A stretch of DNA of 64,000 bases from a virus. Positions within the stretch are counted from its first letter, which is position 1. Every line of letters begins with the position of its first letter. Positions 1 to 64,000 of the stretch are shown here, piece by piece. A program made the position numbers and the translations under genes. The notes beneath the pieces are model-generated. The model made no database searches and was not told the origin of the DNA. It saw only the letters and a list, made by a program, of their open reading frames with translations. Location: the IMG/VR virus record IMGVR_UViG_3300032516_000004, positions 64,001 through 128,000 of that record; one strand, given 5' to 3'.

Positions 1-5
1 TGCTT

Positions 6-173
6 GATGGTTTAGTGCCACCGCTAGACTATTTAGTTTCACCCCCACTTGGTGGGGCGGCTGCTTCGGCAGTATATAAACTGTTCCCAGCCCGCAATTT
101 CGCGAGCTGTAGAACAAGGTGGGATAACACCCGTACCCTTGGCATAGGGTACAAACGATCGAGGGGCTGCTCG
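6..173 (+). ncRNA. Candidate structured RNA / 5' leader (omegaRNA/HEARO-like position); may extend 5' of the window
   Basis: Back-to-back stems read by eye: 6-17/22-33 (12 bp, 4 G-U pairs), 43-48/52-57, 61-64/69-72 with a C(UUCG)G tetraloop, 82-95/102-116 (interrupted), 118-121/128-131, 133-139/146-152, 160-163/170-173. Ends 3 nt before the ATG of a PLMP-domain ORF. Confidence 0.5.
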
Positions 174-176
174 TGT

Positions 177-1109
177 ATGGGCCGGTCTCAGGAAATTATC
201 GTCCTCGATTCGGAGCGACGATTTCTCGAGTATACGCGACCTGGGACTGCGAGATTGTTGCTAAAAGAAGGCAAAGCACGTGTTTTCTCTAGGCAACCAT
301 TCGCAATAATGCTCTTACGCACGGTGTCAGCTGCCGAGATTAGAAGGAGAATAGTCATGCCAGCACCCCGTAATTTTACTGAGTATTTCCGTAACGAGAA
401 GGATGTGTACGTTCAGAATCTTGCGAACGCACAGGTATCCTGTGAATTCCCTATTGGGCCTAATAGGGTCGAGGGATTCACGTTCCCACACAATCGGGAC
501 CCCATCAATCTGACTCAACATATTCCATTTCATGCTATTAAAGATTCCATGGACTTTCGTAAAATGTTGAGCCGTAGACCCCCAGCCCTTCAACTTTTGA
601 ATGAAGAAGAATATAATGCTTATTTTGAGAAAAGAGCATCACAACAGGGATTAAAAGATAGATCTGGGAAATTAGATATTGATGCGGCTATTGACTCGAG
701 TGAGGAAAAGCGTCGTCGAACCGCAGATAAAAATCTTCGTGAGAATGTAACTGATAAAGACCCAGAACCCATACATGAAGTTATTGAAAGCGGTACCGGT
801 CCCAAGGGTGCTACTCATTTTGGGGAACGTAACCGCGTAATGCCAAAAGAAGTTGTAGCAGAAGACGATATTATTAACCCTCGAGTTCTTCATCTTTGCA
901 ATCAGGTAAAGAATGAGATTCCTGAAGAAGAAAGAATGCCTGCCAAAGACCTGCTTGATGAACTCCAGGGACTTCCAGATTTGAAACTTGATGATCTTGA
1001 GCATATTCGTGCTCATGGATTTTACAAAAGCGTGAAAAAATGGAGTAAACAGAAAATGTCTGAAATATCAGACAGTGAAGAAGCTGAAAACACTTCAGCT
1101 GACGAGTAA
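177..1109 (+). CDS. PLMP/RRXRR-like N-terminal domain fused to a hypothetical phage (probably virion-associated) protein
   Basis: ATG177 follows GAGGGG. IIVLDSERRFLEYTRPGTARLLLKEGKARVFSRQPFAIML matches the IscB N-terminal pattern VLD-x4-LxxTxPxxARxLLKxGKAxVxxxxPFxIxL. A second in-frame ATG357 has AGGAG at 345-349. No RuvC or HNH motifs seen. Confidence 0.7.
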   Translation: MGRSQEIIVLDSERRFLEYTRPGTARLLLKEGKARVFSRQPFAIMLLRTVSAAEIRRRIVMPAPRNFTEYFRNEKDVYVQNLANAQVSCEFPIGPNRVEGFTFPHNRDPINLTQHIPFHAIKDSMDFRKMLSRRPPALQLLNEEEYNAYFEKRASQQGLKDRSGKLDIDAAIDSSEEKRRRTADKNLRENVTDKDPEPIHEVIESGTGPKGATHFGERNRVMPKEVVAEDDIINPRVLHLCNQVKNEIPEEERMPAKDLLDELQGLPDLKLDDLEHIRAHGFYKSVKKWSKQKMSEISDSEEAENTSADE

Positions 1110-1113
1110 TACC

Positions 1114-1476
1114 ATGAATGAATTTACATGTCTTAGTAAAAAGTTAACTATTGCAGCGGCTGGTATTGAAACCATCGGATTAGAAACTGGATATCCATAT
1201 AGGAACTATACCGCTTGGGTATCTATTCCTACACTTGGTATTCTCAATGTGTCGGTTCAGCCAATGTTTGGTGGTTTTACTGATGGTGCCGCCACAACAT
1301 TTACGGCTGCAGGTGTAAAGAAGGCAAAACAAGCGACAACCGATGAGTTGCGACCATCTACTAGAGGCTATCAGTCAACTGATGGCGTTTTACCATTAAA
1401 GAGTGAAATAGTAATTACTAATAGTGGTGGAAGTCCAATCGAAGCCAATATATATTTATTGGCGTCACAAGGATAA
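1114..1476 (+). CDS. Hypothetical protein, beta-rich, probably virion structural
   Basis: ORF within the co-directional operon; start refined to ATG1114 just after the upstream stop. Confidence 0.65.
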   Translation: MNEFTCLSKKLTIAAAGIETIGLETGYPYRNYTAWVSIPTLGILNVSVQPMFGGFTDGAATTFTAAGVKKAKQATTDELRPSTRGYQSTDGVLPLKSEIVITNSGGSPIEANIYLLASQG

Positions 1477-1486
1477 GGAGATTGTT

Positions 1487-1837
1487 ATGACCGAGGAAAC
1501 TAAGAAGTCCACATTTAAGGAAATTGTTCAATTTGTTTATGGGTGGTTGAAGAAGATTAGTTTGCAAATATTTGGCGGCTTATTCATGGAACAGAAAAAC
1601 GGCGAGAAGCTGTGGGTTGCGTCCATGGGTAAGGTATCATTCTGGATTGTATTTGGACACTGTTTGTATATTTGGAATACTACCACCGAAGCCGTAATTG
1701 AAGGCGTAAATACTATTATGCGTGGTAATGTTAGTGACGGTGAACTTTATATTTTGATGACCCTAGTTGGATATCAGGGCGCTAAGCTTGGTAAAGCCAC
1801 TATCGTAGAAGGTATTGCAGCATTTAAAGGTAAGTAG
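1487..1837 (+). CDS. Small membrane protein, holin-like
   Basis: AAGGAG RBS before ATG1487; 2-3 hydrophobic segments (ISLQIFGGLF, VSFWIVFGHCLYIW, LYILMTLVGY) and a basic C-terminus. Confidence 0.5.
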   Translation: MTEETKKSTFKEIVQFVYGWLKKISLQIFGGLFMEQKNGEKLWVASMGKVSFWIVFGHCLYIWNTTTEAVIEGVNTIMRGNVSDGELYILMTLVGYQGAKLGKATIVEGIAAFKGK

Positions 1838-1839
1838 TC

Positions 1840-2178
1840 TTGAAAAACTACGGTCGCTGGATTGTTTTCGGTCTAGTAGCGGTGGGGATCATTACCCTAC
1901 TGCTACTAGTTGGGGTTAACAAGGACCTTAGACAACGCTTGATAGCATTGTTACTCGAACGTAAAGTTAAAACAGCAATTCAAGGCCTTCAAGAACAGGC
2001 CACAACTGCTAAAGCAAAGGCACAAGCTAATCAGATGAGTGCTGAAGAAGCCGAACGAGCTGCTAGAGTTACTGCGGACGCGATTGCTGAACAAAAGCTG
2101 GCCCTTCAATCAGAGTATAAGCAACAAGGATTAACTGCCAATGAGATTGCTGAGCGTTTTCGCGGTCTTGGTATTTAG
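1840..2178 (+). CDS. Membrane-anchored coiled-coil protein (i-spanin/Rz-like)
   Basis: N-terminal TM (WIVFGLVAVGIITLLLLVGV) followed by an Ala/Glu/Gln-rich helical region. Confidence 0.45.
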   Translation: MKNYGRWIVFGLVAVGIITLLLLVGVNKDLRQRLIALLLERKVKTAIQGLQEQATTAKAKAQANQMSAEEAERAARVTADAIAEQKLALQSEYKQQGLTANEIAERFRGLGI

Positions 2179-2608
2179 TTCTTCTGTTTATGCGCAGAAG
2201 ATCGATCGTGCTGAGATCACAAAGGCTGTTAAGGACCTAAAACCCGTTGTTGTTAAGAACCAGGGTGCTGATGGTATTTGGTTCTCTACTGGAGATGCTG
2301 AAAAATTGCTAAATCTAGTAGAGAAGAAATTACCACTAGCTTTAGACATTATTGACGCACAAGACCAGCAAATAACATCTTTAAATACTGCTATTAACCT
2401 TTATAAGCTTACCATCCAATCGTATAATGAATACGCAAATTATAATAAAGATATGTTAAATACTGCTCTTAAATACTTCCCGGAGCTTAGACCCCCAGAA
2501 CCACCATTTTATAAACAACCAGTAGTGGTGTATATTGGTGGTGTTCTTACAGGCGCTGCTATCATTGTGGTTTCTGCATACGTGTTAGACAAAACACACG
2601 TAAAATAA
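2141..2608 (+). CDS. Signal-peptide, coiled-coil, C-terminal TM protein (spanin-like)
   Basis: Signal peptide ending VYA-Q, coiled coil, Pro-rich linker, C-terminal TM VVVYIGGVLTGAAIIVVSAYVL; overlaps the previous ORF. Confidence 0.45.
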   Translation: MRLLSVFAVLVFSSSVYAQKIDRAEITKAVKDLKPVVVKNQGADGIWFSTGDAEKLLNLVEKKLPLALDIIDAQDQQITSLNTAINLYKLTIQSYNEYANYNKDMLNTALKYFPELRPPEPPFYKQPVVVYIGGVLTGAAIIVVSAYVLDKTHVK

Positions 2609-2668
2609 TATAGCAAAAGTATTTAAAGATATGATTATTTTGTGGTATTATTTGCCTAAGGACTGTCC

Positions 2669-3895
2669 ATGACTATCATAGGAGATATTGCGCAGGGTGA
2701 TACTGAGTTGGTATTAGAAAATACAGTCCAGAACATTAATGCAACATTTCAAACAGACAGTGATCCACCAACGCCAATAACTCCTCAAGCACTTTCTTTA
2801 CAGGTTACGGATCTTGGTGGTAATACACTGGTTGATGATATCTATTTACCACTTGCTCAAAGAGATCCAAGTCCACCACGAATTCTTAATCCATCATCGG
2901 GAAAATTCGCGTTTCCATTTGGTCTAGATAATGGTTCAACAGATCCACTAAAATATAATAAAACAGACCAGCATCTTGAATATTTATTTACTTGGCGGGC
3001 CGCTGTGATAGCGACTGTAAGAGCTACTGCAACTATACTACCATTAGATTGGGCTGCGGTACCTATTGGAACACCGGGTAATTTCATAACTATTGAATAT
3101 GTCAATCCTGGATTACCAAATCAGTCTTTAACACTAGTACGTGTTGGCTCAGCAATTCAGGTAAAATTGGCAACAAATGGTGTTGGGGCAATAACAACCA
3201 CTGCAAGTGATGTCATAACTGCAGTTCCGCTTGATGCATCAATTGCAGAAATAGTTACTGTAACACTCAATTCAGGACATTTACCACCGGATCCAGTTCC
3301 AGTTGCGGGGGCAACACCTTTAACTGGTGGTGTTGACGAAGATGGAAGTAGCACTGTCTGTGTGAGTGTTAAAGTTATTCCGCATCGACTATGTGCCCTC
3401 CTTAATAAATTCCGATTGATGATTGATAAGACACATAAATTTGTTGACAGTAATCCAAATGATCCTTGTTATTTGGGATATTCAAATGGACAATTGTGGC
3501 AATATTTATCAGGCGGCATGCAAATTATAAATTCATATCAACCATATGTATCATTTTCATTTAGTACATTCCCATATGGAACGTATGATTTTATATTATT
3601 AGAAACATCACTACTTGCTGGTTTACTCTCACAACAATTATTTGCCGTGGATACCGATATACCCCAATGGAACGACTCTGGGAATGCTTTCGTCTTATCA
3701 CATAGTCCCCAAATAGCTCAATATGTTAATTTCTTGTCTCAAAGGCTAGACAAATTAATACCTCAATTTAAGCTACATTTTGTAAACTCTGGTAGCATAC
3801 ACGTGCAAATGGGTCCCAACTATCGTCTTCAACAACTTATTGACGCCGCTCCTGGAGGCGCACTATTTAGGAATTTATACGCTAAGGTAATATGA
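2669..3895 (+). CDS. Neck / head-tail connector-like structural protein with an inserted sheath-type beta domain
   Basis: Position before the tail genes; insert GNFITIEYVNPG...IQVKLATNGVGAITTTASDVITAV resembles sheath surface domains; helical C-terminal part. Confidence 0.5.
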   Translation: MTIIGDIAQGDTELVLENTVQNINATFQTDSDPPTPITPQALSLQVTDLGGNTLVDDIYLPLAQRDPSPPRILNPSSGKFAFPFGLDNGSTDPLKYNKTDQHLEYLFTWRAAVIATVRATATILPLDWAAVPIGTPGNFITIEYVNPGLPNQSLTLVRVGSAIQVKLATNGVGAITTTASDVITAVPLDASIAEIVTVTLNSGHLPPDPVPVAGATPLTGGVDEDGSSTVCVSVKVIPHRLCALLNKFRLMIDKTHKFVDSNPNDPCYLGYSNGQLWQYLSGGMQIINSYQPYVSFSFSTFPYGTYDFILLETSLLAGLLSQQLFAVDTDIPQWNDSGNAFVLSHSPQIAQYVNFLSQRLDKLIPQFKLHFVNSGSIHVQMGPNYRLQQLIDAAPGGALFRNLYAKVI

Positions 3896-3961
3896 GCCTA
3901 CAAACTAAAAAGTGTGTATTGTATGATAAACGTAAACCATGGTTAAAGAAGGCGGCGTAGC

Positions 3962-5698
3962 ATGCCTGTTATTAAGTTAATAAATAACACTCTTTATCAA
4001 ATATCAACCACCATTGGTACTGTGGCTCCTGGTATAGGTCAAGAATTAATAGTCCAATATGATACGGTACCAATTCCCATCCAATTATACATTGAATTAG
4101 AAGCTCTAAGACTATATAACCGTATTGAGTATTATGTTAATGAAGATCCAGGGATGCGAGACGAGATTGAGTTAGCACCATATATCCTTGGTTTAATACA
4201 ATATTTCAACAAAATTGGCGAACCAACAGACGGAAGTTTTGCCGATGGATTTTTCAATTACTGGACACAAAACACTTTAATAGCGGATTCAGTAGACCAG
4301 ATATCAGAGCTTTTACTCCAGATCGCACCAACAAGTCCAGGAACCTTAACTGGACTGCAACTAGGCATATCTGGTGTTATCCAGTATTCTGCTAAGATAC
4401 CAAACGGTAATGTTGGTGCTTGGCCAACGCCAGGAACCACCATTTCAAATTTAATAGTAACTAATTTATATAATATATACTCTCCAGATCCACTTACCAG
4501 ATTTAAAGCTGGTAAAGCTAGTGATCCATCTACGGCTGGTTTATTGGAACATTTAGTTAATGGATCTGTAACAGAGAGCTACGACATTGGTGTACATGGT
4601 GTTGGCACTATTGGTAATATAACAATAAATTCTTTGATAGTATATAATGTAATCTGGTTAAAAGCAAACGCAACCATTGCCGTTATACAGCTTACACCAG
4701 GTAGACAGATTCATGTATTAAGACACTCTGAGTCGGGTCAATCGGCAAATACAGAGCTTGTGTATGACGACGTAAATACCATTCAATTATTTTCTGGTGT
4801 ACCAACCGCTGTGTTAAACACTAAAGTATCAAAATGGCTGTCCGGTATTGAGGCCTGGGGGCTAAACACAACCATTGATATTGCCTATATTGCTGCTGCT
4901 GGTATTTTCACTAAGACTTATCACCCCACAGCCGTGGGACTAGTTGAGTGTCCTGGCCATTCGTCTACTGATAATCCAGTTGGTGTGCCGAATGTTAGTG
5001 ACACACTACCGGTATCAAGAACTGTAACATTAGACATTAGTGATGAATCATCTATTGCACCATCTATGAAGTATACGCTTCAAAAGCCAGCTAGAACACC
5101 AGTTATTAATAACGTTGCACTACCACAGCCAATTAATACATACGGTGTTGTTTCAACACCTAAAACCGACGTATTTTTTGATGAGGCTCGACGTGTTGTA
5201 TTGGGAAGCGGCACATTTTCTGGAAATGCAACACCATTTGATTCTACGGTGCCGCTTGTAAATGGTAATGCACAACAAAGACACAACGGTGTTTTACAAT
5301 ATCCAAATCCAACAGATTATCCAGGATTTGTTGGGGCACAACAATATGAAAGATTTATCACTAAGATTGCGGCATCTACTGGACAGCTTACACTCGCAAA
5401 TCTTACTAATCTAACACAGGTATCACCGTATGGTACCGGTGATTTAAATATTTTGATTCATTTAAGCACTACTGGTAAATATTTTGATTTAGGTAAACCG
5501 GTTGGTGCCTTTAATGGCACTGGGTCTGGGAATAGTATGGCGAACTCCATTGGTGCTAGAAATCAAACTTTAAGTCATAATAATGTGTTTGCCTGGAGTG
5601 TTGGAACACACACCACAGCGCTTAACAATAGTGAATATCGACTAATTGTTATTTTTAGAAGTGGCTCCTTAACACTTACTGGCATCACAGAGATATAA
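3962..5698 (+). CDS. Virion structural protein (beta-rich, Gly/Thr/Asn-rich)
   Basis: 578-aa ORF in the structural operon with structural-protein composition; function not assignable. Confidence 0.6.
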   Translation: MPVIKLINNTLYQISTTIGTVAPGIGQELIVQYDTVPIPIQLYIELEALRLYNRIEYYVNEDPGMRDEIELAPYILGLIQYFNKIGEPTDGSFADGFFNYWTQNTLIADSVDQISELLLQIAPTSPGTLTGLQLGISGVIQYSAKIPNGNVGAWPTPGTTISNLIVTNLYNIYSPDPLTRFKAGKASDPSTAGLLEHLVNGSVTESYDIGVHGVGTIGNITINSLIVYNVIWLKANATIAVIQLTPGRQIHVLRHSESGQSANTELVYDDVNTIQLFSGVPTAVLNTKVSKWLSGIEAWGLNTTIDIAYIAAAGIFTKTYHPTAVGLVECPGHSSTDNPVGVPNVSDTLPVSRTVTLDISDESSIAPSMKYTLQKPARTPVINNVALPQPINTYGVVSTPKTDVFFDEARRVVLGSGTFSGNATPFDSTVPLVNGNAQQRHNGVLQYPNPTDYPGFVGAQQYERFITKIAASTGQLTLANLTNLTQVSPYGTGDLNILIHLSTTGKYFDLGKPVGAFNGTGSGNSMANSIGARNQTLSHNNVFAWSVGTHTTALNNSEYRLIVIFRSGSLTLTGITEI

Positions 5699-6685
5699 AT
5701 GCCCTGTAAGAAAAATTACCCCAGTGGTGGTCAAAGTCCCGGTTGGTGGGGCAGGAATATTCATCAACGGATAGTAGCAGAGAATCTTACTAATAAAATA
5801 GAAACACTACTTATCGATAAATTGGAATCACTAGGTAAATGCGTATTTTTATGGCAACAGGTATATCCTAATACACCAAATGCTTTACAGTGTTCGTGTG
5901 TTAAAGATACCACAAAACGGCCAGACATTACTTGTAATAGTTGCTATGGCACGAATTTTATTCCAGGTTATATTAAGTTCTTACACAGTACGTTGTCATT
6001 TCCGTCTATAATAGCAGGCATAACGCTTACTAACATTCATCTTGACTCAAATATTAAACCACATAGATTATTATTAGATAATACGTTTCTTACTGGAACG
6101 ATTGACTTTGCATTAACGGCATTTACTAATTCTGGATACAACTGGGAATATAAACTTGACGCTCCAGTCATTAAAAGTACAAATAGTGTAACTGTTACAT
6201 TTTCTACAAATGGTGTTACATATAACCCGATTGCAAATATTAACAACGTGGGTATTAAACCAACCGGTATAGGTAATATTTATATTAGAGTTGTTCTTAC
6301 TAGAATTAGCGCAAACGATCGAAGCCCTGAATTTGAAGTTTTCCGATTAAGACACGCCAAAGTAGACGAGCCGTATATTAAAATTTTACGACCCCAGATT
6401 ACGGAAATTCCTACATGGCTACAATATGGTAAGAGAACAGAACAAATCGGAGAAACATACTGGACTGTTCCATTAGATTATTTTGATCCAAGCATACAGG
6501 CCGACACACCTGACGCGAGGATTTTAGAAAACTCAATCTATAGTAGAATTGATGGTATTGATGCTGGTAATCGATATGTAACTACAAAACTTTCGTATGA
6601 CGAACAGTTTGGCCAGATGACACAACAGTCATTTGTTCCACGACGTGTACAACCAGAAGAGGTATACACAAGGTTAATGTTTTAA
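5699..6685 (+). CDS. Head-tail adaptor / neck protein
   Basis: QCSC...CNSCYGT(N)FIPGY Cys motif typical of neck proteins of large myoviruses; gene position fits. Confidence 0.55.
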   Translation: MPCKKNYPSGGQSPGWWGRNIHQRIVAENLTNKIETLLIDKLESLGKCVFLWQQVYPNTPNALQCSCVKDTTKRPDITCNSCYGTNFIPGYIKFLHSTLSFPSIIAGITLTNIHLDSNIKPHRLLLDNTFLTGTIDFALTAFTNSGYNWEYKLDAPVIKSTNSVTVTFSTNGVTYNPIANINNVGIKPTGIGNIYIRVVLTRISANDRSPEFEVFRLRHAKVDEPYIKILRPQITEIPTWLQYGKRTEQIGETYWTVPLDYFDPSIQADTPDARILENSIYSRIDGIDAGNRYVTTKLSYDEQFGQMTQQSFVPRRVQPEEVYTRLMF

Positions 6686-7110
6686 TGTCAGATATAACTA
6701 TTAGTATTAAGGGTCCACTACTTAAGCCAGCGCATCAAGCTGCTAATAGTGTTGAAGAAGTAACTAATGATATTCTGCGTACTATTATCGACTCAACTAC
6801 TGATAAAATGGTAAAATATTTTAAGGATTTAATTATAACTAGGATCGAGAGATCTGTGGAGATAGCGGCTTTTGTTGGTCAGAATTCTGACCCAGAAGTT
6901 ATTAGGTCCATTATAAATGGTATTAAAGTAGAAAAGACGCCGACTCAACCACCATCCATATCAATAGAGTTTAAGAATGAATTTGGTGCATGGTATGGTG
7001 AGCCACCCAAAGAACTATTAGAAATGATTAAAGGGGTAATTGATTCGGCGCTCGGGCAGATGTCTGATATTGATATGAACAAAATGTGTGAAGAATTGGT
7101 GAAAGAATGA
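6685..7110 (+). CDS. Hypothetical neck/tail-completion protein
   Basis: Coupled to both neighbours by TAATG and ATGA overlaps. Confidence 0.55.
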   Translation: MSDITISIKGPLLKPAHQAANSVEEVTNDILRTIIDSTTDKMVKYFKDLIITRIERSVEIAAFVGQNSDPEVIRSIINGIKVEKTPTQPPSISIEFKNEFGAWYGEPPKELLEMIKGVIDSALGQMSDIDMNKMCEELVKE

Positions 7111-8204
7111 TTCGCGATAGTCTGTCAAGACGACCAATACCTACGGTCCCCGATGATTTGACGGATCCAGTTCGTTTCGGACAGCCCATGGAAACTACCA
7201 AAGATGTGTTTATTATTGAGTTTCGTAAATTTTTCAATAGATCCAACCAAACCGCCAGTATGCTCGAGGAACTACCTACTATTAGAAAATTCGATATATC
7301 ATTTAATCCCACGGAATCATCTCAAGAGACTGCTGTAAATTTAATCCAGAAATACCCAGACATTACAGAACACCTACCGTTGATCGCGGTATTGGGGGCT
7401 ACAGGTCGTAACTATCCCATGAGTATGGGTTTGGGTGGATCATTTGTTGATCGTGTAATGGATCCCCCCACCATAATTTCTACTAATGCTGAACCATATG
7501 CGTTGATAGATGGACAAACTATAATATATAAAACAACATCATTTAAAGGCGTTATTAACCAAAGCACCATTATATTGCGTGCTTCTCGATTTGCTAATAT
7601 TGCACAGGCAACAGCCGAGGAAGTAATCGAAGAAGTAAATTTTCAAGCACTATATGCGTCTGGGGCCGCATCGAATGGTAAGGTTGCCCTATCGTACGGT
7701 GGTCCTTCTACATCTGGTGTTAAAGGTAATATAGAAATAGTTGGTGGAACCGCTCTAACAGCTTTAGGATTTACTGTTGGACAAAAGGCAGAATACAAAA
7801 ACTTTACATCATATAATCGATATATTCAATCTACTTCAGTCGATGTGGCGTTAGAAGTAGTATCTGAAGATCATAATATTAGAACAGAACTTACAGATTT
7901 ACTTTGGAATTTCTTCACATATCAAATGAATGATAGAAGTTATATGTTTCTTGGTAGAAGCACGTTCGATACAAATATCAAGAACGAAACATATCAAATA
8001 GTTCTTAAACCAGATCCATCAATGTCGGGCGAGCAAGAAATACCTAGGCCAGGAGATGAAAGCGATAAGTTATATGTAAATAGGGTTAACGTGTCTGTAA
8101 CCACCATGCAGTTTATAGATAAAGCCGTCCTGAAACCAGGCACAACTACCCCTATGTATCTAGGTATTGTAGAGCCCGATGATGGGATTCCTCAAAAGAA
8201 TTGA
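7107..8204 (+). CDS. Tail terminator/completion-like protein with a sheath-type inserted domain
   Basis: Immediately upstream of the sheath locus; insert containing ATAEEVIEEVN...ALTALGFT is similar to sheath repeats. Confidence 0.45.
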   Translation: MIRDSLSRRPIPTVPDDLTDPVRFGQPMETTKDVFIIEFRKFFNRSNQTASMLEELPTIRKFDISFNPTESSQETAVNLIQKYPDITEHLPLIAVLGATGRNYPMSMGLGGSFVDRVMDPPTIISTNAEPYALIDGQTIIYKTTSFKGVINQSTIILRASRFANIAQATAEEVIEEVNFQALYASGAASNGKVALSYGGPSTSGVKGNIEIVGGTALTALGFTVGQKAEYKNFTSYNRYIQSTSVDVALEVVSEDHNIRTELTDLLWNFFTYQMNDRSYMFLGRSTFDTNIKNETYQIVLKPDPSMSGEQEIPRPGDESDKLYVNRVNVSVTTMQFIDKAVLKPGTTTPMYLGIVEPDDGIPQKN

Positions 8205-8269
8205 ATAATTTCTAAAGATACCTTAAACACTACTATTTTGAGTAATGGATAAAGCTGTCTGAGTAATAT

Positions 8270-9142
8270 ATGTTATTGGAAGATACCATCGTTATTGGAA
8301 AGACCTGTAGTAAATGTGGGATTTATAAACCATATTCGGAATTTCATAAAAATACTAGAACCAAAGATGGATGTGTAATTTATTGTAAAGAATGCAATAA
8401 AGAACATAGTAGAACATGGTACCACGCAAACCCAGAAAAACGTAATAACCGGGCTACACGGCTTGCTGGTAAATATGAAGGTATAACGAATAAAATTTGT
8501 GCCAAATGTAATAAGTTAAAGCCATTTTCAGAATTCTATAAATCATCTAATAATGCTAGTGGACATAAGCCAACATGTAAGGCGTGTGTTTGTGTGGAAG
8601 AAACTAAAAGAGCTAGCAATCGCACGTTGTCCATTACACATAAAATCTGTAGTACCTGCGGTATTGATAAACCGGTAACTGATTTTGTGAAGGACAAATA
8701 TAAGAGTGATGGATATCATCAAGAATGTAGAGCATGTAAAGCGATTTACAAAAAAGAGTACTATAAAAAGAATAGAGAATGGCTAATTAAACAAGGCGCA
8801 CAAAGATTACACACCAGCATTCAGTCACGATTATCACATTTATTGCGCACTAGAATTACCGGCCTTGTTAGAAGCGGTACAAAAGCAGGATCTGCGGTTC
8901 GTGATCTGGGTTGCTCAATTATTTTCTTGAAAGAATACCTTGAGCAAAAATTTTATAATCATCCAACGACTAATGAGCCAATGACTTGGAAGAACCGTGG
9001 GCAGTATGGTTGGCATGTTGATCATATTAAGCCATTGGTTCAATTTGATCTTACTAATCGTGAACAGTTTTTACAGGCTTGCCACTACACCAACTTGCAA
9101 CCTTTATGGTGCATGGATAATTTACGTAAAGGAGCGCTCTAA
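8270..9142 (+). CDS. Free-standing HNH (beta-beta-alpha-Me) homing-type endonuclease with three CxxC...CxxC Zn-binding repeats
   Basis: Repeats KTCSKCGIYKPYSEFHK...YCKEC, KICAKCNKLKPFSEFYK...TCKAC, KICSTCGIDKPVTDFVK...ECRAC; C-terminal WHVDHIKPL...CHYTNLQPLW...N.KG. Confidence 0.8.
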   Translation: MLLEDTIVIGKTCSKCGIYKPYSEFHKNTRTKDGCVIYCKECNKEHSRTWYHANPEKRNNRATRLAGKYEGITNKICAKCNKLKPFSEFYKSSNNASGHKPTCKACVCVEETKRASNRTLSITHKICSTCGIDKPVTDFVKDKYKSDGYHQECRACKAIYKKEYYKKNREWLIKQGAQRLHTSIQSRLSHLLRTRITGLVRSGTKAGSAVRDLGCSIIFLKEYLEQKFYNHPTTNEPMTWKNRGQYGWHVDHIKPLVQFDLTNREQFLQACHYTNLQPLWCMDNLRKGAL

Positions 9143-11625
9143 TGGCACTCGAACTATCGGGCTATCAAGACCCAGGCACATACATTGGCGAAGTAGTTAA
9201 CCCGGCTCAAATTTCATTAGCTACGGTCCCAGATGTTCTCGCCATTGTTGCTCATGGTAATCGTAGCAAGCGTTCGACTAATGAAGCGGTAAAGCGTGGT
9301 CAGGTATTTAGTGAAACTCTCACTGTTGCTGGTGTCGCGCCACATACGGCTACTTTAGGTAGCCGTGGTGATCGTAGAGTATCAAACACCACGGTTCGTA
9401 GAACATTGTCTGGTGAAACGATCGAGCTGCCTGATTCTGCGATTAGTTTTGGTTTTGCGGTGTTAACTGGCAGCGTCCTTACTACAGTTGACATTAGTAC
9501 GGCTAAAGCATTTGGTTTCAAGATGGATAATGGACAAGAAATTACTATCCAGCTTGAATATAATATGGCCGCAAGTACAACAATCTCAGGATCGTTGGTT
9601 ATTTCAAAACACCCATTTAGTGGGGTTGCTGGTGCTTCGGCAACACCAGCTGAGATTGCAACGGCTATTAATGCCGCGTTAGTTGCCGCGACTACGCTCG
9701 GATATGGTACAACATACGCAGCCGCCGTAACTGTTTCAACCAATAAATTGGTGTTTACCAGTATTCTTACTACCCCATATTCTGATGTATATATTGTTGC
9801 TCCATTTGCAAATAGCGGAACGGCTGTTTTAGGCTTTACAGTTCCAGCATATGCTTCAACAATTGTCACTATTGCCACCGTATATTACAATGTATCTGCT
9901 ACATATGAAATCGATTATGTGGCGGTGAATACATCTCTTGATCCGCTTACAAACACCGCAACCAAGATTACGCGAACTGGTTCATTTGCCAATGTGACAA
10001 GTTTTTACGAGAATACCGATTATTTACTAACTACTGGTGATATTGACTGGTCGCCAGATACAGCGGCTTCATTTACTGGCTCACCATCTGAAAATTTTGA
10101 TCTCAGCACCAATGATAATATTAGGGTGGCGTTTGATGGTAAAGCTGCAGTAACGATTGATCTTAATAATGGTGCGTTAGCTGGTGTAGTGCCGGGCTAT
10201 GCGGTTCCAGTTGCACCTGCAGCCACTACTGCTGAAGAAGTCGTTAATAATATTAATGCTGTAATAGCTATTGCAGCTAACTATGGACCAAAATACCGGG
10301 CATGTGCTGTAACAGCGGCTACTGGTACTAAGGTCAAGTTGGTGAGTCCGACCGAAGGTATTGCATCTAGCATTGAGCTTTCTGCTCCGACATCATTGAA
10401 TGCGACCGCTGCTATTTTTGGTTTAATTCCTTCACAACTTCCTTATACAGTGCTTGGTCTTGGTTCTAAGCCAGGAATTGGGGTCATTTATTTTATTACG
10501 TACGACTATGATAGACCAACAGCGGATTACAATAATCCTAAGAGATATTTCAGCGAAGATCAGATGACCGCTGATCTTACGCCAGTGTCTATGGCTAATA
10601 TACTGTCAACATATGGACAGATTACATTTGAAAATGGTGCTCCATCGGTAGTGTGTTGCCAAGTTAACGACCTAACACTCCCCGGATTCCCAACCGTCAA
10701 TGAGATTAAATCGGCAATTGATGCGCTGGCGATATCATCTGTCACCACTGATGTGGTGGTAGCTGATACTAGACTTAATGTTCAGACTTACCTAGTGAAC
10801 CATATTGAAGTTCAGAGCTCGCCTACGGAAAAGAATTATCGATCCGGTTGGTTTGGCATGCCGACCAGCACATTGGTTGGTGATAAAGATACCCCAGACA
10901 CATTCGTCTATCGAGCGGCTGTTACACTGCAGGTTGCTCCTGATAGTCCAGCTCGAGGCCGCATGATTCTTGTTGCCCCGTCTGGTGTTGATAGAACAAT
11001 TAGTCTTGAGGATGGTTCGCAGCTCACACTTACCATGAATTCAACAGCATTGTGCTGCGCTATCGCGGCTAGACACACAAGCTTTACATCACCGGCCATT
11101 TCATTAGCCAATAAGACTATCACGGGATTCGACGCCACGACATTCCCCATCTATTTAAAGGCTGAAAGAGCACAACTGGCATCGAACGGTGTTATGGTTG
11201 TGACGATGGATGGTGGAAACCTTCGAATTTTAGATCCAGTTACAACTGAAGCTGGTGGTGGCGCGGCATCCAAGTTTATGTATCGGGAGACCGCATCACA
11301 AAAAGATAATGTCAGCAGGTTAATGGATCAGATAATTTCTAATAATCTGCAGGGTGTTGTGCCTACAGATTTGTCAGATTTCGTGTTCGATATTAAGGTA
11401 TTTGTTGCGGCGGTGTTAACGTCACTTATTGAGACAGGTGCTATTGGTCCATTCAGAGATGCTAATGGCGTGTCACGGGATATTGATCTTTCTAAGGATG
11501 TTCAAGCAGAACAAAGCAAGAATGATCCTACGAAATTCAACTTCCGTTATTGGTTCTTCTTGAGATATCCAGCATTACGATTTATGGGTCAGTTCTCAAC
11601 GGACAACCCATTCTTCAACGCATAA
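9142..11625 (+). CDS. Contractile tail sheath protein
   Basis: N-terminal YQDPGTYIGEV; C-terminal sheath core (LASNGVMVV...LRILDPVTT...F...YPAL) and 827-aa size; followed by tube genes. Confidence 0.9.
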   Translation: MALELSGYQDPGTYIGEVVNPAQISLATVPDVLAIVAHGNRSKRSTNEAVKRGQVFSETLTVAGVAPHTATLGSRGDRRVSNTTVRRTLSGETIELPDSAISFGFAVLTGSVLTTVDISTAKAFGFKMDNGQEITIQLEYNMAASTTISGSLVISKHPFSGVAGASATPAEIATAINAALVAATTLGYGTTYAAAVTVSTNKLVFTSILTTPYSDVYIVAPFANSGTAVLGFTVPAYASTIVTIATVYYNVSATYEIDYVAVNTSLDPLTNTATKITRTGSFANVTSFYENTDYLLTTGDIDWSPDTAASFTGSPSENFDLSTNDNIRVAFDGKAAVTIDLNNGALAGVVPGYAVPVAPAATTAEEVVNNINAVIAIAANYGPKYRACAVTAATGTKVKLVSPTEGIASSIELSAPTSLNATAAIFGLIPSQLPYTVLGLGSKPGIGVIYFITYDYDRPTADYNNPKRYFSEDQMTADLTPVSMANILSTYGQITFENGAPSVVCCQVNDLTLPGFPTVNEIKSAIDALAISSVTTDVVVADTRLNVQTYLVNHIEVQSSPTEKNYRSGWFGMPTSTLVGDKDTPDTFVYRAAVTLQVAPDSPARGRMILVAPSGVDRTISLEDGSQLTLTMNSTALCCAIAARHTSFTSPAISLANKTITGFDATTFPIYLKAERAQLASNGVMVVTMDGGNLRILDPVTTEAGGGAASKFMYRETASQKDNVSRLMDQIISNNLQGVVPTDLSDFVFDIKVFVAAVLTSLIETGAIGPFRDANGVSRDIDLSKDVQAEQSKNDPTKFNFRYWFFLRYPALRFMGQFSTDNPFFNA

Positions 11626-11670
11626 CCCGATGATTGTCGGAGACCTTAAGGTTTAACAGGAGTTTTAGTC

Positions 11671-12162
11671 ATGGCAGACCCTTCACCGCCAGGAACATTA
11701 GTTCGCACGTCTCATTCCCTAACGATTAGAGTTAAAGGTGTTACCATTGGTCTTATCAATGGTTGGAACCCAACTCAAAGTAGAACCATTACCCCAATCT
11801 ATCAAATTGCGACATATGATCGACAGACCAGAAGCGGTGAGCCAGTAGAGAAGGTACCTGGCAACGTTACAGGTCAAACGATCGGCGTTCAGAGATATGA
11901 TATTTACACACAACGAATGGAAACAGCGTTTGGAACTACAGACCTGTCAATGTTGTCCATACAGATCGATCCATTCGATGTTGTAGAAAAGTGGATGTTC
12001 CCACAGACTGAACGTAGACCACAAGGTGGTACTGAATACGTAACATACACGGGTTGCTGGTTCTCAAATATTGGCAGAAATTTTCGATCTGATGGTGATC
12101 GAATTGTCAATGTTAATGCCACCCTCGAGTATGTACGTCGTTCGTTGGGACAAGTCTCGTAA
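11671..12162 (+). CDS. Tail tube protein, paralogue 1
   Basis: Follows the sheath; RTSHSLTIRVKGVTIGLINGWNPTQSRT...YTGCWFS...VNVNATLEY. Confidence 0.8.
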   Translation: MADPSPPGTLVRTSHSLTIRVKGVTIGLINGWNPTQSRTITPIYQIATYDRQTRSGEPVEKVPGNVTGQTIGVQRYDIYTQRMETAFGTTDLSMLSIQIDPFDVVEKWMFPQTERRPQGGTEYVTYTGCWFSNIGRNFRSDGDRIVNVNATLEYVRRSLGQVS

Positions 12163-12181
12163 TAACCCGTAGAGGTTATCT

Positions 12182-12676
12182 ATGAGTTACGTTCCTGGCA
12201 CGCAAGTACGCACTAGTCACGCGCTTACCATTAAAGTTAGTGGCGTAACGGTTGGCCTTATTAATGGCTGGAATCCAACACAAGCCAGAACTGTAACACC
12301 AGTTTATGAAGTTGGTGAAGATGACTCTGGAAATCCTGTAGAAAGTGTACCAGGAAACGTCACTGGTCTTACAATTGCTGTTGGTAGATTTGATACATAT
12401 AAAAAGAGAATGGAAGAAGCATTCGGAACACCTGATTTAGTAATGCTAACCCGCCAAAACCAACCGTTTGATGTTATGGAGATCTGGGCATCTAGAAACT
12501 TTCAGGTTGATGAACGATTTATCTATCAGAAATGCTGGTTTAGTAACCTTGGTAGAACGCTACGATCAGATGACAATAGAGTCGTAAATGTAAATGCAAC
12601 GTTAGTATACACCAAAAAATTAAAGGTAAGTGGCGTTATTGGGGACGTACTATCATTTAGTAGTTTTATACAATGA
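12182..12676 (+). CDS. Tail tube protein, paralogue 2
   Basis: RTSHALTIKVSGVTVGLINGWNPTQART...YQKCWFS...VNVNATLVY; clearly homologous to paralogue 1. Confidence 0.8.
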   Translation: MSYVPGTQVRTSHALTIKVSGVTVGLINGWNPTQARTVTPVYEVGEDDSGNPVESVPGNVTGLTIAVGRFDTYKKRMEEAFGTPDLVMLTRQNQPFDVMEIWASRNFQVDERFIYQKCWFSNLGRTLRSDDNRVVNVNATLVYTKKLKVSGVIGDVLSFSSFIQ

Positions 12677-13206
12677 GTTTTCAATCATTCATACAGGGTG
12701 CAAGTGATTGGTTAAATGCCCAAGATACCGGTGGATTTGTAAAGGGGCCACCGATGACACAGACCGCACTATCCCATGCTATAACCATTAAATCACAACG
12801 CGGTCTTAGAATAGGTAGAATACAAGCTTGGTCACCAAATATGTCTAGAACTGTTGATACTGTGTTTGAAGTACAGGCGGCCAACACTGGTGAACCTCTT
12901 GAAAGAGTGCCACAAATACAAGGAACTAATAGTATATCGATAGATAGGTATGAATTGTATACCGCACATATGGGTGAGGCATTTAATGTTACTATACAAA
13001 ATGGATCGGATATGTTTTCACTAGTACAACAGATCAATCCAATCTACGTAAGAGAAGTATGGCGAGACCCATTTGGTGGCATGATAGCATATGTTTATGT
13101 TGGGTGCTGGTTTTCCTCTTTAGGTCACACTATAAGTGCAACAGATGATAGAATAGTCAAAGCTCGAGCAACATTAGAATTTACACGTAGGCTTAGATTA
13201 GCGTAG
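12673..13206 (+). CDS. Tail tube protein, paralogue 3 (more diverged)
   Basis: LSHAITIK...IGRIQAWSPNMSRT...YVGCWFS...IVKARATLEF. Confidence 0.75.
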   Translation: MSFQSFIQGASDWLNAQDTGGFVKGPPMTQTALSHAITIKSQRGLRIGRIQAWSPNMSRTVDTVFEVQAANTGEPLERVPQIQGTNSISIDRYELYTAHMGEAFNVTIQNGSDMFSLVQQINPIYVREVWRDPFGGMIAYVYVGCWFSSLGHTISATDDRIVKARATLEFTRRLRLA

Positions 13207-13211
13207 GGGGA

Positions 13212-13240
13212 TTGAAATAAAACAGTTTTTGATGTAAAAT
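13212..13240 (+). promoter_or_regulatory. Sigma70-like promoter candidate upstream of the tail chaperone
   Basis: TTGAAA-17 nt-TAAAAT in the intergenic region, followed by AGGAGG RBS. Confidence 0.45.
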
Positions 13241-13273
13241 GTAGTTTAACCACCCTCAACAGAGGAGGCCACC

Positions 13274-13831
13274 ATGGCTGACAACGAAGAAGTTAAGAAA
13301 ATCGGTATTTCAGTAGCAAATCGACATCAAATATTGGAAGATATTGCAACTCAGACAAGGGGGGCTGAGATTAGTACTGTTGCTACGGTAGCAGGACATA
13401 AATACCTACTTCATACACTAAGTGCTGATGAAGAGGTGTGGGCTGATGGTTATGTTAGTTCCAACAGTGCAATGGCAGCGATTACATCAATGAAACTACC
13501 AACCTTAGCCGCATCTATTAGAGCAATTGATGACATTACGGTAGATAAGCTATTTGATTTTTCAAACCAAAATTCAAACGAAGCATTCCACACGCAAAGT
13601 AGTTGGCATAGACATTATTGGGAAATGTCTCAAATGCTTTTGTGGCTCGGTGATAGACCCAATCCACTTATTATCGAGTTATGGAAAGAATATGTTGCTT
13701 TAACTGAACGTCGTGACAAGTCATGGGATGAATTAAAAAAATCGTGTGCGGGGACTCCTTATGGCGAATCAAAAGTTACGTGCTCGCCAGAAAAGGTGTC
13801 CTCGCCAGTAACCCAGACGTCCAACGTATGA
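13274..13831 (+). CDS. Tail assembly chaperone (gpG-like)
   Basis: Lies between tube and tape-measure genes; strong RBS; contains the slippery site near its 3' end. Confidence 0.75.
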   Translation: MADNEEVKKIGISVANRHQILEDIATQTRGAEISTVATVAGHKYLLHTLSADEEVWADGYVSSNSAMAAITSMKLPTLAASIRAIDDITVDKLFDFSNQNSNEAFHTQSSWHRHYWEMSQMLLWLGDRPNPLIIELWKEYVALTERRDKSWDELKKSCAGTPYGESKVTCSPEKVSSPVTQTSNV

Positions 13832-14412
13832 CAACGGCTCAATGGTTGTGGGAGTTTGAGGCATTAGTTCAAAAGGAAAAAAATGATGTAGAACGACAAC
13901 TTGAATTTTTTAAATTAATTAAGAGACAAGTGATTGGTATGCTAGGGCTTAATCTTATTTGTAAAAAAGAAGATTTAGAAAAAAATCCTGAAATATTTAT
14001 ACCATGGGCAATATTAGGTGGTAGAAGAGAAGTTGTACAAGAAATATTTGATCACATGGAAAAAGAAACAAATATAAAGAGCGTAACTCAGGATGAGGAA
14101 TTTGAAAAATTATCATCCGCCATAGCAAGTGGTGACATAGGTGACATGGATCCTATCTTAGATATTTCTGATTTAAAGTTGGATGAAATCAAAAAATCAG
14201 CACAGGAAGAAGATTTAAAGAAAGCCGGTATAAAATTAGTTGATAAAATTGAACCATCTATACATATTTCATTTGATAAAAGTAAAACGTGGGAAAAAAC
14301 AAAAGAAGGAATAAAAGACATTCAAGCGGCAAGGCAACAGGTTGATAAAGAGTTAGAAAGTGAAAGGAAACAAGTACACGGATTATCGGTACTGTTTGAT
14401 GACGATGCCTGA
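13732..14412 (+). CDS. C-terminal (gpT-like) part of the frameshifted tail assembly chaperone gpGT
   Basis: The -1 frame opens exactly at the slippery site; no RBS for GTG13744. Confidence 0.7.
   Translation: MKKIVCGDSLWRIKSYVLARKGVLASNPDVQRMTTAQWLWEFEALVQKEKNDVERQLEFFKLIKRQVIGMLGLNLICKKEDLEKNPEIFIPWAILGGRREVVQEIFDHMEKETNIKSVTQDEEFEKLSSAIASGDIGDMDPILDISDLKLDEIKKSAQEEDLKKAGIKLVDKIEPSIHISFDKSKTWEKTKEGIKDIQAARQQVDKELESERKQVHGLSVLFDDDA
13735..13741 (+). other. Programmed -1 frameshift slippery heptamer A AAA AAA
   Basis: In-frame TTA AAA AAA (L-K-K). The -1 frame has TGA at 13729-13731 and is open from 13732 to 14412. Confidence 0.75.
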
Positions 14413-16435
14413 ACTAAAATATGTCATATCTGTAGATTTTGATAAGGTTAAGCAGGAATTATCTACTGTTGTTAAGCATGCGGACGCTTTAAAGGAAAGC
14501 ATAACGTCTAATAAGGAGGAAACAGAAGACGCCTCAAAACGCGCACAAGACGAGATGAAAGGACTTGAAGCAAGTCTATCGGCACTACATAAAAATGCTG
14601 ACACAATGACACTTACGACAAAGGATAAGGTAGCTGGTTTATTAACATATTATATCGAATGGTCACAGATAACTAGAACCAGGTTAGTAGAAGCCCACGG
14701 CGAACTTGGTAGAGTGGTTGGTGAATTTATACCCAGGCAAATGTCAGGTGTGAGTTCTGCTGTTAGCCAATTAAGAGGCTCAATACTAGGAGAACTACCA
14801 TTTGGTGGGCTTATTGGTCTCATGTTATTGGGTGGGCAGCGATTTGAACAGATACGCTCACAGAGCGCAGAAGCCGTTCGAATGATGCAGCAGACAGGAC
14901 ACGTCGGTAAAGAAGCTATAGGTGAACTTGGCCATGAGGCATATAGACTAGGTATTTATTTGGGTAAAGGCCCTGGTGGGATGCAAAATGAATTAGCTGC
15001 CGCAGCGTCTGGTTTTGCACAATTTGGAGCCAAAGTAGATGAGTTACGACAAAAAAGTTTTATTACTCCCATGCAGTTGGTAGACCCAGAAATAGGCGAT
15101 AATCTTACTATAATTGATGAGTCTATTGCTAAAACCTCAATGCGTTTAGATTCATTATTTAAATTACCAGCTGGTGCAGCGGCCATGGCAGCTGGTCAAA
15201 TAATGAAAAATTTTGCAACAGGAATAGTTGAGTCACAAGACCTATTTACTAAATTGGGATCTGCTGCTCAAAACACATATCAAAATGTTCAAGTATTTAC
15301 ACAATCCGTAATGGCGTCTGGTGCTGTGTTAAGATTACAGCGGATTGATCTTAATGAAGTGGCTGAGTCACAGTTAAAATTACAACGCGCTATTGCTGGC
15401 ACTATTGCACCAGGAAAAACCGAAAAGGAACAGATGCGATGGGCTGGTGGATATGCCGAACAAGGAATGGCTCAAATTACGCAGGGTATTCAAGGAATGA
15501 GTCTTGGTTGGTCAGCCGTTATCGGTCAGATGATGAAACAACAAGGACAGTTGACCACAACTACTGCTGATCCTTTAGAAGTTATTTTTAGATTCAAGGA
15601 GGGATTACTTAAAGATACTAGAAAACCAGCAGATCAAGAGTATTTAACTAACGTTATTCTTAGGTCTGTTGAACTTGCACAAAAGAACGCGCCGGGGAAT
15701 GAATATGCGCAACGTATGATTTTAGGCGCTCAGATGGGAATGGACCCAACTGGACCTGGTACCAGGGCATTATTAGAAATAGCAAAACATCAAAAAGACC
15801 CAAAGGCCCTTGAACAAGCACTCAAAGAAAATCAAGAACATATAGCAAGTGCTTTCGTAGATAGGGGACAAGAAACATCTAATTTTCAACGCGCATTAAT
15901 GCTTGCACAAGACGGCATAGCACAATTAGGGAAAGGAATACTTGGTGCTGTGGTGTCTGCCGGGGCCGCGATAATACAAGCAATAAAATGGGTATATTAT
16001 TCATGGATTTCTAAAGACGACGCTAGGGCTAAAGTCGCTGAAATGGGAATGGAGCATTATCGTGGGGTAACTGATAAAGCATGGAAATCAGTTGATACAG
16101 CGTTTGATGAAATTCGCAGGGCAGCTAAATTAACAGGATCAACTTTAGCTGATGCTCCTGGTATGGGTGGAATGGCATGGGATGAAAAAGCAGCCTACGC
16201 TGATGTACTAAAAAGGGGGCATAGAAAGAAGAGTGGACCAGAAGGCATAGGAGACGTTGTTAAAGGGGTTGGTAAATTTGCTATGTACGCTCCAGAAGAA
16301 GCGCTGGGTGAAGTGATTGAGTTTGGGACACGTGCACTTGAATCAGCCGGTATAATTCGTAGAAGGACCAAAATCACGGAAGTAACAGAGGACTTTATAC
16401 CTGGGGACGTAGCGGCAGCAAAAGTAGGTGAATAA
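14405..16435 (+). CDS. Tape measure protein (676 aa)
   Basis: Follows the chaperone; Ala/Gly/Gln-rich helical composition; start refined to ATG14405, which overlaps the upstream TGA. Confidence 0.75.
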   Translation: MPELKYVISVDFDKVKQELSTVVKHADALKESITSNKEETEDASKRAQDEMKGLEASLSALHKNADTMTLTTKDKVAGLLTYYIEWSQITRTRLVEAHGELGRVVGEFIPRQMSGVSSAVSQLRGSILGELPFGGLIGLMLLGGQRFEQIRSQSAEAVRMMQQTGHVGKEAIGELGHEAYRLGIYLGKGPGGMQNELAAAASGFAQFGAKVDELRQKSFITPMQLVDPEIGDNLTIIDESIAKTSMRLDSLFKLPAGAAAMAAGQIMKNFATGIVESQDLFTKLGSAAQNTYQNVQVFTQSVMASGAVLRLQRIDLNEVAESQLKLQRAIAGTIAPGKTEKEQMRWAGGYAEQGMAQITQGIQGMSLGWSAVIGQMMKQQGQLTTTTADPLEVIFRFKEGLLKDTRKPADQEYLTNVILRSVELAQKNAPGNEYAQRMILGAQMGMDPTGPGTRALLEIAKHQKDPKALEQALKENQEHIASAFVDRGQETSNFQRALMLAQDGIAQLGKGILGAVVSAGAAIIQAIKWVYYSWISKDDARAKVAEMGMEHYRGVTDKAWKSVDTAFDEIRRAAKLTGSTLADAPGMGGMAWDEKAAYADVLKRGHRKKSGPEGIGDVVKGVGKFAMYAPEEALGEVIEFGTRALESAGIIRRRTKITEVTEDFIPGDVAAAKVGE

Positions 16436-17211
16436 TGGGAATTTTATCTAGTGCTAACATAGCATCAGCTTTGTCACAAACAATATTTGGTGGCACACCA
16501 TACGCTAATACCACTAGAGTTCCGATGCTATTTACATCAACTCGTAGGTTAAGATTGGCTGATCCGGGCTTCAAAAGCATTTCTACGTTTTTATCCCCAA
16601 CCGAGTCATCACAAAAAGCCACAGCTAATTTAGAATTTGCTTTTAATGCCACAAATTATACTTTTACTGGTGGCACTGGTGAGTTTCCTGTAATTGAAAT
16701 GGCCGTTAATCCAAATAGTATAAGTTGGAAGCAACCAAAGCGTTTTACTAAGAGAGATACACAAGAAGGTAGTATATTTTTCCATTTTACCAATAGTAAG
16801 GGGCAAAATAACGATATTCTAACGATGGATTTTAGAGGAAATACCGGCAATATTAACTTAGTAAGTAGCATGCTTACTGGTTCCAATAAACAAGCTGGTG
16901 ATACAGGGGCCGCTAAAAAGTCATTAATATGGCATAATCTTTGGAGCCTAACAAGAGAGCCAATACTGCTGAACGACAACACTATCAACGAGTTTATGGT
17001 CATATACAGTTCAATAATTATTCCAGAAGAAATAATGTTGGTTGGTTTCTTCAGTAGTGTACTTGAATGGACAGACTCGGCAGATAAACCATTTTCAAAA
17101 GATTACTCAATGTCATTTACGGTACAACAAGTAGTGCCACCCTTGGAAGATTTAATGACAACCATAAGTAATGTTGTGTTTAATCCAGATGAAGCCGGAA
17201 ATTTAATATGA
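16435..17211 (+). CDS. Tail tube initiator / baseplate hub-associated protein
   Basis: MAVNPNSISWKQPKR...LTMDFRGNTG...YSMSFTV tube-like fold motifs; follows the tape measure. Confidence 0.65.
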   Translation: MGILSSANIASALSQTIFGGTPYANTTRVPMLFTSTRRLRLADPGFKSISTFLSPTESSQKATANLEFAFNATNYTFTGGTGEFPVIEMAVNPNSISWKQPKRFTKRDTQEGSIFFHFTNSKGQNNDILTMDFRGNTGNINLVSSMLTGSNKQAGDTGAAKKSLIWHNLWSLTREPILLNDNTINEFMVIYSSIIIPEEIMLVGFFSSVLEWTDSADKPFSKDYSMSFTVQQVVPPLEDLMTTISNVVFNPDEAGNLI

Positions 17212-19442
17212 CAACGACCGGTCAAGTCAGACACGCGTTCCCAGCATTTAAAGTTTATATATTCGGTGTAGATGTAACAGAAGATGTATTAAATGTTGAA
17301 ATTAAATATCATACTGGTAAATCACCAAATATTTGTACAGTAACTCTTGCTAATGATTTAGATAAATATATACTAACTACAAAAGAAATGGTTTTGTTCT
17401 TTGGTTCAAAGGTTAGAGAAGCCATTGAAAATAAATATATGAAATTAATAGAACAAACCCGTGGACAACTTAATGATGAACAAACAATGGAGCAAATAAC
17501 TGAAAGTGAAATATTGCAACAATTAGATCATATTCAATTTCCTAATAAACGTTTAGTATTATTATCTAAACTTTTAGAAAAATTAGACGATATTGAGGCC
17601 CCCGACATAAATGATAAAACAGATGGGTCTCATGTAAGACAATTAACTGGCCATGTGTTTAGATATCCATTCCATGCTGAAGATCCAATTTTTCATGCCA
17701 ATGATCCAATAAGAGTATTTCTTAGGGACCCATTTAACCCGTCACGATGGTATCATGGGTTTACTGGGTTCTTGAGTGATTTTGATGATCATGTTGATGA
17801 AAATAATCAAAAAATATTAACAATAGTGGCAGAAGGGCCAACTAAAATTCTTAGATACGCAAGAATGGCTACTAATCCTGGCATCGTTGACATGGGTGCT
17901 ATTCAAGTTGCGAAATTGGACGCTATTGATCGTAGTTTCTGGGAAGAGGGCTTTTATGATATTACACTTCCAGAATATATGTTTGCTCTTATATTTGGTA
18001 ATGATCCAAATGGTGACATAGCGCAACCAACAGGTGAAAGTAGCGGCAAATTTAGCATACGAAGTAAAGACGCGGCTGGTAATGCTCGTGCTAGTCAAAT
18101 AAGATTTGCTGCCGCTGGGAGATTCAATTATGGTAGATCTACGGTAATTGAATATGGACCAAAAACAACAACAAAAATTAATGAAGATCAACTTGATATG
18201 GGTGCTACACCATATTGTAGTGTGTCTACTCTAGAAGAATACCAATCAATTATTGACCATGAATTAAAAGAGAGTGATCTATATGATTTGTTAGACGAAA
18301 ATGTGGGCTGGACAGCAACTAAAACATCTGGTACACGCACACAAGTATTAAATGAAGTTAATGATTATATGAAAAATTTACCACGAAAGGCTGATGGTAC
18401 ACCTGACCCACATGGTCTAATGGATTTTCTTGGTAAAAGAACGGATTTGTACCCACCAGATAGTGGTGCTCTTATTATTCTTATTCCAGCGTCATTTCAT
18501 CCAGAAACAAATAGAAATATATTAATGAAAGACTTAATACAATCTCCAGGAATGACGACAACATTTAGAAGTAGATTGTCAATGATATATGAAACTATCG
18601 AGCGTATAGAATTTGTATTTTATGAGTCTCCTAAAGGTGATTTGATTTGCGAATTTCCGTTGTATGATTTTGATCCAGATGACTGGGGATTTAATGAAGT
18701 TAAAAAGAATATCGTTAATGGTCTACCTGGGGCTACTGATCGTAGTGTGATACCAATTAGCTATAAATCAGAATTTGAATCTAAAGATATTAAATGTGGT
18801 CCATTTGCTCCTAGGTGGATAATAGAAAAACGAGACACTATAAATTTTAGTAAAGGCATTACAGATGAAAAAGTTAGAACTGAACTAGCGTGTGATTGGA
18901 ATCTTGTAACCGGTTGGCGGAAAGCGGTGGGGTTATCTACTGGAATACTTCCACCAGCAGTTGTGCAATTAAAACATCTAATTCCATTATATTGGGCTCG
19001 TTTAGAGCAAGCTGATCCAAAGGGTCATATATCAAGTGCCGAGGCAGCACACGCCTATGCCCATATCACATTAAATAAAATGAATGCAGACGCCAAAAAT
19101 TTAGGTATAAACACAGTACCAAATTTGGGTACATGGTTAAATAGGCCGATGTATTTTTTACCACGTAATTGTATTGGAACTCTTACTAGTATCACTCATT
19201 CGGTTAAATGGGGAATGGGTGGTAGTATGGACACTAGATTAAACATAAATTACATAAGAGGATGGGATGGTTTATTAGACATACACAATAACCCGGTATA
19301 TACCACCATAGGTGGTCTTCCAAGCAGACCACTTAATTATAAGTTGTTATTTAACTTATTAGAAGATGTTACTAGTGGCAATGCCTCACCGTCTGGTGAA
19401 TCAGAGGCATCACGTCCAACAATAACAGAGGCAGAAGCATGA
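17208..19442 (+). CDS. Baseplate hub protein
   Basis: FKVYIFGVDVTEDVLNVEI...CTVTLAND N-terminus; TLTSITHSV...DTRLNINY C-terminus; gene position fits. Confidence 0.65.
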   Translation: MTTTGQVRHAFPAFKVYIFGVDVTEDVLNVEIKYHTGKSPNICTVTLANDLDKYILTTKEMVLFFGSKVREAIENKYMKLIEQTRGQLNDEQTMEQITESEILQQLDHIQFPNKRLVLLSKLLEKLDDIEAPDINDKTDGSHVRQLTGHVFRYPFHAEDPIFHANDPIRVFLRDPFNPSRWYHGFTGFLSDFDDHVDENNQKILTIVAEGPTKILRYARMATNPGIVDMGAIQVAKLDAIDRSFWEEGFYDITLPEYMFALIFGNDPNGDIAQPTGESSGKFSIRSKDAAGNARASQIRFAAAGRFNYGRSTVIEYGPKTTTKINEDQLDMGATPYCSVSTLEEYQSIIDHELKESDLYDLLDENVGWTATKTSGTRTQVLNEVNDYMKNLPRKADGTPDPHGLMDFLGKRTDLYPPDSGALIILIPASFHPETNRNILMKDLIQSPGMTTTFRSRLSMIYETIERIEFVFYESPKGDLICEFPLYDFDPDDWGFNEVKKNIVNGLPGATDRSVIPISYKSEFESKDIKCGPFAPRWIIEKRDTINFSKGITDEKVRTELACDWNLVTGWRKAVGLSTGILPPAVVQLKHLIPLYWARLEQADPKGHISSAEAAHAYAHITLNKMNADAKNLGINTVPNLGTWLNRPMYFLPRNCIGTLTSITHSVKWGMGGSMDTRLNINYIRGWDGLLDIHNNPVYTTIGGLPSRPLNYKLLFNLLEDVTSGNASPSGESEASRPTITEAEA

Positions 19443-20632
19443 GGATTGGTAGGGATAAAAATCCTGGTGAGCGTGGGTCCCACGGTGATTTAAGAGATCA
19501 TGAACAGTATCTTAATAGGCCTGAGCGTGGTATCATATCTTCTGTAAATACAGAAGAGGGAAAATTACAAATATTTGGTGACACAATTATAGGTAAAAGG
19601 GACGTCACAGCACCAGTATTATGGTTATCAATCAATGGGCGTCAATCTGCGTGGGGACGATATATGCCGATGGGGAATGAGCGTGTCCACATGGCATATA
19701 GAAATGACAATACAGCAATATTTTATGGATATGACGCAACATTAACTAAAGATGACAGGCCGGGGTGGACTGAGTTATCACAAGCATATAAAGAAAAAAA
19801 TGTGCCTGGTTTCTCAACATTTAAAGTATTAAAACGTGGTGAGTTTGACTTCAAATCGAGTGGCAATGCCTATATATTTGGATCAAACGCCGGAACATTG
19901 CTTCTAGCTGGCGGTCAATCTTTTATTAAGTTAGACGGCCAAGCATACAGAATGGAATCAAAAGCCTCTGAGTTTCACCAGACATCTGATGCCTGTGAGA
20001 CTAGATGTGGAACGATATTTAGAAAACTTAAACCAACTGATTTTTCAGAAGGAGTAGTGAATCCTGGTGGTAAAGAGTTCTTAATTAATCTTAATGACGC
20101 AAACCCAGCCACAGGAGCACCACTAACAGGTCAACCAAAAGCTAAATTACACTTTGGTGATATAGTTAATGATACCACATTGGTAGCTGAAATCGGTGAG
20201 TTTGGTTCTAATTTGAGGGGACTTATTAGTCTAGGCGATTCCACAAGTACCACTGAAATATTTCGATTTGAAGTGGATCAACTTGGCAATGTATCTTGGA
20301 CACAAGGAAACACAGGTACCAGTGGATTCAAAATGCGAGCCCAGGCATTTGATATGGAAGCTACCCAAGACGCCCGATTTAATGGTAATACCATCACATT
20401 AGGTAAAGTCGGGGCTAATGAGCCGCTGGTATGTGGTAATCTGCTAAAGGATACATTCTCACAATTCATTCAACAGGTGTTCATCGCTAACGCTAATTTC
20501 TGGGGAGTGGGAAATTTAGGGAATGCTGTGCCTCTTAATCCAGCGGTTACAGCGTCAATTCAAGCCTGGCTGGCAGCATACGTGTCTAATAATTATTTTA
20601 ATTCTACCAAAGCCAACACTGAAAAGGCATAA
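19439..20632 (+). CDS. Baseplate central spike (gp5/gpV-like OB-fold plus beta-helix)
   Basis: RGIISSVN...WGRYMP.GNERV OB-fold; ITLG...EPLVCGN.L C-terminus. Confidence 0.65.
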   Translation: MRIGRDKNPGERGSHGDLRDHEQYLNRPERGIISSVNTEEGKLQIFGDTIIGKRDVTAPVLWLSINGRQSAWGRYMPMGNERVHMAYRNDNTAIFYGYDATLTKDDRPGWTELSQAYKEKNVPGFSTFKVLKRGEFDFKSSGNAYIFGSNAGTLLLAGGQSFIKLDGQAYRMESKASEFHQTSDACETRCGTIFRKLKPTDFSEGVVNPGGKEFLINLNDANPATGAPLTGQPKAKLHFGDIVNDTTLVAEIGEFGSNLRGLISLGDSTSTTEIFRFEVDQLGNVSWTQGNTGTSGFKMRAQAFDMEATQDARFNGNTITLGKVGANEPLVCGNLLKDTFSQFIQQVFIANANFWGVGNLGNAVPLNPAVTASIQAWLAAYVSNNYFNSTKANTEKA

Positions 20633-20634
20633 CT

Positions 20635-20928
20635 ATGGCAATGAATGGCATAGCGCTAAAGGCAACGGCTAAAACCACGATTTTTAGTAAATTACAAGCC
20701 GAATTTGAACCGGACATCCCCAGTGATTTAGATGTGGCGTCAAAAGCTAAAATACAAGATGCTTGGAATCGAATTGCTGAGGCGGTTTCAGACGCCATGA
20801 TTGATATAGTAACCCACATACAAACTAATGCTCAGGTTACTACCACTGACGTAGTAACTGTTACTACGGTCATGCCTGGTACGGGCACTGCCCCAGGAAC
20901 TGGCACTGGAACAGGAACGGTTGCGTAA
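20635..20928 (+). CDS. Small baseplate/spike-tip-associated protein
   Basis: Follows the spike gene; C-terminal GTGTAPGTGTGTG. Confidence 0.45.
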   Translation: MAMNGIALKATAKTTIFSKLQAEFEPDIPSDLDVASKAKIQDAWNRIAEAVSDAMIDIVTHIQTNAQVTTTDVVTVTTVMPGTGTAPGTGTGTGTVA

Positions 20929-21377
20929 TGGCTGATCTTCACCCATGTGTACGTCAAATACTTTGCGGGCTTTCAGAAGCTATTCTGAATTCATTGCAGG
21001 CCATTATTGATGGACAGATTGCCTTATTACAGGCTCAAATTGTTGCTATTCAAACTCAGTTGCTTCAATATGATATTCTTGCTATTCCCATTGAAACAGC
21101 ACGGGCAGTAGCTCAAACCTATGTTGATAAGGTGCGCGGATCTGCGATGCTGGTTCCACTTAATTTAATATCCGAATGTGTTGATCTTGGTCAATTTAAT
21201 CTTAACTTACAACAGTCGATAGATGCTGCTCTTGCGGTTGCGGATGATCTTACATATGAAGCGACTAGACTATTGAGTTATAGAGATGATTTGAATGCCT
21301 TGGTAACTGAACTCAATGGGGCAATTTCACAATTTACTAATATTAAAAACGTAATTAGTGGGTGTACAGGAGCATAA
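20928..21377 (+). CDS. Hypothetical coiled-coil baseplate-region protein
   Basis: Coupled ORF (TAATG overlap) with heptad pattern. Confidence 0.55.
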   Translation: MADLHPCVRQILCGLSEAILNSLQAIIDGQIALLQAQIVAIQTQLLQYDILAIPIETARAVAQTYVDKVRGSAMLVPLNLISECVDLGQFNLNLQQSIDAALAVADDLTYEATRLLSYRDDLNALVTELNGAISQFTNIKNVISGCTGA

Positions 21378-21378
21378 T

Positions 21379-21822
21379 ATGGCCACAACATTCGAAATAC
21401 AAAATGGTGATGTGATGATTAGTAATATAACTGGTAGGCCAATAATGATCGGAAATGAGTTTGGTGAAAGTGATGTTGGTAAAGCACATGAAAAATGTGT
21501 CCAGGATCTACAAAGAAGTCTGTCAATAGTTAGATTAAGAGATGGGTCTGGAGCTGGAATAAGCGAATTGATTGGAACATTAGAAGGCAGTGGATTTGGA
21601 TCTGTTTCTATTCTTATCAAAAGTCGTGTTAGGAGCATGTTTACGGCGATACAGAATTTACAACGGAAAAGATTGTCAGCTAGACCGTTATTTGAACAGT
21701 TTGCTAATATTACTAATTTAATGGTTACACAAAATACAGATCGTACTTCGTATAGGTTTAGGGTAGATACTAAGACTACTGCTGGTAAGATTATTTCTCA
21801 ATCAGGTCAAATAACGCCTTAG
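21379..21822 (+). CDS. Baseplate wedge / sheath initiator (gp25-like)
   Basis: FEIQNGDVMIS...K..QDL...L; size and position directly before the baseplate J gene. Confidence 0.6.
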   Translation: MATTFEIQNGDVMISNITGRPIMIGNEFGESDVGKAHEKCVQDLQRSLSIVRLRDGSGAGISELIGTLEGSGFGSVSILIKSRVRSMFTAIQNLQRKRLSARPLFEQFANITNLMVTQNTDRTSYRFRVDTKTTAGKIISQSGQITP

Positions 21823-21830
21823 GAAATACG

Positions 21831-23255
21831 ATGCCAATCCCAAAAATCACAGCAGATCAGTTTACTACAAACCTAAATTTAGGTATTCAAAATAGAGATG
21901 CTGGTGCCGATGTTGAAATTGGTCCCATTCCGGATATAGTTATTCAACCAACTGCCCAGGTGTTGGAAAACCAAAATGATAGAATTAGACAAGTATCACA
22001 GCTAATATTATTGGATCAATCAGCAACATTTACCGACACTGACGTTGATGATTTTGTGTTTAATGAAGATATGCTTAGAAATACCGGTGGTAGATCCACT
22101 AGTACAGTAACATTTTCTCGAGCAACTATTCCTACAATAGATATTCCTGTACAACGTGGTTTTCCAATCGCAACAATGCCAGATGAAGCTACTGGTCAAA
22201 CGGTTGTGTTTGTTACCACCGAACAAAAGACTATGGTAGCGGCACAAGCCGCGTCATATTTTAATATAACAACTGGACGATACGAACTTGAAGTAGCGGT
22301 TCAAGCCACAATCTCTGGTAAAATTGGAGAAGTTGGTCCAAATAGAATTAATAGACCTCTTAGACCTTTGGCCGGATTTGATACCGTTACAAATGTTGGT
22401 AGAACGTCTACTGTCGTAGACCGAGAAATTAATGATAGATTAATTGAACGATATAAGATTGCAATACAAGGAACACAGCTAGCCACCAACAAGGGATTAA
22501 GATTATTTATTGTAAGTCAATATATAGATGTTGGTGGCGTATTAATAATTAATTCTGGTGATCCACTGGTAACTAGAACTGGTACTAGTGGAAATGCAGT
22601 TGACGTATTTATTACTGGATCACAGGCGTCATCAAGAGTAGATAACCAGATATTTTTAGGTGTGGGACAACTAATAATTTTAGATCATCAACCTGTTACA
22701 CAAGTTGTTAGTGTTATTAACCCAATCGGACCAGTAACATATGTAGTGGGTACTGATTATGAGATTGTTTCAGACACCAGCGGTGTATCTGGAAGTAATC
22801 AGGCTCAAGATGCCATTAGATTTATTCCTGGCGGTACATTCCCAGCCGTTGGAGACACAATACAAATAACTTATACACAAAACAGTCTGGTGGACACAAT
22901 CCAAAATGATTTCACTGATCCAGATCGTATTGTTGGCGGTCAGGATATCTTAATTAGAACTGGCACACAAATAGACATCACTTTAGCTGCCAGGTTAATT
23001 GTCTTGGGTGGGTTCTCGTGGTCTACGGTCGCCACGGCAGTAACAAACGCTATTTTAAATTGGATTAATGCCCTATCTCTTGATGCGGACGTAGAACAAA
23101 GTGATATTCAAGGAGAGGTAAGAAATATATCTGGTGTTGATAATTTCATCTTTACAAAACTTGATGTAAAACCTGGCACAGGTAATGCCGATGTTGTGGT
23201 TGGCAAAAATGAATTTGCCAGAATAGATGTTACCGACATTGCATTAACAACATGA
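21831..23255 (+). CDS. Baseplate J-like wedge protein
   Basis: STSTVTFSR...VQRGFPIAT...VQATISGKIGEVGPNRI...E.NDRLIERY...GNAVDVFI...VEQSDI..EVRNISGVD. Confidence 0.85.
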   Translation: MPIPKITADQFTTNLNLGIQNRDAGADVEIGPIPDIVIQPTAQVLENQNDRIRQVSQLILLDQSATFTDTDVDDFVFNEDMLRNTGGRSTSTVTFSRATIPTIDIPVQRGFPIATMPDEATGQTVVFVTTEQKTMVAAQAASYFNITTGRYELEVAVQATISGKIGEVGPNRINRPLRPLAGFDTVTNVGRTSTVVDREINDRLIERYKIAIQGTQLATNKGLRLFIVSQYIDVGGVLIINSGDPLVTRTGTSGNAVDVFITGSQASSRVDNQIFLGVGQLIILDHQPVTQVVSVINPIGPVTYVVGTDYEIVSDTSGVSGSNQAQDAIRFIPGGTFPAVGDTIQITYTQNSLVDTIQNDFTDPDRIVGGQDILIRTGTQIDITLAARLIVLGGFSWSTVATAVTNAILNWINALSLDADVEQSDIQGEVRNISGVDNFIFTKLDVKPGTGNADVVVGKNEFARIDVTDIALTT

Positions 23256-26200
23256 CGATAAAACTAACATTAAATACACCAGAAGACGGTGACCGTTTCA
23301 ATCAACTAACTAGTCTGATTCCGGGTGGTACATTTTACGCGTCTAGTGGGTTAGTAATTCCATTTAGAAGTGCACCAACACCATTTACTCTTGAAACATC
23401 ATTTTCAAACACTAGATTTTTAGTATTGGTCAATGGTGCTCAGACAACATTTATTACAACAGATGGGTCTGGTAACGCGAGTTTTGGTATACAGCTACCA
23501 CTTGGTGACTGTACAATAGAAATTCAAAGGGAATTTAGTACCGACAACGTACTTGCGTATTGTACGACTCGAATATACGGCGATTGGTTGGCAGCGATTG
23601 GAGATCAATTAAAGGTAATCGACGACTACACAGAAGACACACTAGATGCATTTTATTTGGCCAAAGCAAAGTCTACTGACATAGATTTGGCACACGGGGT
23701 ACCACTTAATACCGCCAACGAATCTGGTGCTGAATTAGAGGCATATCGAAACATGCTTCAAATGATTCACCAGGCACTACGCCAATACGTTGGTATGGAA
23801 GCTGGGAAATTTGAAGCAATAGCGGCAATCACAGGTGTCGATCCGCTTATTTTTTATCGATATAAAGATGGTAAAAGATGGATCCTTGGGTATGATTATC
23901 TATATGGGTATGGTCGAAGAATTGTAGATTGTACTAGAATTCCGTCAGGAACATTACCAAATATTAATGTGAATGGCCAATTTATAACGCTAAAATCTGC
24001 TGACAATTTTACGCTACCTGGAACGGGCTCGTTATATTATTATCAAAAATTTAAACGATTAAAGTGGCAACCACCAGCCGGTACAGCATGGCCACTATTA
24101 ATGGAAATGGAACCATTATTAGCTGATGGCACATATTCATTGCAAACCGCTAGAACAATGGCTGTTCTTGAGTCATTACATTTTCCTAAAAACTGGGTAG
24201 CTGGCACATATGATCATCTCCATCTTAATATAGATGGTATTGGTGTCGTAGATATAAATTTTGATCTTACTACCGGAATCGCATACGATGTAGTTATTAA
24301 TTCATTTTTTAGTGCAAATACGGCCTATCACTATAAGCGCGTTGTTGAAGTTCAACCAGCCGGACAATTAGCTGGTTTACTTGAAATATATAATATTAGC
24401 GATGGTGATTATACTAACAATACAGGAAGTATTATAGTTGATGCGTCTGGTAATGTGGGATATAAAGATCCTCTAAATATCGTACCTGGCACATTTGTTT
24501 CTGTAACACCTGGAAGTACAGCCAGATTGGTATCAGCAACCAGTAAATATTGGGTGGATGTACTTATTAATTATGGTGGTCTGGGCATAAATAAGTCTGA
24601 CACATTTATTGCAAAACAACGATACTTTAGGGCTGCTAACTTTGGTGTTGCGACACTAGTGGCAAACGACCAAGTAAAACTTTGGTCAAATACTGAATGG
24701 CCAATCCAGGGATTAAGTAATATTAAGGTGATGGATGGGCCATGTAATTTTGCCAGCATATTGTATGGTTTTCCTAGAAATAAGGCTACGCTATCTGCTG
24801 TGGTTTCATCTGGACAAACATCCATACAAGTGCCTAATGGAACGTGGAATCAGTTCCACGACACACAGATACCATTTGATGTAATGGTCGGTTACGGACC
24901 AAAGGCATTAGTGGCTGGTACGTACGCAATAACAGTGGCCGTAGCGAATGCAGATCAAGCAACCATAACCACTAGCGTTCCATTCTTTGCTGTTGGTGAT
25001 ACACATGTGAATGTATATGGTTTAACACTTGGACAGACCCAATTAATGGGTGCTCATGAAATTGTTCAAATTATTAGTAACACGGTTGCAATAGTTAAGT
25101 ATAAGGGCTGTGGCGCGTCTGATTTTGTTGGTGGTTCATTAAATGGCGCTGTTATTGTGGTGGGGATAGATCCAAAATCATTGTATGGGATTGGAACAAT
25201 TGAACATCAATTAATTGCTGGTTTCGACTATCTAAGATTCAAGGGGGTAGGCGAAGCAGTATATGGAGCATCACAGTTAGTAAATGGTCTTGGTGATTCA
25301 TTCTATCGTTTATTTGCTAACTCTGGTGTGTATGTTGACGTTATATCACGCGGTCCATCACTTCCAGCTGTACCACTAACAGTAGACACATTCAATATTG
25401 GCAAATTTTATAATCGGGCCGGAATTAATTTAAATAATTTGGTTAAATGGTCCATGGGCGAGAAAGTAACAGTTACTAGTGTAACACCTGGAGCCCCCGA
25501 AATATTCAATTTAAATCGACAAATTACTGGAAATTATGAAACCACACAATCAGTATATCTTATTAATGATAAATGGCCATATATAACAGAGGGTGTTGAC
25601 ACATTTGGAAACCTAGATGTTGAGGCTGACATAAGCCTTGTTCCAGCGGCAGATAAAAATGATAGTGTTACAATCAATGGGTCAACACTGCCAGATGGCT
25701 GGCAGTATACCGGCTCTGGTTCACCGACCTATGGAATTAGTAACGACGCGATGCTGGCTGAGTCTTCATTATATAACGACACTAATAGTATAGATGCGTC
25801 ATTCGTAATCGACATACCACTTAAAGATTCAATGCTAGGATATCAGCATGAAATAGATGTTTGGGTTAGGAATCTAGCTTTAAGCGAGTTTAATACTCAA
25901 GAATTTAAGATAGGGTCAAATTTTGGTTTTGGGTGGACAGAAACTACTTATACATTGACTGTTCCTGATTCTAATAGATTTAAGCCTATGTTCATGTACC
26001 ATAGGCCAATCGTTCCTCATAATGCTACACAATTTCAAGTTAGGATTAGACGAACCACAAACGCCACACCCAATAAATTTATTATTGATTATGTATTGGT
26101 TAGGAAGAGATATTTTGATGGATTATTTCTTGGTGACGGCACGATACCACGTTCTCCCGGTAGGGAAACCTATAGCGAATTAATGTGTGTCTGGTCACCA

Positions 26201-27235
26201 GATGTCTTGACTAATACAGAGATGCAATTAATAGGTCTAAATGATACTATACGTCGTGCTGGTACACCGGCAGACGGTAAAATTTTAGATACCAGCAATG
26301 CTATGGAGTTAACTGACGCATTTGATGTTTCAGAAATAAGTGGCCCAAATGTTCTTAATGTTCTTGGTGCCATTAAAGGTGGCTGGTCTGGGGCTAGTTT
26401 AGTAAATATGCAGCTAATAACTAGGTCTCCAACTAGATTCAATCACGTTGTTCCAACGCTTCCTAATATGATTTATGGTGAAATATTAACATTTACTGGT
26501 TCTCCACCATACCAGGCCAATTTAGCTCATACTAGTGATAGTGACCAAACGGTCATGATCCTTTACGAAAATGGTGTGCCGGTTCCTCAAGATCAATGGC
26601 AAGTAAATTCGTCGACTCAAATTCAGGTAAATACCGGGTTTAACACATCAGCGGTATATACACTAGACTATCAACTATTAATAATGGCAACCTCCCCGGT
26701 AATAGATCTTGTTGGTGCTGGAAGTAGTTCAACATATTGGTTTGCTGATGTTGTTGTGTGGAATAGACATACAAGTGATATAACAACATACCGTGAAAAC
26801 ATATCGATTATATTTGGTGCTGATTTTACGGCCACATTATCACAAAGATCTGATCAAAACAAATTGTTATCAGTGCTGACTGAAGACACTGGGATAACAA
26901 AACGAACTATACCCACAATAAATTGGGATTATATCGACTCTAACAATATCCGTATTAACGGGTCAGAGTTTAATGCTAACGCAATTTATACATTTGAATA
27001 TAATGCAAGAATTCTTGATTTATTTAGGGCCGCAACCATAACGCGTGAAATTAGAAGTGGAGCCACAAATCCACCAGTAACAGCATATACCGCATTTGAT
27101 ATAAATGATATGATAGATAGTACGTTGCGATATCATCAAATTCGTGTTAAAATTACCAATATAAAGGATGTTAGAGACGTACGTATTCACAGCATGGTGC
27201 TCAAAGGATTGGTATTCCCGTCACCGGGATTTTAG
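23252..27235 (+). CDS. Large baseplate wedge / fibre-attachment protein
   Basis: Follows baseplate J; ELEAYRNML...EAIAAITGVDP wedge-type motif, then many beta domains. Confidence 0.6.
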   Translation: MTIKLTLNTPEDGDRFNQLTSLIPGGTFYASSGLVIPFRSAPTPFTLETSFSNTRFLVLVNGAQTTFITTDGSGNASFGIQLPLGDCTIEIQREFSTDNVLAYCTTRIYGDWLAAIGDQLKVIDDYTEDTLDAFYLAKAKSTDIDLAHGVPLNTANESGAELEAYRNMLQMIHQALRQYVGMEAGKFEAIAAITGVDPLIFYRYKDGKRWILGYDYLYGYGRRIVDCTRIPSGTLPNINVNGQFITLKSADNFTLPGTGSLYYYQKFKRLKWQPPAGTAWPLLMEMEPLLADGTYSLQTARTMAVLESLHFPKNWVAGTYDHLHLNIDGIGVVDINFDLTTGIAYDVVINSFFSANTAYHYKRVVEVQPAGQLAGLLEIYNISDGDYTNNTGSIIVDASGNVGYKDPLNIVPGTFVSVTPGSTARLVSATSKYWVDVLINYGGLGINKSDTFIAKQRYFRAANFGVATLVANDQVKLWSNTEWPIQGLSNIKVMDGPCNFASILYGFPRNKATLSAVVSSGQTSIQVPNGTWNQFHDTQIPFDVMVGYGPKALVAGTYAITVAVANADQATITTSVPFFAVGDTHVNVYGLTLGQTQLMGAHEIVQIISNTVAIVKYKGCGASDFVGGSLNGAVIVVGIDPKSLYGIGTIEHQLIAGFDYLRFKGVGEAVYGASQLVNGLGDSFYRLFANSGVYVDVISRGPSLPAVPLTVDTFNIGKFYNRAGINLNNLVKWSMGEKVTVTSVTPGAPEIFNLNRQITGNYETTQSVYLINDKWPYITEGVDTFGNLDVEADISLVPAADKNDSVTINGSTLPDGWQYTGSGSPTYGISNDAMLAESSLYNDTNSIDASFVIDIPLKDSMLGYQHEIDVWVRNLALSEFNTQEFKIGSNFGFGWTETTYTLTVPDSNRFKPMFMYHRPIVPHNATQFQVRIRRTTNATPNKFIIDYVLVRKRYFDGLFLGDGTIPRSPGRETYSELMCVWSPDVLTNTEMQLIGLNDTIRRAGTPADGKILDTSNAMELTDAFDVSEISGPNVLNVLGAIKGGWSGASLVNMQLITRSPTRFNHVVPTLPNMIYGEILTFTGSPPYQANLAHTSDSDQTVMILYENGVPVPQDQWQVNSSTQIQVNTGFNTSAVYTLDYQLLIMATSPVIDLVGAGSSSTYWFADVVVWNRHTSDITTYRENISIIFGADFTATLSQRSDQNKLLSVLTEDTGITKRTIPTINWDYIDSNNIRINGSEFNANAIYTFEYNARILDLFRAATITREIRSGATNPPVTAYTAFDINDMIDSTLRYHQIRVKITNIKDVRDVRIHSMVLKGLVFPSPGF

Positions 27236-27244
27236 AGGTTGATT

Positions 27245-30200
27245 ATGGATCATAGCATTTATACTGATGGTGTGGTTGTTGGTCAGGTTGATCTTGAACG
27301 AACCGAGACCACCAAGAAATTTCATATAAATCAACGTCACGACGACGCATCTGTTTTAGGTGTCACCTCTGGACAGGTAACTGTAAACACACTTAATAAT
27401 ACTTTAATTGATATTAGTGCATTTACGGGATATACACCGAACGGTGAATATATTGAGTCAACCACTGCTGAAACCGCTAGACAGCTAGCTGACTATACAA
27501 ACGGCACCATTAATTATGTGTTGGGGATGTATACTGAAACCAATACGCTATTAAAACCACATGAAACTAATGGAAATAGTTACCCGACAGCCGCAGCTAG
27601 AAGTTATCGAATTGTAATTGTCACTGAAGCACAATACAACGCACTACCAACCACAGATGACAACTTAAACAATAACGCTAAAGATCGTGCACTTATTATT
27701 GGTAAAGTTACTGCTCGAGGAGTTGGTGTAGCGCTAACTAGTTCAGACATTACAAATGCTACTACGTTCGGAAGTGCGATCTCAGCAGTTAAAACGTCAA
27801 ACATTGCTGGTGTGCAAATTTACAATGTTGACAGAACCACCATGGCGGGTACGGGTTCTTTAAGTTATGCGGCTGGTGGTCAACAGCTCACCTGGAAATC
27901 ACCAGATCCGCTTGATACTTATGGAGCAGCAGTAACAGTTTCAACCAGTGGTATATATGAAGTTAAAAGTGGAACATTTCTTAAATCACTCTATGTTATT
28001 GTAACAAGCCCATCTTTGCCTGGAACTAATCAAACAGACACTGTTACTATCACAAACATTTATTCACAAAGTGTGTCTCGATATACCGCAGAAGATATTC
28101 ACCATAGGTCTCTAATTGGTAGTGGTATTCCAACTACTCTTAATCCCCACGGCTTAACCATAGAAGATCTTGGAGTCTCATCGGGCATTGTTGAAATACA
28201 CCAAGACTTATTTCATAGCAATGGTGTTCTTAGAACGTCTGCCACCAATTTATTTACACTATCAGTAAATACCACGGCACCACATTCATTAAATGTTGTG
28301 GCCCCCATTTCTGGAGACGCGTTCTATCTTAATGGTCGAGAACACAATCTATTGGCAAGCTCAAATATACAGTTTGGCGGGGCATTGCCCAATTATCAGT
28401 CACTATATGATATATATGTTCTTGAAGGATCTAACAAAATTGCGACATTGGAAAAGAAAGAGCGAGCAAGATATGCGACCACGCCACCACCCGCGATGGC
28501 AACATATGTTCAATTACGAAACATAGATAGAAGATTTGCTAGAACATCTGACGCCACGGTTAAAATTAAATTTGATACTGCGGTTGATAAGATCTATTTT
28601 GATTCCACGGGAACTGGTGGTAGTTATGGTATTGGTGTTGCGGTTCCTGGGGCCGGTAATTCAACGATTAGAGTATTCGATAGTACTGAAGAATACTATA
28701 TTGATCTACACGTAAATTCTACAATAGCCGCACAAGCTAACATGGAAGAAATTGTAACTGTATATAAAATAATTTCTTCCACAGAGACATACCATGTTTT
28801 CATGGAGCCAAGAATACATGCTGGTACCATTATGTATTCCGGTACTGCGTCTGCGTTCTTAGGTAATGGTTTTGCCCTTGGATACAATTCACCAAATAAC
28901 CCATATAACTACCGTAGAATTTTTGGTATTACAGGACCAGACGATATTAGAGATGACGGTGGAACATTTGAAGATACTGTTGACACTATACCAGAAACTA
29001 GTCCGGCACTCTATACTAATAAATGGGTTGGTATTGGACTTGGTGCTAGATACCCACTATCACAACTACATCTTAGTAATTTAAATGGGTCTGTGGCGTT
29101 TACCATAGTTAGTAAACCTGCAAGTCTTGCCTACATAAATTTTCGAGATGGACGTAATGGTGATTATTGGGCGGTTGGGAAAGGCACTGATAATCGTTTT
29201 TATGTTTGGGATACTGTTAGAAATACTAATGTAATTCGTATAACTTCTAATGGTAACATGAATTTAATGGAATCTATCGGATCTGGTGCCGCTGCTAATA
29301 TAGCAATCGGCACAACAGTTCATTCAGCCTCAGCCCTTACACTTCAAGATAACACAAACCCCACGTCTGATTATCAACGTGTAGTTCAAATATTCACACC
29401 CAACGTTGCTAATACCCACCATCAATTATTTCAATTTGGGAAAGCTGATAGTGCGGGTAATTGTGCCGAAATGATGTATTACCATGCCGCAGATGGTAGT
29501 ACTGCTAATAGTTTTATACTAGGAGTGCAAGGAAGTCAAATTGTTAACATTACTAAACGCGGCACGCTTTGTCTTTGTAGTATTGTTGATAACACAGCAT
29601 ATGGTGTTTTTGGGAGTAATAGTGGAACTGGATATGGAGTAATCGCAGAGGCACAATCAACCGTTAGATCATCATTGCGAATCGTACCACAAAGCTCGGC
29701 ACCTAATGGACAACGAGGCGATATTTGTATACTTAATAATAGTGGAAGAGAAATAATATATAATGGGGTTGAGTGGTGTGGTACTGTAGGTTGTCCATTT
29801 TCTCATTTGTCTATTTTAGATAGCGTTACTGTTAATAACTCTTCCAACATTTTCAGTCAATCTTATACCATCCCCGCAGCCACACTAAATACAGGATCAA
29901 CGATTAGAATAAAAGCATCATGCATTATCACGGCTGCTGCTGGCTCTCCGACGTGGTTTTGGATTTCTATTAATGTTGGTGGAAATGTATATGTGGTCGC
30001 CATTACACCACAAAAAGCAGCGGCAGTTAATGACATGGCTGATTTAACAGCATGTGTGGTGATAAAGACTATGACCGCAATTTCTGTTGGGGGTATTGGG
30101 GCTATTGGTGGCCCACCAGCAGGAGTACCATTAATATCACCAGCAGGTTCGATTGCTCCATATTCTAATACATTTAACCCGACCCTCAATTTAAACGTCA

Positions 30201-30298
30201 ATACTGTTATTATTAATGTTTGGATGGGAAGTGCTCCTGCGGGCGCTGGCGTGACTGGAAGATTAGACACATTAACAGTAGACATTAGTGAGTCTTAG
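27245..30298 (+). CDS. Tail fibre / baseplate-associated receptor-binding protein
   Basis: Fibre-like motifs (VGIGLGARYPLSQLHL, IAIGTTVHSASAL); C-terminal beta domain. Confidence 0.6.
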   Translation: MDHSIYTDGVVVGQVDLERTETTKKFHINQRHDDASVLGVTSGQVTVNTLNNTLIDISAFTGYTPNGEYIESTTAETARQLADYTNGTINYVLGMYTETNTLLKPHETNGNSYPTAAARSYRIVIVTEAQYNALPTTDDNLNNNAKDRALIIGKVTARGVGVALTSSDITNATTFGSAISAVKTSNIAGVQIYNVDRTTMAGTGSLSYAAGGQQLTWKSPDPLDTYGAAVTVSTSGIYEVKSGTFLKSLYVIVTSPSLPGTNQTDTVTITNIYSQSVSRYTAEDIHHRSLIGSGIPTTLNPHGLTIEDLGVSSGIVEIHQDLFHSNGVLRTSATNLFTLSVNTTAPHSLNVVAPISGDAFYLNGREHNLLASSNIQFGGALPNYQSLYDIYVLEGSNKIATLEKKERARYATTPPPAMATYVQLRNIDRRFARTSDATVKIKFDTAVDKIYFDSTGTGGSYGIGVAVPGAGNSTIRVFDSTEEYYIDLHVNSTIAAQANMEEIVTVYKIISSTETYHVFMEPRIHAGTIMYSGTASAFLGNGFALGYNSPNNPYNYRRIFGITGPDDIRDDGGTFEDTVDTIPETSPALYTNKWVGIGLGARYPLSQLHLSNLNGSVAFTIVSKPASLAYINFRDGRNGDYWAVGKGTDNRFYVWDTVRNTNVIRITSNGNMNLMESIGSGAAANIAIGTTVHSASALTLQDNTNPTSDYQRVVQIFTPNVANTHHQLFQFGKADSAGNCAEMMYYHAADGSTANSFILGVQGSQIVNITKRGTLCLCSIVDNTAYGVFGSNSGTGYGVIAEAQSTVRSSLRIVPQSSAPNGQRGDICILNNSGREIIYNGVEWCGTVGCPFSHLSILDSVTVNNSSNIFSQSYTIPAATLNTGSTIRIKASCIITAAAGSPTWFWISINVGGNVYVVAITPQKAAAVNDMADLTACVVIKTMTAISVGGIGAIGGPPAGVPLISPAGSIAPYSNTFNPTLNLNVNTVIINVWMGSAPAGAGVTGRLDTLTVDISES

Positions 30299-30319
30299 CA
30301 AATATCTAAGGAGAACGAC

Positions 30320-30664
30320 ATGCCGATTCAATTAACGACAGCACTTCAAACAGGTGTAATTGATCCAAGTGGTCCATACACACAGGTAAAAATTATTACA
30401 TTTACACTTAATACTATTAGAAAATTCATTGAGGTTAATTGTCAGTATGGTAATACGGTAAATAATGAGTGGGTTCCCGGCATAGCTACTGGGTCAGCAT
30501 CAAACCAGACACTTATCATTCAAGACAGTGGTGAAGCAACAGATTATACTGATATGATAACCGCCGAGTCAGCCGCTGAAGGCGAAGTATACTACGATAA
30601 AGTTAAAGAAATACTTTATCAATGGTTAATAGATAATGAATATTACGACGGTACTATTGTATAA
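30320..30664 (+). CDS. Hypothetical protein (possible fibre assembly chaperone)
   Basis: AAGGAG RBS; small acidic ORF after the fibre gene. Confidence 0.6.
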   Translation: MPIQLTTALQTGVIDPSGPYTQVKIITFTLNTIRKFIEVNCQYGNTVNNEWVPGIATGSASNQTLIIQDSGEATDYTDMITAESAAEGEVYYDKVKEILYQWLIDNEYYDGTIV

Positions 30665-30687
30665 GTATACTTTGATAGGAGTGTCTC

Positions 30688-30912
30688 ATGCAAGATGGTT
30701 CGTCACCAGACAAAGTTATGTTGAGCCCAGTTGAGCTTCTTGAACTAAAGAACATCCAATTACAAAAGAAAATATGTAATATGGAAATGGACAAGGTGAT
30801 GATACAGGAAAGAGTATTTACGGCCAAAGTAAATGAACGGGCACAAATTGACTTGAAAATGTACGCGATTGATATTGAAACCGGTGAGTGTGTACTAAGG
30901 AAAGCTGACTAA
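30688..30912 (+). CDS. Small hypothetical coiled-coil protein
   Basis: AGGAG RBS; TAATG coupling to the amidase. Confidence 0.55.
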   Translation: MQDGSSPDKVMLSPVELLELKNIQLQKKICNMEMDKVMIQERVFTAKVNERAQIDLKMYAIDIETGECVLRKAD

Positions 30913-31526
30913 TGGATTGGATAGTTCCAGACTGTTATAAAAAATTAACGCCGAACAGGTATTTCTCAGAATACAAACCTGAGAAAATAGAGCCTATAGA
31001 GGCAATAGTCTACCATTACACGGCTTCACTAGGCACATCTGGAACATTAGGTTGGCTTACCGATTCGACCGCGAAAGTATCAGCACATTTTCTGATTTCT
31101 CGGGATGGAACCTGCTATCAACTAGCACCATTGTGTGATAGAACATGGCATGCTGGTGGTGCCACGTCTAATCTGTTCAACAGATCAAATGTGAATGGTC
31201 GCACACTTGGTATTGAAATTATGAACGTCGGTCCGTTGGTTGAGGTTGCTGGCAAGATATTTGCTACTATCGACATGGCTCGAGAATTCAAAGGCCCGAT
31301 TTACAAATATGGTGGTAGTGAATATAAATATTCACTTTGGGAAGAATATCCACAAACACAACTTGATGCTGTTTTAGACATCACGCGTCAGTTGGTAAAT
31401 GAATTTCCTATAATTAAAGAATCACCAATGACTCGTTTAATTGGACATGAAGACGTAGACCCGTCCCGCAAACTTGACCCCGGCCCAGCATATCCGTGGG
31501 ACATTGTTAGGGCGTTTGCTGCCTAA
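30912..31526 (+). CDS. N-acetylmuramoyl-L-alanine amidase (Amidase_2 family), probable endolysin
   Basis: IVYHYTA, SAHFLISRDG, TWHAG, NGRTLGIE, GHEDV...RKLDPG Zn-amidase motifs. Confidence 0.9.
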   Translation: MDWIVPDCYKKLTPNRYFSEYKPEKIEPIEAIVYHYTASLGTSGTLGWLTDSTAKVSAHFLISRDGTCYQLAPLCDRTWHAGGATSNLFNRSNVNGRTLGIEIMNVGPLVEVAGKIFATIDMAREFKGPIYKYGGSEYKYSLWEEYPQTQLDAVLDITRQLVNEFPIIKESPMTRLIGHEDVDPSRKLDPGPAYPWDIVRAFAA

Positions 31527-31603
31527 TAATTACTAGAAGAAATTCGAATATTATTATTTATCTGTCAGCAGAAGATTGCGAGAACCATAATGGGCATGTT
31601 AAA

Positions 31604-32833
31604 ATGTCGTTCATAAATTTGCCGCCCGCGCATGCTCATATGGGTGCTTCTGCTGACAAAGAAGCGGTGCGGCAAACTACACATCAATACAACCCAGCGC
31701 ACTACAAATGCGCTGGTTCAATTATCTATTGGGCATTAGCCAACAAACTCCATGACGCATTTATGGTGTGGATGCTAGCACAAAAGTATGACCGCACAAA
31801 ACACCGTGGAAAAACCACGGGGCGTATAACGTCAATATATTTTATTGACTGGCTATCTAAAAATATGTCAGTAGACAAGAAAACAGCCAAGAAACGCCTC
31901 CAAAGGGCTCTAAGATATGGTTTCTTAGATTATTTGTCTACTGGATATACGATTACTAGTCATCGACGAATGGTCGAAGTAGCAATGGACGACCAATATA
32001 GAAGACATTCAGATGATCAGGGAGTTAATCCTGTAGTGTTATTAGATGCGGACCGTGAATTCACCAGGCCATTTAATGGGTGGGTGATGCCTACTAGTAT
32101 GTATACTACCAAGGCATTGATGTCTGGCCGATTAATGCAGCAGGGCACCATATTAGCTCGAGGTCGTGAGCGCCAGGGAAATTTAGCGGGGTGTTCTAGT
32201 CGCACGATGATCCGGCGCACTGAAGACGCCGATGTGGTGGTTCAACCAAGATACATACGTCTAGACCCAAACAAGATGCTGGTTGAGGCCACCTGTACAA
32301 CCACAGATGCTATTGACGCTTTTACGGCAGCGGAAGATATGTATAGATCAAAGGGGGGTCAACTCCCCGGCTGCAAATTCTTGCATAAGAAATATATTTC
32401 TTCTGCTCATAGAACATGTTTGGTAATTCAAATTGCCAATGCCTATTGTAGTAAATCAGATGTAAAAGAGGTTCCAGCGAAGCACAAACGCCATAGTTGG
32501 ATACGCAAGTCGAGTGATCCCCACCCTCGCCGTCCAATCGAGAAGGCCGGGGATTCTCTTCGGCAACTGCCGAACTCGTATACTACGTGGAAGACTGGCG
32601 CATTTGTGAAATCGGTGGATTGGGGTGACATTCATGTGCCAGAAAATGTCCTACAATCAATGATGCGGTATTTACAGGACATCACACATGATCCGGACTG
32701 TGCCGAATTGATCATGTTGAAAACTGGTGCAACAGCCATAAAATCTGTCTATATGGCAGAACCTCGTGGTTGGAAAACTAGAACTTACGGTGTCACCCCC
32801 TGCTTGACCGGTCGGGAAATCTATTTTTCTTGA
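31604..32833 (+). CDS. Hypothetical DNA-binding protein, possible winged-helix replication initiator
   Basis: Two HTH-like segments (VDKKTAKKRLQRALRYGFL; RERQGNLAGCSSRTMIR) and two Q(I/L)(A/P)N(A/S)Y motifs. Confidence 0.35.
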   Translation: MSFINLPPAHAHMGASADKEAVRQTTHQYNPAHYKCAGSIIYWALANKLHDAFMVWMLAQKYDRTKHRGKTTGRITSIYFIDWLSKNMSVDKKTAKKRLQRALRYGFLDYLSTGYTITSHRRMVEVAMDDQYRRHSDDQGVNPVVLLDADREFTRPFNGWVMPTSMYTTKALMSGRLMQQGTILARGRERQGNLAGCSSRTMIRRTEDADVVVQPRYIRLDPNKMLVEATCTTTDAIDAFTAAEDMYRSKGGQLPGCKFLHKKYISSAHRTCLVIQIANAYCSKSDVKEVPAKHKRHSWIRKSSDPHPRRPIEKAGDSLRQLPNSYTTWKTGAFVKSVDWGDIHVPENVLQSMMRYLQDITHDPDCAELIMLKTGATAIKSVYMAEPRGWKTRTYGVTPCLTGREIYFS

Positions 32834-32903
32834 TCTGTTGGGAAAATGAACGTAATGAGATTGGGCGGTTTAAAATGAAGGTATGACATTAAATGATATA
32901 GAA

Positions 32904-33191
32904 TTAAGATCTTTCTTCCTTTTTCTCCATTCTTCGTAGTCGTCTTTTCATGTTATGTAAATATTTAATACAGGCTTTACATTGTTTAACTTGACTTGCA
33001 TCTTGAATATTAATAATTCTAGTTTTTCTACACGTCGTGATAGCGCCGTCTGTTGCGCATTTAATTACACAGATTACACCCTTACTTATTAGGATATCAT
33101 CTTTCCCACATAAAATTTTAGTGCCAGGCGGGATTTTCTCTATTGATCCGGGCACTATATATGGATATTTGGTGTAGATGTTGTTATACAT
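32904..33191 (-). CDS. Small Zn-ribbon protein, paralogue of 33184-33705
   Basis: YPYIVPGSI...IKC...CRKTR.I.IQDA.QVKQCKAC. Confidence 0.65.
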   Translation of the reverse strand: MYNNIYTKYPYIVPGSIEKIPPGTKILCGKDDILISKGVICVIKCATDGAITTCRKTRIINIQDASQVKQCKACIKYLHNMKRRLRRMEKKEERS

Positions 33192-33705
33192 TTTTCTTAT
33201 GTTTTAGAAATGTTTTTAAGTATTCTCGCTTTTTTGCTTTCCTACATTCTTCACAGAATTTTACAGACCATGCATCCTGAATTTTTATGTCTCGAGTGTT
33301 TTTACACTTTGGTGTTTGACATTTAATTTTACATCTAGTGGCACTCGCTGTACTAGTCTTTATTGTTTTTACTCGTGTTTTCCCGTCTACTTTAAATACC
33401 TTTTCTTTTACACTTTTATTGGTGCTTTGAACTTTATAAATAGATCCAGGAATAACGTGTTTATATTTTTTGTATAAGTCGAAGTATTCATTTTTTTCTT
33501 CACTATTGATTATTTGTAGGGCTGTTCCAATAGGAGTGTTTGGTTCGTGGGTTTCTTTTAGATACTTTACTTCTTCAGCATGTAATTTTACCTTGTTTCC
33601 TGTATAGTGGCTAGTTACTGTAACGGATCCGTCTTGATGTAATAGCTCGGCACGGCACAAGTGCCCCCTTTTAGAATGATACCATTTTCCTACATCGATT
33701 GACAT
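33184..33705 (-). CDS. Zn-ribbon protein with N-terminal SH3-like extension
   Basis: AGGAGG RBS; YKHVIPGSI...IKCQTPKCKNTRDIKIQDAWSVKFCEEC. Confidence 0.7.
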   Translation of the reverse strand: MSIDVGKWYHSKRGHLCRAELLHQDGSVTVTSHYTGNKVKLHAEEVKYLKETHEPNTPIGTALQIINSEEKNEYFDLYKKYKHVIPGSIYKVQSTNKSVKEKVFKVDGKTRVKTIKTSTASATRCKIKCQTPKCKNTRDIKIQDAWSVKFCEECRKAKKREYLKTFLKHKKNV

Positions 33706-33772
33706 ATACTACCTCCTACAATAGTAAATGTGCATGATACGTGCCATCATAAATATAGTCATCAGAGGTTTC

Positions 33773-33781
33773 TGGTATAAT
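33773..33781 (+). promoter_or_regulatory. Extended -10 promoter candidate in a divergent intergenic region
   Basis: TGGTATAAT = TGnTATAAT. Confidence 0.45.
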
Positions 33782-33828
33782 ATTGTTTGGCATGGGACCT
33801 GCAACGATCAATTGGTAGGAGGTGCGCT

Positions 33829-34098
33829 ATGTTGATTGTAGGTTCTTTGCTAATGTTTGGTATTGGCTGGTGGATGCATGGTTTATATGGGGATAATAGA
33901 TGTAGAGCTTATAAGAAGAGGATGAAGGAAGTTTTAACCTTTAGTGACACGATGAGAGACATGAATGAAATTTTAACTAAGAAATTGAAGAGGTTGGAAG
34001 GTATGGGGCATGTGGAAGATGAAAATAGCCTTGAATGTAAAATTGATAACGGAATATTGAACGCAATTGTGAATATGCAATCGCGTTCGGTACACTAG
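33829..34098 (+). CDS. Small membrane-anchored coiled-coil protein
   Basis: AGGAGG before ATG33829; N-terminal TM LIVGSLLMFGIGWW. Confidence 0.65.
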   Translation: MLIVGSLLMFGIGWWMHGLYGDNRCRAYKKRMKEVLTFSDTMRDMNEILTKKLKRLEGMGHVEDENSLECKIDNGILNAIVNMQSRSVH

Positions 34099-34115
34099 AC
34101 AAAATAGGCCCATTT

Positions 34116-34514
34116 ATGTTAGTAATGCGTTTTCCACATTTTCCGAAAGTAACCATGCGAGCGTTATGTGCTTCTGGAATGAATCGTAATGAGGTTAACA
34201 ACCTGATTTATATGTTTTTGAGATATGGATTTAAGTTTGATGGGGAGTATCACGCTGAGCCAGAGAATCGAGAGATTGCGGAAATTATGACTACGGTTGG
34301 TGAGCCAGCTTCCAGATTGAAATTAATTGATGAAACGGTTAAATTTGTAATTAATAATCATGGATTAGAATATTTAGAAAAGTATAATACCAATTTGAGT
34401 GAAGTTATTACCAAATTGGGGACAATCTATAACGAGTTTTTGATGTTACCATACAATTTACGTAATGATTTGGGAGAGGATGTTGATGCAAATGATTTTC
34501 TTGATAAAAATTAA
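34116..34514 (+). CDS. Hypothetical protein
   Basis: 132-aa ORF, co-directional with neighbours. Confidence 0.6.
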   Translation: MLVMRFPHFPKVTMRALCASGMNRNEVNNLIYMFLRYGFKFDGEYHAEPENREIAEIMTTVGEPASRLKLIDETVKFVINNHGLEYLEKYNTNLSEVITKLGTIYNEFLMLPYNLRNDLGEDVDANDFLDKN

Positions 34515-34604
34515 GAGTGGGTGCCAGGCAGGCGCGCACCTGGATACGCTTGGTCCTCCGAACAAGTGTTCCTGGCACCCCTATTTATGCAATCGGAGAA
34601 CAAC

Positions 34605-35498
34605 ATGCTTTCGGAGGATAAAATGTGGGTTGACAATGCGATAGCTAATGAACTTTTATTGGCGGCACGTAAGGGTAAACGTATTCAAGATTTTATGGAT
34701 GCTGTCTCCGGGATTGAAGGATATAAGTTAGATAATCATGATCGTCAGGGCCATATTCGAAGTAGTTTTGCTAAAGAGTTAATTTCAGAACAATTTCTGC
34801 TTTATTTTGATGACATTATTGCAATGTTTTGGTGGGGTGTATTTGAGCAGTTAGATAAAGCTAAGTTGTACGGTGAGATTGTTGAGATAAAAGCCCCCGG
34901 TCTAAAGAGAGAATATAGGCCGACAAGTAATAACCCAATCCATTTTCTTAGATATCATGGGAAGATGGCGGTCAGAAATTACATCACATCATTATATCGA
35001 AAGAATTTGGAGTATGGATGTCCGACATGTGGACGACGCGCCTCCGTAAAGAATAATAAGGTTTGTACAAAATGTGGCGACATCATGATTACTGTTTATA
35101 AATATGTTGAAGAAGATGGGTCAATTGCTGCTGAAGATCAATATTCAAAATTAGATGATTTTGACATGTTTACTAAAGCTCGTAAATTATTGTTTGAATT
35201 TGCAGAAACTGTTCTTGGCAGTGGCACTAGAGCATATCAAATAATGCAGATTCTAATAAATCCAGATGCGTCCAAGGAAATGTGTGCGTCATGTAATTTA
35301 TGTGATTGCACAACTTTTGACATTAACATATGCACAAACTATAATGCTAACATCGGTAAATATCTAAATATCAACAAGACCATGTGTGCGAATAAGATGC
35401 GTAGGATTAGATATGGTTTAATTAAATGGTTAGAGGGGCAAACGTCTGATGAAGCGCAATACCTACTTCAGATAATTCCAGCCAGATTCAAGTGTTAA
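34605..35498 (+). CDS. Sigma-70-like transcription factor with Zn-ribbon insertion
   Basis: Region-2-like FLRYHGKMAVRNYITSLYRK; CPTCG...CTKCG ribbon; region-4-like HTH NANIGKYLNINKTMCANKMRRIR; GGAG before ATG34605. Confidence 0.5.
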   Translation: MLSEDKMWVDNAIANELLLAARKGKRIQDFMDAVSGIEGYKLDNHDRQGHIRSSFAKELISEQFLLYFDDIIAMFWWGVFEQLDKAKLYGEIVEIKAPGLKREYRPTSNNPIHFLRYHGKMAVRNYITSLYRKNLEYGCPTCGRRASVKNNKVCTKCGDIMITVYKYVEEDGSIAAEDQYSKLDDFDMFTKARKLLFEFAETVLGSGTRAYQIMQILINPDASKEMCASCNLCDCTTFDINICTNYNANIGKYLNINKTMCANKMRRIRYGLIKWLEGQTSDEAQYLLQIIPARFKC

Positions 35499-35516
35499 AA
35501 TAATTGACGGTAGACA

Positions 35517-35846
35517 TTGTTGTATTATATTTTAGGATGTATGAGCAGTCAGTGTAAAGTGGTGTTTGAGCGCGGCAGGTTCTTCATAGAAACAGGAACG
35601 GCTAGGGGGTTTGGGGTATTTTATACCCATAACTATGGAATAGTTAAATATATTCCATTCTTTATGTTAAAGAAAATTGAAAGTTTAATTAATGAAAATA
35701 ATAAGGAGGCTGCTGTTGCTTTGTGGTTTCACGCTTGTGAAATAGCAGATAGAGTTCCCAGGATATTGTTTAAAAGATTAGTGTGTGTTTTTCTTCATGC
35801 TATCGCCATAGCCAGTCTGTGTATCTTCTTTTACTTTCTTCGTTAA
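35517..35846 (+). CDS. Hypothetical protein with C-terminal TM
   Basis: ORF with hydrophobic C-terminus; start uncertain. Confidence 0.45.
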   Translation: MLYYILGCMSSQCKVVFERGRFFIETGTARGFGVFYTHNYGIVKYIPFFMLKKIESLINENNKEAAVALWFHACEIADRVPRILFKRLVCVFLHAIAIASLCIFFYFLR

Positions 35847-35859
35847 TTGCCACTCTTAG

Positions 35860-40278
<4,419 letters not shown>

Positions 40279-40288
40279 TAGGTAAAAT

Positions 40289-43162
40289 ATGGCAGATCCT
40301 AATATCTTTGGTAGTGTTATACTTGATTCAGTATCAACTGATCCAAGTTCCTCGGAAGATGGGGAGATGTGGTATAATTCTAGTCAGAGTAGATTTAAGA
40401 GAAAACGTGGTGGTGCCATTAAAGAATCTGCCGACACCGATGATGTTACTGATAGAGCAGTTGCTGTGTCGGGTAATGATACTACACCAGGCAGCATAGA
40501 AGCTAAAGTTGTTGCTGGCACAGCTGTTTCATTAGCTACTTTAAATGAAGGTGCAGACGAGACAAGGCAGATATCTGTTTCATTTGGTGCTACAGGATCT
40601 ACAGCATGTGTAGGTAATGATTCGCGGTTGAGTGATAATCGAACAGACAGCAACGCCATCCATAAGGCAACTTCTGGTGAGATTGCGGGTATGACTGAGA
40701 AAGGCACGCCAGTCGGTGCTGACCTGATTGTCATTGAGGATAGTGCGGCCAGTAACGCCAAGAAAAAGGTTCAGATTAGTAATTTGCCGAGTAGTAGCTC
40801 CGATACGAACGCAATCCATAAAAATGCCGCCAACGAAATCAGTACCATTACTGAGAAGACCACAATGGCAGATGCCGATCTGTTCATTCTTGAGGACAGC
40901 GCGGCAAGTGGGGTTAAGAAAAAAGTCCAGTTTGCCAATCTCAAGGGTACAGCATCGGCGGCGGGCGCTAAGGACAACATACAGTTCCGGGGGAGTCAAG
41001 CAGGGTCATTCGCGTCCGATGACTTATTCAAATGGGATGCTGTTGGCCATTACCTGATTGTCGGACCTACAAACCCAAGTCTAAACGGCATTCTGGAGTA
41101 TCTCGAAAAGAACCTGAATACCTACATCCAGGTTTGCCTCACGAACGTGAGTGGTGCGCCTCAGGCATCTACTGACGTTTGTGTTGGCAATGATCTCAGC
41201 ACAGATTTGAATTATTATGGTGATTTTGGGATCAATAGCTCGGGTAATACAGATCCGGCATATCCTCTCCTGTTGACCAACGACGTCTATCTCTACTGCA
41301 TGGATGGCCAGTTTGTCCTGGGCACGGGAACAGCCAACAAGGACGTGGTATTCCATAGTGGTGGTTTTGCGCTTGCCAACGAGCGACTACGAATCACTGG
41401 TGCTGGTAGCGTTGATATTAGTAGTGCATTCTCACTGAGGGGCGCTATCACTCCAACGTCTATTGGAGCCAACCAAAACAACTACGATCCTACAGGGCTG
41501 TCGACCGCCACATTCTTGCGCCTATCATCCAGCGGCTCATACAACATCACGGGATTGGCGGGTGGTACATCGGGTCGTGTCGTTATTATTCACAACATTG
41601 GGGCCAACAACCTAACCTTGAAGGATGAGAGCGCATCTAGCACGGCAGCAAATAGATTTGCCCTACCAAGCACCGATGATTTTGTGCTTTGGCCTGATCA
41701 GACCGTGATTCTCCACTATGATGCCACAACTACAAGATGGCGTGTCATCGGGTGTTCTCGCACACCCTATGGAAATCAGGCGAACACGATTTGCCAAGGC
41801 AATGATTCTCGATTGTCTGATTCTCGTGCCCCCACAGGTACGGCAAGCGGTGATCTGGCTGATACATACCCTAGTCCTACGGTTGCAAAAGCCAGCAAGT
41901 CATTTGCTTTGACCGGTGGCATTGCTCCTGCTTCCATCGGTGCAGACCAAAACGATTACAGCCCAACAGGCTTGGCCGATGCTACTTCGATTCGTCTGAC
42001 TGCCAGTGGTGCATACAACATCACGGGACTTGCCGGTGGTGTTGGTGGCAGGATGATGATCCTGCACAACGCCAGTGCGTTCAAACTCACGATTGTTAAT
42101 GAAAGTTCTGCCAGTACAGCAGCCAACAGATTCCTGCACACGTCAGCACAGAATCTCGTGCTGAACCCAGACCAGAACTGTGAGTTACAGTATTGTGGCG
42201 TATGCTCTCGCTGGCGAGTTACTGGAGCTTCGCGTGCCCCTTATGGCACAACTGTGGATTCAATTTGCCAGGGTAACGATTCCAGACTTTCAGATGCTCG
42301 TACACCAACTAGCCACGCATCGTCACATAACGCGGGTGGTGGTGATGCACTTGCCATTGACGCAGCGGCAGGTACGGGTTCTCTACGAACGCTCGGTACT
42401 GCGGCAACAGCGGCGTGCGCTGGTAATGATTCGCGGTTGAGCGACTCTCGTACACCTACCAGCCATGCGTCGTCGCATAATGCGGGTGGCGGTGATGCGC
42501 TTGCTATTGACGCGGCGGCAGGCACAGGTTCTCTCAGAACACTTGGTACTGGGGCAACAGCGGCATGTGCTGGTAACGACTCGCGGTTGAGTGATTCTCG
42601 TGCACCCACCAGCCACGCGACCAGTCATAAGAGCGCGGGTGGTGACAGCATCAAATTAGATGAGCTGGCCGCACCTACAGACGTTACAACACTCAATGCC
42701 ACCACAGGACAGCACGGTCTCTTGCCGAAGCTCGGTGGTGGGACAGCCAACTTCCTGCGAGCAGATGGTGCATGGGCTGCACCTTCGAGCAGTGGTGTTG
42801 TCCCCAGTGAAGCTACGGCAACCGGCACAACGACTACGACCTCGGCTACAGACGTGCAGATGGACAGCATGACCCTGACGCCAGGTGCTGGGACGTATCT
42901 GGTGATGTTCAGTACATCGGCCGCACATTCAGACGCGGCGGGCGCACTTTACGTGTCGATCTATGCCAACAGCGTACAAGTCGCGGCATCAGAGCGACGT
43001 AGAACAGCCGCCGATTTGAAACAGATCGGCATGGTGGTGCCGCTAGCAACCCAAGCGGTCGTGACGGTTTCAGCCGCACAAGTCATTGAAGTAAAATGGC
43101 GCACAAGCGTGGCAACCGCCACCGCATACCAACGGACCATGACGTTGCTCAAGATTGGGTAG
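40289..43162 (+). CDS. Modular tail-fibre/adhesin-like protein with duplicated domains
   Basis: Five C-x-GNDSRLSD-x-R motifs; two AIHK...IEDSAAS..KKKVQ units; two QNxYxPTGL...YNITGLAGG...ESxxSTAANRF units; two SHASSHNAGGGDALAIDAAAGTGSLRTLGT units. Confidence 0.75.
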   Translation: MADPNIFGSVILDSVSTDPSSSEDGEMWYNSSQSRFKRKRGGAIKESADTDDVTDRAVAVSGNDTTPGSIEAKVVAGTAVSLATLNEGADETRQISVSFGATGSTACVGNDSRLSDNRTDSNAIHKATSGEIAGMTEKGTPVGADLIVIEDSAASNAKKKVQISNLPSSSSDTNAIHKNAANEISTITEKTTMADADLFILEDSAASGVKKKVQFANLKGTASAAGAKDNIQFRGSQAGSFASDDLFKWDAVGHYLIVGPTNPSLNGILEYLEKNLNTYIQVCLTNVSGAPQASTDVCVGNDLSTDLNYYGDFGINSSGNTDPAYPLLLTNDVYLYCMDGQFVLGTGTANKDVVFHSGGFALANERLRITGAGSVDISSAFSLRGAITPTSIGANQNNYDPTGLSTATFLRLSSSGSYNITGLAGGTSGRVVIIHNIGANNLTLKDESASSTAANRFALPSTDDFVLWPDQTVILHYDATTTRWRVIGCSRTPYGNQANTICQGNDSRLSDSRAPTGTASGDLADTYPSPTVAKASKSFALTGGIAPASIGADQNDYSPTGLADATSIRLTASGAYNITGLAGGVGGRMMILHNASAFKLTIVNESSASTAANRFLHTSAQNLVLNPDQNCELQYCGVCSRWRVTGASRAPYGTTVDSICQGNDSRLSDARTPTSHASSHNAGGGDALAIDAAAGTGSLRTLGTAATAACAGNDSRLSDSRTPTSHASSHNAGGGDALAIDAAAGTGSLRTLGTGATAACAGNDSRLSDSRAPTSHATSHKSAGGDSIKLDELAAPTDVTTLNATTGQHGLLPKLGGGTANFLRADGAWAAPSSSGVVPSEATATGTTTTTSATDVQMDSMTLTPGAGTYLVMFSTSAAHSDAAGALYVSIYANSVQVAASERRRTAADLKQIGMVVPLATQAVVTVSAAQVIEVKWRTSVATATAYQRTMTLLKIG

Positions 43163-43172
43163 GAGATTCGAT

Positions 43173-44144
43173 ATGGTGGCCACAAAATACATATACTCGA
43201 TTCAAACAGATTTCCCGAATCACAAGGTCGACAGCACGACGCTGACAACCGAGATCGGACTGTCTGCCATCACGGTCGCGTTGGATCATATTGATACTGC
43301 TGGAGATAACTGCGACATCTGGTTCAAAGCCGCATTGTCCGGTGGCGAAGAGACCATGTTGAATGGAGTTGTGGCCGTGCATCAGGGCATTGCGCCAAGT
43401 CCAGGGATATCCCTGGTTCAGTTGTCTTCTCCGAAGATGACCGACAACAAGCCCTTCTTTACCCCAGACATGTTCCCTGCAGGCACTATCGCGGTGTTTG
43501 CCGATTGCGCCGATAACGCTACAACGGGTGTCCGTTGGGCCGGAGATCGGTTTCAAGTCTCTGCTAATTCCGAAGGTGACACTGTTTTTGAAGCTCAGTT
43601 CATCGATTTATTGTATCTGGTCGGCGGCGATATGGTGCGAAAGAACGGGACTATTGGAGACTACGCAAAACACAAAATCTATTGTCCAGCTACGGCAGGC
43701 ACCGAGAATGTGGGTGCGGGAGATTTCGACAAGTTCCAAGTAGCCACAAGCTGCAATATGTACGTCTACGTCTCGACAGGAGATGGTGACTGGGACTTGA
43801 ACCTGACTGAGAAACTGAACGCCAACGTGAATTTCACCAAGGCTGTTCCAGTGCCATGTGTTCCAGGGACTGGCTGGTTTGATTACAATCCTACGACCGA
43901 CACGCTGGTTGTGAACCCAGACCATGCTGGTAGTTACAATCTGTTCGATTTCGACGTGTATTTGCCGCCACACCTTCCGGTGCTGGGCCTGCTAGGTGAC
44001 GGTACTAGAGACTTGAGGCCATTTGCTGCGAGTCCGAAAGCGTTACTGCCCCATTGGATTCACGAGGTCACTGTTCACCACGGCACCGGCACGCATCAGT
44101 TGGATGTGACGTGGACCCTAATTGTAGGAAGGTATCCATTCTGA
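43173..44144 (+). CDS. Hypothetical (probably fibre-associated structural) protein
   Basis: AGGAG RBS at 43161; shares the GC-rich composition of the upstream gene. Confidence 0.7.
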   Translation: MVATKYIYSIQTDFPNHKVDSTTLTTEIGLSAITVALDHIDTAGDNCDIWFKAALSGGEETMLNGVVAVHQGIAPSPGISLVQLSSPKMTDNKPFFTPDMFPAGTIAVFADCADNATTGVRWAGDRFQVSANSEGDTVFEAQFIDLLYLVGGDMVRKNGTIGDYAKHKIYCPATAGTENVGAGDFDKFQVATSCNMYVYVSTGDGDWDLNLTEKLNANVNFTKAVPVPCVPGTGWFDYNPTTDTLVVNPDHAGSYNLFDFDVYLPPHLPVLGLLGDGTRDLRPFAASPKALLPHWIHEVTVHHGTGTHQLDVTWTLIVGRYPF

Positions 44145-44449
44145 TGAACCGATTCATAGGCAAGACAGGTTACTCGTTCTTGGATGTGTGGACACTACCG
44201 CATCTGGGGTTCTGGGTGTTTATTGGCTCATCCCTGTGGGCCTTGGGCGCAAATCGTTGGTGGGCGTTGCTGGGTTGTATGGTTGCTGCGTATGGCTGGG
44301 AAGCCTTTGAGCATTTCATCGCGTTCAAGCGCTGGCCAGATCGATGGAAGAAACCCGAGAGCTGGTGGAATAGTTTGATCTCGGACCCGTTGACCACGGT
44401 AACCGGTGTCTTGGGCATCTATTGGCTGCTCGACAAGTTTGCTATATAA
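44144..44449 (+). CDS. Small membrane protein, putative membrane metal-dependent hydrolase
   Basis: TGATG coupling; TM helices carrying D.W...H, WE..E and ES..N...D motifs. Confidence 0.5.
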   Translation: MNRFIGKTGYSFLDVWTLPHLGFWVFIGSSLWALGANRWWALLGCMVAAYGWEAFEHFIAFKRWPDRWKKPESWWNSLISDPLTTVTGVLGIYWLLDKFAI

Positions 44450-44460
44450 AGAGGTGGTAA

Positions 44461-44979
44461 GTGGTTCGGCTAGTTTTTACTGCTACTCATAAGATTATTC
44501 CACGACTGATTCGTGCCATTACTAAAAGTGATGTGAGTCACGGCATGATCCAATTTACGTCTAGTTTATGGCCCGAGGATTTAATTGTTGAAGCCACTTT
44601 TCCAAAAGCACATTTAACACCGGTTCACATAGCTAGACATGATGTGGTTTGTGAATTTACTTGTAATTTTGATACAACCGACTCATTTAAAGTTGTTAAT
44701 AATTTAATTGGACAATGGTTTGATGTTCGTGGGCTATTAATTGTTGGTTGGATTAGAATATTATGGATGTTATTTCGTCGTAGAATTAAAGTATGGCATA
44801 CTAGCACAGGTCAACAATTTTGTACAGAATTGGTGGCACGTTTCGTTATAGCAGGAAAGATTCATGGTACTGGCGCACAATTGCCGGATGTTGAAGCATG
44901 GAATCCAGAACGTATACGGCCAGATCATCTTAAGAAATATTGTTTAGAACACCCTAATTTATTCTCACGCATAACATGA
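44461..44979 (+). CDS. Permuted papain-like NlpC/P60 (YiiX/YebB-type) protein
   Basis: Catalytic His first (VSHGMI), EAT, FD..GL, then Cys (QFCTELVA). Confidence 0.7.
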   Translation: MVRLVFTATHKIIPRLIRAITKSDVSHGMIQFTSSLWPEDLIVEATFPKAHLTPVHIARHDVVCEFTCNFDTTDSFKVVNNLIGQWFDVRGLLIVGWIRILWMLFRRRIKVWHTSTGQQFCTELVARFVIAGKIHGTGAQLPDVEAWNPERIRPDHLKKYCLEHPNLFSRIT

Positions 44980-45091
44980 CTCGTGATGCTGTTATTGCCG
45001 CTGTTCTCTTATTGTTGTTGGTAGTGGCGGCAATATGGGACATATTATCTCATAATAATAAATCTTAGTATCTTAAGCAATATACTTAGAT

Positions 45092-47170
45092 ATGAACATC
45101 GCTATTGTTGACAAGTTTCACGATAATCACAATGCGTTTTCTCGACAAATTAAACTTCCAGACCACAACATAGAATATCTTAACAGTCTTTTCGATTTAG
45201 GTAAATACGATTTAGTTCATTTTGATTGGTGTGACGACCTGGCGGTTGCAGGCGTTAGAGTGTTAGAATCTTATAAATCGAGACCCCGAATAACTATCAG
45301 ATTGCATGCTTATGAAGCCCATGAAGATTGGATTAAGCGACTTAATTGGAAAGTTGTTGACGCCTTAATTTTTGTAAGTGAACACTATCGTGAAATTTTT
45401 AATAAGCATGTAACGATGGATAAAACCAAGCAACATGTTATTCATCATGGAATTGATCTTAATCGATATAAACTGGCAGAACATCCAGGTACAGATATTC
45501 TTTATGTGGGGTCCCTTAATTTCAAGAAGGGGCCACAATTATTAGCCCAAGCAGCCATAGCTTTACCAAACCATCAATTTCGTGTTTATGGTGATATACA
45601 GTGTGATCGATCACAAATTTACTTCGATCATTTGGCGTTATCAAATCTTGGATTTTCCGCACACAGTGAACATATTGAACAAATAATGCAACAACCCAAC
45701 TATCGATATATACTTAGCACATCTTTGGGGGAATCTTTTCACTTAGCGGTGGCTGAGGGGATGGCCTGTGGTCTAAAACCATTGGTTCATGATTGGTATG
45801 GTGCAAATAAATTATGGCCTTATACTTGGAGAGCTATATCTTCCTTGGTGGATATTGTTGAATCTTATACAGATGATACCCCTAAAAGTTGTAGACAGTG
45901 GATTGAAGATCATTACAGCGCCACAACACAAGCTGTTAAACTTAATAATACTATTCTCGGAGACGTCATGACTAGAAAACACAAGTCTAAGTCCGGTGTT
46001 TTGGCTAAAATAGATTGTGGGTCTCTAGCCATTTGCATGATTACTAAAGATAATTTCAAAGGGGTAGAACGGGCTGTTCGTAGTTGTGCTAAATATTTGG
46101 ATGCTCTTTATGTAGCGGTGGATGATCGAGATACTGATGATACGGTTAATAAAGTTAAGGGTTTAACGAAAGAACTGAAATTACGTGGACAGGTTACATC
46201 GTTTAAGGCCCCGGATCCTTGGGATTTTAGTTATGCGCGTAATATTGCTCATTCGATGAATGACTGTATGTGGGCTTTAGTATTAGATGATGATGAATAT
46301 GTATTACATCCAGAAGAAATCCCTGAATTGTTAGAGAATTGTAAAGATAAAGATGTCGTGGATGTTACGTGTGGTATGGGGGTTGATAAATATGGGAATG
46401 TATCTCATGCCTGGAAATTTTCTCGATTTATGAAGAATAAAGTTCGATGGATTAATGCACGACATAATATACCCGACGCCACGACATATTCAAGTAGTAC
46501 CATTTGGACAGGTGATATTGTGGTGGTGGATGATAAATCTATACGACCAACTGATATACGCGCTGCCAGAAATGAGCAACGTGAGACTAACGTTGAGATA
46601 TTTAGAAAGAAAGTAGATCAGAATCCAAATGATACTAGATCACTTTTTTATCTAGCAACAGCACACAAAGAATCTGGAAAATATTGGGAAGCAATACTCT
46701 GGTATCAACAATATCTTAAAACTGGTGGGTGGGATGAAGAGCGTTGGCAGGCGTATTATGATATGGCAGAATGTCAGATTAACCTTCGTCGATACACAGA
46801 AGCTAGAGAAAGTTTGTATAACGCCATTAAGGAAAAATATGATAGGGCAGAGGCATTCATACTAATGGGTGACGTTTTTTATGAGTGTGAAAGTTTTTAT
46901 GATGCTATGATATGGTATGAACTCGGCTGTGCGTTACCATACCCGCACGACGCACGATTATTTATTCAACGCAGCATCTATGATTGGGAAAGGTACGATA
47001 AGTTGTCAATGGCTCATCACCACCTAGAAAATTGGTCTAGAGCAATCGAAAATGCTAAAAAGGCATTAGAAAAAGTACCGGGTGATGATCGTATAAATAA
47101 AAACGTTCAATTATGGACAGAACACTTAGTTAAGGAGTCTACCGATGCCACCGAAGAGAAAGATGTCTAA
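45092..47170 (+). CDS. Fused GT4 (GT-B) + GT2 (GT-A) glycosyltransferase with C-terminal TPR repeats
   Basis: GT4 E-x7-E (GESFHLAVAEGMACG); GT2 AICMITKD...DFSYARN...WALVLDDDE; TPRs (PNDTRSLFYLATAH..., ERWQAYYDMAEC...). Confidence 0.85.
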   Translation: MNIAIVDKFHDNHNAFSRQIKLPDHNIEYLNSLFDLGKYDLVHFDWCDDLAVAGVRVLESYKSRPRITIRLHAYEAHEDWIKRLNWKVVDALIFVSEHYREIFNKHVTMDKTKQHVIHHGIDLNRYKLAEHPGTDILYVGSLNFKKGPQLLAQAAIALPNHQFRVYGDIQCDRSQIYFDHLALSNLGFSAHSEHIEQIMQQPNYRYILSTSLGESFHLAVAEGMACGLKPLVHDWYGANKLWPYTWRAISSLVDIVESYTDDTPKSCRQWIEDHYSATTQAVKLNNTILGDVMTRKHKSKSGVLAKIDCGSLAICMITKDNFKGVERAVRSCAKYLDALYVAVDDRDTDDTVNKVKGLTKELKLRGQVTSFKAPDPWDFSYARNIAHSMNDCMWALVLDDDEYVLHPEEIPELLENCKDKDVVDVTCGMGVDKYGNVSHAWKFSRFMKNKVRWINARHNIPDATTYSSSTIWTGDIVVVDDKSIRPTDIRAARNEQRETNVEIFRKKVDQNPNDTRSLFYLATAHKESGKYWEAILWYQQYLKTGGWDEERWQAYYDMAECQINLRRYTEARESLYNAIKEKYDRAEAFILMGDVFYECESFYDAMIWYELGCALPYPHDARLFIQRSIYDWERYDKLSMAHHHLENWSRAIENAKKALEKVPGDDRINKNVQLWTEHLVKESTDATEEKDV

Positions 47171-47429
47171 ACACGACGACCCTAACAGTGAGTTAGTGTT
47201 TCGCAATTGGTCTAAAGAGCTTGATGAACTTATTGGTACACTTCCAAAAGGCGTAGAGTGTGTCGCTATTGGTTGTGGAAATAAATCGTCCAACCGTGGT
47301 GCATTTTTGTGTGTTGAATGTGGTAAGAAATACCTGGATTCATATAAGAATGTTGTTAGTGTCACAGAAATTGCTAGAGCACAGTTTGGTTGGATCATGC
47401 ACAATGTGCTTGCTCAAGATCCAGAGTAG
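47145..47429 (+). CDS. Small Cys-motif (Zn-finger-like) protein
   Basis: CVAIGC...LCVECG. Confidence 0.55.
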   Translation: MPPKRKMSKHDDPNSELVFRNWSKELDELIGTLPKGVECVAIGCGNKSSNRGAFLCVECGKKYLDSYKNVVSVTEIARAQFGWIMHNVLAQDPE

Positions 47430-47960
47430 ATGCCTACCAGTCATTGGCAGCAGTTAAATGAAATTGTTGGTTTAATTATATCGATTAAACCTAAATCCAT
47501 ATTAGACATAGGTGTTGGGTTTGGTAAGTATGGCATGCTGGCTCGAGAGTATCTTGAGCTATGGGATGGAAGAAATATTTATAATGAGTGGAAAGTTAAA
47601 ATAGATGGAATAGAGGTTTTCTCGCAGTATAAGAACCCAATATATGATTATATATATAACAACATTTATTTTGGTAATGCTTCTGAAATTGTGTCGTTAT
47701 TAGGAAATAAGTATGATTTAGCACTCATGATTGATGTGATAGAACATTTTGATAAAGATGTTGGATTACAATTAATAAAAGACTGTTTGAATATATCAAA
47801 CAATGTTATCGTATCGACCCCCTTATCTGTTACAGATCAAAAGTCTGCTTTTAATAATCAGCATGAGACACACAGGTCGTCGTTTGTAGCTGGTGATTTT
47901 CCAAACTGTAAAACAGTTGTCCCAAATTCAAAATCGCTAATTTGTGTTCTGAGCTGTTAA
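47430..47960 (+). CDS. Class I SAM-dependent methyltransferase
   Basis: ILDIGVGFGKYG motif I; DGIE; YDLALMIDVIEH. Confidence 0.85.
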   Translation: MPTSHWQQLNEIVGLIISIKPKSILDIGVGFGKYGMLAREYLELWDGRNIYNEWKVKIDGIEVFSQYKNPIYDYIYNNIYFGNASEIVSLLGNKYDLALMIDVIEHFDKDVGLQLIKDCLNISNNVIVSTPLSVTDQKSAFNNQHETHRSSFVAGDFPNCKTVVPNSKSLICVLSC

Positions 47961-48097
47961 AACCGAACACCATTTCGTAGCACAAATTTGTGTTCTTTCC
48001 ACGCATTTTAAATAATGTACACCTGTACATGGTTGTTGGTATTGGGTTAATTACTAAGACTAACTTTAATATTGAATATTCTTGGTAAGAGATAAAA

Positions 48098-48226
48098 ATG
48101 ACGTTTAAGAAAACAAGTAAGGGTATCACGATGGGCGTTATTGAACAGCCAAAACCAGTTCAAGAGTCCACCGTTGAAGTACAGCAGCCAAATAAAGATA
48201 AGCTTGAAGAGAAAAATAAAAAATGA
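48098..48226 (+). CDS. 42-aa ORF coupled to the prohead protease (below the ORF-track cut-off)
   Basis: MTFKKTSKGITMGVIEQPKPVQESTVEVQQPNKDKLEEKNKK; its TGA overlaps ATG48223 (ATGA). Confidence 0.4.
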   Translation: MTFKKTSKGITMGVIEQPKPVQESTVEVQQPNKDKLEEKNKK

Positions 48227-50877
48227 GTTCTAAAGGTTTTATTAAGACGGCCTCCGTCTCCACAATAGCGGTTGCTATTAGTGATGGTAAAATTTTTCAG
48301 AAGTCCGCTGCATACAAAGACGAACAGGGCAGCGCATATCTAAGCGGCTCACGTACAATTGATATTAAAGCGGCTCTGGATATTGTGGCCTCTGAATATA
48401 ATATCTCGCCAAATCCAGAAGATTACGTATTTGAAGCAATTCGTGGTAACACTGCTAACATTCCTAATGAAAATCATGACGCATTTCATAAGAATGAATT
48501 ATTGCGATTCGATCACCGATTGGGCAAGCAAGTTTATCGTACGTATGAGCTTAAGCCACACCATGTACAACATCGAGCAAGTGACCCTAAGGCCGCTCGT
48601 GGCTTTATTGTTGATGCCCACTATAACGACTCAGCAGGGCCACTAGATGAGTGTCCTAATTGTGGTCATAAGACCGCTAGCAAAGAGGGCCGTGATCAAA
48701 GCGGTATTCATTGTGCTAGCTGTGGGTCTGTGGTTAAAGACGAATATGTAGAACTTCTCATAGCCATTGATAAGACTAAAGACCCCACATTTGCCCAGGG
48801 TGTAATGAGTGGTGTTCTTAAGCATGGATCGATGGGATGCAGTTGTCTTCGTACTCGTTGCAATGTTTGTGGTAAAGTCGCGTATACTAGAAGTGAGTTT
48901 TGTGGACATATTGCTCGCGGTAAGGGCAAAGAATATGACGAATCAGAACCTGGTTTTAATCCGATAGCTTTTGTTGTAAAAGGGTCGAAGGATAAGCGAG
49001 CTAGTAAACCCAAAAAGATAGCTAAGTCATTTGAGTGGTGTGAGGGTGTAATTTACGACGAATTTAGTCGTGTTCATGATCCAGCAGATCCTAAAGCAGA
49101 GCAGTATGAGATTCTTAAACTCACGGCTAAGGTAGCTGAACTTGAACATACTGATAAATTACGAAACGAATCAGAAATTCTTACTCTTCAGGCTAGAGTA
49201 GCTGAACTTGAGCGAAAGTTGGGTGAGAAATTGAATAAGATAGCACAAGTAGTTCCTCCGGTAGATCCTATGATGGCTCCCCCGGTGGATCCCATGATGG
49301 CTCCTCCGGTGGATCCAGCAGCGGCTCCTTCCAGTGTTCTTCCCTCTTCAGCTGCTGGACAACCACCGGTTGTTATTAATATTAATGCTCCTGGTGTTGG
49401 TGTTGATTCTGAGCAACCTCTTGAAGAGGTTCCAGCGCCACCTAAGATCCCTATTGAAGAAATGACCCCCGAGAGTGAAGGAATGACCCCCGCTGGACCA
49501 GGTGAAGCTTTAACGCCTGCGGCCATGGGTATTGAAGAAGAGAAGGAAGCCCCAGCCGCTCCAAAACGTGGAGCAAGTGTTGATAGGGCATTGAGAGAAA
49601 TGATTAACAATTTAGGAGGCCCATCCATGCTCCGTTTTGCACAATCTTATAAGCATATTAAGGCAGAAATTACCAGTGCTGGTAATGTTAGAATTTTTGA
49701 TTCAGAGGGAACACTCTTTGTAGTTAAACCAGATCGACTTGATTCGAACATTAAGATAGCGGCCAAGAATCCAGAAGAGCTGGCCAAGTCAGTTTTGACC
49801 ATGGTTGCTGATTTTGGTATTGGCGGCGCTATTAAACGAACCAATGCTATTGTTGGTCCACGTTTGGCTCAGGTTCTTGAGTACGCAACTGACGACATTG
49901 AGGATGAGGATCGTATCAAGACTGATTCTATTAAGGATAAAGAAGATTCTGACATGACACAGGAGCGCGCTAAGCCAGAAGATAGCGCCACTGAGGCTGG
50001 TGAGTCGGCTGATCGTCAAGAGACTCAGGAAGTTAAGGGTCTTGGTGATAATGTTCTTGTGGATCGTGAAGTTGATGTAGAGGATGAGAAACATACTCGT
50101 GAGCCTGGTAAGGATCAATGGGGTGGCTTCAATATTCTTGAGATGCAGGATGCCGACACTAAAGAGAAGCGGGAAAAGAAAGATGTTGGCAAGGATACGG
50201 TCGTGAAGAACATTCAAACAGACCATAAAGAGAAGGTAGCTGAAAAGACAGAATCTAAGAAATATGATAATCAAGTTCACGCTGCCCGCTTAGAGGGTAT
50301 TTACAAGGCACGACTGGAACGGAAGATTGCTGATTTGACCAAAGAGAAGGAAGATTTCAAAAATAATCTTGTGGCTCGAGTTACCCGTGCTATGAAGCTG
50401 GTTGCTCATCGTCAAGCGCTGAATCTTGAATATTCGCCGCTTAAGTTGGCTATGGGTGTTGCGCTTTGTAATAAGCGTGCCCTGAATGATAAAGAGTTTT
50501 ATAATCCCATGGATCAGGGGACCGCAGTTCAGTTGATTGAGGCGGCGTTCAGTGAGCCTATTATTGAGGGTGTGGATAAGGCGGCTTGGGAACACCATAT
50601 CGATTCATTGATTGAACGCGCCGCGTCTGTAATGCAGATGAACGATGAAGCGCTTATGCAGGTGGAGACTGATCTTAGAAATATTAAGACAGCCACTATT
50701 CCGTTTGATGAAGCGGTTGTTAATACGGATGGTGATTTTGAGTTGAAGCAGGCTGCTAAGCAGGGTAATTTGCAGCTTGCACCGAAGCCAGTTGATGACG
50801 CGCCAGCTATTAACAACAAGCGTGAAGCGATTCGACGTGCAGTTGGTACAACTAAAGTGGCTAGTTTAGCGAGGTAA
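48223..50877 (+). CDS. Prohead maturation protease fused to a scaffold-like region
   Basis: KPHHVQH...ARGFIVDAHY, SMGC...CNVCG...FCGHI and EFSRV.DPAD..A are protease motifs of large phages; coiled-coil, Pro-rich and acidic C-terminal regions; lies upstream of the capsid genes. Confidence 0.75.
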   Translation: MSSKGFIKTASVSTIAVAISDGKIFQKSAAYKDEQGSAYLSGSRTIDIKAALDIVASEYNISPNPEDYVFEAIRGNTANIPNENHDAFHKNELLRFDHRLGKQVYRTYELKPHHVQHRASDPKAARGFIVDAHYNDSAGPLDECPNCGHKTASKEGRDQSGIHCASCGSVVKDEYVELLIAIDKTKDPTFAQGVMSGVLKHGSMGCSCLRTRCNVCGKVAYTRSEFCGHIARGKGKEYDESEPGFNPIAFVVKGSKDKRASKPKKIAKSFEWCEGVIYDEFSRVHDPADPKAEQYEILKLTAKVAELEHTDKLRNESEILTLQARVAELERKLGEKLNKIAQVVPPVDPMMAPPVDPMMAPPVDPAAAPSSVLPSSAAGQPPVVININAPGVGVDSEQPLEEVPAPPKIPIEEMTPESEGMTPAGPGEALTPAAMGIEEEKEAPAAPKRGASVDRALREMINNLGGPSMLRFAQSYKHIKAEITSAGNVRIFDSEGTLFVVKPDRLDSNIKIAAKNPEELAKSVLTMVADFGIGGAIKRTNAIVGPRLAQVLEYATDDIEDEDRIKTDSIKDKEDSDMTQERAKPEDSATEAGESADRQETQEVKGLGDNVLVDREVDVEDEKHTREPGKDQWGGFNILEMQDADTKEKREKKDVGKDTVVKNIQTDHKEKVAEKTESKKYDNQVHAARLEGIYKARLERKIADLTKEKEDFKNNLVARVTRAMKLVAHRQALNLEYSPLKLAMGVALCNKRALNDKEFYNPMDQGTAVQLIEAAFSEPIIEGVDKAAWEHHIDSLIERAASVMQMNDEALMQVETDLRNIKTATIPFDEAVVNTDGDFELKQAAKQGNLQLAPKPVDDAPAINNKREAIRRAVGTTKVASLAR
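49255..49320 (+). repeat. 24-nt in-frame tandem repeat (PPVDPMMA x2 plus a partial copy)
   Basis: cctccggtagatcctatgatggct / cccccggtggatcccatgatggct / cctccggtggatcca. Confidence 0.9.
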
Positions 50878-50882
50878 GATTG

Positions 50883-50923
50883 CCTTCCTAGGACAAATGC
50901 ATTGTGCATGAATCTAGAGAAGG
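50883..50923 (+). promoter_or_regulatory. Interrupted hairpin in the leader of the decoration gene
   Basis: CCTTC/GAAGG, CTAG/CTAG and ATGCA/TGCAT nested stems. Confidence 0.45.
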
Positions 50924-50956
50924 TGTTTTGGCAAACCAATTTAAAGGAGAAAAACA

Positions 50957-51754
50957 ATGGGTTCTACAGGTTTGGCCAGTCCTAGGTTAGGCGCATTTCA
51001 GAATGCCGTCTTCCCGCGAGGACTAGATTTGGGTCGGTGTGTGATTCTTCAGGATCTTGGTGTCTTCCGCGCAGCATCAGCCGCCAGTTTCGAAGCTGGT
51101 ATGTTGGTACGGCAAGACGCTACCGGTAACATTGAAAAATGTGCTGGTAAGTCAGTTCTCGGTGTGGCAAAGTGGAACAAATCTGTCGTTTTCACGGCAG
51201 CGTCGGTGGATGAGCCGATTTCGTTCCCAACCGCAACGGCAGCTGTGGCCTTGAAGCATCCAAATGTTAGCAACTTCCAATTGCGTAGTGCTGTGAGTCT
51301 TGGTGGTGTTAAGTACGTGCTCACAAACGATTACACCATTAATACGACCAATGGTATTGTTACCCGAGTGAATCCGGGTACAACACCAATTCCGCTCAGC
51401 ACAACGGTATATACAACATATACCTATGAGTTGGCTTCGGCGGATCTGGACTTCCAGGGTCGTAACTTCTGGAATTTCACGGACGATGTTACCATTCAGG
51501 ATAACAGAATTACGGTTATCACCGATGCATCAGCTCTGTTTACCTCAATGTATGACACATCTCGTGATGATTACGCGCTTACGGGTGCAGGGAAGAACCT
51601 GTACTGTGGTGGTGGCGTTACGGCAGCTCTGGCTGGTTTGTTCACGACAGACAGTGCTGAAGGTGAGTTCGTTGGACACGTTATCCAACCTCCGACAGCC
51701 GATGACCCGTTCCTCGGCGTTCGGTTGGGTGGCGATCCAGTGAAGTATGCATAA
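50957..51754 (+). CDS. Capsid decoration/cement protein with an inserted Ig-like domain
   Basis: AAGGAG RBS; directly upstream of the MCP; FEAGMLV...GVAKW, Y.LTNDYTINTTNG insert, VGHVIQPP...FLGV. Confidence 0.6.
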   Translation: MGSTGLASPRLGAFQNAVFPRGLDLGRCVILQDLGVFRAASAASFEAGMLVRQDATGNIEKCAGKSVLGVAKWNKSVVFTAASVDEPISFPTATAAVALKHPNVSNFQLRSAVSLGGVKYVLTNDYTINTTNGIVTRVNPGTTPIPLSTTVYTTYTYELASADLDFQGRNFWNFTDDVTIQDNRITVITDASALFTSMYDTSRDDYALTGAGKNLYCGGGVTAALAGLFTTDSAEGEFVGHVIQPPTADDPFLGVRLGGDPVKYA

Positions 51755-51768
51755 TTAACCCGGTGAAT

Positions 51769-51793
51769 GGGGTGGGACATTTTGTCCCACCCC
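51769..51793 (+). terminator. Perfect 11-bp hairpin between the decoration and capsid genes (terminator or mRNA stabiliser)
   Basis: GGGGTGGGACA-TTT-TGTCCCACCCC, followed by only a weak U tract. Confidence 0.55.
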
Positions 51794-51834
51794 TTCTCCC
51801 ACAAGGAAAGTTTATTAACTAGGAGGATTGGAAA

Positions 51835-53097
51835 ATGAGTGCAGTTATTAATCCGTACAAGCGTCTTGCTGCAGCCGGGGCGGCAAAGCCTACCAGCGAG
51901 CAACGTAAAATGGTTGCAAGTTCTGCCACGCCGAAGGCTGTTGAGCAACATAGGACAAAGGCGGCAGAAAACACTCATCTGGCTTCTCGTGAAGATGAGA
52001 AGGTATGGGATGAGAGTGGAACATTTAACCCCACCGCGTATGCCGGTGAGACGACCCGCGATGGTATTCGTCAAGCGGTTGGCAACACCAAGCTGTCAGA
52101 GCGTATGTTCGACAAGCGTGGTGAAGTTAACGCGTATGATGACAAGGACGCCCTGCAACAGATTGCCTACTTGCTCCAAAGTGTAACCAAGAAGGCATCT
52201 CCTGGCACCTTCTATCGTGAAGCGTCTACTGATATGCCAGCTGAGGAGCGCCGCAAGGTTCTCGCAGCCGCCATGCAGGATCCCTCGGGTGAGGGTTTCG
52301 CGATTGTTGGTCAGGAGTTGTTGCTCCCGATCAAGGACATCATCGATTACGAAGGTTGGGCTCGGAAGATCTATCGGGTTCGGCCACTCGCTCAGGGTGA
52401 GTTGTTCCGTATCGCGAAGGATGTTCGTGCAACGGCTTGGGTTGTGGGACAAGATGGTCAGTCGATTGAGAGCCGTTTGTTCGGTCGTTTCATTCAGCCG
52501 TCAGAGTTCAAAGTTACGGCATTCCCGACCGTCGACATCGAAGACATCTATCAGATGAACTATGATGTTTTGGATCGCGCTCAGGATACCGCTCGTCAAG
52601 AGATCGAGTTGGAAGAGGACAAGCGAGGCTTGGCTCTTCTAGATCGAGCTGCTTTGACCGTGAATTCGGTTACGATTTTCGCGACTCTTGGAATTTCGGC
52701 GTTTGAAGACGTTCGATACCAGGTTGAGCGGCATCGTCTGATGGTTGAGAAGTTCTTGATCAACCGTGCCGAGCTTTCTGATATCGTGAAGACCATGAGT
52801 ACTCAGGTGGATCCGGTGACCGAGCGCGAGTTGATCCTCGCCGGTTATATTGGTAACATCTTGAATGCTCAGATCATCACGGCCGCTGGTACTGGAGTTG
52901 AGGAAGTGGTACCGAGAGGGACATTCTACGCAGCCACCGGTAGTGAGTATCTTGGCGAGATGGGTGTAAGGGTGGAACTGTTTTCTGAGCCCTTCAACAT
53001 GTTTTCGCACCGTCGATTAACGAAGGGTTGGGCGTTTGGCGAGATCGTTGGGTTCGGTATTCCGAACCCACGTAGTGTCAGCAAGGGACACAAATAA
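51835..53097 (+). CDS. Major capsid protein (HK97 fold)
   Basis: AGGAGG RBS; GQELLLPI...DYEG.ARK...QGE...AKD; P..EFKV.AFP.V..EDI; D..Q..A.Q.I..EED; follows protease and decoration genes. Confidence 0.85.
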   Translation: MSAVINPYKRLAAAGAAKPTSEQRKMVASSATPKAVEQHRTKAAENTHLASREDEKVWDESGTFNPTAYAGETTRDGIRQAVGNTKLSERMFDKRGEVNAYDDKDALQQIAYLLQSVTKKASPGTFYREASTDMPAEERRKVLAAAMQDPSGEGFAIVGQELLLPIKDIIDYEGWARKIYRVRPLAQGELFRIAKDVRATAWVVGQDGQSIESRLFGRFIQPSEFKVTAFPTVDIEDIYQMNYDVLDRAQDTARQEIELEEDKRGLALLDRAALTVNSVTIFATLGISAFEDVRYQVERHRLMVEKFLINRAELSDIVKTMSTQVDPVTERELILAGYIGNILNAQIITAAGTGVEEVVPRGTFYAATGSEYLGEMGVRVELFSEPFNMFSHRRLTKGWAFGEIVGFGIPNPRSVSKGHK

Positions 53098-53125
53098 CGC
53101 AACGCGTTATGATTAAGTGATGATT

Positions 53126-53148
53126 TGTGGGGCGCTCGTCGCCCCACA
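53126..53148 (+). terminator. Rho-independent terminator candidate after the MCP
   Basis: TGTGGGGCG-CTCGT-CGCCCCACA stem followed by an AT-rich tract. Confidence 0.6.
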
Positions 53149-53199
53149 TTCATATTAAATCTTACATAATTGGTATATTTTATGCAACTATAGAATAAT

Positions 53200-54621
53200 G
53201 TGGCTCAGCGCATTGATATATCTGAAGATGCTTTAATACAAGATTGTGAAAACGGTCTTTTACAATCTGAAATGGCCCGAAAGTATAATGTGAGCAAAAC
53301 CACTATTAGTCAAAAGATTAAATTATATGGTATAAAATATACACCACGTTCTCAAAATCCAAGATATAGTGCTTTAATGTCTCAAGCATCTAATAAAATG
53401 TGGGACAATCAGGAATTACGACAACAGACTGGCAATCGAGCTAAGCAGCGCTGGGCCACAGAGCAATATCGTGAGAAGATTCAAGAAACTTACCAGAAGA
53501 CAGATTACGCGAAGCGTCAGGGTGAAATATCAAAGTTGGCGTGGCAGGATGATAAATATAGAAATCACTTAGTGTTATTATTTACATCTAATGAATTTAG
53601 AAATAAACAGCGTCAAAAATCTAATGATTGGTGGAATGATCCAAATAGAAGGCAGCAAGCTAGTAAAAGGACAAAACAAAATTGGACTAATGAAGAATTT
53701 CAACATAAGGTAGCAGTTGGTCAGAGTAAAGTTCCAAGAACAATGACCACCCCACATAGGCAGGTATGTAATTTACTTGATGCTATGGGCATAGAATATC
53801 AAACAGAGGTTCCAATAGCTAAGTATAGATTTGATATTTTGATACCTTCTCATAAGCTTTTTATTGAAACACAAGGTGATTATTGGCATGGTGAAAAGAA
53901 AAATGTAATCTGGCGAGATAGGGCTAAAGGATCATACATAGCCAACAATTTTCCGCAGTATAGGTATAAAGAATTATGGGAACATGAATGTGAGACCGAA
54001 GATTATGTTAGACATAAGCTAGAATATTGGCTTGGTGCTAAAATAAATCTTAAAGATTACAATTTTGACGATATACAAATTAAAACTGTAGATCGTGATG
54101 TGGCTAGTAAGTTTATTCGTGATTGGCACTATTTACATAAAGGCAGATTTGGTCTAGATATAGGTGGCTTTATAAGTGATCAGCTGGTTGTGTTGACTCG
54201 TTTTACGTCTGTTACTCGTCTCGAAATGGCTACAACAATAGGCTACCATCATAAAGAGGTATTGGAATTATCTAGATTATGTATCCATCCAGCATATCAG
54301 AAGAAGAATCTGGGTTCTTGGTTTTTGTCACGAGTTGAGGGTGTCATTAGACATTTAAGACCAGACATTAAGTGTTTGGTATCGTTTGCTGATATGACAT
54401 ATGGACATACGGGGGCAGTTTATAAGGCATCAAATTGGCAGTTAATATCAGAAACTAAACCAGATTATTGGTATGTGAAAGAGGATGGTTGGGTAATGCA
54501 TAAGAAAACATTATGGAATAAGGCTAAGGATGTTGGATTAACTGAAAACGATTTTGCTGCTAGATTTGGATATGTTAAAGTGTGGGGTAAAGAAAAATTT
54601 AAGTTTATTAAGAAACTGTAG
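53200..54621 (+). CDS. HTH + NUMOD-like repeats + DUF559/Vsr-like PD-(D/E)XK nuclease + Mom-like GNAT domain fusion
   Basis: QSEMARKYNVSKTTI HTH; W-x-D/N helical repeats; YRFDILIP...FIETQGDYWHG; FIRDWHY...LELSRLC...NLGSWFLSR...LVSFAD..YGHTGAVYKASNW. Confidence 0.75.
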   Translation: MAQRIDISEDALIQDCENGLLQSEMARKYNVSKTTISQKIKLYGIKYTPRSQNPRYSALMSQASNKMWDNQELRQQTGNRAKQRWATEQYREKIQETYQKTDYAKRQGEISKLAWQDDKYRNHLVLLFTSNEFRNKQRQKSNDWWNDPNRRQQASKRTKQNWTNEEFQHKVAVGQSKVPRTMTTPHRQVCNLLDAMGIEYQTEVPIAKYRFDILIPSHKLFIETQGDYWHGEKKNVIWRDRAKGSYIANNFPQYRYKELWEHECETEDYVRHKLEYWLGAKINLKDYNFDDIQIKTVDRDVASKFIRDWHYLHKGRFGLDIGGFISDQLVVLTRFTSVTRLEMATTIGYHHKEVLELSRLCIHPAYQKKNLGSWFLSRVEGVIRHLRPDIKCLVSFADMTYGHTGAVYKASNWQLISETKPDYWYVKEDGWVMHKKTLWNKAKDVGLTENDFAARFGYVKVWGKEKFKFIKKL

Positions 54622-54658
54622 AGGCTGACGAGGTAGAGCCTACACCCATTAAGTCTGT

Positions 54659-54874
54659 TTACTGATGTTCTACAAGCACGACACGTATATCACTAGGTAG
54701 ATTACTTGCAGAAGTTAGGTATAGCTTTGCTTTACAGTCTGGACAATGTACAATTACACCAGCGCTGTGTGACTGGCTTGCTCCCAAAGCACACTCTAAA
54801 TTTAGTATTCTTTGGTTCTGCTGCCTCAAATCTTTGAGCATCAATTCAATCGTGGCTGTTGGGTCAAGGGTCAT
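54659..54874 (-). CDS. Small Zn-ribbon hypothetical protein
   Basis: HCPDCKAKL; coiled-coil N-terminus. Confidence 0.55.
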   Translation of the reverse strand: MTLDPTATIELMLKDLRQQNQRILNLECALGASQSHSAGVIVHCPDCKAKLYLTSASNLPSDIRVVLVEHQ

Positions 54875-54976
54875 TTGTTATCCTTTTGTTTTCTCAGACA
54901 CCCATCCTCTGGGGTTAATGCTGTAGTTTTAGTATCGGGACACCCATAGTATCCACAGTATTGATTCATTGAGTAA

Positions 54977-55126
54977 TCAGTCAGAATGTTGGTTTTCATG
55001 GGCTACTTTCAAACATAAATCCAGATGATCGTCATCAACGCTGCCGTCGTCTAATGTAATGTGAAGACAACACCCCGCACAGTGTCGATCATAAATTTGA
55101 TCAACTAATTGTTTGATTTCACTCAT
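54977..55126 (-). CDS. 49-aa Cys/His/Asp-rich ORF (below the ORF-track cut-off)
   Basis: MSEIKQLVDQIYDRHCAGCCLHITLDDGSVDDDHLDLCLKVAHENQHSD; its ATG sits in a TAATG overlap. Confidence 0.5.
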   Translation of the reverse strand: MSEIKQLVDQIYDRHCAGCCLHITLDDGSVDDDHLDLCLKVAHENQHSD

Positions 55127-55553
55127 TAGTATGTCCCTTTAAGGAAGGTGACGGGATAGAGCATATGTTCATCAGGTCTGTTCATTGGGGGTTTCATTTG
55201 TACTAGCGCAGCCATTGCGCTAACTTTATGTAAACAATTACCGTGAAAGTTAGGTGAATCACTATGGACCGGCTTAATTCTCCAGGAAAGTTAGGTGAAT
55301 CACTATGGACCGGCTTAATTCTCCAGTAGATGTCTGTTATACCATGTGATTCAGCGAGTTTTACAATTTGTTGATACAGGGTCTCAATATCAACATTGTT
55401 ATCGCCAAAGTATATATTTTCTGGATATCTAGTCTGAACCATCAAGTATTTATCATCAATGCGTTGTATGCTCGCAATACCTTCAACCATTTTTAATATT
55501 TCACCCTGTTCTAGAGTGTGTTCACGTAGATGGTAGCTTTCAGTCGTTGTCAT
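55126..55553 (-). pseudogene. Hypothetical gene frameshifted by a 41-nt tandem duplication (current frame stops at 55203)
   Basis: Removing one copy extends the frame 39 codons to TAA at 55128-55126, which overlaps the next ATG. Confidence 0.55.
55245..55326. repeat. Exact 41-nt tandem duplication
   Basis: gaaagttaggtgaatcactatggaccggcttaattctccag at 55245-55285 and 55286-55326. Confidence 0.97.
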
Positions 55554-55818
55554 CTTTTGGTTCCTCGGTAATAGCACGCTCTTGAACCACGAATTGTCTT
55601 TGATGGTTAAACATGCCATTAGCATCGAAGACAGGAGCAATTGCGGTATAGGCAGCAATTCGCATTCCACGTGGGACTTCGAACACCATCAGCTCTCTCG
55701 TGTGTTGATCTAGCATATTATCAATAGTTCGCCACCGATAAGTGGCGTCGAAACTTGACCAGTTATTGACACCGAACTTTGCCAATCGCTCTCCCACGAT
55801 ATCCATAATAGTTTTCAT
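55540..55818 (-). CDS. Hypothetical protein
   Basis: ORF coupled by ATGA overlap within the minus-strand block. Confidence 0.6.
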   Translation of the reverse strand: MKTIMDIVGERLAKFGVNNWSSFDATYRWRTIDNMLDQHTRELMVFEVPRGMRIAAYTAIAPVFDANGMFNHQRQFVVQERAITEEPKDDND

Positions 55819-56051
55819 GGTTGTTCTGCAATCGCCCCGATTTCGTGGATGGTTTTAATTAGACTATTAATCAAATCTTTATGTTGATCGTCGTACATTA
55901 AGTCAAGGGAGACAGTTAGCCGTACCTCGGGTGAGCAGTCCATAGCAATTGGACGTCCCCAATTCTCGGTTGTCATTTCATGGGGCTCCGCGTATCGGGG
56001 CTTTACGTCTCGTGATTGGGATAGCTTAAATGGTGTTACACAATGAATCAT
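55815..56051 (-). CDS. Hypothetical protein
   Basis: AAGGAG before the ATG at 56051. Confidence 0.55.
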   Translation of the reverse strand: MIHCVTPFKLSQSRDVKPRYAEPHEMTTENWGRPIAMDCSPEVRLTVSLDLMYDDQHKDLINSLIKTIHEIGAIAEQP

Positions 56052-56061
56052 TGGATTCTCC

Positions 56062-56511
56062 TTAGATTTTTTGGTCCCAGTACATACGACCTTCAATAAT
56101 TTCTTGTCTTACACGCATTAGTATCTTACCCAGATGATTTTGTCCTTTGCCGCCACATACACCCCAGAACTTATCACCCCAGGTATTACCTTCGATCAAT
56201 TCTACATTACCGGTTCCTAATAGATCTAGGGTCAACGATGGGCTGTTAGCAAACTTATTACGAACCAAATATTCCATGAGCGGTATTTTGATTTTGCTGA
56301 AGTCAGCACGCATGGTGACCTGTCTACCTAGAATCCTCGCATCTCCTGGTGAATAAGTGTTTCGTATCGCCTCACTGGCCTGTGGATTAAACGTTTTGGT
56401 TGCTTGATATGCATGTTCTACAGATTTATATTCAATACCATTTAAGTATACCGGTGATTCATAAAAATTAGACAGGAATCGATAAATACCTGTGAACCTA
56501 TTAATTGCCAT
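56062..56511 (-). CDS. NADAR family protein (YbiA-like N-glycosidase / ADP-ribosylglycohydrolase)
   Basis: FLSNFY...SVEHAYQATK...LIEGNTWGDKFWG...G.N.LGKILMRVR. Confidence 0.9.
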   Translation of the reverse strand: MAINRFTGIYRFLSNFYESPVYLNGIEYKSVEHAYQATKTFNPQASEAIRNTYSPGDARILGRQVTMRADFSKIKIPLMEYLVRNKFANSPSLTLDLLGTGNVELIEGNTWGDKFWGVCGGKGQNHLGKILMRVRQEIIEGRMYWDQKI

Positions 56512-56555
56512 GTAGCGATATATAAATTTGATGTTCTATTAATTTATAGTTAGAC

Positions 56556-57128
56556 ATGGCGATTTGGTTTACATCGGACACACATTTCAAACACGCTAAC
56601 ATCCTTAAGTATTGTGGTCGTCCATTTGACAATATTGGGACTCATGATCAGACGCTAATTAAACGTTGGAATAATAAAGTTCAGCCAGATGATGTGGTAT
56701 ATCATTTGGGTGATTTTGCGTTTGGTAGATCAGAAGATTGGATGACGATTATTAGACAATTAAATGGTTGTATTAATCTGATCAAGGGCAACCATGATCA
56801 TAGTGATAAATTGAAGAAACTCAAGGAATTACCAGGCAAGAATCTCAATTTCTTGGGTCACTATCACGAGGTAAAGGTTGACGATGAAGAAATGGATGTT
56901 ACTCAGGTAATTGTGCTATTTCATTACCCGATTGAGTCATGGAATAAGCGACATCATGGGTCTTGGCACCTACACGGCCATACGCACAATAATCTTATGT
57001 CACCAGAGTATCAGGCTAGGCTGGATGTTAGCGTTGACAGTCACGATTATTCGCCGATTTCTTATGATGACGTGAAAACACTGATGACCCGAAAGGTATT
57101 CAAGGTAATCGATCACCACGGGTCATAG
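56556..57128 (+). CDS. Calcineurin-like metallophosphoesterase
   Basis: SDTHFKH, LGDF, GNHD, FHYP, HGHTH motifs. Confidence 0.9.
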   Translation: MAIWFTSDTHFKHANILKYCGRPFDNIGTHDQTLIKRWNNKVQPDDVVYHLGDFAFGRSEDWMTIIRQLNGCINLIKGNHDHSDKLKKLKELPGKNLNFLGHYHEVKVDDEEMDVTQVIVLFHYPIESWNKRHHGSWHLHGHTHNNLMSPEYQARLDVSVDSHDYSPISYDDVKTLMTRKVFKVIDHHGS

Positions 57129-57353
57129 TGTATATTTACCAGTTTCCTGATATTGTTTTCTTAATTCTCGAATATCTTGTTCATTTAGGTAATGAATAAA
57201 AGTTTGCCATGGTTTTGGCTCTTGTCCAAATTCCCATATGAGGTTATATTTATTTCGTATGGCAAATCTTATTAACATGTGTTGTTTGTGGTTGGATAAG
57301 ACCAACACTTCAAATGTGTCGTCGTCCATAGTTATTAAGGCATTTAGGTCCAT
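57123..57353 (-). CDS. Hypothetical protein
   Basis: 76-aa ORF convergent with the phosphoesterase (6-nt overlap). Confidence 0.5.
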   Translation of the reverse strand: MDLNALITMDDDTFEVLVLSNHKQHMLIRFAIRNKYNLIWEFGQEPKPWQTFIHYLNEQDIRELRKQYQETGKYTL

Positions 57354-57354
57354 G

Positions 57355-57960
57355 TTATTTCTTAACCGAGTTCATATAGAACCATCGATTCGGCGCATAG
57401 ATGACCCATTGTTCACCGTCCCATCGTTTGAACACGTCATCGCCGGGATTGTAGTAACAATCACCAGTTGTGGGTGATTCTGGGCATTTGTCTTCCGCTT
57501 GTAACAGCATGCCGCTTCGGTCCACAGAGTTTTCTCGATGGATCTTGATTGTTTCCCGATCGCTATTGATTAGTGCTAGAATTAATACAGAAACATGTGG
57601 GTCTTCACACGGTTTCCACATATTGTTACCTAACATGTCTTTACTTAGAAATTCACATTTAAGTTCGTAGTTCGAGGTATCATACGACTTTGGTACCCAG
57701 GCGGCTCGCCAAGTGTTTTCTTGATTTGTCCATTCCACATATTGGGGTTTCTTATCACATCTACACCCAACATCTTTACAAGTAAGTTCTTTAGCCATTG
57801 ATAGCTCCTCACAGCATTTTTGACAATCTCGATTGTCGTTTGCAATTAAATATAGGTTAATCGGCGATCCACCATTAAAGAAATGATTATTAATAGTATG
57901 GTCCAAATCTGGTAAAATGTCTTTCCAGTTTTGGAGTGACACAACAGTTACTTTATTCAT
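57355..57960 (-). CDS. Hypothetical Cys-rich protein
   Basis: Start refined to ATG57960; C-terminal PTTGDCYYN...RWDGEQW motif. Confidence 0.55.
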   Translation of the reverse strand: MNKVTVVSLQNWKDILPDLDHTINNHFFNGGSPINLYLIANDNRDCQKCCEELSMAKELTCKDVGCRCDKKPQYVEWTNQENTWRAAWVPKSYDTSNYELKCEFLSKDMLGNNMWKPCEDPHVSVLILALINSDRETIKIHRENSVDRSGMLLQAEDKCPESPTTGDCYYNPGDDVFKRWDGEQWVIYAPNRWFYMNSVKK

Positions 57961-58501
57961 TTTTGGTACTCTTGGCCCTTTTGGCTGCAAGCTTGGCAGT
58001 TTCTTGTTTGTGGCACTGGCAACATAGGGTTCTATAATTGTCGAGCCCACATTCGCCACCACCTTCAATGACCGGTATAATATGGTCAGCATCCCAAATT
58101 CCATACCAGGGTCTGGATCGATACCGATGAACCGGTATTTTGAGTTCTTGGAGCTTTGTCATTAGCTTAACGTTTTTGAGAATATTGTTTTCATATTCCC
58201 AGGTGTATTGATTCTTTGGGCCGTTTTTATCTTCAAGCTTTTCTAGTTTTTTGACCAGGGCTTTGCAATCTATACCACATATGGTACAAACACCGTGGTC
58301 TCGAGCATATAACTTGGTTCTTACATATGTAGGATTTGTTTTGATTTTCCAACGATCTACACATTGATCGCCACAAAATGATCGGCGACCCACTGGTACT
58401 TCAGCGTTACATTGCCGACATAAGGCTCTATCATTGGGTCCACGAGGTAAAGCCTTGGGATTAACCCAGCCCCGCTGTCCGCTAACTCGCTGAGTGCTCA
58501 T
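57953..58501 (-). CDS. HNH endonuclease
   Basis: CRQC...FCGDQC; RDHGVCTICG; WDADHIIPVIEGGG...LDNYRTLCCQCH. Confidence 0.85.
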   Translation of the reverse strand: MSTQRVSGQRGWVNPKALPRGPNDRALCRQCNAEVPVGRRSFCGDQCVDRWKIKTNPTYVRTKLYARDHGVCTICGIDCKALVKKLEKLEDKNGPKNQYTWEYENNILKNVKLMTKLQELKIPVHRYRSRPWYGIWDADHIIPVIEGGGECGLDNYRTLCCQCHKQETAKLAAKRAKSTKNE

Positions 58502-58770
58502 TAGATACCATATCTAAATTTTTCATTGTGGAATTTTACTTGGCACTCTCTGTCGTCTCTTTTAATTACCACACCAAATGATTCTGAGTGCCCCATCATC
58601 GACACACTATCGCCCACCTTATAGTAATGAGAGGGATCAGGTATTGAAATTACTTCGGGATACATGTCATTTAAATATTCTTCTACTTCTTTCATCCATG
58701 GTTCTATAATCTCGGTTCTTTCAAAATTCTTCATGGCCTGGTACAATAACACGTCAGCGTTTGATCTCAT
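58501..58770 (-). CDS. Hypothetical protein (C-terminal SH3/KOW-like)
   Basis: YKVGDSV...FGVVI...CQVKF; TAATG coupling. Confidence 0.55.
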   Translation of the reverse strand: MRSNADVLLYQAMKNFERTEIIEPWMKEVEEYLNDMYPEVISIPDPSHYYKVGDSVSMMGHSESFGVVIKRDDRECQVKFHNEKFRYGI

Positions 58771-58780
58771 ATATATTCAC

Positions 58781-59152
58781 CTACTTCCACAATTTAATAT
58801 CTTCCCATTGTTGTATGGTTAAGTAGTGGACTTCAGGCGCTAATCGTCCAAATTCAAGTAGAACCCTATACACTCTTACAAACTCTGTTAGTGGTTCACC
58901 GAGGAGTTGAACATTGCCACCTTGTAAAGCATCAAAACCTTTGGGAGAATTGATAAATTTATGAAATACTTCTATATCTTCTCGTCGTTTTTCTTTGGCT
59001 AACTCTTCAATAATCTGTGTGTTAGACCAATCCCGAAGACAACGCATGGATTTTAAATCTTCAAACGATTCTTTAATACGTCCACCAACTTCAATCCCAC
59101 GTGGTGTGATTGAATATTCGGTAAACTCTGCGTTTTTGATTATTCGAGTCAT
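58781..59152 (-). CDS. Hypothetical protein
   Basis: Start refined to ATG59152 (ATGA overlap). Confidence 0.55.
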   Translation of the reverse strand: MTRIIKNAEFTEYSITPRGIEVGGRIKESFEDLKSMRCLRDWSNTQIIEELAKEKRREDIEVFHKFINSPKGFDALQGGNVQLLGEPLTEFVRVYRVLLEFGRLAPEVHYLTIQQWEDIKLWK

Positions 59153-59622
59153 AAGTTTACTCCAGCTAACGCTATCTGATAGGCTTTGTGAATTGGTGGC
59201 CATTCCAATTCTATACCAACCTGACGCATGGTCTGGGTAATATTTACCCCCATGGCTTCAGGACAGGTAGTTATTCCATATAGGGTTGGATGTGTTCTGG
59301 TAGATAAAAATAATTTGATTTCGTTTTTCAATTGTTTTCTAGCGGTTCCTTGCCAGTATAAACAGTTAACTAGTTGTCGCCATGACCAATTTGGATGCTT
59401 TTGCTTCATCTTATTAACATGTTGTTCTAAATCAAAAATATTATAAATAGCAAACACGTCATTTCTATGCGTGTCAAACATAGAATCATATACAGGCATA
59501 TGTGGCGGGCAGGTAAGTTTCCTATTAAAATTTGGGCATCCCCGTGGATGTCCTGGATATGGCGCAGTACATAACCCGATAACATTTGGCTGTAAAATTG
59601 GTTTTATGGGCATAAATGGCAT
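59149..59622 (-). CDS. DUF2284-like predicted metal-binding protein
   Basis: LC...Y..HPRGCPNF...TCPP...CPEAMGVNI...; start refined by TAATG overlap. Confidence 0.55.
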   Translation of the reverse strand: MPFMPIKPILQPNVIGLCTAPYPGHPRGCPNFNRKLTCPPHMPVYDSMFDTHRNDVFAIYNIFDLEQHVNKMKQKHPNWSWRQLVNCLYWQGTARKQLKNEIKLFLSTRTHPTLYGITTCPEAMGVNITQTMRQVGIELEWPPIHKAYQIALAGVNL

Positions 59623-59915
59623 TATGCTTTTACCACGATATGGCACCCATCTTTTAAGTGGGCGTAAGATTCTTCGCGTAGTTTCAGATGATCTTTATAA
59701 TTATTGATTGTAGCTTCTTCTTTTGTTGGCCAAAGGGCACGATACCACCAAGTCAAAGTATCAGGGTCTACATCACGACCAAACTGCATATTAGCCATAC
59801 CAAAAGACACCACGGCATCTCGAAAAGTTGTGCCATAGGCTTTTCCTGCTAGATGTACAGGACCGGGAGCATAACCACCGATGTCCTTGCTTACCCAGAT
59901 TTCGTATTCCTTCAT
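59622..59915 (-). CDS. Hypothetical protein
   Basis: ORF in the coupled minus-strand block. Confidence 0.55.
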   Translation of the reverse strand: MKEYEIWVSKDIGGYAPGPVHLAGKAYGTTFRDAVVSFGMANMQFGRDVDPDTLTWWYRALWPTKEEATINNYKDHLKLREESYAHLKDGCHIVVKA

Positions 59916-59958
59916 TTTTTGCTTTCTGGTTGTATAACCGGTTTTATGGGTATAAAGG

Positions 59959-60186
59959 TCATTTTAATGAGTTTCTAAACGCTTTCCATTGTTTGATCAT
60001 ATAGTTGGCAATTTCTAATCGCTCTTCAACGGTGAAGTGATAGTCTCGATCCAAACAATCATCATATCCCGCCATAATTTTATCGATACGTCTAGGATTC
60101 ATACATAACCCGATAGTATCTTCACAGGCTATAAGTTCCCGGTCAGAGCATTTAAGTTCAAAATTACCATTTTTAAGTAACTTCAT
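59959..60186 (-). CDS. Hypothetical protein
   Basis: ATGA coupling. Confidence 0.55.
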   Translation of the reverse strand: MKLLKNGNFELKCSDRELIACEDTIGLCMNPRRIDKIMAGYDDCLDRDYHFTVEERLEIANYMIKQWKAFRNSLK

Positions 60187-60434
60187 GATTCTTCTCGTGG
60201 TGGAACTGGTGATAGTCCTTGTTCAGCTCTTCTCATACATATTCGACAGATTCCAAGCCCCGTGTTATTGCGCCAGATTGAGTAAGCGGTTCCCTGGTCT
60301 CGATTCCAACCACGTCGGCACATTGGCCATCCGGGATCACTAAAAGTACCCCGATATAGGTGGGCTCTGAACCGTTCGTCGGCCCGATAATCTCGGTCTA
60401 GACCCGGCATATATTCTTGTCCACCAATAATCAT
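60183..60434 (-). CDS. Hypothetical protein
   Basis: ATGA coupling on both sides. Confidence 0.55.
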   Translation of the reverse strand: MIIGGQEYMPGLDRDYRADERFRAHLYRGTFSDPGWPMCRRGWNRDQGTAYSIWRNNTGLGICRICMRRAEQGLSPVPPREES

Positions 60435-60682
60435 TTACTATCTATTGTGTGAATTCGTATTACAGAACCGTCGTGGCCATGTATTACTTGTGGATAACAC
60501 TTTAAGCACAACATTTTACCATCTGAACCACGATACATTCCAGTTGCTGCTATCACACCATGAACAGGACATTTAATTAAGTGTTCTAACGCATGTCCAA
60601 CAATTTCTTCCATATACCAACCAGTTACTTGGTCTTTATTAACCAATTCACCATTACGAACCACGTATTTGGTGCCCTTCAT
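60431..60682 (-). CDS. Small Zn-finger hypothetical protein
   Basis: KCPVHG...LCLKC. Confidence 0.55.
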   Translation of the reverse strand: MKGTKYVVRNGELVNKDQVTGWYMEEIVGHALEHLIKCPVHGVIAATGMYRGSDGKMLCLKCYPQVIHGHDGSVIRIHTIDSK

Positions 60683-60715
60683 TTTACAATGCTCTTCAGT
60701 GCTTTTGAACTGTTC

Positions 60716-60943
60716 TCATTTTGTGACCCTGGTATTTATGTATAGACCAATAATAAGCTGGTGATTTTTAAATCTTTGGTACGGCACTATCGTAGTATTT
60801 TCTGGTAGCATCCTGACCCCCAGATCATGAGACTGTGATATTAAGTGTTGAATTCCTAGTTTTGCTGCCCGCCGAATTAGAATCTCTTCAGTTGATGGGT
60901 TTTCTAATTCCTTCTTAGTCATGTTTCTATATAGTAATCTCAT
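60716..60943 (-). CDS. Hypothetical protein
   Basis: First ORF of the minus-strand block. Confidence 0.45.
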   Translation of the reverse strand: MRLLYRNMTKKELENPSTEEILIRRAAKLGIQHLISQSHDLGVRMLPENTTIVPYQRFKNHQLIIGLYINTRVTK

Positions 60944-60960
60944 GTGGTGCCGGTTATTAT

Positions 60961-61188
60961 ATGACGGGTATGGAACCCTTCAAACTGACCCCTGAAGAGA
61001 TTAATGAGTTTTTGTTGATAGAGGCCGATGAGCGATGGCTACGCGCTGAACATGAAAAGCTAGCATTACGTAAGCAGAATATATTTCTAAAATTATCTTT
61101 TCGTGTGAAAACAGAATTGGATAATTGGGGAGTTGATTTGTCTCGGGGCATGTGTGTTCCACCATTGCAGAACAAAAATCAAGAGTGA
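60961..61188 (+). CDS. Small coiled-coil hypothetical protein
   Basis: 75-aa ORF divergent from the minus-strand block. Confidence 0.5.
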   Translation: MTGMEPFKLTPEEINEFLLIEADERWLRAEHEKLALRKQNIFLKLSFRVKTELDNWGVDLSRGMCVPPLQNKNQE

Positions 61189-61286
61189 CCATATTTCTGT
61201 GTTTTCATGCTAATATGACTATTTGCTGGTGCCAGTTATAAATTCTTTGTTAGTACACATCATATAATCTCTACAGGAGAACAAAC

Positions 61287-63587
61287 GTGCAGCAAATGAG
61301 TGTGTCCGTGTCTGATGTAACGCTCAACATGATGAAGAAGAGGATTTTATTCAAAAAGGAAAATGGTGAACATGAAACACCATTAGATGCGTATAAAAGA
61401 GTCGCCAAATTTGTCGCTACCGGTCATCGAGTATTTACTGACGATAAAGAAGCAAAGAAATTTGAAGAGAAGACGATAGAAATGATGGGTGAGGGTAAAT
61501 TCATGCCCAACACACCCATCATAGTTAATGCTGGTTTCTCGAACGCTCAGTGCTCGGCATGTTTTATTTTGCCAACTGAAGACACATTACAGTCTATTTA
61601 TCAGACCCACTACAATCAGGGGGTAATTCAAGCGAGTGGTGGGGGTACAGGTATTTATTTGGGTAATATTCGATCTGCTGGAACCAAGGCATCACATGAT
61701 AGATTCGTCACCAAGGGACCGATTAGCTGGCTTAAGATGTTCAATGAGAATGCTAGCCATGTTGTGCAGGGAATGCGTGACGGTGCCAACATGGCAATGC
61801 TTAATATTGGACATCCAGACATAGTTGACTTTATTACATGTAAAAATTCTGGATACAAATTAATAGATGAGGAATTGGCTGAGCAATTTGAAGTTTCACT
61901 AGAAGAAGCAAAACGTATTAAGTCGATAATTGGTATTGAGAAATTTAATACCTCAGTATCTATTACAGACAAATTTATGAACGCAGTGGAGAATGATGAG
62001 GATTGGTATTTAGTAGATCCACACACCAAGAAGCGTGTGAAAAATATCAAAGCTAAAGAATTATGGGACCTTATTGTTAAGAATGCGCATCAACATGGTG
62101 AACCTGGAGTATTTTTTGTTGACACGGCTAATCGGTACAATATGTTATCTAATATAGCCAAGATGGAATGTACTAACCCTTGCGGTGAGATCAGTGGTAT
62201 TCCTAACACATCATGCACCCTAGGCCATGTAAATCTTAGCAAGTTTGTGATTGAGAATAACGTGGCATCAAAAATCAATTGGGATGGTCTTGAAGACGCG
62301 GTTCGATTTGGCACTCAATTCTTGGATGATGTGGTAGAAGTTAATCACCTACCAACTCCACAATTGGTTGAAATGAATAAGAATTCACGGCAAATTGGGC
62401 TGGGAATCATGGGGTGGGCTGACACGCTAATTAAACTTAGCACGGCATATGATTCTGACCTTGCTATAGCTAAAGCTAATGAGATTGGAAAATTTATAGA
62501 TGGGATATCTATGGATGAATGTCAACGATTAGGTAAGGACCGTGGTAACTATCCATATTTTGATGGTTCCCCAATGCAAAAGTCAGGCGTTAAACATATG
62601 CGGTGTGCTAATCGTACCACGATTGCGCCCACGGGTCAGACATCTATGTACGTTGGGTGCTCGTCGGGCATCGAGCCCATTATGTTTCCAATTATGAGGA
62701 GAGAACAAGCTGGAATGGTGCAAGTTGATTACCATCCGATCCTCATGCAGACTCTTAAAGATCGTGGTCTTGATACTCAGGAGATTAAAGATAAACTTGG
62801 TATTTTGGGGTCAGTTAGGAAGGCAGAATTCTTGCCTGAGGACATTAGGAATCTGTTCCCATCAGCTCATGATATTGATTACACGTGGCATGTCAAACAC
62901 CAGGCCACTTGGCAGCGACATATTACTTCGGCGGTATCGAAGACCATTAATTTACCGAAAGATGCTCCAGTCGATGATGTGTCGAACGCATATTTGCTGG
63001 CGTTTAAGAGTGGGTGTAAGGGGATCACCGTTTATCGAGATGGATCCAGAACCGGTCAACCACTATCTTCTATGAAAGAGACCAAGAAGCTCGTTAAATC
63101 AAAGAATAAGCGTAGTGAAGTAACACATGGTACTAATCGGAAGATCCCCTGTGGGTGTGGTAATATCATGGCCTTCATAGGCGGTCAAGATGGTAAAGTT
63201 GAAGAGATAATTGCCCGTTTGGGTCGTGGTGGGTCATGTAGTTCCGCTCAAGTTGAGGCAATTAGTAGAATGGCCTCAATAGCAATGCAACACGGCGCAA
63301 ATCCAGAATATGTTGCTAAACAGCTTGGCTCTATAAGATGTCATTTAAATGTTCTTTACAAGTCTAAATATACAGGAGATCGACCACGCACAATCACCTC
63401 ATGCAGTGACGCCATGTCGGTTGCTTTATCAGAGCACATGCTGAATGGTACCGGTAATAAATTAGAAAAAGTTGACGCCATGGCCTATCATGCAGGCGCG
63501 TGTCCAGATTGTGGTGGGCAAGTTGCTTATGAAGAAGGCTGCATTAAATGTTATTCACCATCCTGTGGATATTCTAGATGTGGATGA
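61287..63587 (+). CDS. nrdJ: Class II (adenosylcobalamin-dependent) ribonucleotide reductase with C-terminal TSCPD/Zn-ribbon region
   Basis: FMPNTP, CSACF, GGGTG, TNPCGE, GLGIMGWAD, TIAPTG, AVSKTINLP, GCKGITVYRDGSR, TSCSD, CPDCG...EGC...CGYSRC; AGGAG RBS before GTG. Confidence 0.9.
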   Translation: MQQMSVSVSDVTLNMMKKRILFKKENGEHETPLDAYKRVAKFVATGHRVFTDDKEAKKFEEKTIEMMGEGKFMPNTPIIVNAGFSNAQCSACFILPTEDTLQSIYQTHYNQGVIQASGGGTGIYLGNIRSAGTKASHDRFVTKGPISWLKMFNENASHVVQGMRDGANMAMLNIGHPDIVDFITCKNSGYKLIDEELAEQFEVSLEEAKRIKSIIGIEKFNTSVSITDKFMNAVENDEDWYLVDPHTKKRVKNIKAKELWDLIVKNAHQHGEPGVFFVDTANRYNMLSNIAKMECTNPCGEISGIPNTSCTLGHVNLSKFVIENNVASKINWDGLEDAVRFGTQFLDDVVEVNHLPTPQLVEMNKNSRQIGLGIMGWADTLIKLSTAYDSDLAIAKANEIGKFIDGISMDECQRLGKDRGNYPYFDGSPMQKSGVKHMRCANRTTIAPTGQTSMYVGCSSGIEPIMFPIMRREQAGMVQVDYHPILMQTLKDRGLDTQEIKDKLGILGSVRKAEFLPEDIRNLFPSAHDIDYTWHVKHQATWQRHITSAVSKTINLPKDAPVDDVSNAYLLAFKSGCKGITVYRDGSRTGQPLSSMKETKKLVKSKNKRSEVTHGTNRKIPCGCGNIMAFIGGQDGKVEEIIARLGRGGSCSSAQVEAISRMASIAMQHGANPEYVAKQLGSIRCHLNVLYKSKYTGDRPRTITSCSDAMSVALSEHMLNGTGNKLEKVDAMAYHAGACPDCGGQVAYEEGCIKCYSPSCGYSRCG

Positions 63588-63668
63588 AATATGTGTAAAT
63601 GTATTAATGTATCGAAAAGTATACGCCAACATTGACGAATATAGCCATAATATATTATAATTGTTTAT

Positions 63669-64000
63669 ATGATAATGAAATGTCGTGAATGTGGTATAGA
63701 ATTTGTGGCCAATCCAATATTAAAGGGGAAACGGCGTAAACGTAAAGCATATTGTTTTAAATGCCTACCTTTACACGCAACTAGACAGGACCAATTAAAA
63801 ATAGCCAGTTTTTGTGGGAGACATTTAAATCCGATAGTTAGATGTATTATATGTAATAAGGATTTTTTAAGATCAACCAAAATTAGTAATAAAATGGTTC
63901 GTAGAATCAGATATTGTCTAAAGTGTGTTCCGGCCAATTTAAGTAATAACGATAAATATGATTTAACCATTAAATACCTACCACAATTAAACAATGAAAC
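63669..64000 (+). CDS. Zn-finger repeat protein truncated by the window edge (possible endonuclease N-terminus)
   Basis: Frame open to the end of the window: MIMKCRECG...YCFKCLP...RCIICNK...YCLKCVP. Confidence 0.6.
   Translation, partial: MIMKCRECGIEFVANPILKGKRRKRKAYCFKCLPLHATRQDQLKIASFCGRHLNPIVRCIICNKDFLRSTKISNKMVRRIRYCLKCVPANLSNNDKYDLTIKYLPQLNNE

Follow-up and report, generated by a model that had tools for sequence, protein, structure and literature searches.

A conserved, highly structured leader RNA upstream of a nuclease-free PLMP gene in a large environmental phage

The stretch of DNA analysed in this work, referred to as the window, comprises the 64,000 nucleotides between bases 64001 and 128000 of a virus record of 177,941 bp (IMGVR_UViG_3300032516_000004) obtained from a sediment metagenome. 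At the very start of the window lies an RNA element of approx. 175 bases that spans positions ~4–183 and reaches across the start codon of the gene that follows, an open reading frame (ORF) of 310 residues that opens at ATG 177. The upstream flank was examined in a separate segment (L001), from which window positions are obtained by subtracting 1500. The genes upstream of the RNA are on the opposite strand, and the nearest one starts 65 nt before the window. This divergent block, on the minus strand (L001:2–427 and 424–1435), encodes a DNA methyltransferase of the MT-A70-like type that carries a DPPW motif, as well as three small proteins that are Cys-rich and zinc-ribbon-like; a block of this kind also precedes the RNA in the P0007 contig. 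Between these genes and the RNA there is a promoter-like site, TTGCTA-N16-TACTAT, that ends 4 nt before the window. A sigma-70 scan did not report this site (8/12 matches, below the threshold); a -10-like element, TAYTATTT, recurs at the same place in the relatives that have no co-directional upstream gene, and from this conservation we infer that the site is a promoter. The RNA is single-copy in the 178-kb genome, and a tRNA/tmRNA scan of the locus revealed none. For comparison, 90 related loci were fetched from viral and metagenome contigs and further ones were added by exact look-up; the locus is syntenic with the gene encoding the main part of the downstream protein (the body) across about 45 phage lineages. 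The RNA is the 5′ leader of a late phage gene, and it sits in the phage head gene block, as anticipated by a preliminary description of this DNA that had assigned it to a virion operon. The features of the locus are collected in Table 1.

Table 1. Elements of the leader RNA and of the PLMP gene, in window coordinates.
Feature	Position	Strand	Description
P1	6–33	+	12-bp hairpin with four G-U pairs; compensatory changes in 12/12 pairs
Pseudoknot, 5′ side	19–22	+	CACC of the P1 loop, pairs with GGUG 118–121; 100% of cells paired, 16 distinct sequences
P2	43–57	+	CCCCAC/GUGGGG with flanks AC...(A/C)G; double changes in 5/6 pairs; 94.7% of cells paired
P3	60–73	+	UUCG tetraloop at 65–68; double changes in 4/5 pairs; loop varies in relatives
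P4 + P5	82–116	+	P4 (82–86/112–116) encloses P5 (88–95/102–109)
AGGUGGG-AUAACA-CCC	117–132	+	Pseudoknot 3′ side (118–121) and short P6 hairpin (122–123/131–132)
P7	133–152	+	7-bp, GUACCCU/AGGGUAC; compensatory changes in 5/6 pairs; 93.5% of cells paired
Shine-Dalgarno of the PLMP ORF	161–166	+	GAGGGG; clade-A relatives all have GAGG(G/A) with the same spacing to the ATG
P8	169–182	+	GCUC-GUGUAU-GGGC; loop and 3′ arm contain ATG 177–179
PLMP (RRXRR N-terminal) domain and linker	177–356	+	First 60 codons of the long isoform
Internal Shine-Dalgarno and start	343–359	+	GAAGGAGA at 343–350 and in-frame ATG 357–359; likely start of the short isoform without PLMP
Body	357–1109	+	250-residue conserved phage protein with PLMP fused in frame; own ribosome-binding site and ATG

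Folding of region 1–180 gave −70.5 kcal/mol with z = −3.3, and only 1 of 200 dinucleotide-shuffled sequences folded as well. The preliminary description had named the 12-bp P1 stem with its four G-U pairs (6–17/22–33), a C(UUCG)G loop at 61–72, corresponding to P3, and a GC content above that of the other intergenic spacers; both stems were recovered, and the GC content is 0.534 for 1–176 versus 0.411 for the whole window. Its claim that the region is almost completely folded was also borne out, but not its count of about seven stems, given that eight helices and a pseudoknot are counted here and that the element extends to 183. The view that this is an RNA and not a DNA structure holds as well: the RNA is that of the + (sense) strand, since many pairs alternate between G-C and G-U, and each of the many G-U pairs would leave a C-A mismatch if the opposite strand were the one to fold.

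Covariation was evaluated after the upstream regions of 17 relatives with 60–80% protein identity had been aligned with MAFFT; the alignment contains 16 distinct sequences. On this alignment RNAalifold returned 46 pairs, 39 of them with compensatory double changes. With the inclusion of a pseudoknot of four pairs, 92.3% of the cells are paired, as compared with 71.5% in column shuffles, where none of 500 reached the observed value, and with 41–46% when the partners were slid by 1–3 columns. Compensatory double changes occur in 40 of these 50 pairs, so covarying pairs are present among the homologues, and the covariation score of 0.641 contrasts with 0.10–0.14 for slid partners; the relatives are non-independent samples, and it is the slid-partner control that addresses their kinship. 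The structure is far beyond chance, and the region ~4–183 encodes a new conserved and highly structured RNA that consists of helices P1 to P8 and of a pseudoknot in which the P1 loop pairs with J4/6.

The P1 loop is nearly invariant, with UCCACC in the relatives and CCAC(C) here at 18–22. Its pairing with the distant strand was chosen unprompted by RNAalifold on one of the alignments (A5), and one lineage (L039/L057/L058) swaps C-G to A-U on both sides of the pseudoknot, which amounts to a single compensatory event. P2 takes the form UUUACC-stem-GAG in relatives. In the main P4/P5 helix, compensatory changes are found in 9/10 pairs and 98% of the cells are paired; together with the AG-GU that follows, this helix is part of the core common to distant clades. 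The stretch at 117–132 carries the invariant AAGGUGGG with the short P6, its GGUGG and CCC being invariant or nearly so, and the P6 stem covaries in distant clades, with double changes in 5/5 pairs. P7 is followed by an A-rich linker at 153–156. In P8, two of the three counted pairs show compensatory changes (CG 11, GC 5), 95.8% of the cells are paired, and GUG-Y-AUG is invariant; the Shine-Dalgarno is located in the linker that adjoins this hairpin. An NUG-N always stands before the start codon (173–179 here), in the form GUG-Y-AUG in close relatives and AUGGAUG, CUGAUG or GUGGAUG in distant ones; this NUG is a potential second start, out of frame and four bases upstream. Two additional pairings were considered and discarded: a switch in which the 5′ arm of P2 would act as an anti-Shine-Dalgarno sequence against the real Shine-Dalgarno, with a complementarity that is not consistent across relatives, and a clade-B pairing of GGUG with a downstream CACACC that is not kept in L014 and L017.

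It could be argued that there is no RNA element at all and that the stretch is an N-terminal extension of the ORF or a structure at the DNA level, given that no stop interrupts the frame between the base preceding the window and 1109 and that a product of 369 residues (P0002) has been called from an ATG one base before the window. Nevertheless, relatives carry several in-frame stops across this stretch, which is therefore not coding, and the database call is artefactual, the frame being open by accident. In addition, the substitutions are compensatory across stems instead of codon-like, and the G-U pairs are strand-specific. The probability of this reading is negligible, and the in-frame stops and compensatory substitutions refute it for practical purposes.

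The presence of a PLMP domain in the downstream ORF, noted in the preliminary description, was confirmed by profile and fold. Residues 7–54 match positions 1–48 of the 174-position Pfam family PF14239 (RRXRR) with an E-value of 2e-9 and 37.9 bits against a cut-off of 25, and this is the only PF14239 match in the genome. The domain matches OgeuIscB (E 3e-5) and is 37–46% identical to IscB PLMP domains. In the AlphaFold model (pLDDT 82.5), residues 5–56 superimpose on the N-terminal domain of TbaIscB (9k30_A), which in IscB and IsrB has a beta-beta-alpha-beta-beta fold, with a VIA Z of 9.0 and an rmsd of 1.3 Å over 51 residues at 37% identity; the Z for DtIsrB (8dmb_P) is 8.1. The PLMP tetrapeptide itself reads FLEY in this protein. 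From these profile and fold matches, residues 7–54 are a true IscB/IsrB PLMP domain. IscB and IsrB are transposon nucleases, ancestral to Cas9, and to our knowledge PLMP is known only as their N-terminal, omegaRNA-contacting domain. In the phage protein, Pfam and fold searches detected nothing similar to RuvC, HNH or TI after residue 60, and the fold matches to IscB and IsrB cover residues 4–60 only; the PLMP ORF accordingly does not encode an RNA-guided nuclease, i.e., RuvC with or without HNH, plus TI. In the literature searched, a PLMP outside OMEGA nucleases is not described, nor is a phage PLMP or its leader RNA. The locus is of interest as a case in which PLMP was separated from all the nuclease parts and kept for long in a large family of big environmental phages; with the phage PLMP and its leader, the dealings of this domain with RNA can be studied in a minimal system that occurs in nature, and the leader defines a new RNA family that could go to Rfam.

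The body that follows the PLMP domain has more than 100 homologues. Its fold matches are limited to uncharacterised proteins of the jumbo phages PaBG, Motura, BcepSaruman and phiRSL1; searches for its function gave no Pfam family and one weak PHROG family of unknown function, and those in BFVD, VIA-wide and ESM Atlas returned only uncharacterised phage proteins or generic helical matches. The Met at the junction with the PLMP part is conserved in most of 36 aligned homologues. Several database entries for this family are short (~225–300 residues), and the seven that were checked all have PLMP upstream, either in frame (L096, L098, L099, L105, L106 and L108) or as a separate overlapping ORF (L107), the gene callers having chosen the internal start. 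Since the internal start is conserved and PLMP lies upstream in all seven of these, it is likely, from the sequences, that the gene makes two isoforms from two in-frame starts, a long one with the nuclease-free PLMP and a short one that lacks it. In a relative with 82% identity (L032/L095:115–262), a deletion and a frameshift break the PLMP frame, while the RNA and the internal start stay; this could reflect decay or an assembly error.

The preliminary description had also pointed out that the RNA lies in the position of an omegaRNA, and had offered two possibilities for its nature, an omegaRNA derivative or a new structured RNA. The position is indeed that of omegaRNA (~200 nt): the phage RNA is found directly 5′ of the PLMP ORF and runs into its ribosome-binding site, ending in the Shine-Dalgarno and the ATG. 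As to its nature, the second possibility is the better supported. A search of window 1–2000 with all 4227 Rfam families at E ≤ 10 gave only matches at chance level, none of them to HEARO (RF02033), for which the criterion was the Rfam gathering threshold of 83 bits, and none to pRNA. As a positive control, two real IscB genes from cultured cyanophages were located by their PLMP domains, and HEARO was detected upstream of them with 129.1 bits (L103) and 82.7 bits (L102). Because the controls match with the same search, the phage RNA does not belong to HEARO; as a test for omegaRNA at large this search is incomplete, given that Rfam holds only one omegaRNA model. In the opposite direction, both HEARO loci were searched with a covariance model built on the phage RNA (R1) and with the filters disabled, and nothing matched there.

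The solved complexes allow a comparison of the layout. In the OgeuIscB omegaRNA, a hairpin loop (C93–C96) pairs with G155–G158, and an A-rich linker leads to terminal hairpins that are recognised by PLMP (PMC9640706). In DtIsrB, SL7/SL8 and the Shine-Dalgarno that closely precedes the IsrB ORF are in contact with PLMP, and a control of expression was suggested by the authors (PMC9581776). The phage RNA has a loop-strand pseudoknot, which one compensatory event supports, an A-rich linker and hairpins by the Shine-Dalgarno, and it is the corresponding 3′ part of omegaRNA that contacts PLMP in the solved complexes. The helix order is however different, and so is the topology, since P1 is outside P4 whereas the nexus pseudoknot hairpin of omegaRNA, the loop of which pairs with a strand 3′ of the nexus stem, is inside that stem. 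In contrast with IscB/IsrB systems, the phage locus lacks RuvC, HNH and TI and shows no recognisable guide or transposon ends; upstream of the RNA there is a capsid stop codon or a promoter-like site, and no repeat or IS200/605 end motif was seen there. Furthermore, omegaRNA systems are mobile and often multi-copy, in contrast to this single-copy RNA, which is conserved vertically within the head gene block. The resemblance to omegaRNA is one of position and, loosely, of layout.

A diverged omegaRNA descendant would nevertheless account for several of these features. An IscB or IsrB element could have been inserted between the capsid and body genes, and a single deletion of RuvC, HNH and TI would then have fused PLMP in frame and left the RNA upstream. 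The appeal of this scenario is that one step gives the present arrangement: it explains where the RNA lies, why PLMP is fused in frame and why the body gene still has a Shine-Dalgarno and an ATG; the identity of the PLMP domain to those of IscB, and an order of hairpin loop, G-run pseudoknot, A-rich linker, hairpin and Shine-Dalgarno that recalls the OgeuIscB omegaRNA (PMC9640706), point in the same direction. The failure of the covariance models in both directions, the placement of P1 outside P4, which departs from the nexus, and the lack of a visible guide segment or IS200/605 ends argue against it. Descent from omegaRNA is attractive but unproven, and we regard it as unlikely; it is a claim on origin, compatible with a leader that is bound by PLMP and with one that acts independently of it.

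The distribution of the two partners across relatives provides additional evidence. When 1.84 billion representatives were scanned with a phage-type PLMP profile (HMMER), 1653 proteins matched at E ≤ 1e-3, and many of these have only 52–135 residues; a word-index search for free PLMP proteins of 33–105 residues had given no candidates, due to the limit of the index, but the full HMMER scan found many. In most of the lineages examined, a covarying structured RNA is found in the omegaRNA position. Distant clades, with 33–49% protein identity, carry a reduced core, UUAAC-stem-AG-GU-GGG-loop-CCC, in which both stems covary (83.6% of cells paired versus 37–53% with slid partners). A core model derived from the distant clades (R2) finds this reduced core in their remaining members and aligns weakly to P4–P6 of the present RNA (window 76–147) with an E-value of 0.12, which is rough, as are all those from models with a short calibration. 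In two distant relatives, tRNA-like sequences with a T-arm and an acceptor end with CCA are located just upstream of the reduced RNA (L013:1527–1570 and L059:~930–1010).

Simpler arrangements are also found. What remains in some AT-rich phages (L067/L107, L072, L056) is one AC-stem-AG hairpin, which lies over either the Shine-Dalgarno or the start codon that belongs to the PLMP ORF. One clade has PLMP as a separate gene of 59–71 residues before the body gene (L065, L067, L107, L109–L111); the stop codon of these free-standing ORFs (e.g., L107:1310–1504, L109:560–775 and L111:1369–1560) overlaps the body start or precedes it by 8–19 nt, and the multi-helix RNA is absent. Models R1 and R2, applied to the split-PLMP loci L105–L111, gave a match in L108 only. 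A GC-rich clade (L076:2240–3440, L080; P0126) has two tandem PLMP domains on a protein of ~400 residues, with an ORF that abuts the upstream gene and no intergenic RNA; P0126, the closest long PLMP protein, is thus a phage protein with tandem PLMP domains and not an IscB. Altogether, an intact PLMP with its invariant Arg occurs with no multi-helix RNA in split (L065, L109–L111), fused (L054, L060/L075) and tandem (L076–L080) forms, and since several lineages keep PLMP in this way, the function of the domain is not strictly dependent on the leader. The sole lineage of the body protein seen to lack PLMP (L090/L094) has a terminator hairpin and a Shine-Dalgarno but no core RNA, a comparison that stands on this one lineage.

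The relation of the RNA to the capsid gene differs among genomes. The major head gene (phrog_2522) of nine close relatives ends 25–40 nt before P1, which in these genomes is a perfect GC-rich stem of 12–13 bp followed by UUU(U). P1 reaches −25 to −33 kcal/mol in the relatives with a co-directional gene just upstream and is weak (−6 to −18 kcal/mol) where the RNA follows the promoter-like site, with −14.7 kcal/mol here. In the present genome, by contrast, 52 kb separate the PLMP gene from the head gene (window 51835–53097; 87% identity to its counterpart in L009), after which comes an ordinary GC hairpin, both within window 51835–53150. Its adjacency to the RNA in the nine relatives indicates that the head module was rearranged, and the fact that the RNA was kept here, away from the capsid gene, indicates that it belongs to the PLMP gene. 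A scan for intrinsic terminators (a GC-rich hairpin plus at least 5 U) found no site in L001 1200–2000, and the stronger P1 of the relatives has only 3–4 U.

These observations bear on a leader that acts in cis and needs no protein partner, in which P1 would be a terminator or attenuator that also protects the 3′ end of the capsid mRNA, and the other helices would stabilise the mRNA and fix a low initiation at the first AUG relative to the internal one. Such a leader would agree with the correlation between P1 stability and a co-directional upstream gene, with the clades that keep PLMP but not the RNA, with the P2-like hairpins found before other late genes that have no PLMP domain, and with the partial occlusion of the start codon that P8 produces by itself. 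A plain attenuator or stabiliser, however, could do without an invariant pseudoknot from loop to strand, without as many as eight helices that covary and without single-stranded motifs that do not vary (UCCACC, AAGGUGGG and GUGYAUG); moreover, no simple terminator is found in this copy, the RNA remained with the PLMP gene when the capsid gene moved away, and the lineage without PLMP replaced it with a plain hairpin. We consider this explanation, the main rival of the one that we favour, possible but doubtful.

The reading we favour, to which we give somewhat less than an even chance, is that of a new cis-leader RNA that is bound by the PLMP domain and controls the synthesis of its own long isoform, with P1 serving in addition as an attenuator behind the capsid gene. 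According to this proposal, the PLMP domain of the long isoform would bind the leader in the manner in which PLMP of IsrB and IscB binds the 3′-terminal hairpins and Shine-Dalgarno region of omegaRNA, and once bound it would hold closed the ribosome-binding site and the start-codon hairpin (161–182). The long isoform would thus limit its own synthesis, while the internal start would go on making the short one. Where the capsid gene is directly upstream, P1 would probably have a second role, either attenuating read-through or protecting the 3′ end of the capsid gene; in the present genome, the transcript would start at about P1 (predicted window 2–5), after the promoter-like site.

This reading is supported by the covariation of a non-coding RNA structure on the sense strand, the identity of the PLMP domain, the persistence of the RNA with the PLMP gene after the capsid gene moved, the absence of the core RNA from the PLMP-less L090/L094, the persistence of a core with covarying stems at 33–49% protein identity, the placement of the minimal hairpins over the Shine-Dalgarno or the start of the PLMP ORF, and the precedents of DtIsrB and OgeuIscB. 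It is weakened by the several lineages that keep PLMP without a multi-helix RNA, by the covariance models, neither of which finds a similarity to omegaRNA, and by the AC-stem-AG hairpins that stand before other late genes. The attenuator role of P1 is in turn supported by the way in which its strength tracks the upstream context.

The proposed control resembles that of well-known autogenous operators, such as the ribosomal-protein leaders, T4 gene 32, regA and the MS2 coat-protein operator, where the leader includes the Shine-Dalgarno and the start of the gene for the RNA-binding protein; the minimal phage variants, with one hairpin over the Shine-Dalgarno or the start, are particularly similar to the MS2 operator. 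It differs from them in that the phage leader is unusually large and pseudoknotted, in that a second, internal start would escape the control, and in that the candidate binding domain is a PLMP. Similarly, P1 is reminiscent of the intrinsic terminators or attenuators that follow phage capsid genes, since in nine relatives it comes directly after the capsid stop codon; unlike these, its loop is conserved and pairs with a distant strand, its U run is short, and it is kept, although weakened, where no gene is upstream. The locus gives a concrete case in which the reuse of an OMEGA component, be it in gene regulation or in assembly, can be put to the test.

A role in assembly would correspond to a stable RNA acting separately, either in the virion or its assembly, where the long isoform would hold it much as the phi29 pRNA is held, or as a regulator in trans, in which case the pairing of the P1 loop with GGUGG could be intermolecular. 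The size of ~175 nt, the compact fold, the location in the head gene block, the fusion of an RNA-binding domain to a head-region protein and the conservation of a pairing of loop-loop type would be in agreement with it. Against this, the RNA passes at its 3′ end without a break into the ribosome-binding site and start codon and lacks a separate terminator, neither pRNA nor any other Rfam family was matched, and the body protein has no known virion role. A separate RNA is, in our view, very improbable.

Finally, hairpins similar to P2 were found at other late genes, and for this reason the AC-stem-AG hairpin may be a general feature of leaders instead of one specific to PLMP. On the + strand of the whole genome there are 6 hairpins of the P2 type versus 2.2 ± 1.6 in Markov simulations, an excess weakly above chance that keeps open the idea that PLMP might act on several leaders. 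An extension of this idea is that PLMP and the RNA are a domesticated, nuclease-free OMEGA remnant that works as a ribonucleoprotein switch, in which the PLMP isoform, or a free PLMP of 60–70 residues, would recognise AC-stem-AG in its own and in other late leaders and so coordinate late translation. We hold this to be improbable; if true, an IscB-derived RNA-protein pair would for the first time have a known function other than DNA targeting. One of the P2-type hairpins, UUAACCCCUCAUUGAGGGAGG, is located at genome position 48464–48503 (L112:1463–1503) and is followed by the Shine-Dalgarno and AUG of a gene of 106 residues; another is found at window 11625–11646, where the Shine-Dalgarno and ATG that follow belong to the first tail-tube paralogue (11671). 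Both are of the form AAC-stem-AG and resemble P2 and the clade-B core, and similar hairpins occur at one site each in L096 (~4893–4912) and L006 (~5048–5075).

What the first reader, a model, noticed from the sequence alone, without database searches (positions are those of the whole stretch)
177..356. IscB-type PLMP (RRXRR) domain fused to a nuclease-less phage protein: a possible domesticated OMEGA RNA-binding module
Seen: residues encoded at 177-320 follow the IscB N-terminal pattern (VLD...L..T.P..ARxLLKxGKAxV....PF.I.L), with FLEY in place of PLMP. They continue in frame into a 250-aa protein with no RuvC or HNH motifs. Known: in OMEGA systems the PLMP domain contacts the omegaRNA and is normally attached to RuvC/HNH nucleases. 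Inference: PLMP plus cognate RNA may have been exapted, for example for autoregulation via the leader, RNA packaging or tethering of a morphogenesis protein. The alternative is the stump of a decayed IS200/605 IscB insertion. Either way this architecture is not one I recognise as described.
Basis: partly seen in the sequence, partly recalled or inferred. Interest (0 to 1): 0.9.

Follow-up and report, generated by a model that had tools for sequence, protein, structure and literature searches.

The report
Nuclease-free IscB RNA-grip domain on phage protein
A large uncultured sediment phage, like more than fifty relatives, carries only the small RNA-contacting front domain of IscB, the transposon nuclease thought to be the ancestor of Cas9. 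It is fused to a head-region protein and preceded by a folded RNA that includes the hairpin this domain holds in IscB, which suggests an undescribed self-regulating switch.

Summary
Residues 5-56 of the ORF at window 177-1109 are a true IscB/IsrB PLMP domain (Pfam RRXRR E 2e-9; Z 9.0, rmsd 1.3 A to TbaIscB). No RuvC or HNH follows.

It is not a decayed stump:
- The domain is fused in frame to the same ~250-aa protein in 53 of 71 distinct related loci.
- It is a separate adjacent gene in 3 loci, broken in 1 and absent in 12.
- Its dN/dS is about 0.18.
- A Shine-Dalgarno sequence plus ATG at the domain border is kept in 47 of 49 fusions, so a long and a short isoform are expected.

A ~190-nt leader lies directly upstream (window 1-182). 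It has six covarying helices and a pseudoknot. One leader hairpin matches the 3'-terminal omegaRNA hairpin found just before real iscB genes, which PLMP binds in solved complexes. This window's own copy of that hairpin deviates from the consensus.

The most likely role is that PLMP binds its own leader and limits synthesis of the long isoform. Binding is untested, and the C-terminal domain has no known fold.

This scan had already reported the same module on other genomes. No paper in the searched library describes it.

The parts
1..182 (+). Structured leader RNA. It begins about 10 nt before the window and contains helices P1-P5, a pseudoknot and a start-site hairpin.
   Evidence: Covariance model R1, built from 16 relatives, scores 136.9 bits on window 1-182 and 147 bits on L001:1490-1682. 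31 of 39 pairs show compensatory changes. 92.9% of cells are paired against 73.3% in shuffles, and the covariation score is 0.64 against 0.27 in shuffles and 0.08-0.14 in slid controls. Own MFE is -78.9 kcal/mol, z -2.87. G+C is 53-55% against 35-42% in the flanks.
18..22 (+). 5' strand of the pseudoknot (loop of P1). It pairs with 118-122.
   Evidence: Alignment columns 44-48 pair with 173-177 in 100% of 16 sequences. There is one compensatory change (L024) and two wobble changes.
37..60 (+). Helix P2 with its flanks. This is the counterpart of the omegaRNA 3'-terminal hairpin (UUAC-C, stem, small loop, stem, AG). The copy in this window deviates from the consensus (UCAC flank, 2-nt loop, CGG tail).
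   Evidence: Four of 5 pairs covary. The strict motif occurs in 28 of 47 fused phage leaders (shuffles 3.2, maximum 7) and in 57 of 75 true iscB leaders (shuffles 7.1). Model R2, built from IscB, hits 9 phage leaders at this position. It does not hit this window's own copy at E<=10.
118..122 (+). 3' strand of the pseudoknot
161..187 (+). Shine-Dalgarno sequence (161-166) and start codon (177-179) of the long isoform, enclosed in a hairpin.
   Evidence: The MFE fold pairs the Shine-Dalgarno sequence with codons 2-5. The 3-bp helix 170-172/179-181 covaries in 2 of its 3 pairs across 16 relatives.
189..344 (+). PLMP domain, residues 5-56 of the long isoform
   Evidence: purifying selection
344..359 (+). 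Internal Shine-Dalgarno sequence (344-349) and ATG (357-359), the start of the short isoform
   Evidence: A GGAG-type motif 5-12 nt before an in-frame ATG is kept in 47 of 49 fused loci, although the linker peptide varies. Lineages without PLMP start at this Met.
357..1109 (+). C-terminal domain, 250 aa. A conserved head-module protein of unknown fold.
   Evidence: 103 protein clusters were found. In relatives it lies directly after the major head protein gene, phrog_2522. The model has pLDDT 87 and no convincing PDB fold match. BFVD matches at E 3e-7 to 1e-6 are to uncharacterised proteins of the jumbo phages PaBG and Motura, and at E 6e-4 to one of BcepSaruman.

Best explanation
Shown: window 177-1109 is a late gene with two in-frame starts. 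The long product (from ATG 177) carries a genuine IscB-type PLMP domain with no nuclease. The short product (from ATG 357, behind its own strong Shine-Dalgarno sequence) is the C-terminal domain alone. The PLMP codons are under purifying selection across a large family of big uncultured phages. A covarying ~190-nt leader RNA lies directly 5' of the PLMP start. It contains a hairpin of the same type as the terminal omegaRNA hairpin that precedes real iscB genes, and it folds over the ribosome-binding site and start codon of the long form. Inferred: the PLMP domain binds these leader hairpins, as it binds the terminal hairpins and Shine-Dalgarno region of omegaRNA in IscB/IsrB complexes. This would stabilise the closed fold over the first ribosome-binding site. 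The long isoform would then limit its own synthesis, while the internal start stays open, fixing a low long-to-short ratio. What the PLMP-tagged copy then does in head assembly is unknown.
For: - PLMP identity: Pfam E 2e-9; PDB profile hits to IscB and IsrB; Z 9.0 with rmsd 1.3 A.
- Conservation: 51 single and 2 double in-frame fusions, and 3 split forms in which a separate PLMP gene lies just upstream of the C-domain gene (20 nt in L091).
- Selection: dN/dS median 0.18, against 0.30 for the C-domain.
- Internal Shine-Dalgarno sequence plus ATG in 47 of 49 fusions.
- Leader covariation.
- Loci without PLMP lack the leader.
- Terminal-hairpin motif in 57 of 75 iscB leaders and 28 of 47 phage leaders, against about 7 and 3 in shuffles.
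- The IscB-derived model R2 puts 9 of its 14 best hits in 455 kb on the phage leaders, at 11.7-17.6 bits. Held-out true iscB loci score 8-30 bits.
- The Shine-Dalgarno sequence and start codon are paired in the own fold.
- Published structures: PLMP contacts the terminal hairpins SL7/SL8 and the Shine-Dalgarno sequence in IsrB (PMC9581776), and the terminal hairpins of OgeuIscB mainly without sequence specificity (PMC9640706).
- The basic ARxLLKxGKA helix is kept, while the PLMP motif, which touches RuvC in IscB, is replaced.
Against: - No binding, expression or isoform data exist; no RNA run holds the locus.
- This window's own copy of the hairpin deviates from the consensus and is not found by R2.
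- Individual R2 E-values on phage leaders are weak (0.08-3.6). Only their placement is significant.
- About 40% of fused loci lack the strict motif, and split forms such as L091 have a short AT-rich leader. The PLMP/C-domain link is therefore wider than the RNA.
- The closest relative (L017, 84% identical) has its PLMP broken by a deletion but keeps the leader, so the domain is dispensable in at least one lineage.
- The rest of the leader has no detectable likeness to HEARO.
Confidence: 0.5

Rival explanations
1. Assembly adaptor. The PLMP domain is a nucleic-acid or protein-binding handle that places a few copies of the C-terminal domain at some site in head assembly or on packaged nucleic acid. 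The leader RNA is then a separate cis element (mRNA stability, processing, or read-through control after the highly expressed capsid gene) that PLMP does not bind.
For: The PLMP/C-domain link persists as a fusion, as a tandem double PLMP and as split genes, even where no structured leader is seen. The gene lies directly after the major head protein gene in relatives. In IscB, PLMP also makes extensive protein contacts (PMC9581776). A hairpin after the capsid gene also occurs in a locus without PLMP (L083).
Against: Loci without PLMP lack the UUAC-hairpin-AG motif and the multi-helix leader. The motif shared with iscB leaders is hard to explain if PLMP and the RNA are unrelated. The AlphaFold model gives no confident contact between the two domains (pTM 0.49).
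Confidence: 0.25
2. Decaying remnant. An IS200/605 IscB element landed upstream of the gene. A deletion left the omegaRNA 3' end and the first 55 codons in frame, and the stub is drifting.
For: There is a G+C island over window 1-350. L017 has a broken PLMP. The own hairpin deviates from the consensus. The genome holds only one RRXRR copy and no full IscB.
Against: The in-frame fusion is kept in 53 distinct loci, down to 30% identity in the C-domain. dN/dS is 0.01-0.3 where dS is near or beyond saturation. All positions invariant across the family are intact in this window's copy. The leader shows compensatory changes.
Confidence: 0.05
3. The conservation over 177-356 reflects RNA structure or an upstream regulatory ORF rather than a functional protein domain. 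Only the short product matters.
For: The internal Shine-Dalgarno sequence and ATG are universal. Gene callers chose the short form in about half of the clusters. The L017 lineage lives without an intact PLMP.
Against: Substitutions are overwhelmingly synonymous. The leader model ends 6 nt into the ORF. The encoded fold is a confident PLMP domain. Free-standing PLMP genes exist.
Confidence: 0.1

Closest known systems
PLMP domain of the OMEGA effectors IscB and IsrB, with the 3'-terminal hairpins of their omegaRNA (PDB 9K30, 7UTN, 7XHT, 8DMB; PMC9581776, PMC9640706)
   Same: Same fold and detectable sequence homology. Same position at the very N-terminus, directly after a structured RNA. The hairpin motif UUAC-C/stem/small loop/stem/AG just upstream of the start codon is shared.
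   Different: No RuvC, bridge helix, HNH or TI domain. No HEARO scaffold and no sign of a guide. The PLMP tetrapeptide is replaced by FLEY. The domain is attached to a phage head-module protein. The rest of the leader (P1, P3-P5, pseudoknot) is specific to the lineage.
TldR and other nuclease-dead TnpB/Cas12f derivatives (bioRxiv 10.1101/2023.11.30.569447, found)
   Same: A part of a transposon RNA-guided nuclease is kept under selection for a non-transposon role, including in phages.
   Different: Those derivatives keep the whole inactivated effector and a guide RNA, and act on DNA targets. Here only a 55-residue accessory domain and one RNA hairpin survive, and no guide is evident.
Phage and ribosomal-protein translational autoregulators that bind their own leader, such as T4 RegA and gp32 (from general knowledge, not tested here)
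   Same: The proposed logic is the same: the protein binds a structure at its own ribosome-binding site.
   Different: The RNA-binding fold is unrelated. Here the repressor domain sits on only one of two isoforms.
In-frame nested genes with two starts, such as T7 gene 4A/4B and lambda C/Nu3 (from general knowledge)
   Same: One reading frame, an internal Shine-Dalgarno sequence plus ATG, and long and short products.
   Different: The added N-terminal piece is a captured transposon domain with its own RNA partner.

Membership tests
IscB/IsrB OMEGA effectors | N-terminal PLMP domain | tested here: met
   Pfam E 2e-9; PDB profile E 6e-14; Z 9.0, rmsd 1.3 A, 51 residues
IscB/IsrB OMEGA effectors | Split RuvC nuclease domain with bridge helix | tested here: not met
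   Only positions 1-48 of the 174-position RRXRR model match, and nothing else in Pfam does. The structural matches to IscB cover only residues 5-57.
IscB/IsrB OMEGA effectors | HNH domain (IscB, IshB) | tested here: not met
   No HNH family hit at E<=10
IscB/IsrB OMEGA effectors | omegaRNA scaffold with 5' guide (Rfam HEARO RF02033) | tested here: not met
   No HEARO match at E<=10 in this window's leader or in 13 related loci. The same search gives 105 bits on a true iscB locus. R1 does not hit that locus.
IscB/IsrB OMEGA effectors | 3'-terminal omegaRNA hairpin next to the start codon | tested here: inconclusive
   Present across the family (28 of 47 leaders; R2 hits in 9 leaders). This window's own copy (37-60) deviates and scores below E 10.
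IscB/IsrB OMEGA effectors | IS200/605 ends or a TnpA neighbour | not tested
   The flanking genes are an MT-A70 methylase, zinc-ribbon ORFs and late genes. Transposon ends were not searched for.
Pfam PF14239 RRXRR | Score above the gathering threshold | tested here: met
   37.9 bits against 25, but only the first 48 of 174 model positions match
IF3 N-terminal domain fold | Structural match | tested here: inconclusive
   Foldseek E 0.5-1.8 to IF3-N entries, ranked below the IscB hits. The likeness is reported in PMC9581776.
Nuclease-dead RNA-guided repressors (TldR type) | Retained but inactivated effector core plus a guide RNA | tested here: not met
   No effector core; no guide-bearing scaffold

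The most novel reading that the evidence does not exclude
PLMP plus its hairpin is a free-standing RNA-protein switch that phages use in trans on a set of late genes, with hairpin copies ahead of other virion genes. It may be the ancestral form from which IscB/IsrB took both its N-terminal domain and the terminal omegaRNA hairpin, rather than the reverse. In favour: a second hairpin of this type lies between two late genes in this window (11619-11643). PLMP also occurs as free small proteins, as tandem repeats and ahead of unrelated genes. The phage and IscB domains are separated by a single branch of an unrooted tree, so the direction is open.
Probability: 0.2. Interest if true: 0.9.

Novelty: new variant of a known kind. 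Interest (0 to 1): 0.78.

Why it matters
The PLMP domain is the one part of IscB/IsrB that Cas9 lost, and its origin and independent function are unknown. A large phage family keeps it without any nuclease, under selection, together with the RNA hairpin it holds in OMEGA complexes. That makes PLMP an autonomous RNA-binding module and gives a natural system for testing what it does alone. It may reveal a compact, portable protein-hairpin pair for translational control. It may also show where the protein-RNA contact at the 3' end of omegaRNA came from. It would be the first case known to me of domain-level, rather than whole-effector, reuse of an OMEGA system. The searched library holds no paper describing it.

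Tried and rejected
- Rfam scans at E<=10 of this window's leader and of 13 related loci found no HEARO or other family.
- R1 found nothing in a true iscB locus or elsewhere in the window. It found only weak hits, at the right place, in distant fused loci.
- A pairing of the UUUAC flank with the GUGAAA stretch was checked by eye on A3 and dropped as inconsistent.
- Fold searches for the C-terminal domain (PDB Foldseek; VIA-wide) gave only generic helical matches at Z<7. No family can be named or excluded.
- The ESM Atlas look-up failed twice because the machine was busy.
- Sequencing runs: no RNA holder is listed, only the probable source metagenome and one small-share DNA run.
It is therefore unknown whether PLMP is intact in the other closest relatives.
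- The promoter/terminator scan of the intergenic region gave two promoter-like sites, not clearly above what shuffles give, and no terminator.
- A hairpin look-alike at genome position 48462 was not found by R2.
- Complex prediction was not used because it cannot take RNA.
- The careful tree search did not finish. The quick tree was used.

Full report
WHERE IT IS. The window is bases 64001-128000 of a 177,941-bp IMG/VR virus record from sediment. The finding lies in a 420-bp gap between divergent genes. Upstream, on the minus strand, are small zinc-ribbon ORFs and an MT-A70-type methylase. Downstream, on the plus strand, is a run of late genes. The gap is a G+C island of 53-55% against 35-42% in the flanks.

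- The ORF from ATG 177 to 1109 encodes 310 residues.
- Residues 7-54 match Pfam RRXRR positions 1-48 of 174, at E 2e-9 and 37.9 bits against a cut-off of 25. Nothing else in Pfam matches.
- A profile of 39 phage N-domains hits solved IscB and IsrB chains: 9K30 at E 6e-14, OgeuIscB at 1.5e-8, IsrB at 0.012.
- The AlphaFold model (pLDDT 83.6) has four strands and a helix over residues 7-46.
- It superposes on IscB/IsrB PLMP domains at Z 7.8-9.0, with rmsd 1.3 A over 51 residues for 9K30. The nine best Foldseek PDB hits are all IscB or IsrB.
- The genome holds no other RRXRR copy.

NOT A STUMP.
- A search with the C-terminal part found 103 protein clusters. About half were called with the RRXRR domain, down to 36% identity.
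- I fetched 8 viral and 70 metagenomic loci, plus loci from look-ups, and classified them with HMMs. PLMP is fused in frame once in 51 distinct loci and twice in tandem in 2. It is a separate ORF directly upstream in 3 (L049, L091, L093). It is broken in 1 (L017) and absent in 12. Three further loci had too little upstream sequence to classify.
- In L091 a 71-aa PLMP protein ends 20 nt before a 249-aa gene that is 44% identical to this window's C-domain.
- Nei-Gojobori dN/dS of the 44 core PLMP codons has a median of 0.18. For L005/L020 dN is 0.052 and dS 1.94; for L006/L010 they are 0.010 and 0.717. The C-domain median is 0.30.
- The domain is therefore translated and constrained as protein.
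- The exception is informative. The closest relative, L017 (84% identical), has an internal deletion and frameshift in PLMP but keeps the leader. The domain can be lost.

TWO ISOFORMS.
- The Met at the domain border is conserved everywhere, and lineages without PLMP start there.
- A GGAG-type motif lies 5-12 nt before that ATG in 47 of 49 fused loci, although the linker peptide differs completely between groups. This points to selection on the nucleotides.
- In this window the Shine-Dalgarno sequence is at 344-349 and the ATG at 357.

THE LEADER RNA.
- Sixteen relatives align over the 195 nt before the PLMP start. RNAalifold predicts 37 pairs, 30 of them with compensatory changes.
- I replaced one invariant helix with a pseudoknot (P1 loop with a GGUGG stretch) and counted pairs. 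92.9% of cells pair against 73.3% in shuffles, and 31 of 39 pairs show double changes. The covariation score is 0.64 against 0.27 in shuffles and 0.08-0.14 when partners are slid.
- The pseudoknot pairs in all 16 sequences, with one compensatory change.
- The last helix encloses the start codon. In this window's MFE fold the Shine-Dalgarno sequence at 161-166 pairs with codons 2-5.
- Model R1 finds the full leader only in the close clade (119-176 bits).
- More distant fused loci carry a reduced core: a UWAC-C flank, hairpin A, AG, a few bases, then hairpin B. This core is found in 20 of 31 loci, against 1.7 in shuffles.
- Loci without PLMP have none of this.

LINK TO omegaRNA.
- As a whole the leader is not HEARO, although HEARO scores 105 bits on a true iscB locus.
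- In that locus I saw the same UAAC-C/hairpin/AG element between the end of the HEARO match and the iscB start. I then fetched 80 iscB loci.
- 57 of 75 carry UUAC-C, a 4-bp stem, a mostly GNRA loop, then AG, 8-39 nt before the start codon (shuffles give 7.1).
- The same strict pattern is in 28 of 47 fused phage leaders (shuffles 3.2, maximum 7) and in at most 1 of 7 loci without PLMP.
- A 23-nt covariance model built only from the iscB hairpins (R2) was run on 62 phage loci, 455 kb counting both strands. Nine of its 14 hits at E<=10 fall on the plus strand at the expected leader site, at 11.7-17.6 bits.
- Held-out true iscB loci score 8-30 bits at the right place.
- By my estimate the target sites make up under 1% of the searched bases, so this placement is far beyond chance, even though each single E-value is weak.
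- In solved complexes the PLMP domain holds exactly these terminal hairpins and touches the Shine-Dalgarno sequence (PMC9581776; PMC9640706).
- Caveat: this window's own copy of the hairpin (37-60) deviates and R2 does not find it.

THE C-TERMINAL DOMAIN.
- In relatives it follows the major head protein gene directly. In this genome that gene lies 52 kb away, at window 51841-53094.
- The domain folds confidently (pLDDT 87) but has no convincing PDB match.
- BFVD matches uncharacterised ~200-240-aa proteins of jumbo phages such as PaBG and Motura (E 3e-7 to 1e-6) and, more weakly, BcepSaruman (E 6e-4).
- Its role is unknown.

MECHANISM. My best reading (about 0.5) is that PLMP binds its own leader hairpins and keeps the first ribosome-binding site closed. 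The long isoform would then limit itself while the short one is made freely. The main rival (0.25) is that PLMP is an assembly handle and the RNA is an independent cis element. A neutral remnant is very unlikely for the family (0.05).

BREADTH AND DIRECTION.
- The PLMP profile finds 3034 representatives at E<=1e-3. They include many 52-130-aa proteins, tandem repeats and true IscB.
- Phage and IscB domains split by one branch of an unrooted quick tree (aLRT 95.8, 46 columns). A single origin is compatible, but the direction of transfer is open.

PRIOR WORK. The scan's notebook shows the same module reported on at least seven other genomes, with similar readings, and notes on this same stretch. 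Those notes gave me two leads: to compare the hairpins with real omegaRNA ends, and to look for extra copies. Both were tested here. I found no paper describing a nuclease-free PLMP protein in phages.

Noticed in passing
window 11619-11643 (+): This is the best hit of the IscB-derived hairpin model R2 in the window (14.3 bits, E 0.19). It is a UAAC-C hairpin followed by AG in the 45-nt gap between an 827-aa ORF (9142-11625) and a 163-aa virion structural protein (phrog_985, 11671-12162). It may be a second target of the PLMP domain.
   Followed up: partly
L004 about 91-112 (genome position 48462): A similar UAAC-C hairpin followed by AGG lies between a stop codon and the Shine-Dalgarno sequence plus ATG of a 106-aa ORF with no PHROG match. 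R2 did not find it at E<=10, so it may be chance.
   Followed up: partly
L059, L060, L061, L063; protein P0119: These relatives have two PLMP-like domains in tandem ahead of the C-domain. In L059-L061 the open frame extends up to 266 codons upstream.
   Followed up: no
L174 3001-3576 (protein P0114): A 191-aa protein is made of three PLMP-like repeats. It lies after an AAA ATPase and a UvrD-type helicase, and before a 456-aa gene with a faint Cas12f/TnpB-type hit.
   Followed up: no
L175 36-233 (protein P0107): A 65-aa free-standing PLMP ORF overlaps the start of a 359-aa protein that has faint helix-turn-helix hits. This suggests PLMP modules sit ahead of genes other than the head-module one.
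   Followed up: no
L017 1-263: The closest relative has its PLMP interrupted by a deletion and frameshift. The leader, the internal Shine-Dalgarno sequence and the C-domain are intact.
   Followed up: yes
window 51841-53094 and L001 1-1435: In this genome the major head protein gene is 52 kb from the PLMP gene, whereas in most relatives the two are adjacent. Here the upstream neighbours are minus-strand zinc-ribbon ORFs and an MT-A70-type methylase. The same arrangement occurs on a contig of P0008.
   Followed up: partly

Follow-up and report, generated by a model that had tools for sequence, protein, structure and literature searches.

The window analysed here, a stretch of 64 kb, corresponds to positions 64001-128000 of a complete virus record of 177,941 bp, whose nearest named relative is Virus Rctr197k (major capsid protein, MCP, 72.7% identical). 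Within it, the MCP gene stops at 53097 and is followed by a 102-bp spacer carrying a hairpin, and then by a gene whose product joins a nuclease to a domain of the Mom family (nuclease-Mom gene; Table 1). A reading made earlier from the sequence alone had placed a terminator between the two genes; a G+C-rich hairpin does lie behind the MCP stop codon; it is terminator-like, with a weak T tract. The open reading frame of the nuclease-Mom gene and all of the motifs quoted in that reading (FDILIP...IETQGDYWHG, WHY, ELSRLC, SWFLSR and SFADMTYGHTGAVYKASNW) were confirmed. A longer frame is excluded by an in-frame TAG at 53191, upstream of the GTG start, and the start itself is supported by homologs, including a second copy in the same genome, which align from residue 1-6. 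G+C content falls from ~0.51 in the capsid gene to ~0.36 in the nuclease-Mom gene. Rfam gave no match at E ≤ 1 for an intron or other RNA element at the nuclease-Mom gene and no meaningful flanking repeats were found there; the gene is therefore free-standing. A promoter scan at the locus returned no more matches than shuffled sequence.

Table 1 Features of the MCP and nuclease-Mom locus, in positions of the window.
Feature	Position	Strand	Details
Major capsid protein (MCP) gene	51835..53097	+	64-92% identity to MCPs of 32 IMG/VR loci
G+C-rich hairpin, terminator-like	53126..53148	+	Stem of 9 pairs (7 G-C), 5-nt loop; weak T tract
Hef-type homing endonuclease gene with C-terminal Mom domain	53200..54621	+	473 aa, GTG start, complete, free-standing
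N-terminal three-helix HTH (aa 9-42)	53224..53325	+	AlphaFold2 helices 9-17, 22-28, 33-42
Eight-helix array (aa 54-177)	53359..53730	+	AlphaFold2 model; five W-x-D/N-P-x-Y-R-type repeats
Vsr-like EDxHD nuclease domain (aa 180-278)	53737..54033	+	phmmer and Foldseek to 3r3p; D212, E223, H230, D240
Mom-family GNAT domain (aa 287-473)	54058..54618	+	Pfam PF25680; 8bv8 top fold match

An AlphaFold2 model of the protein, built on 69 homologs (mean pLDDT 91.8), shows a three-helix HTH, eight successive helices, an alpha/beta nuclease core and a GNAT-like domain, the relative placing of the domains being unreliable (pTM 0.55). The HTH and helical repeats proposed from the sequence were thus borne out by the model. 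Among profiles, Pfam HTH_3, HTH_28 and HTH_50 matched the nuclease-Mom protein weakly, with stronger HTH matches in its homologs P0005 and P0013, and a Pfam search of the protein gave no NUMOD match. The array of helical repeats is presumed to be a modular region for DNA binding and specificity. Matches to Pfam 'GerD' in relatives, which fall on these helical repeats, were sub-threshold and were not taken as real.

The central domain, previously described as a DUF559/Vsr-like PD-(D/E)XK core, proved to be Vsr-like and derived from the PD-(D/E)XK fold, and could be placed more precisely in the EDxHD/Hef type. It aligned with the catalytic domain of I-Bth0305I (3r3p) both in phmmer (E = 3.7e-5, aa 180-278) and in Foldseek (TMt 0.81, rmsd 2.7 Å, 31% identity); the Pfam families Vsr and MTES_1575 REase gave weak matches only to the nuclease-Mom protein. 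The EDxHD family has been defined by residues E170, D196, H213 and D222 of I-Bth0305I together with a conserved acidic residue, E206, and Hef-type phage homing endonucleases were explicitly placed in it (Taylor et al. 2011, PMC3239194). In the alignment, E170/D196/E206/H213/D222 of that enzyme correspond to H186/D212/E223/H230/D240 of the nuclease-Mom protein, so that four of the five are matched. All 69 relatives keep D212, H230 and D240 unchanged and have an acidic residue, E or D, at the position of E223; the E170-equivalent position, H186 here, is occupied by Q, H or E. I-Bth0305I has an N-terminal modular DNA-binding region as well; unlike the present protein, it is encoded in a group I intron, measures 266 aa and carries no Mom domain. 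A tblastn search with the nuclease domain alone returned 8 phage records, the intron-borne, Mom-less I-Bth0305I among them, too few to correlate an intron or intein setting with the lack of Mom, and a free-standing gene with its presence.

The assignment of the C-terminal domain to the Mom/GNAT group, also made in the sequence-only reading, held up. Pfam PF25680 (Mom) matched aa 292-443 with E = 7.1e-26 (91.6 bits, cut-off 27.1), PHROGs phrog_1384 ('Mom-like DNA modification protein') matched with E = 1.7e-27, and phmmer aligned aa 287-437 with Mu Mom (8bv8) at E = 1.7e-6. Foldseek ranked 8bv8 first (E = 8.7e-12, TMt 0.61-0.65), with many GNATs next. The C-terminal HTH-like insertion typical of Mom is present in the alignment and is shorter than in Mu Mom. 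Two further PHROGs annotated as endonucleases, phrog_559 and phrog_3339, have profiles that span both the nuclease and the Mom regions, and the nuclease-Mom architecture therefore recurs in phages.

In the reaction of Mu Mom, Gly-tRNA(Gly) donates the glycine that is attached to N6 of adenine (Silva et al. 2026, PMC13219725); R111, S124, D149 and R151 are essential, and H58, Y59, Y159, W48 and W181 important, for its activity (PMC13219725). Using the Mu Mom sequence from the Mu genome record for residue mapping, we found that H58/Y59/R111/S124/D149/Y159 correspond in the alignment to H310/Y311/R359/S373/D398/Y408 of the nuclease-Mom protein. Six of seven residues needed for Mu Mom activity are thus kept, and they are invariant or nearly so in the clade. 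The exception is R151, essential in Mu, whose position is T400 here and T or S in relatives; the R154 position is an H that is invariant in the clade, and the dimer residue W48 is replaced by D. The same T/N...H pattern at R151/R154 occurs in a standalone Mom-like protein of Enterococcus phage PMBT2, for which reason the change looks like a family variant and not like decay, and the pattern may be a normal variant of the Mom family. R340 and H403 are invariant residues specific to the clade.

Both catalytic sets were intact in 120 of 123 sequences scored (120 metagenomic proteins and three named phage genes). To judge from this and from the invariant columns in 69 sequences, selection acts on both active sites. 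Mean identity to the query was highest in the Mom domain (48.5%), followed by the nuclease (40%), the HTH (27%) and the repeat array (22%), and among relatives the N-terminal part varied in length from 170 to 421 aa, its repeats differing in number and sequence, with the C-terminal module constant at 182-207 residues. Such a pattern of conservation is to be expected where catalytic modules stay the same and the specificity module attached to them varies.

An exhaustive search in which the Mom domain was the only query gave 1,620 cluster representatives at E ≤ 1e-3, of which 330 were at E ≤ 1e-30. The domain is C-terminal in a protein of 308-874 aa in about 144 of the 150 best-scoring clusters. 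Short Mom matches numbered six among these 150, and half of the six lie on contigs of 0.7-1.3 kb. A standalone Mom gene beside a separate nuclease gene was considered for two of these three short matches and rejected: both frames are open to the contig end and both were therefore read as fragments of fused genes, one short Mom contig fragment showing the nuclease motif LWEHE. The fusion of Mom to a nuclease thus appears to be obligate in the clade that carries the Mu-type Mom set.

Genes of this general type are known from cultured phages. For Hef of phage U5, cleavage of nrdB has been reported (Edgell et al. 2010, PMC2988022), and Hef-like genes have long been annotated, for example F-LimIII/VII/VIII/X of LIMEstone1 (PMC3296691). 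Like the gene studied here, the Hef-like genes of T4-like, ViI-like, Campylobacter, Vibrio and jumbo phages (JC221 gp166 and phiR1-37 g171 are examples) are free-standing beside conserved essential genes, often occur in several copies per genome, and encode a DNA-binding array at the N-terminus, then a Vsr-like nuclease and, at the C-terminus, a GNAT domain resembling Mom. Alignments obtained by tblastn extend over the nuclease as well as the Mom-like domain, and identity to the Hef-like proteins is only about 25%. The Mom parts differ, however. The cultured-phage proteins compared here (from JC221, phiR1-37, Campylobacter F361, Vibrio VP-1, Thermus YS40 and E. coli ph0011) lack the short S124 loop, have a classical GNAT-like 'GGASKLL' motif there, and carry L, I or M at Y59, whereas the Mu-type catalytic set is kept in the present gene, its paralog, a homolog at a related capsid locus (L019, below) and the metagenomic relatives. 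Scores against the Pfam Mom profile fall accordingly, from E = 7e-26 here to 1.7e-10 in phiR1-37 and no match in JC221. By these residues, the Mom domain of the metagenomic clade (group A) is closer to the genuine one than that of the named Hef-like enzymes (group B).

We then considered how the gene is distributed among related genomes. At most of the 32 IMG/VR loci with a related MCP, no nuclease gene follows the MCP gene, and in these nuclease-less loci the MCP is directly followed by a homolog of the window gene 177-1097. A 566-aa homolog (39% identical) lies directly after the MCP at two loci (L018 and L019), and a truncated homolog lies there at a third (L020). Neither of two complete relatives, G001 (166 kb) and G002 (161 kb, with terminal repeats), contains any member of the family. 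Other insertions occupy the same spacer in relatives, namely an HNH endonuclease together with an oxidoreductase (L014) and a dCMP deaminase (L021/L024), and the spacer of L019 holds an HNH gene next to its Hef-Mom gene; the post-MCP spacer is an insertion hotspot in these relatives. The MCP gene is a conserved, essential neighbour of the nuclease gene, and family members adjoin capsid genes in unrelated phages too, between gp23 and gp24 in JC221 and directly after the MCP gene in ph0011.

The second copy in the present genome (G000:140581-142206) encodes a protein 40% identical to the first, with seven repeats instead of five, and by protein-level synteny it is inserted exactly between two genes that lie 46 bp apart in G001. 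Both copies are low in G+C (0.356 and 0.313, against 0.41 for the genome). DNA similarity with the relatives is lost at the MCP stop codon, so that the boundaries and target site of the insertion cannot be mapped there at the nucleotide level; likewise, blastn of the flanks of the second paralog against G001 gave no match, the flanks being too diverged for the target site to be located and protein-level synteny alone being usable. The presence/absence pattern, the precise insertion of the paralog, the low G+C content and the capsid neighbourhood are classical marks of a free-standing homing endonuclease gene. The proposal that a mobile or homing element lies after the MCP gene is therefore well supported by the pattern among relatives and by the precisely inserted paralog, and we consider it highly probable that the gene is mobile and encodes a nuclease of the Hef type that carries a Mom-family domain.

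[quoted passage not shown] Mom-REase fusions of jumbo phages, together with a cut-and-protect prediction, have been published (Iyer, Anantharaman, Krishnan, Burroughs and Aravind 2021, PMC7824862); they share the architecture and the cut-and-protect reading with the present gene, the latter as a prediction only, and come from jumbo phages, unlike the present phage, which at 178 kb is just under the usual jumbo threshold. A weapon would agree with that published prediction (PMC7824862), with the nature of Mu Mom as a broad anti-restriction enzyme (PMC13219725) and with the strong conservation of the Mom domain here. It is harder to reconcile with two complete close relatives that lack any copy, with two paralogs per genome that carry different N-terminal arrays, one of them precisely inserted, with family members beside conserved essential genes in several unrelated phages, and with the low G+C content. 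Such absences, paralogs, precise insertion, gene neighbours and base composition are hallmarks of selfish homing genes and not of a core defence function. We regard a primary role as a weapon as unlikely; between the defence weapon of Iyer 2021 and a selfish homing element, the present evidence is in favour of the latter.

The surroundings of the gene differ from those in G001 on a larger scale as well. The two genomes are collinear except for a block of ~10-13 kb that ends in the scaffold gene, a small head gene and the MCP gene. In the present genome, this block lies at about 104.3/106.9-117.1 kb, some 50 kb from its position in G001, and the vacated site holds six minus-strand ORFs without a homolog in G001. 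This displaced capsid block has the nuclease-Mom gene precisely at its 3' edge. In published work, regions exchanged between phages were seen to be bordered by nuclease genes (PMC10448857), and the edge position of the gene fits this observation (PMC10448857), although an assembly artefact could account for the displaced block.

As an overall explanation, we favour a selfish, free-standing Hef/EDxHD homing gene whose Mom domain would spare the DNA of its carrier, a reading that we hold with slightly less than even confidence. The variable N-terminal HTH and helical-repeat array would select the DNA site, and the Vsr-like domain, with its D212, E223, H230 and D240, would cut that site in co-infecting relatives without the gene, in which the homing target region is likely to be the 3' end of the MCP gene and the spacer downstream of it. 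Recombinational repair from the carrier genome would then copy the gene in, as the published behaviour of the family and the presence/absence pattern suggest. To judge from its conserved residues, the C-terminal Mom domain is an acyltransferase that is very probably active, and not a decayed relic. Its most likely job would be acylation of N6 of adenine in the DNA to which the protein itself is bound, with, by analogy with Mu Mom, an aminoacyl-tRNA as the donor; this would have to be a tRNA of the host, because tRNA-Leu is the only tRNA that the phage encodes. The carrier's own cognate and near-cognate sites could in this way be spared, which would make the protein a single-chain cut-or-protect element.

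Separate degrees of confidence apply to the parts of this scheme that concern the Mom domain. Given intact and invariant catalytic residues in the Mom domain, a predicted protective modifier is plausible, while the case for obligatory protection is weakened by the existence of a cultured-phage Hef-like family without canonical Mom chemistry; self-protection as the role of the Mom domain is a real possibility that we nevertheless rate below an even chance. More doubtful still is the full version, in which the Mom domain would use host aminoacyl-tRNA to acylate adenine at the site of its own nuclease and thereby provide a built-in epigenetic self-immunity, the protein being a single chain that cuts the rival and marks itself, with the logic of restriction-modification and the chemistry of acyl transfer, and with group A active and the cultured-phage Hef-like proteins having lost the chemistry.

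The Mom-like domain might alternatively no longer modify DNA and instead aid DNA binding, base flipping or dimerisation, immunity then resulting from sequence differences or from disruption of the target. In keeping with this, the cultured-phage Hef-like proteins are without the S124 loop and Y59, and yet their type is reported as a homing endonuclease; in the present protein the equivalents of R151 and W48 are T and D, respectively; and the second paralog, lying exactly between two genes, may itself disrupt its target. Six Mu Mom activity residues, however, hardly vary or do not vary at all in >100 proteins that share 35-55% identity, and the Mom domain is the best-conserved region of the protein, which is hard to square with a purely structural or target-reading role. 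We judge a non-modifying Mom domain to be rather improbable. Least probable, and in our view quite unlikely, is that the Mom domain acts on another substrate (host DNA, tRNA or DNA ends made by the nuclease) or that binding of aminoacyl-tRNA gates cutting: the co-substrate of Mom is Gly-tRNA(Gly) (PMC13219725), so that the phage would need a host tRNA, and the replacement of R151 together with the clade-specific R340 and H403 suggests altered substrate handling, but in the alignment Mom's HTH-like insertion and its residues that face DNA seem to be kept, and a domain obligately fused to a DNA nuclease is likely to share DNA with it as substrate.

Self-sparing by free-standing homing endonucleases is usually explained by target polymorphism. 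A DNA-modifying domain that is fused to the nuclease and active would solve the same problem in another way and would be the first acyl-based cut-and-protect element. Single-chain type IIC/IIG restriction-modification enzymes likewise combine a nuclease and a DNA-modifying domain in one polypeptide, with a common recognition module. They are an analogy only, as the present gene has no homology to them and encodes no methyltransferase, its predicted modifier being an acyltransferase, and it behaves as a homing gene. Mu Mom itself is a standalone dimer under Com/Dam control with a genome-wide anti-restriction role, whereas the present Mom domain, of the same GNAT fold, is fused to a nuclease.

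As an annotation, the nuclease-Mom gene is ordinary, the family comprising hundreds of clusters at 50% identity. Placement of the Hef type in the EDxHD family (2011, PMC3239194) and the Mom-nuclease fusion with its cut-and-protect idea (2021, PMC7824862) were already known; the distinction between groups A and B, the obligate fusion in group A, the recurrent capsid-gene neighbourhood and the position at a breakpoint are modest additions. The real interest of the gene is confined to what the predicted Mom modifier does. This role is now directly testable, because the donor, the essential residues and the crystal structure of Mom were settled only in 2026 (PMC13219725), and for such a test group A, with its Mom catalytic set kept, is better suited than the Hef-like genes of cultured phages.

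Separately, the genome carries a PurA/PurZ-like gene, which scores below both curated cut-offs. This gene and the Hef-Mom gene are not linked, since G001 has the former without the latter. If 2-aminoadenine were present in the virion DNA, the substrate of the Mom domain would not be adenine.

The spacer immediately downstream of the gene for the major capsid protein (MCP), which in the virus record under study (G000, 177,941 bp) is occupied by the nuclease-Mom (Hef-Mom) gene, is an insertion hotspot among relatives, with the five occupants listed in the table. In one of the related-MCP loci, L035, the MCP match (5882-7263) falls into two pieces, 5882-6229 and 6508-7263, separated by ~280 bp; a frameshift in the capsid gene could account for the split match, as could an intron or inserted DNA. 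Further downstream in the window, the accessory region carrying the phosphoesterase and phrog_1017 genes is mostly without counterpart in the complete relative G001, and a homolog of the window's HNH endonuclease gene adjoins the Hef-Mom gene in L018/L019.

Features of G000, including the window, and of related loci (strand in brackets)
Feature	Location	Details
HNH endonuclease + FAD oxidoreductase	L014:11315-12079	after MCP
dCMP deaminase	L021:11914-12345	after MCP
dCMP deaminase	L024:11599-12120	after MCP
Hef-Mom + HNH gene	L019:11230-14830	after MCP
ORF, function unknown	L011:11279-11857	after MCP
Capsid block	window ~40289-53097 (G000 ~104.3-117.1 kb)	scaffold/protease, small head gene, MCP, tail of upstream fibre-like gene
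Site vacated by capsid block	G000:60796-63713	six minus-strand ORFs
Protein of unknown function	window 56062-56511 (-)	phrog_1017, 4.6e-41
Phosphoesterase	window 56556-57128 (+)	phrog_547, 1.4e-55
HNH endonuclease	window 57953-58501 (-)	several HNH PHROGs, best 2.4e-12
tRNA-Leu(TAA)	G000:16304-16391 (-)	sole tRNA gene of genome
PurA/PurZ-like (adenylosuccinate-synthetase homolog)	G000:129324-130733; L053:1324-2730	1324 bases past window end; phrog_1211 match
Second nuclease-Mom paralog, P0002	G000:140581-142206 (= L054:1582-3207)	outside window; 541-aa ORF

The nuclease-Mom gene also lies at the 3' edge of a displaced capsid block, which is shifted by ~50 kb compared with its position in the otherwise collinear G001 (~148.0-140.3 kb). 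None of the ORFs at the vacated site has a G001 homolog. Either the block has truly been rearranged or the displacement is an artefact of assembly.

The second paralog, P0002, shares 40% identity with the nuclease-Mom gene product of the window and carries seven N-terminal repeats. Its gene (GC 0.313) is a precise insertion, the flanking genes being only 46 bp apart in G001. Mom-like tails split into two groups: group A, comprising the window gene and its metagenomic clade, retains the Mu Mom catalytic set, whereas group B, the Hef-like genes of cultured phages (L048, L049, L055-L058), lacks the loop of S124, with a GNAT-type GGASKLL motif at that position and L/I/M at the position of Y59 (both residues needed for Mu Mom activity).

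With regard to substrate supply, the G000 genome contains no tRNA-Gly gene, and a Mom-type reaction would therefore need host tRNA. The product of the PurA/PurZ-like gene, a homolog of which is also present in G001, scored 139 bits against the NCBIfam model for PurZ (cut-off 300) and 186 bits against archaeal-type PurA (cut-off 368); the phage may or may not carry 2-aminoadenine in its DNA.
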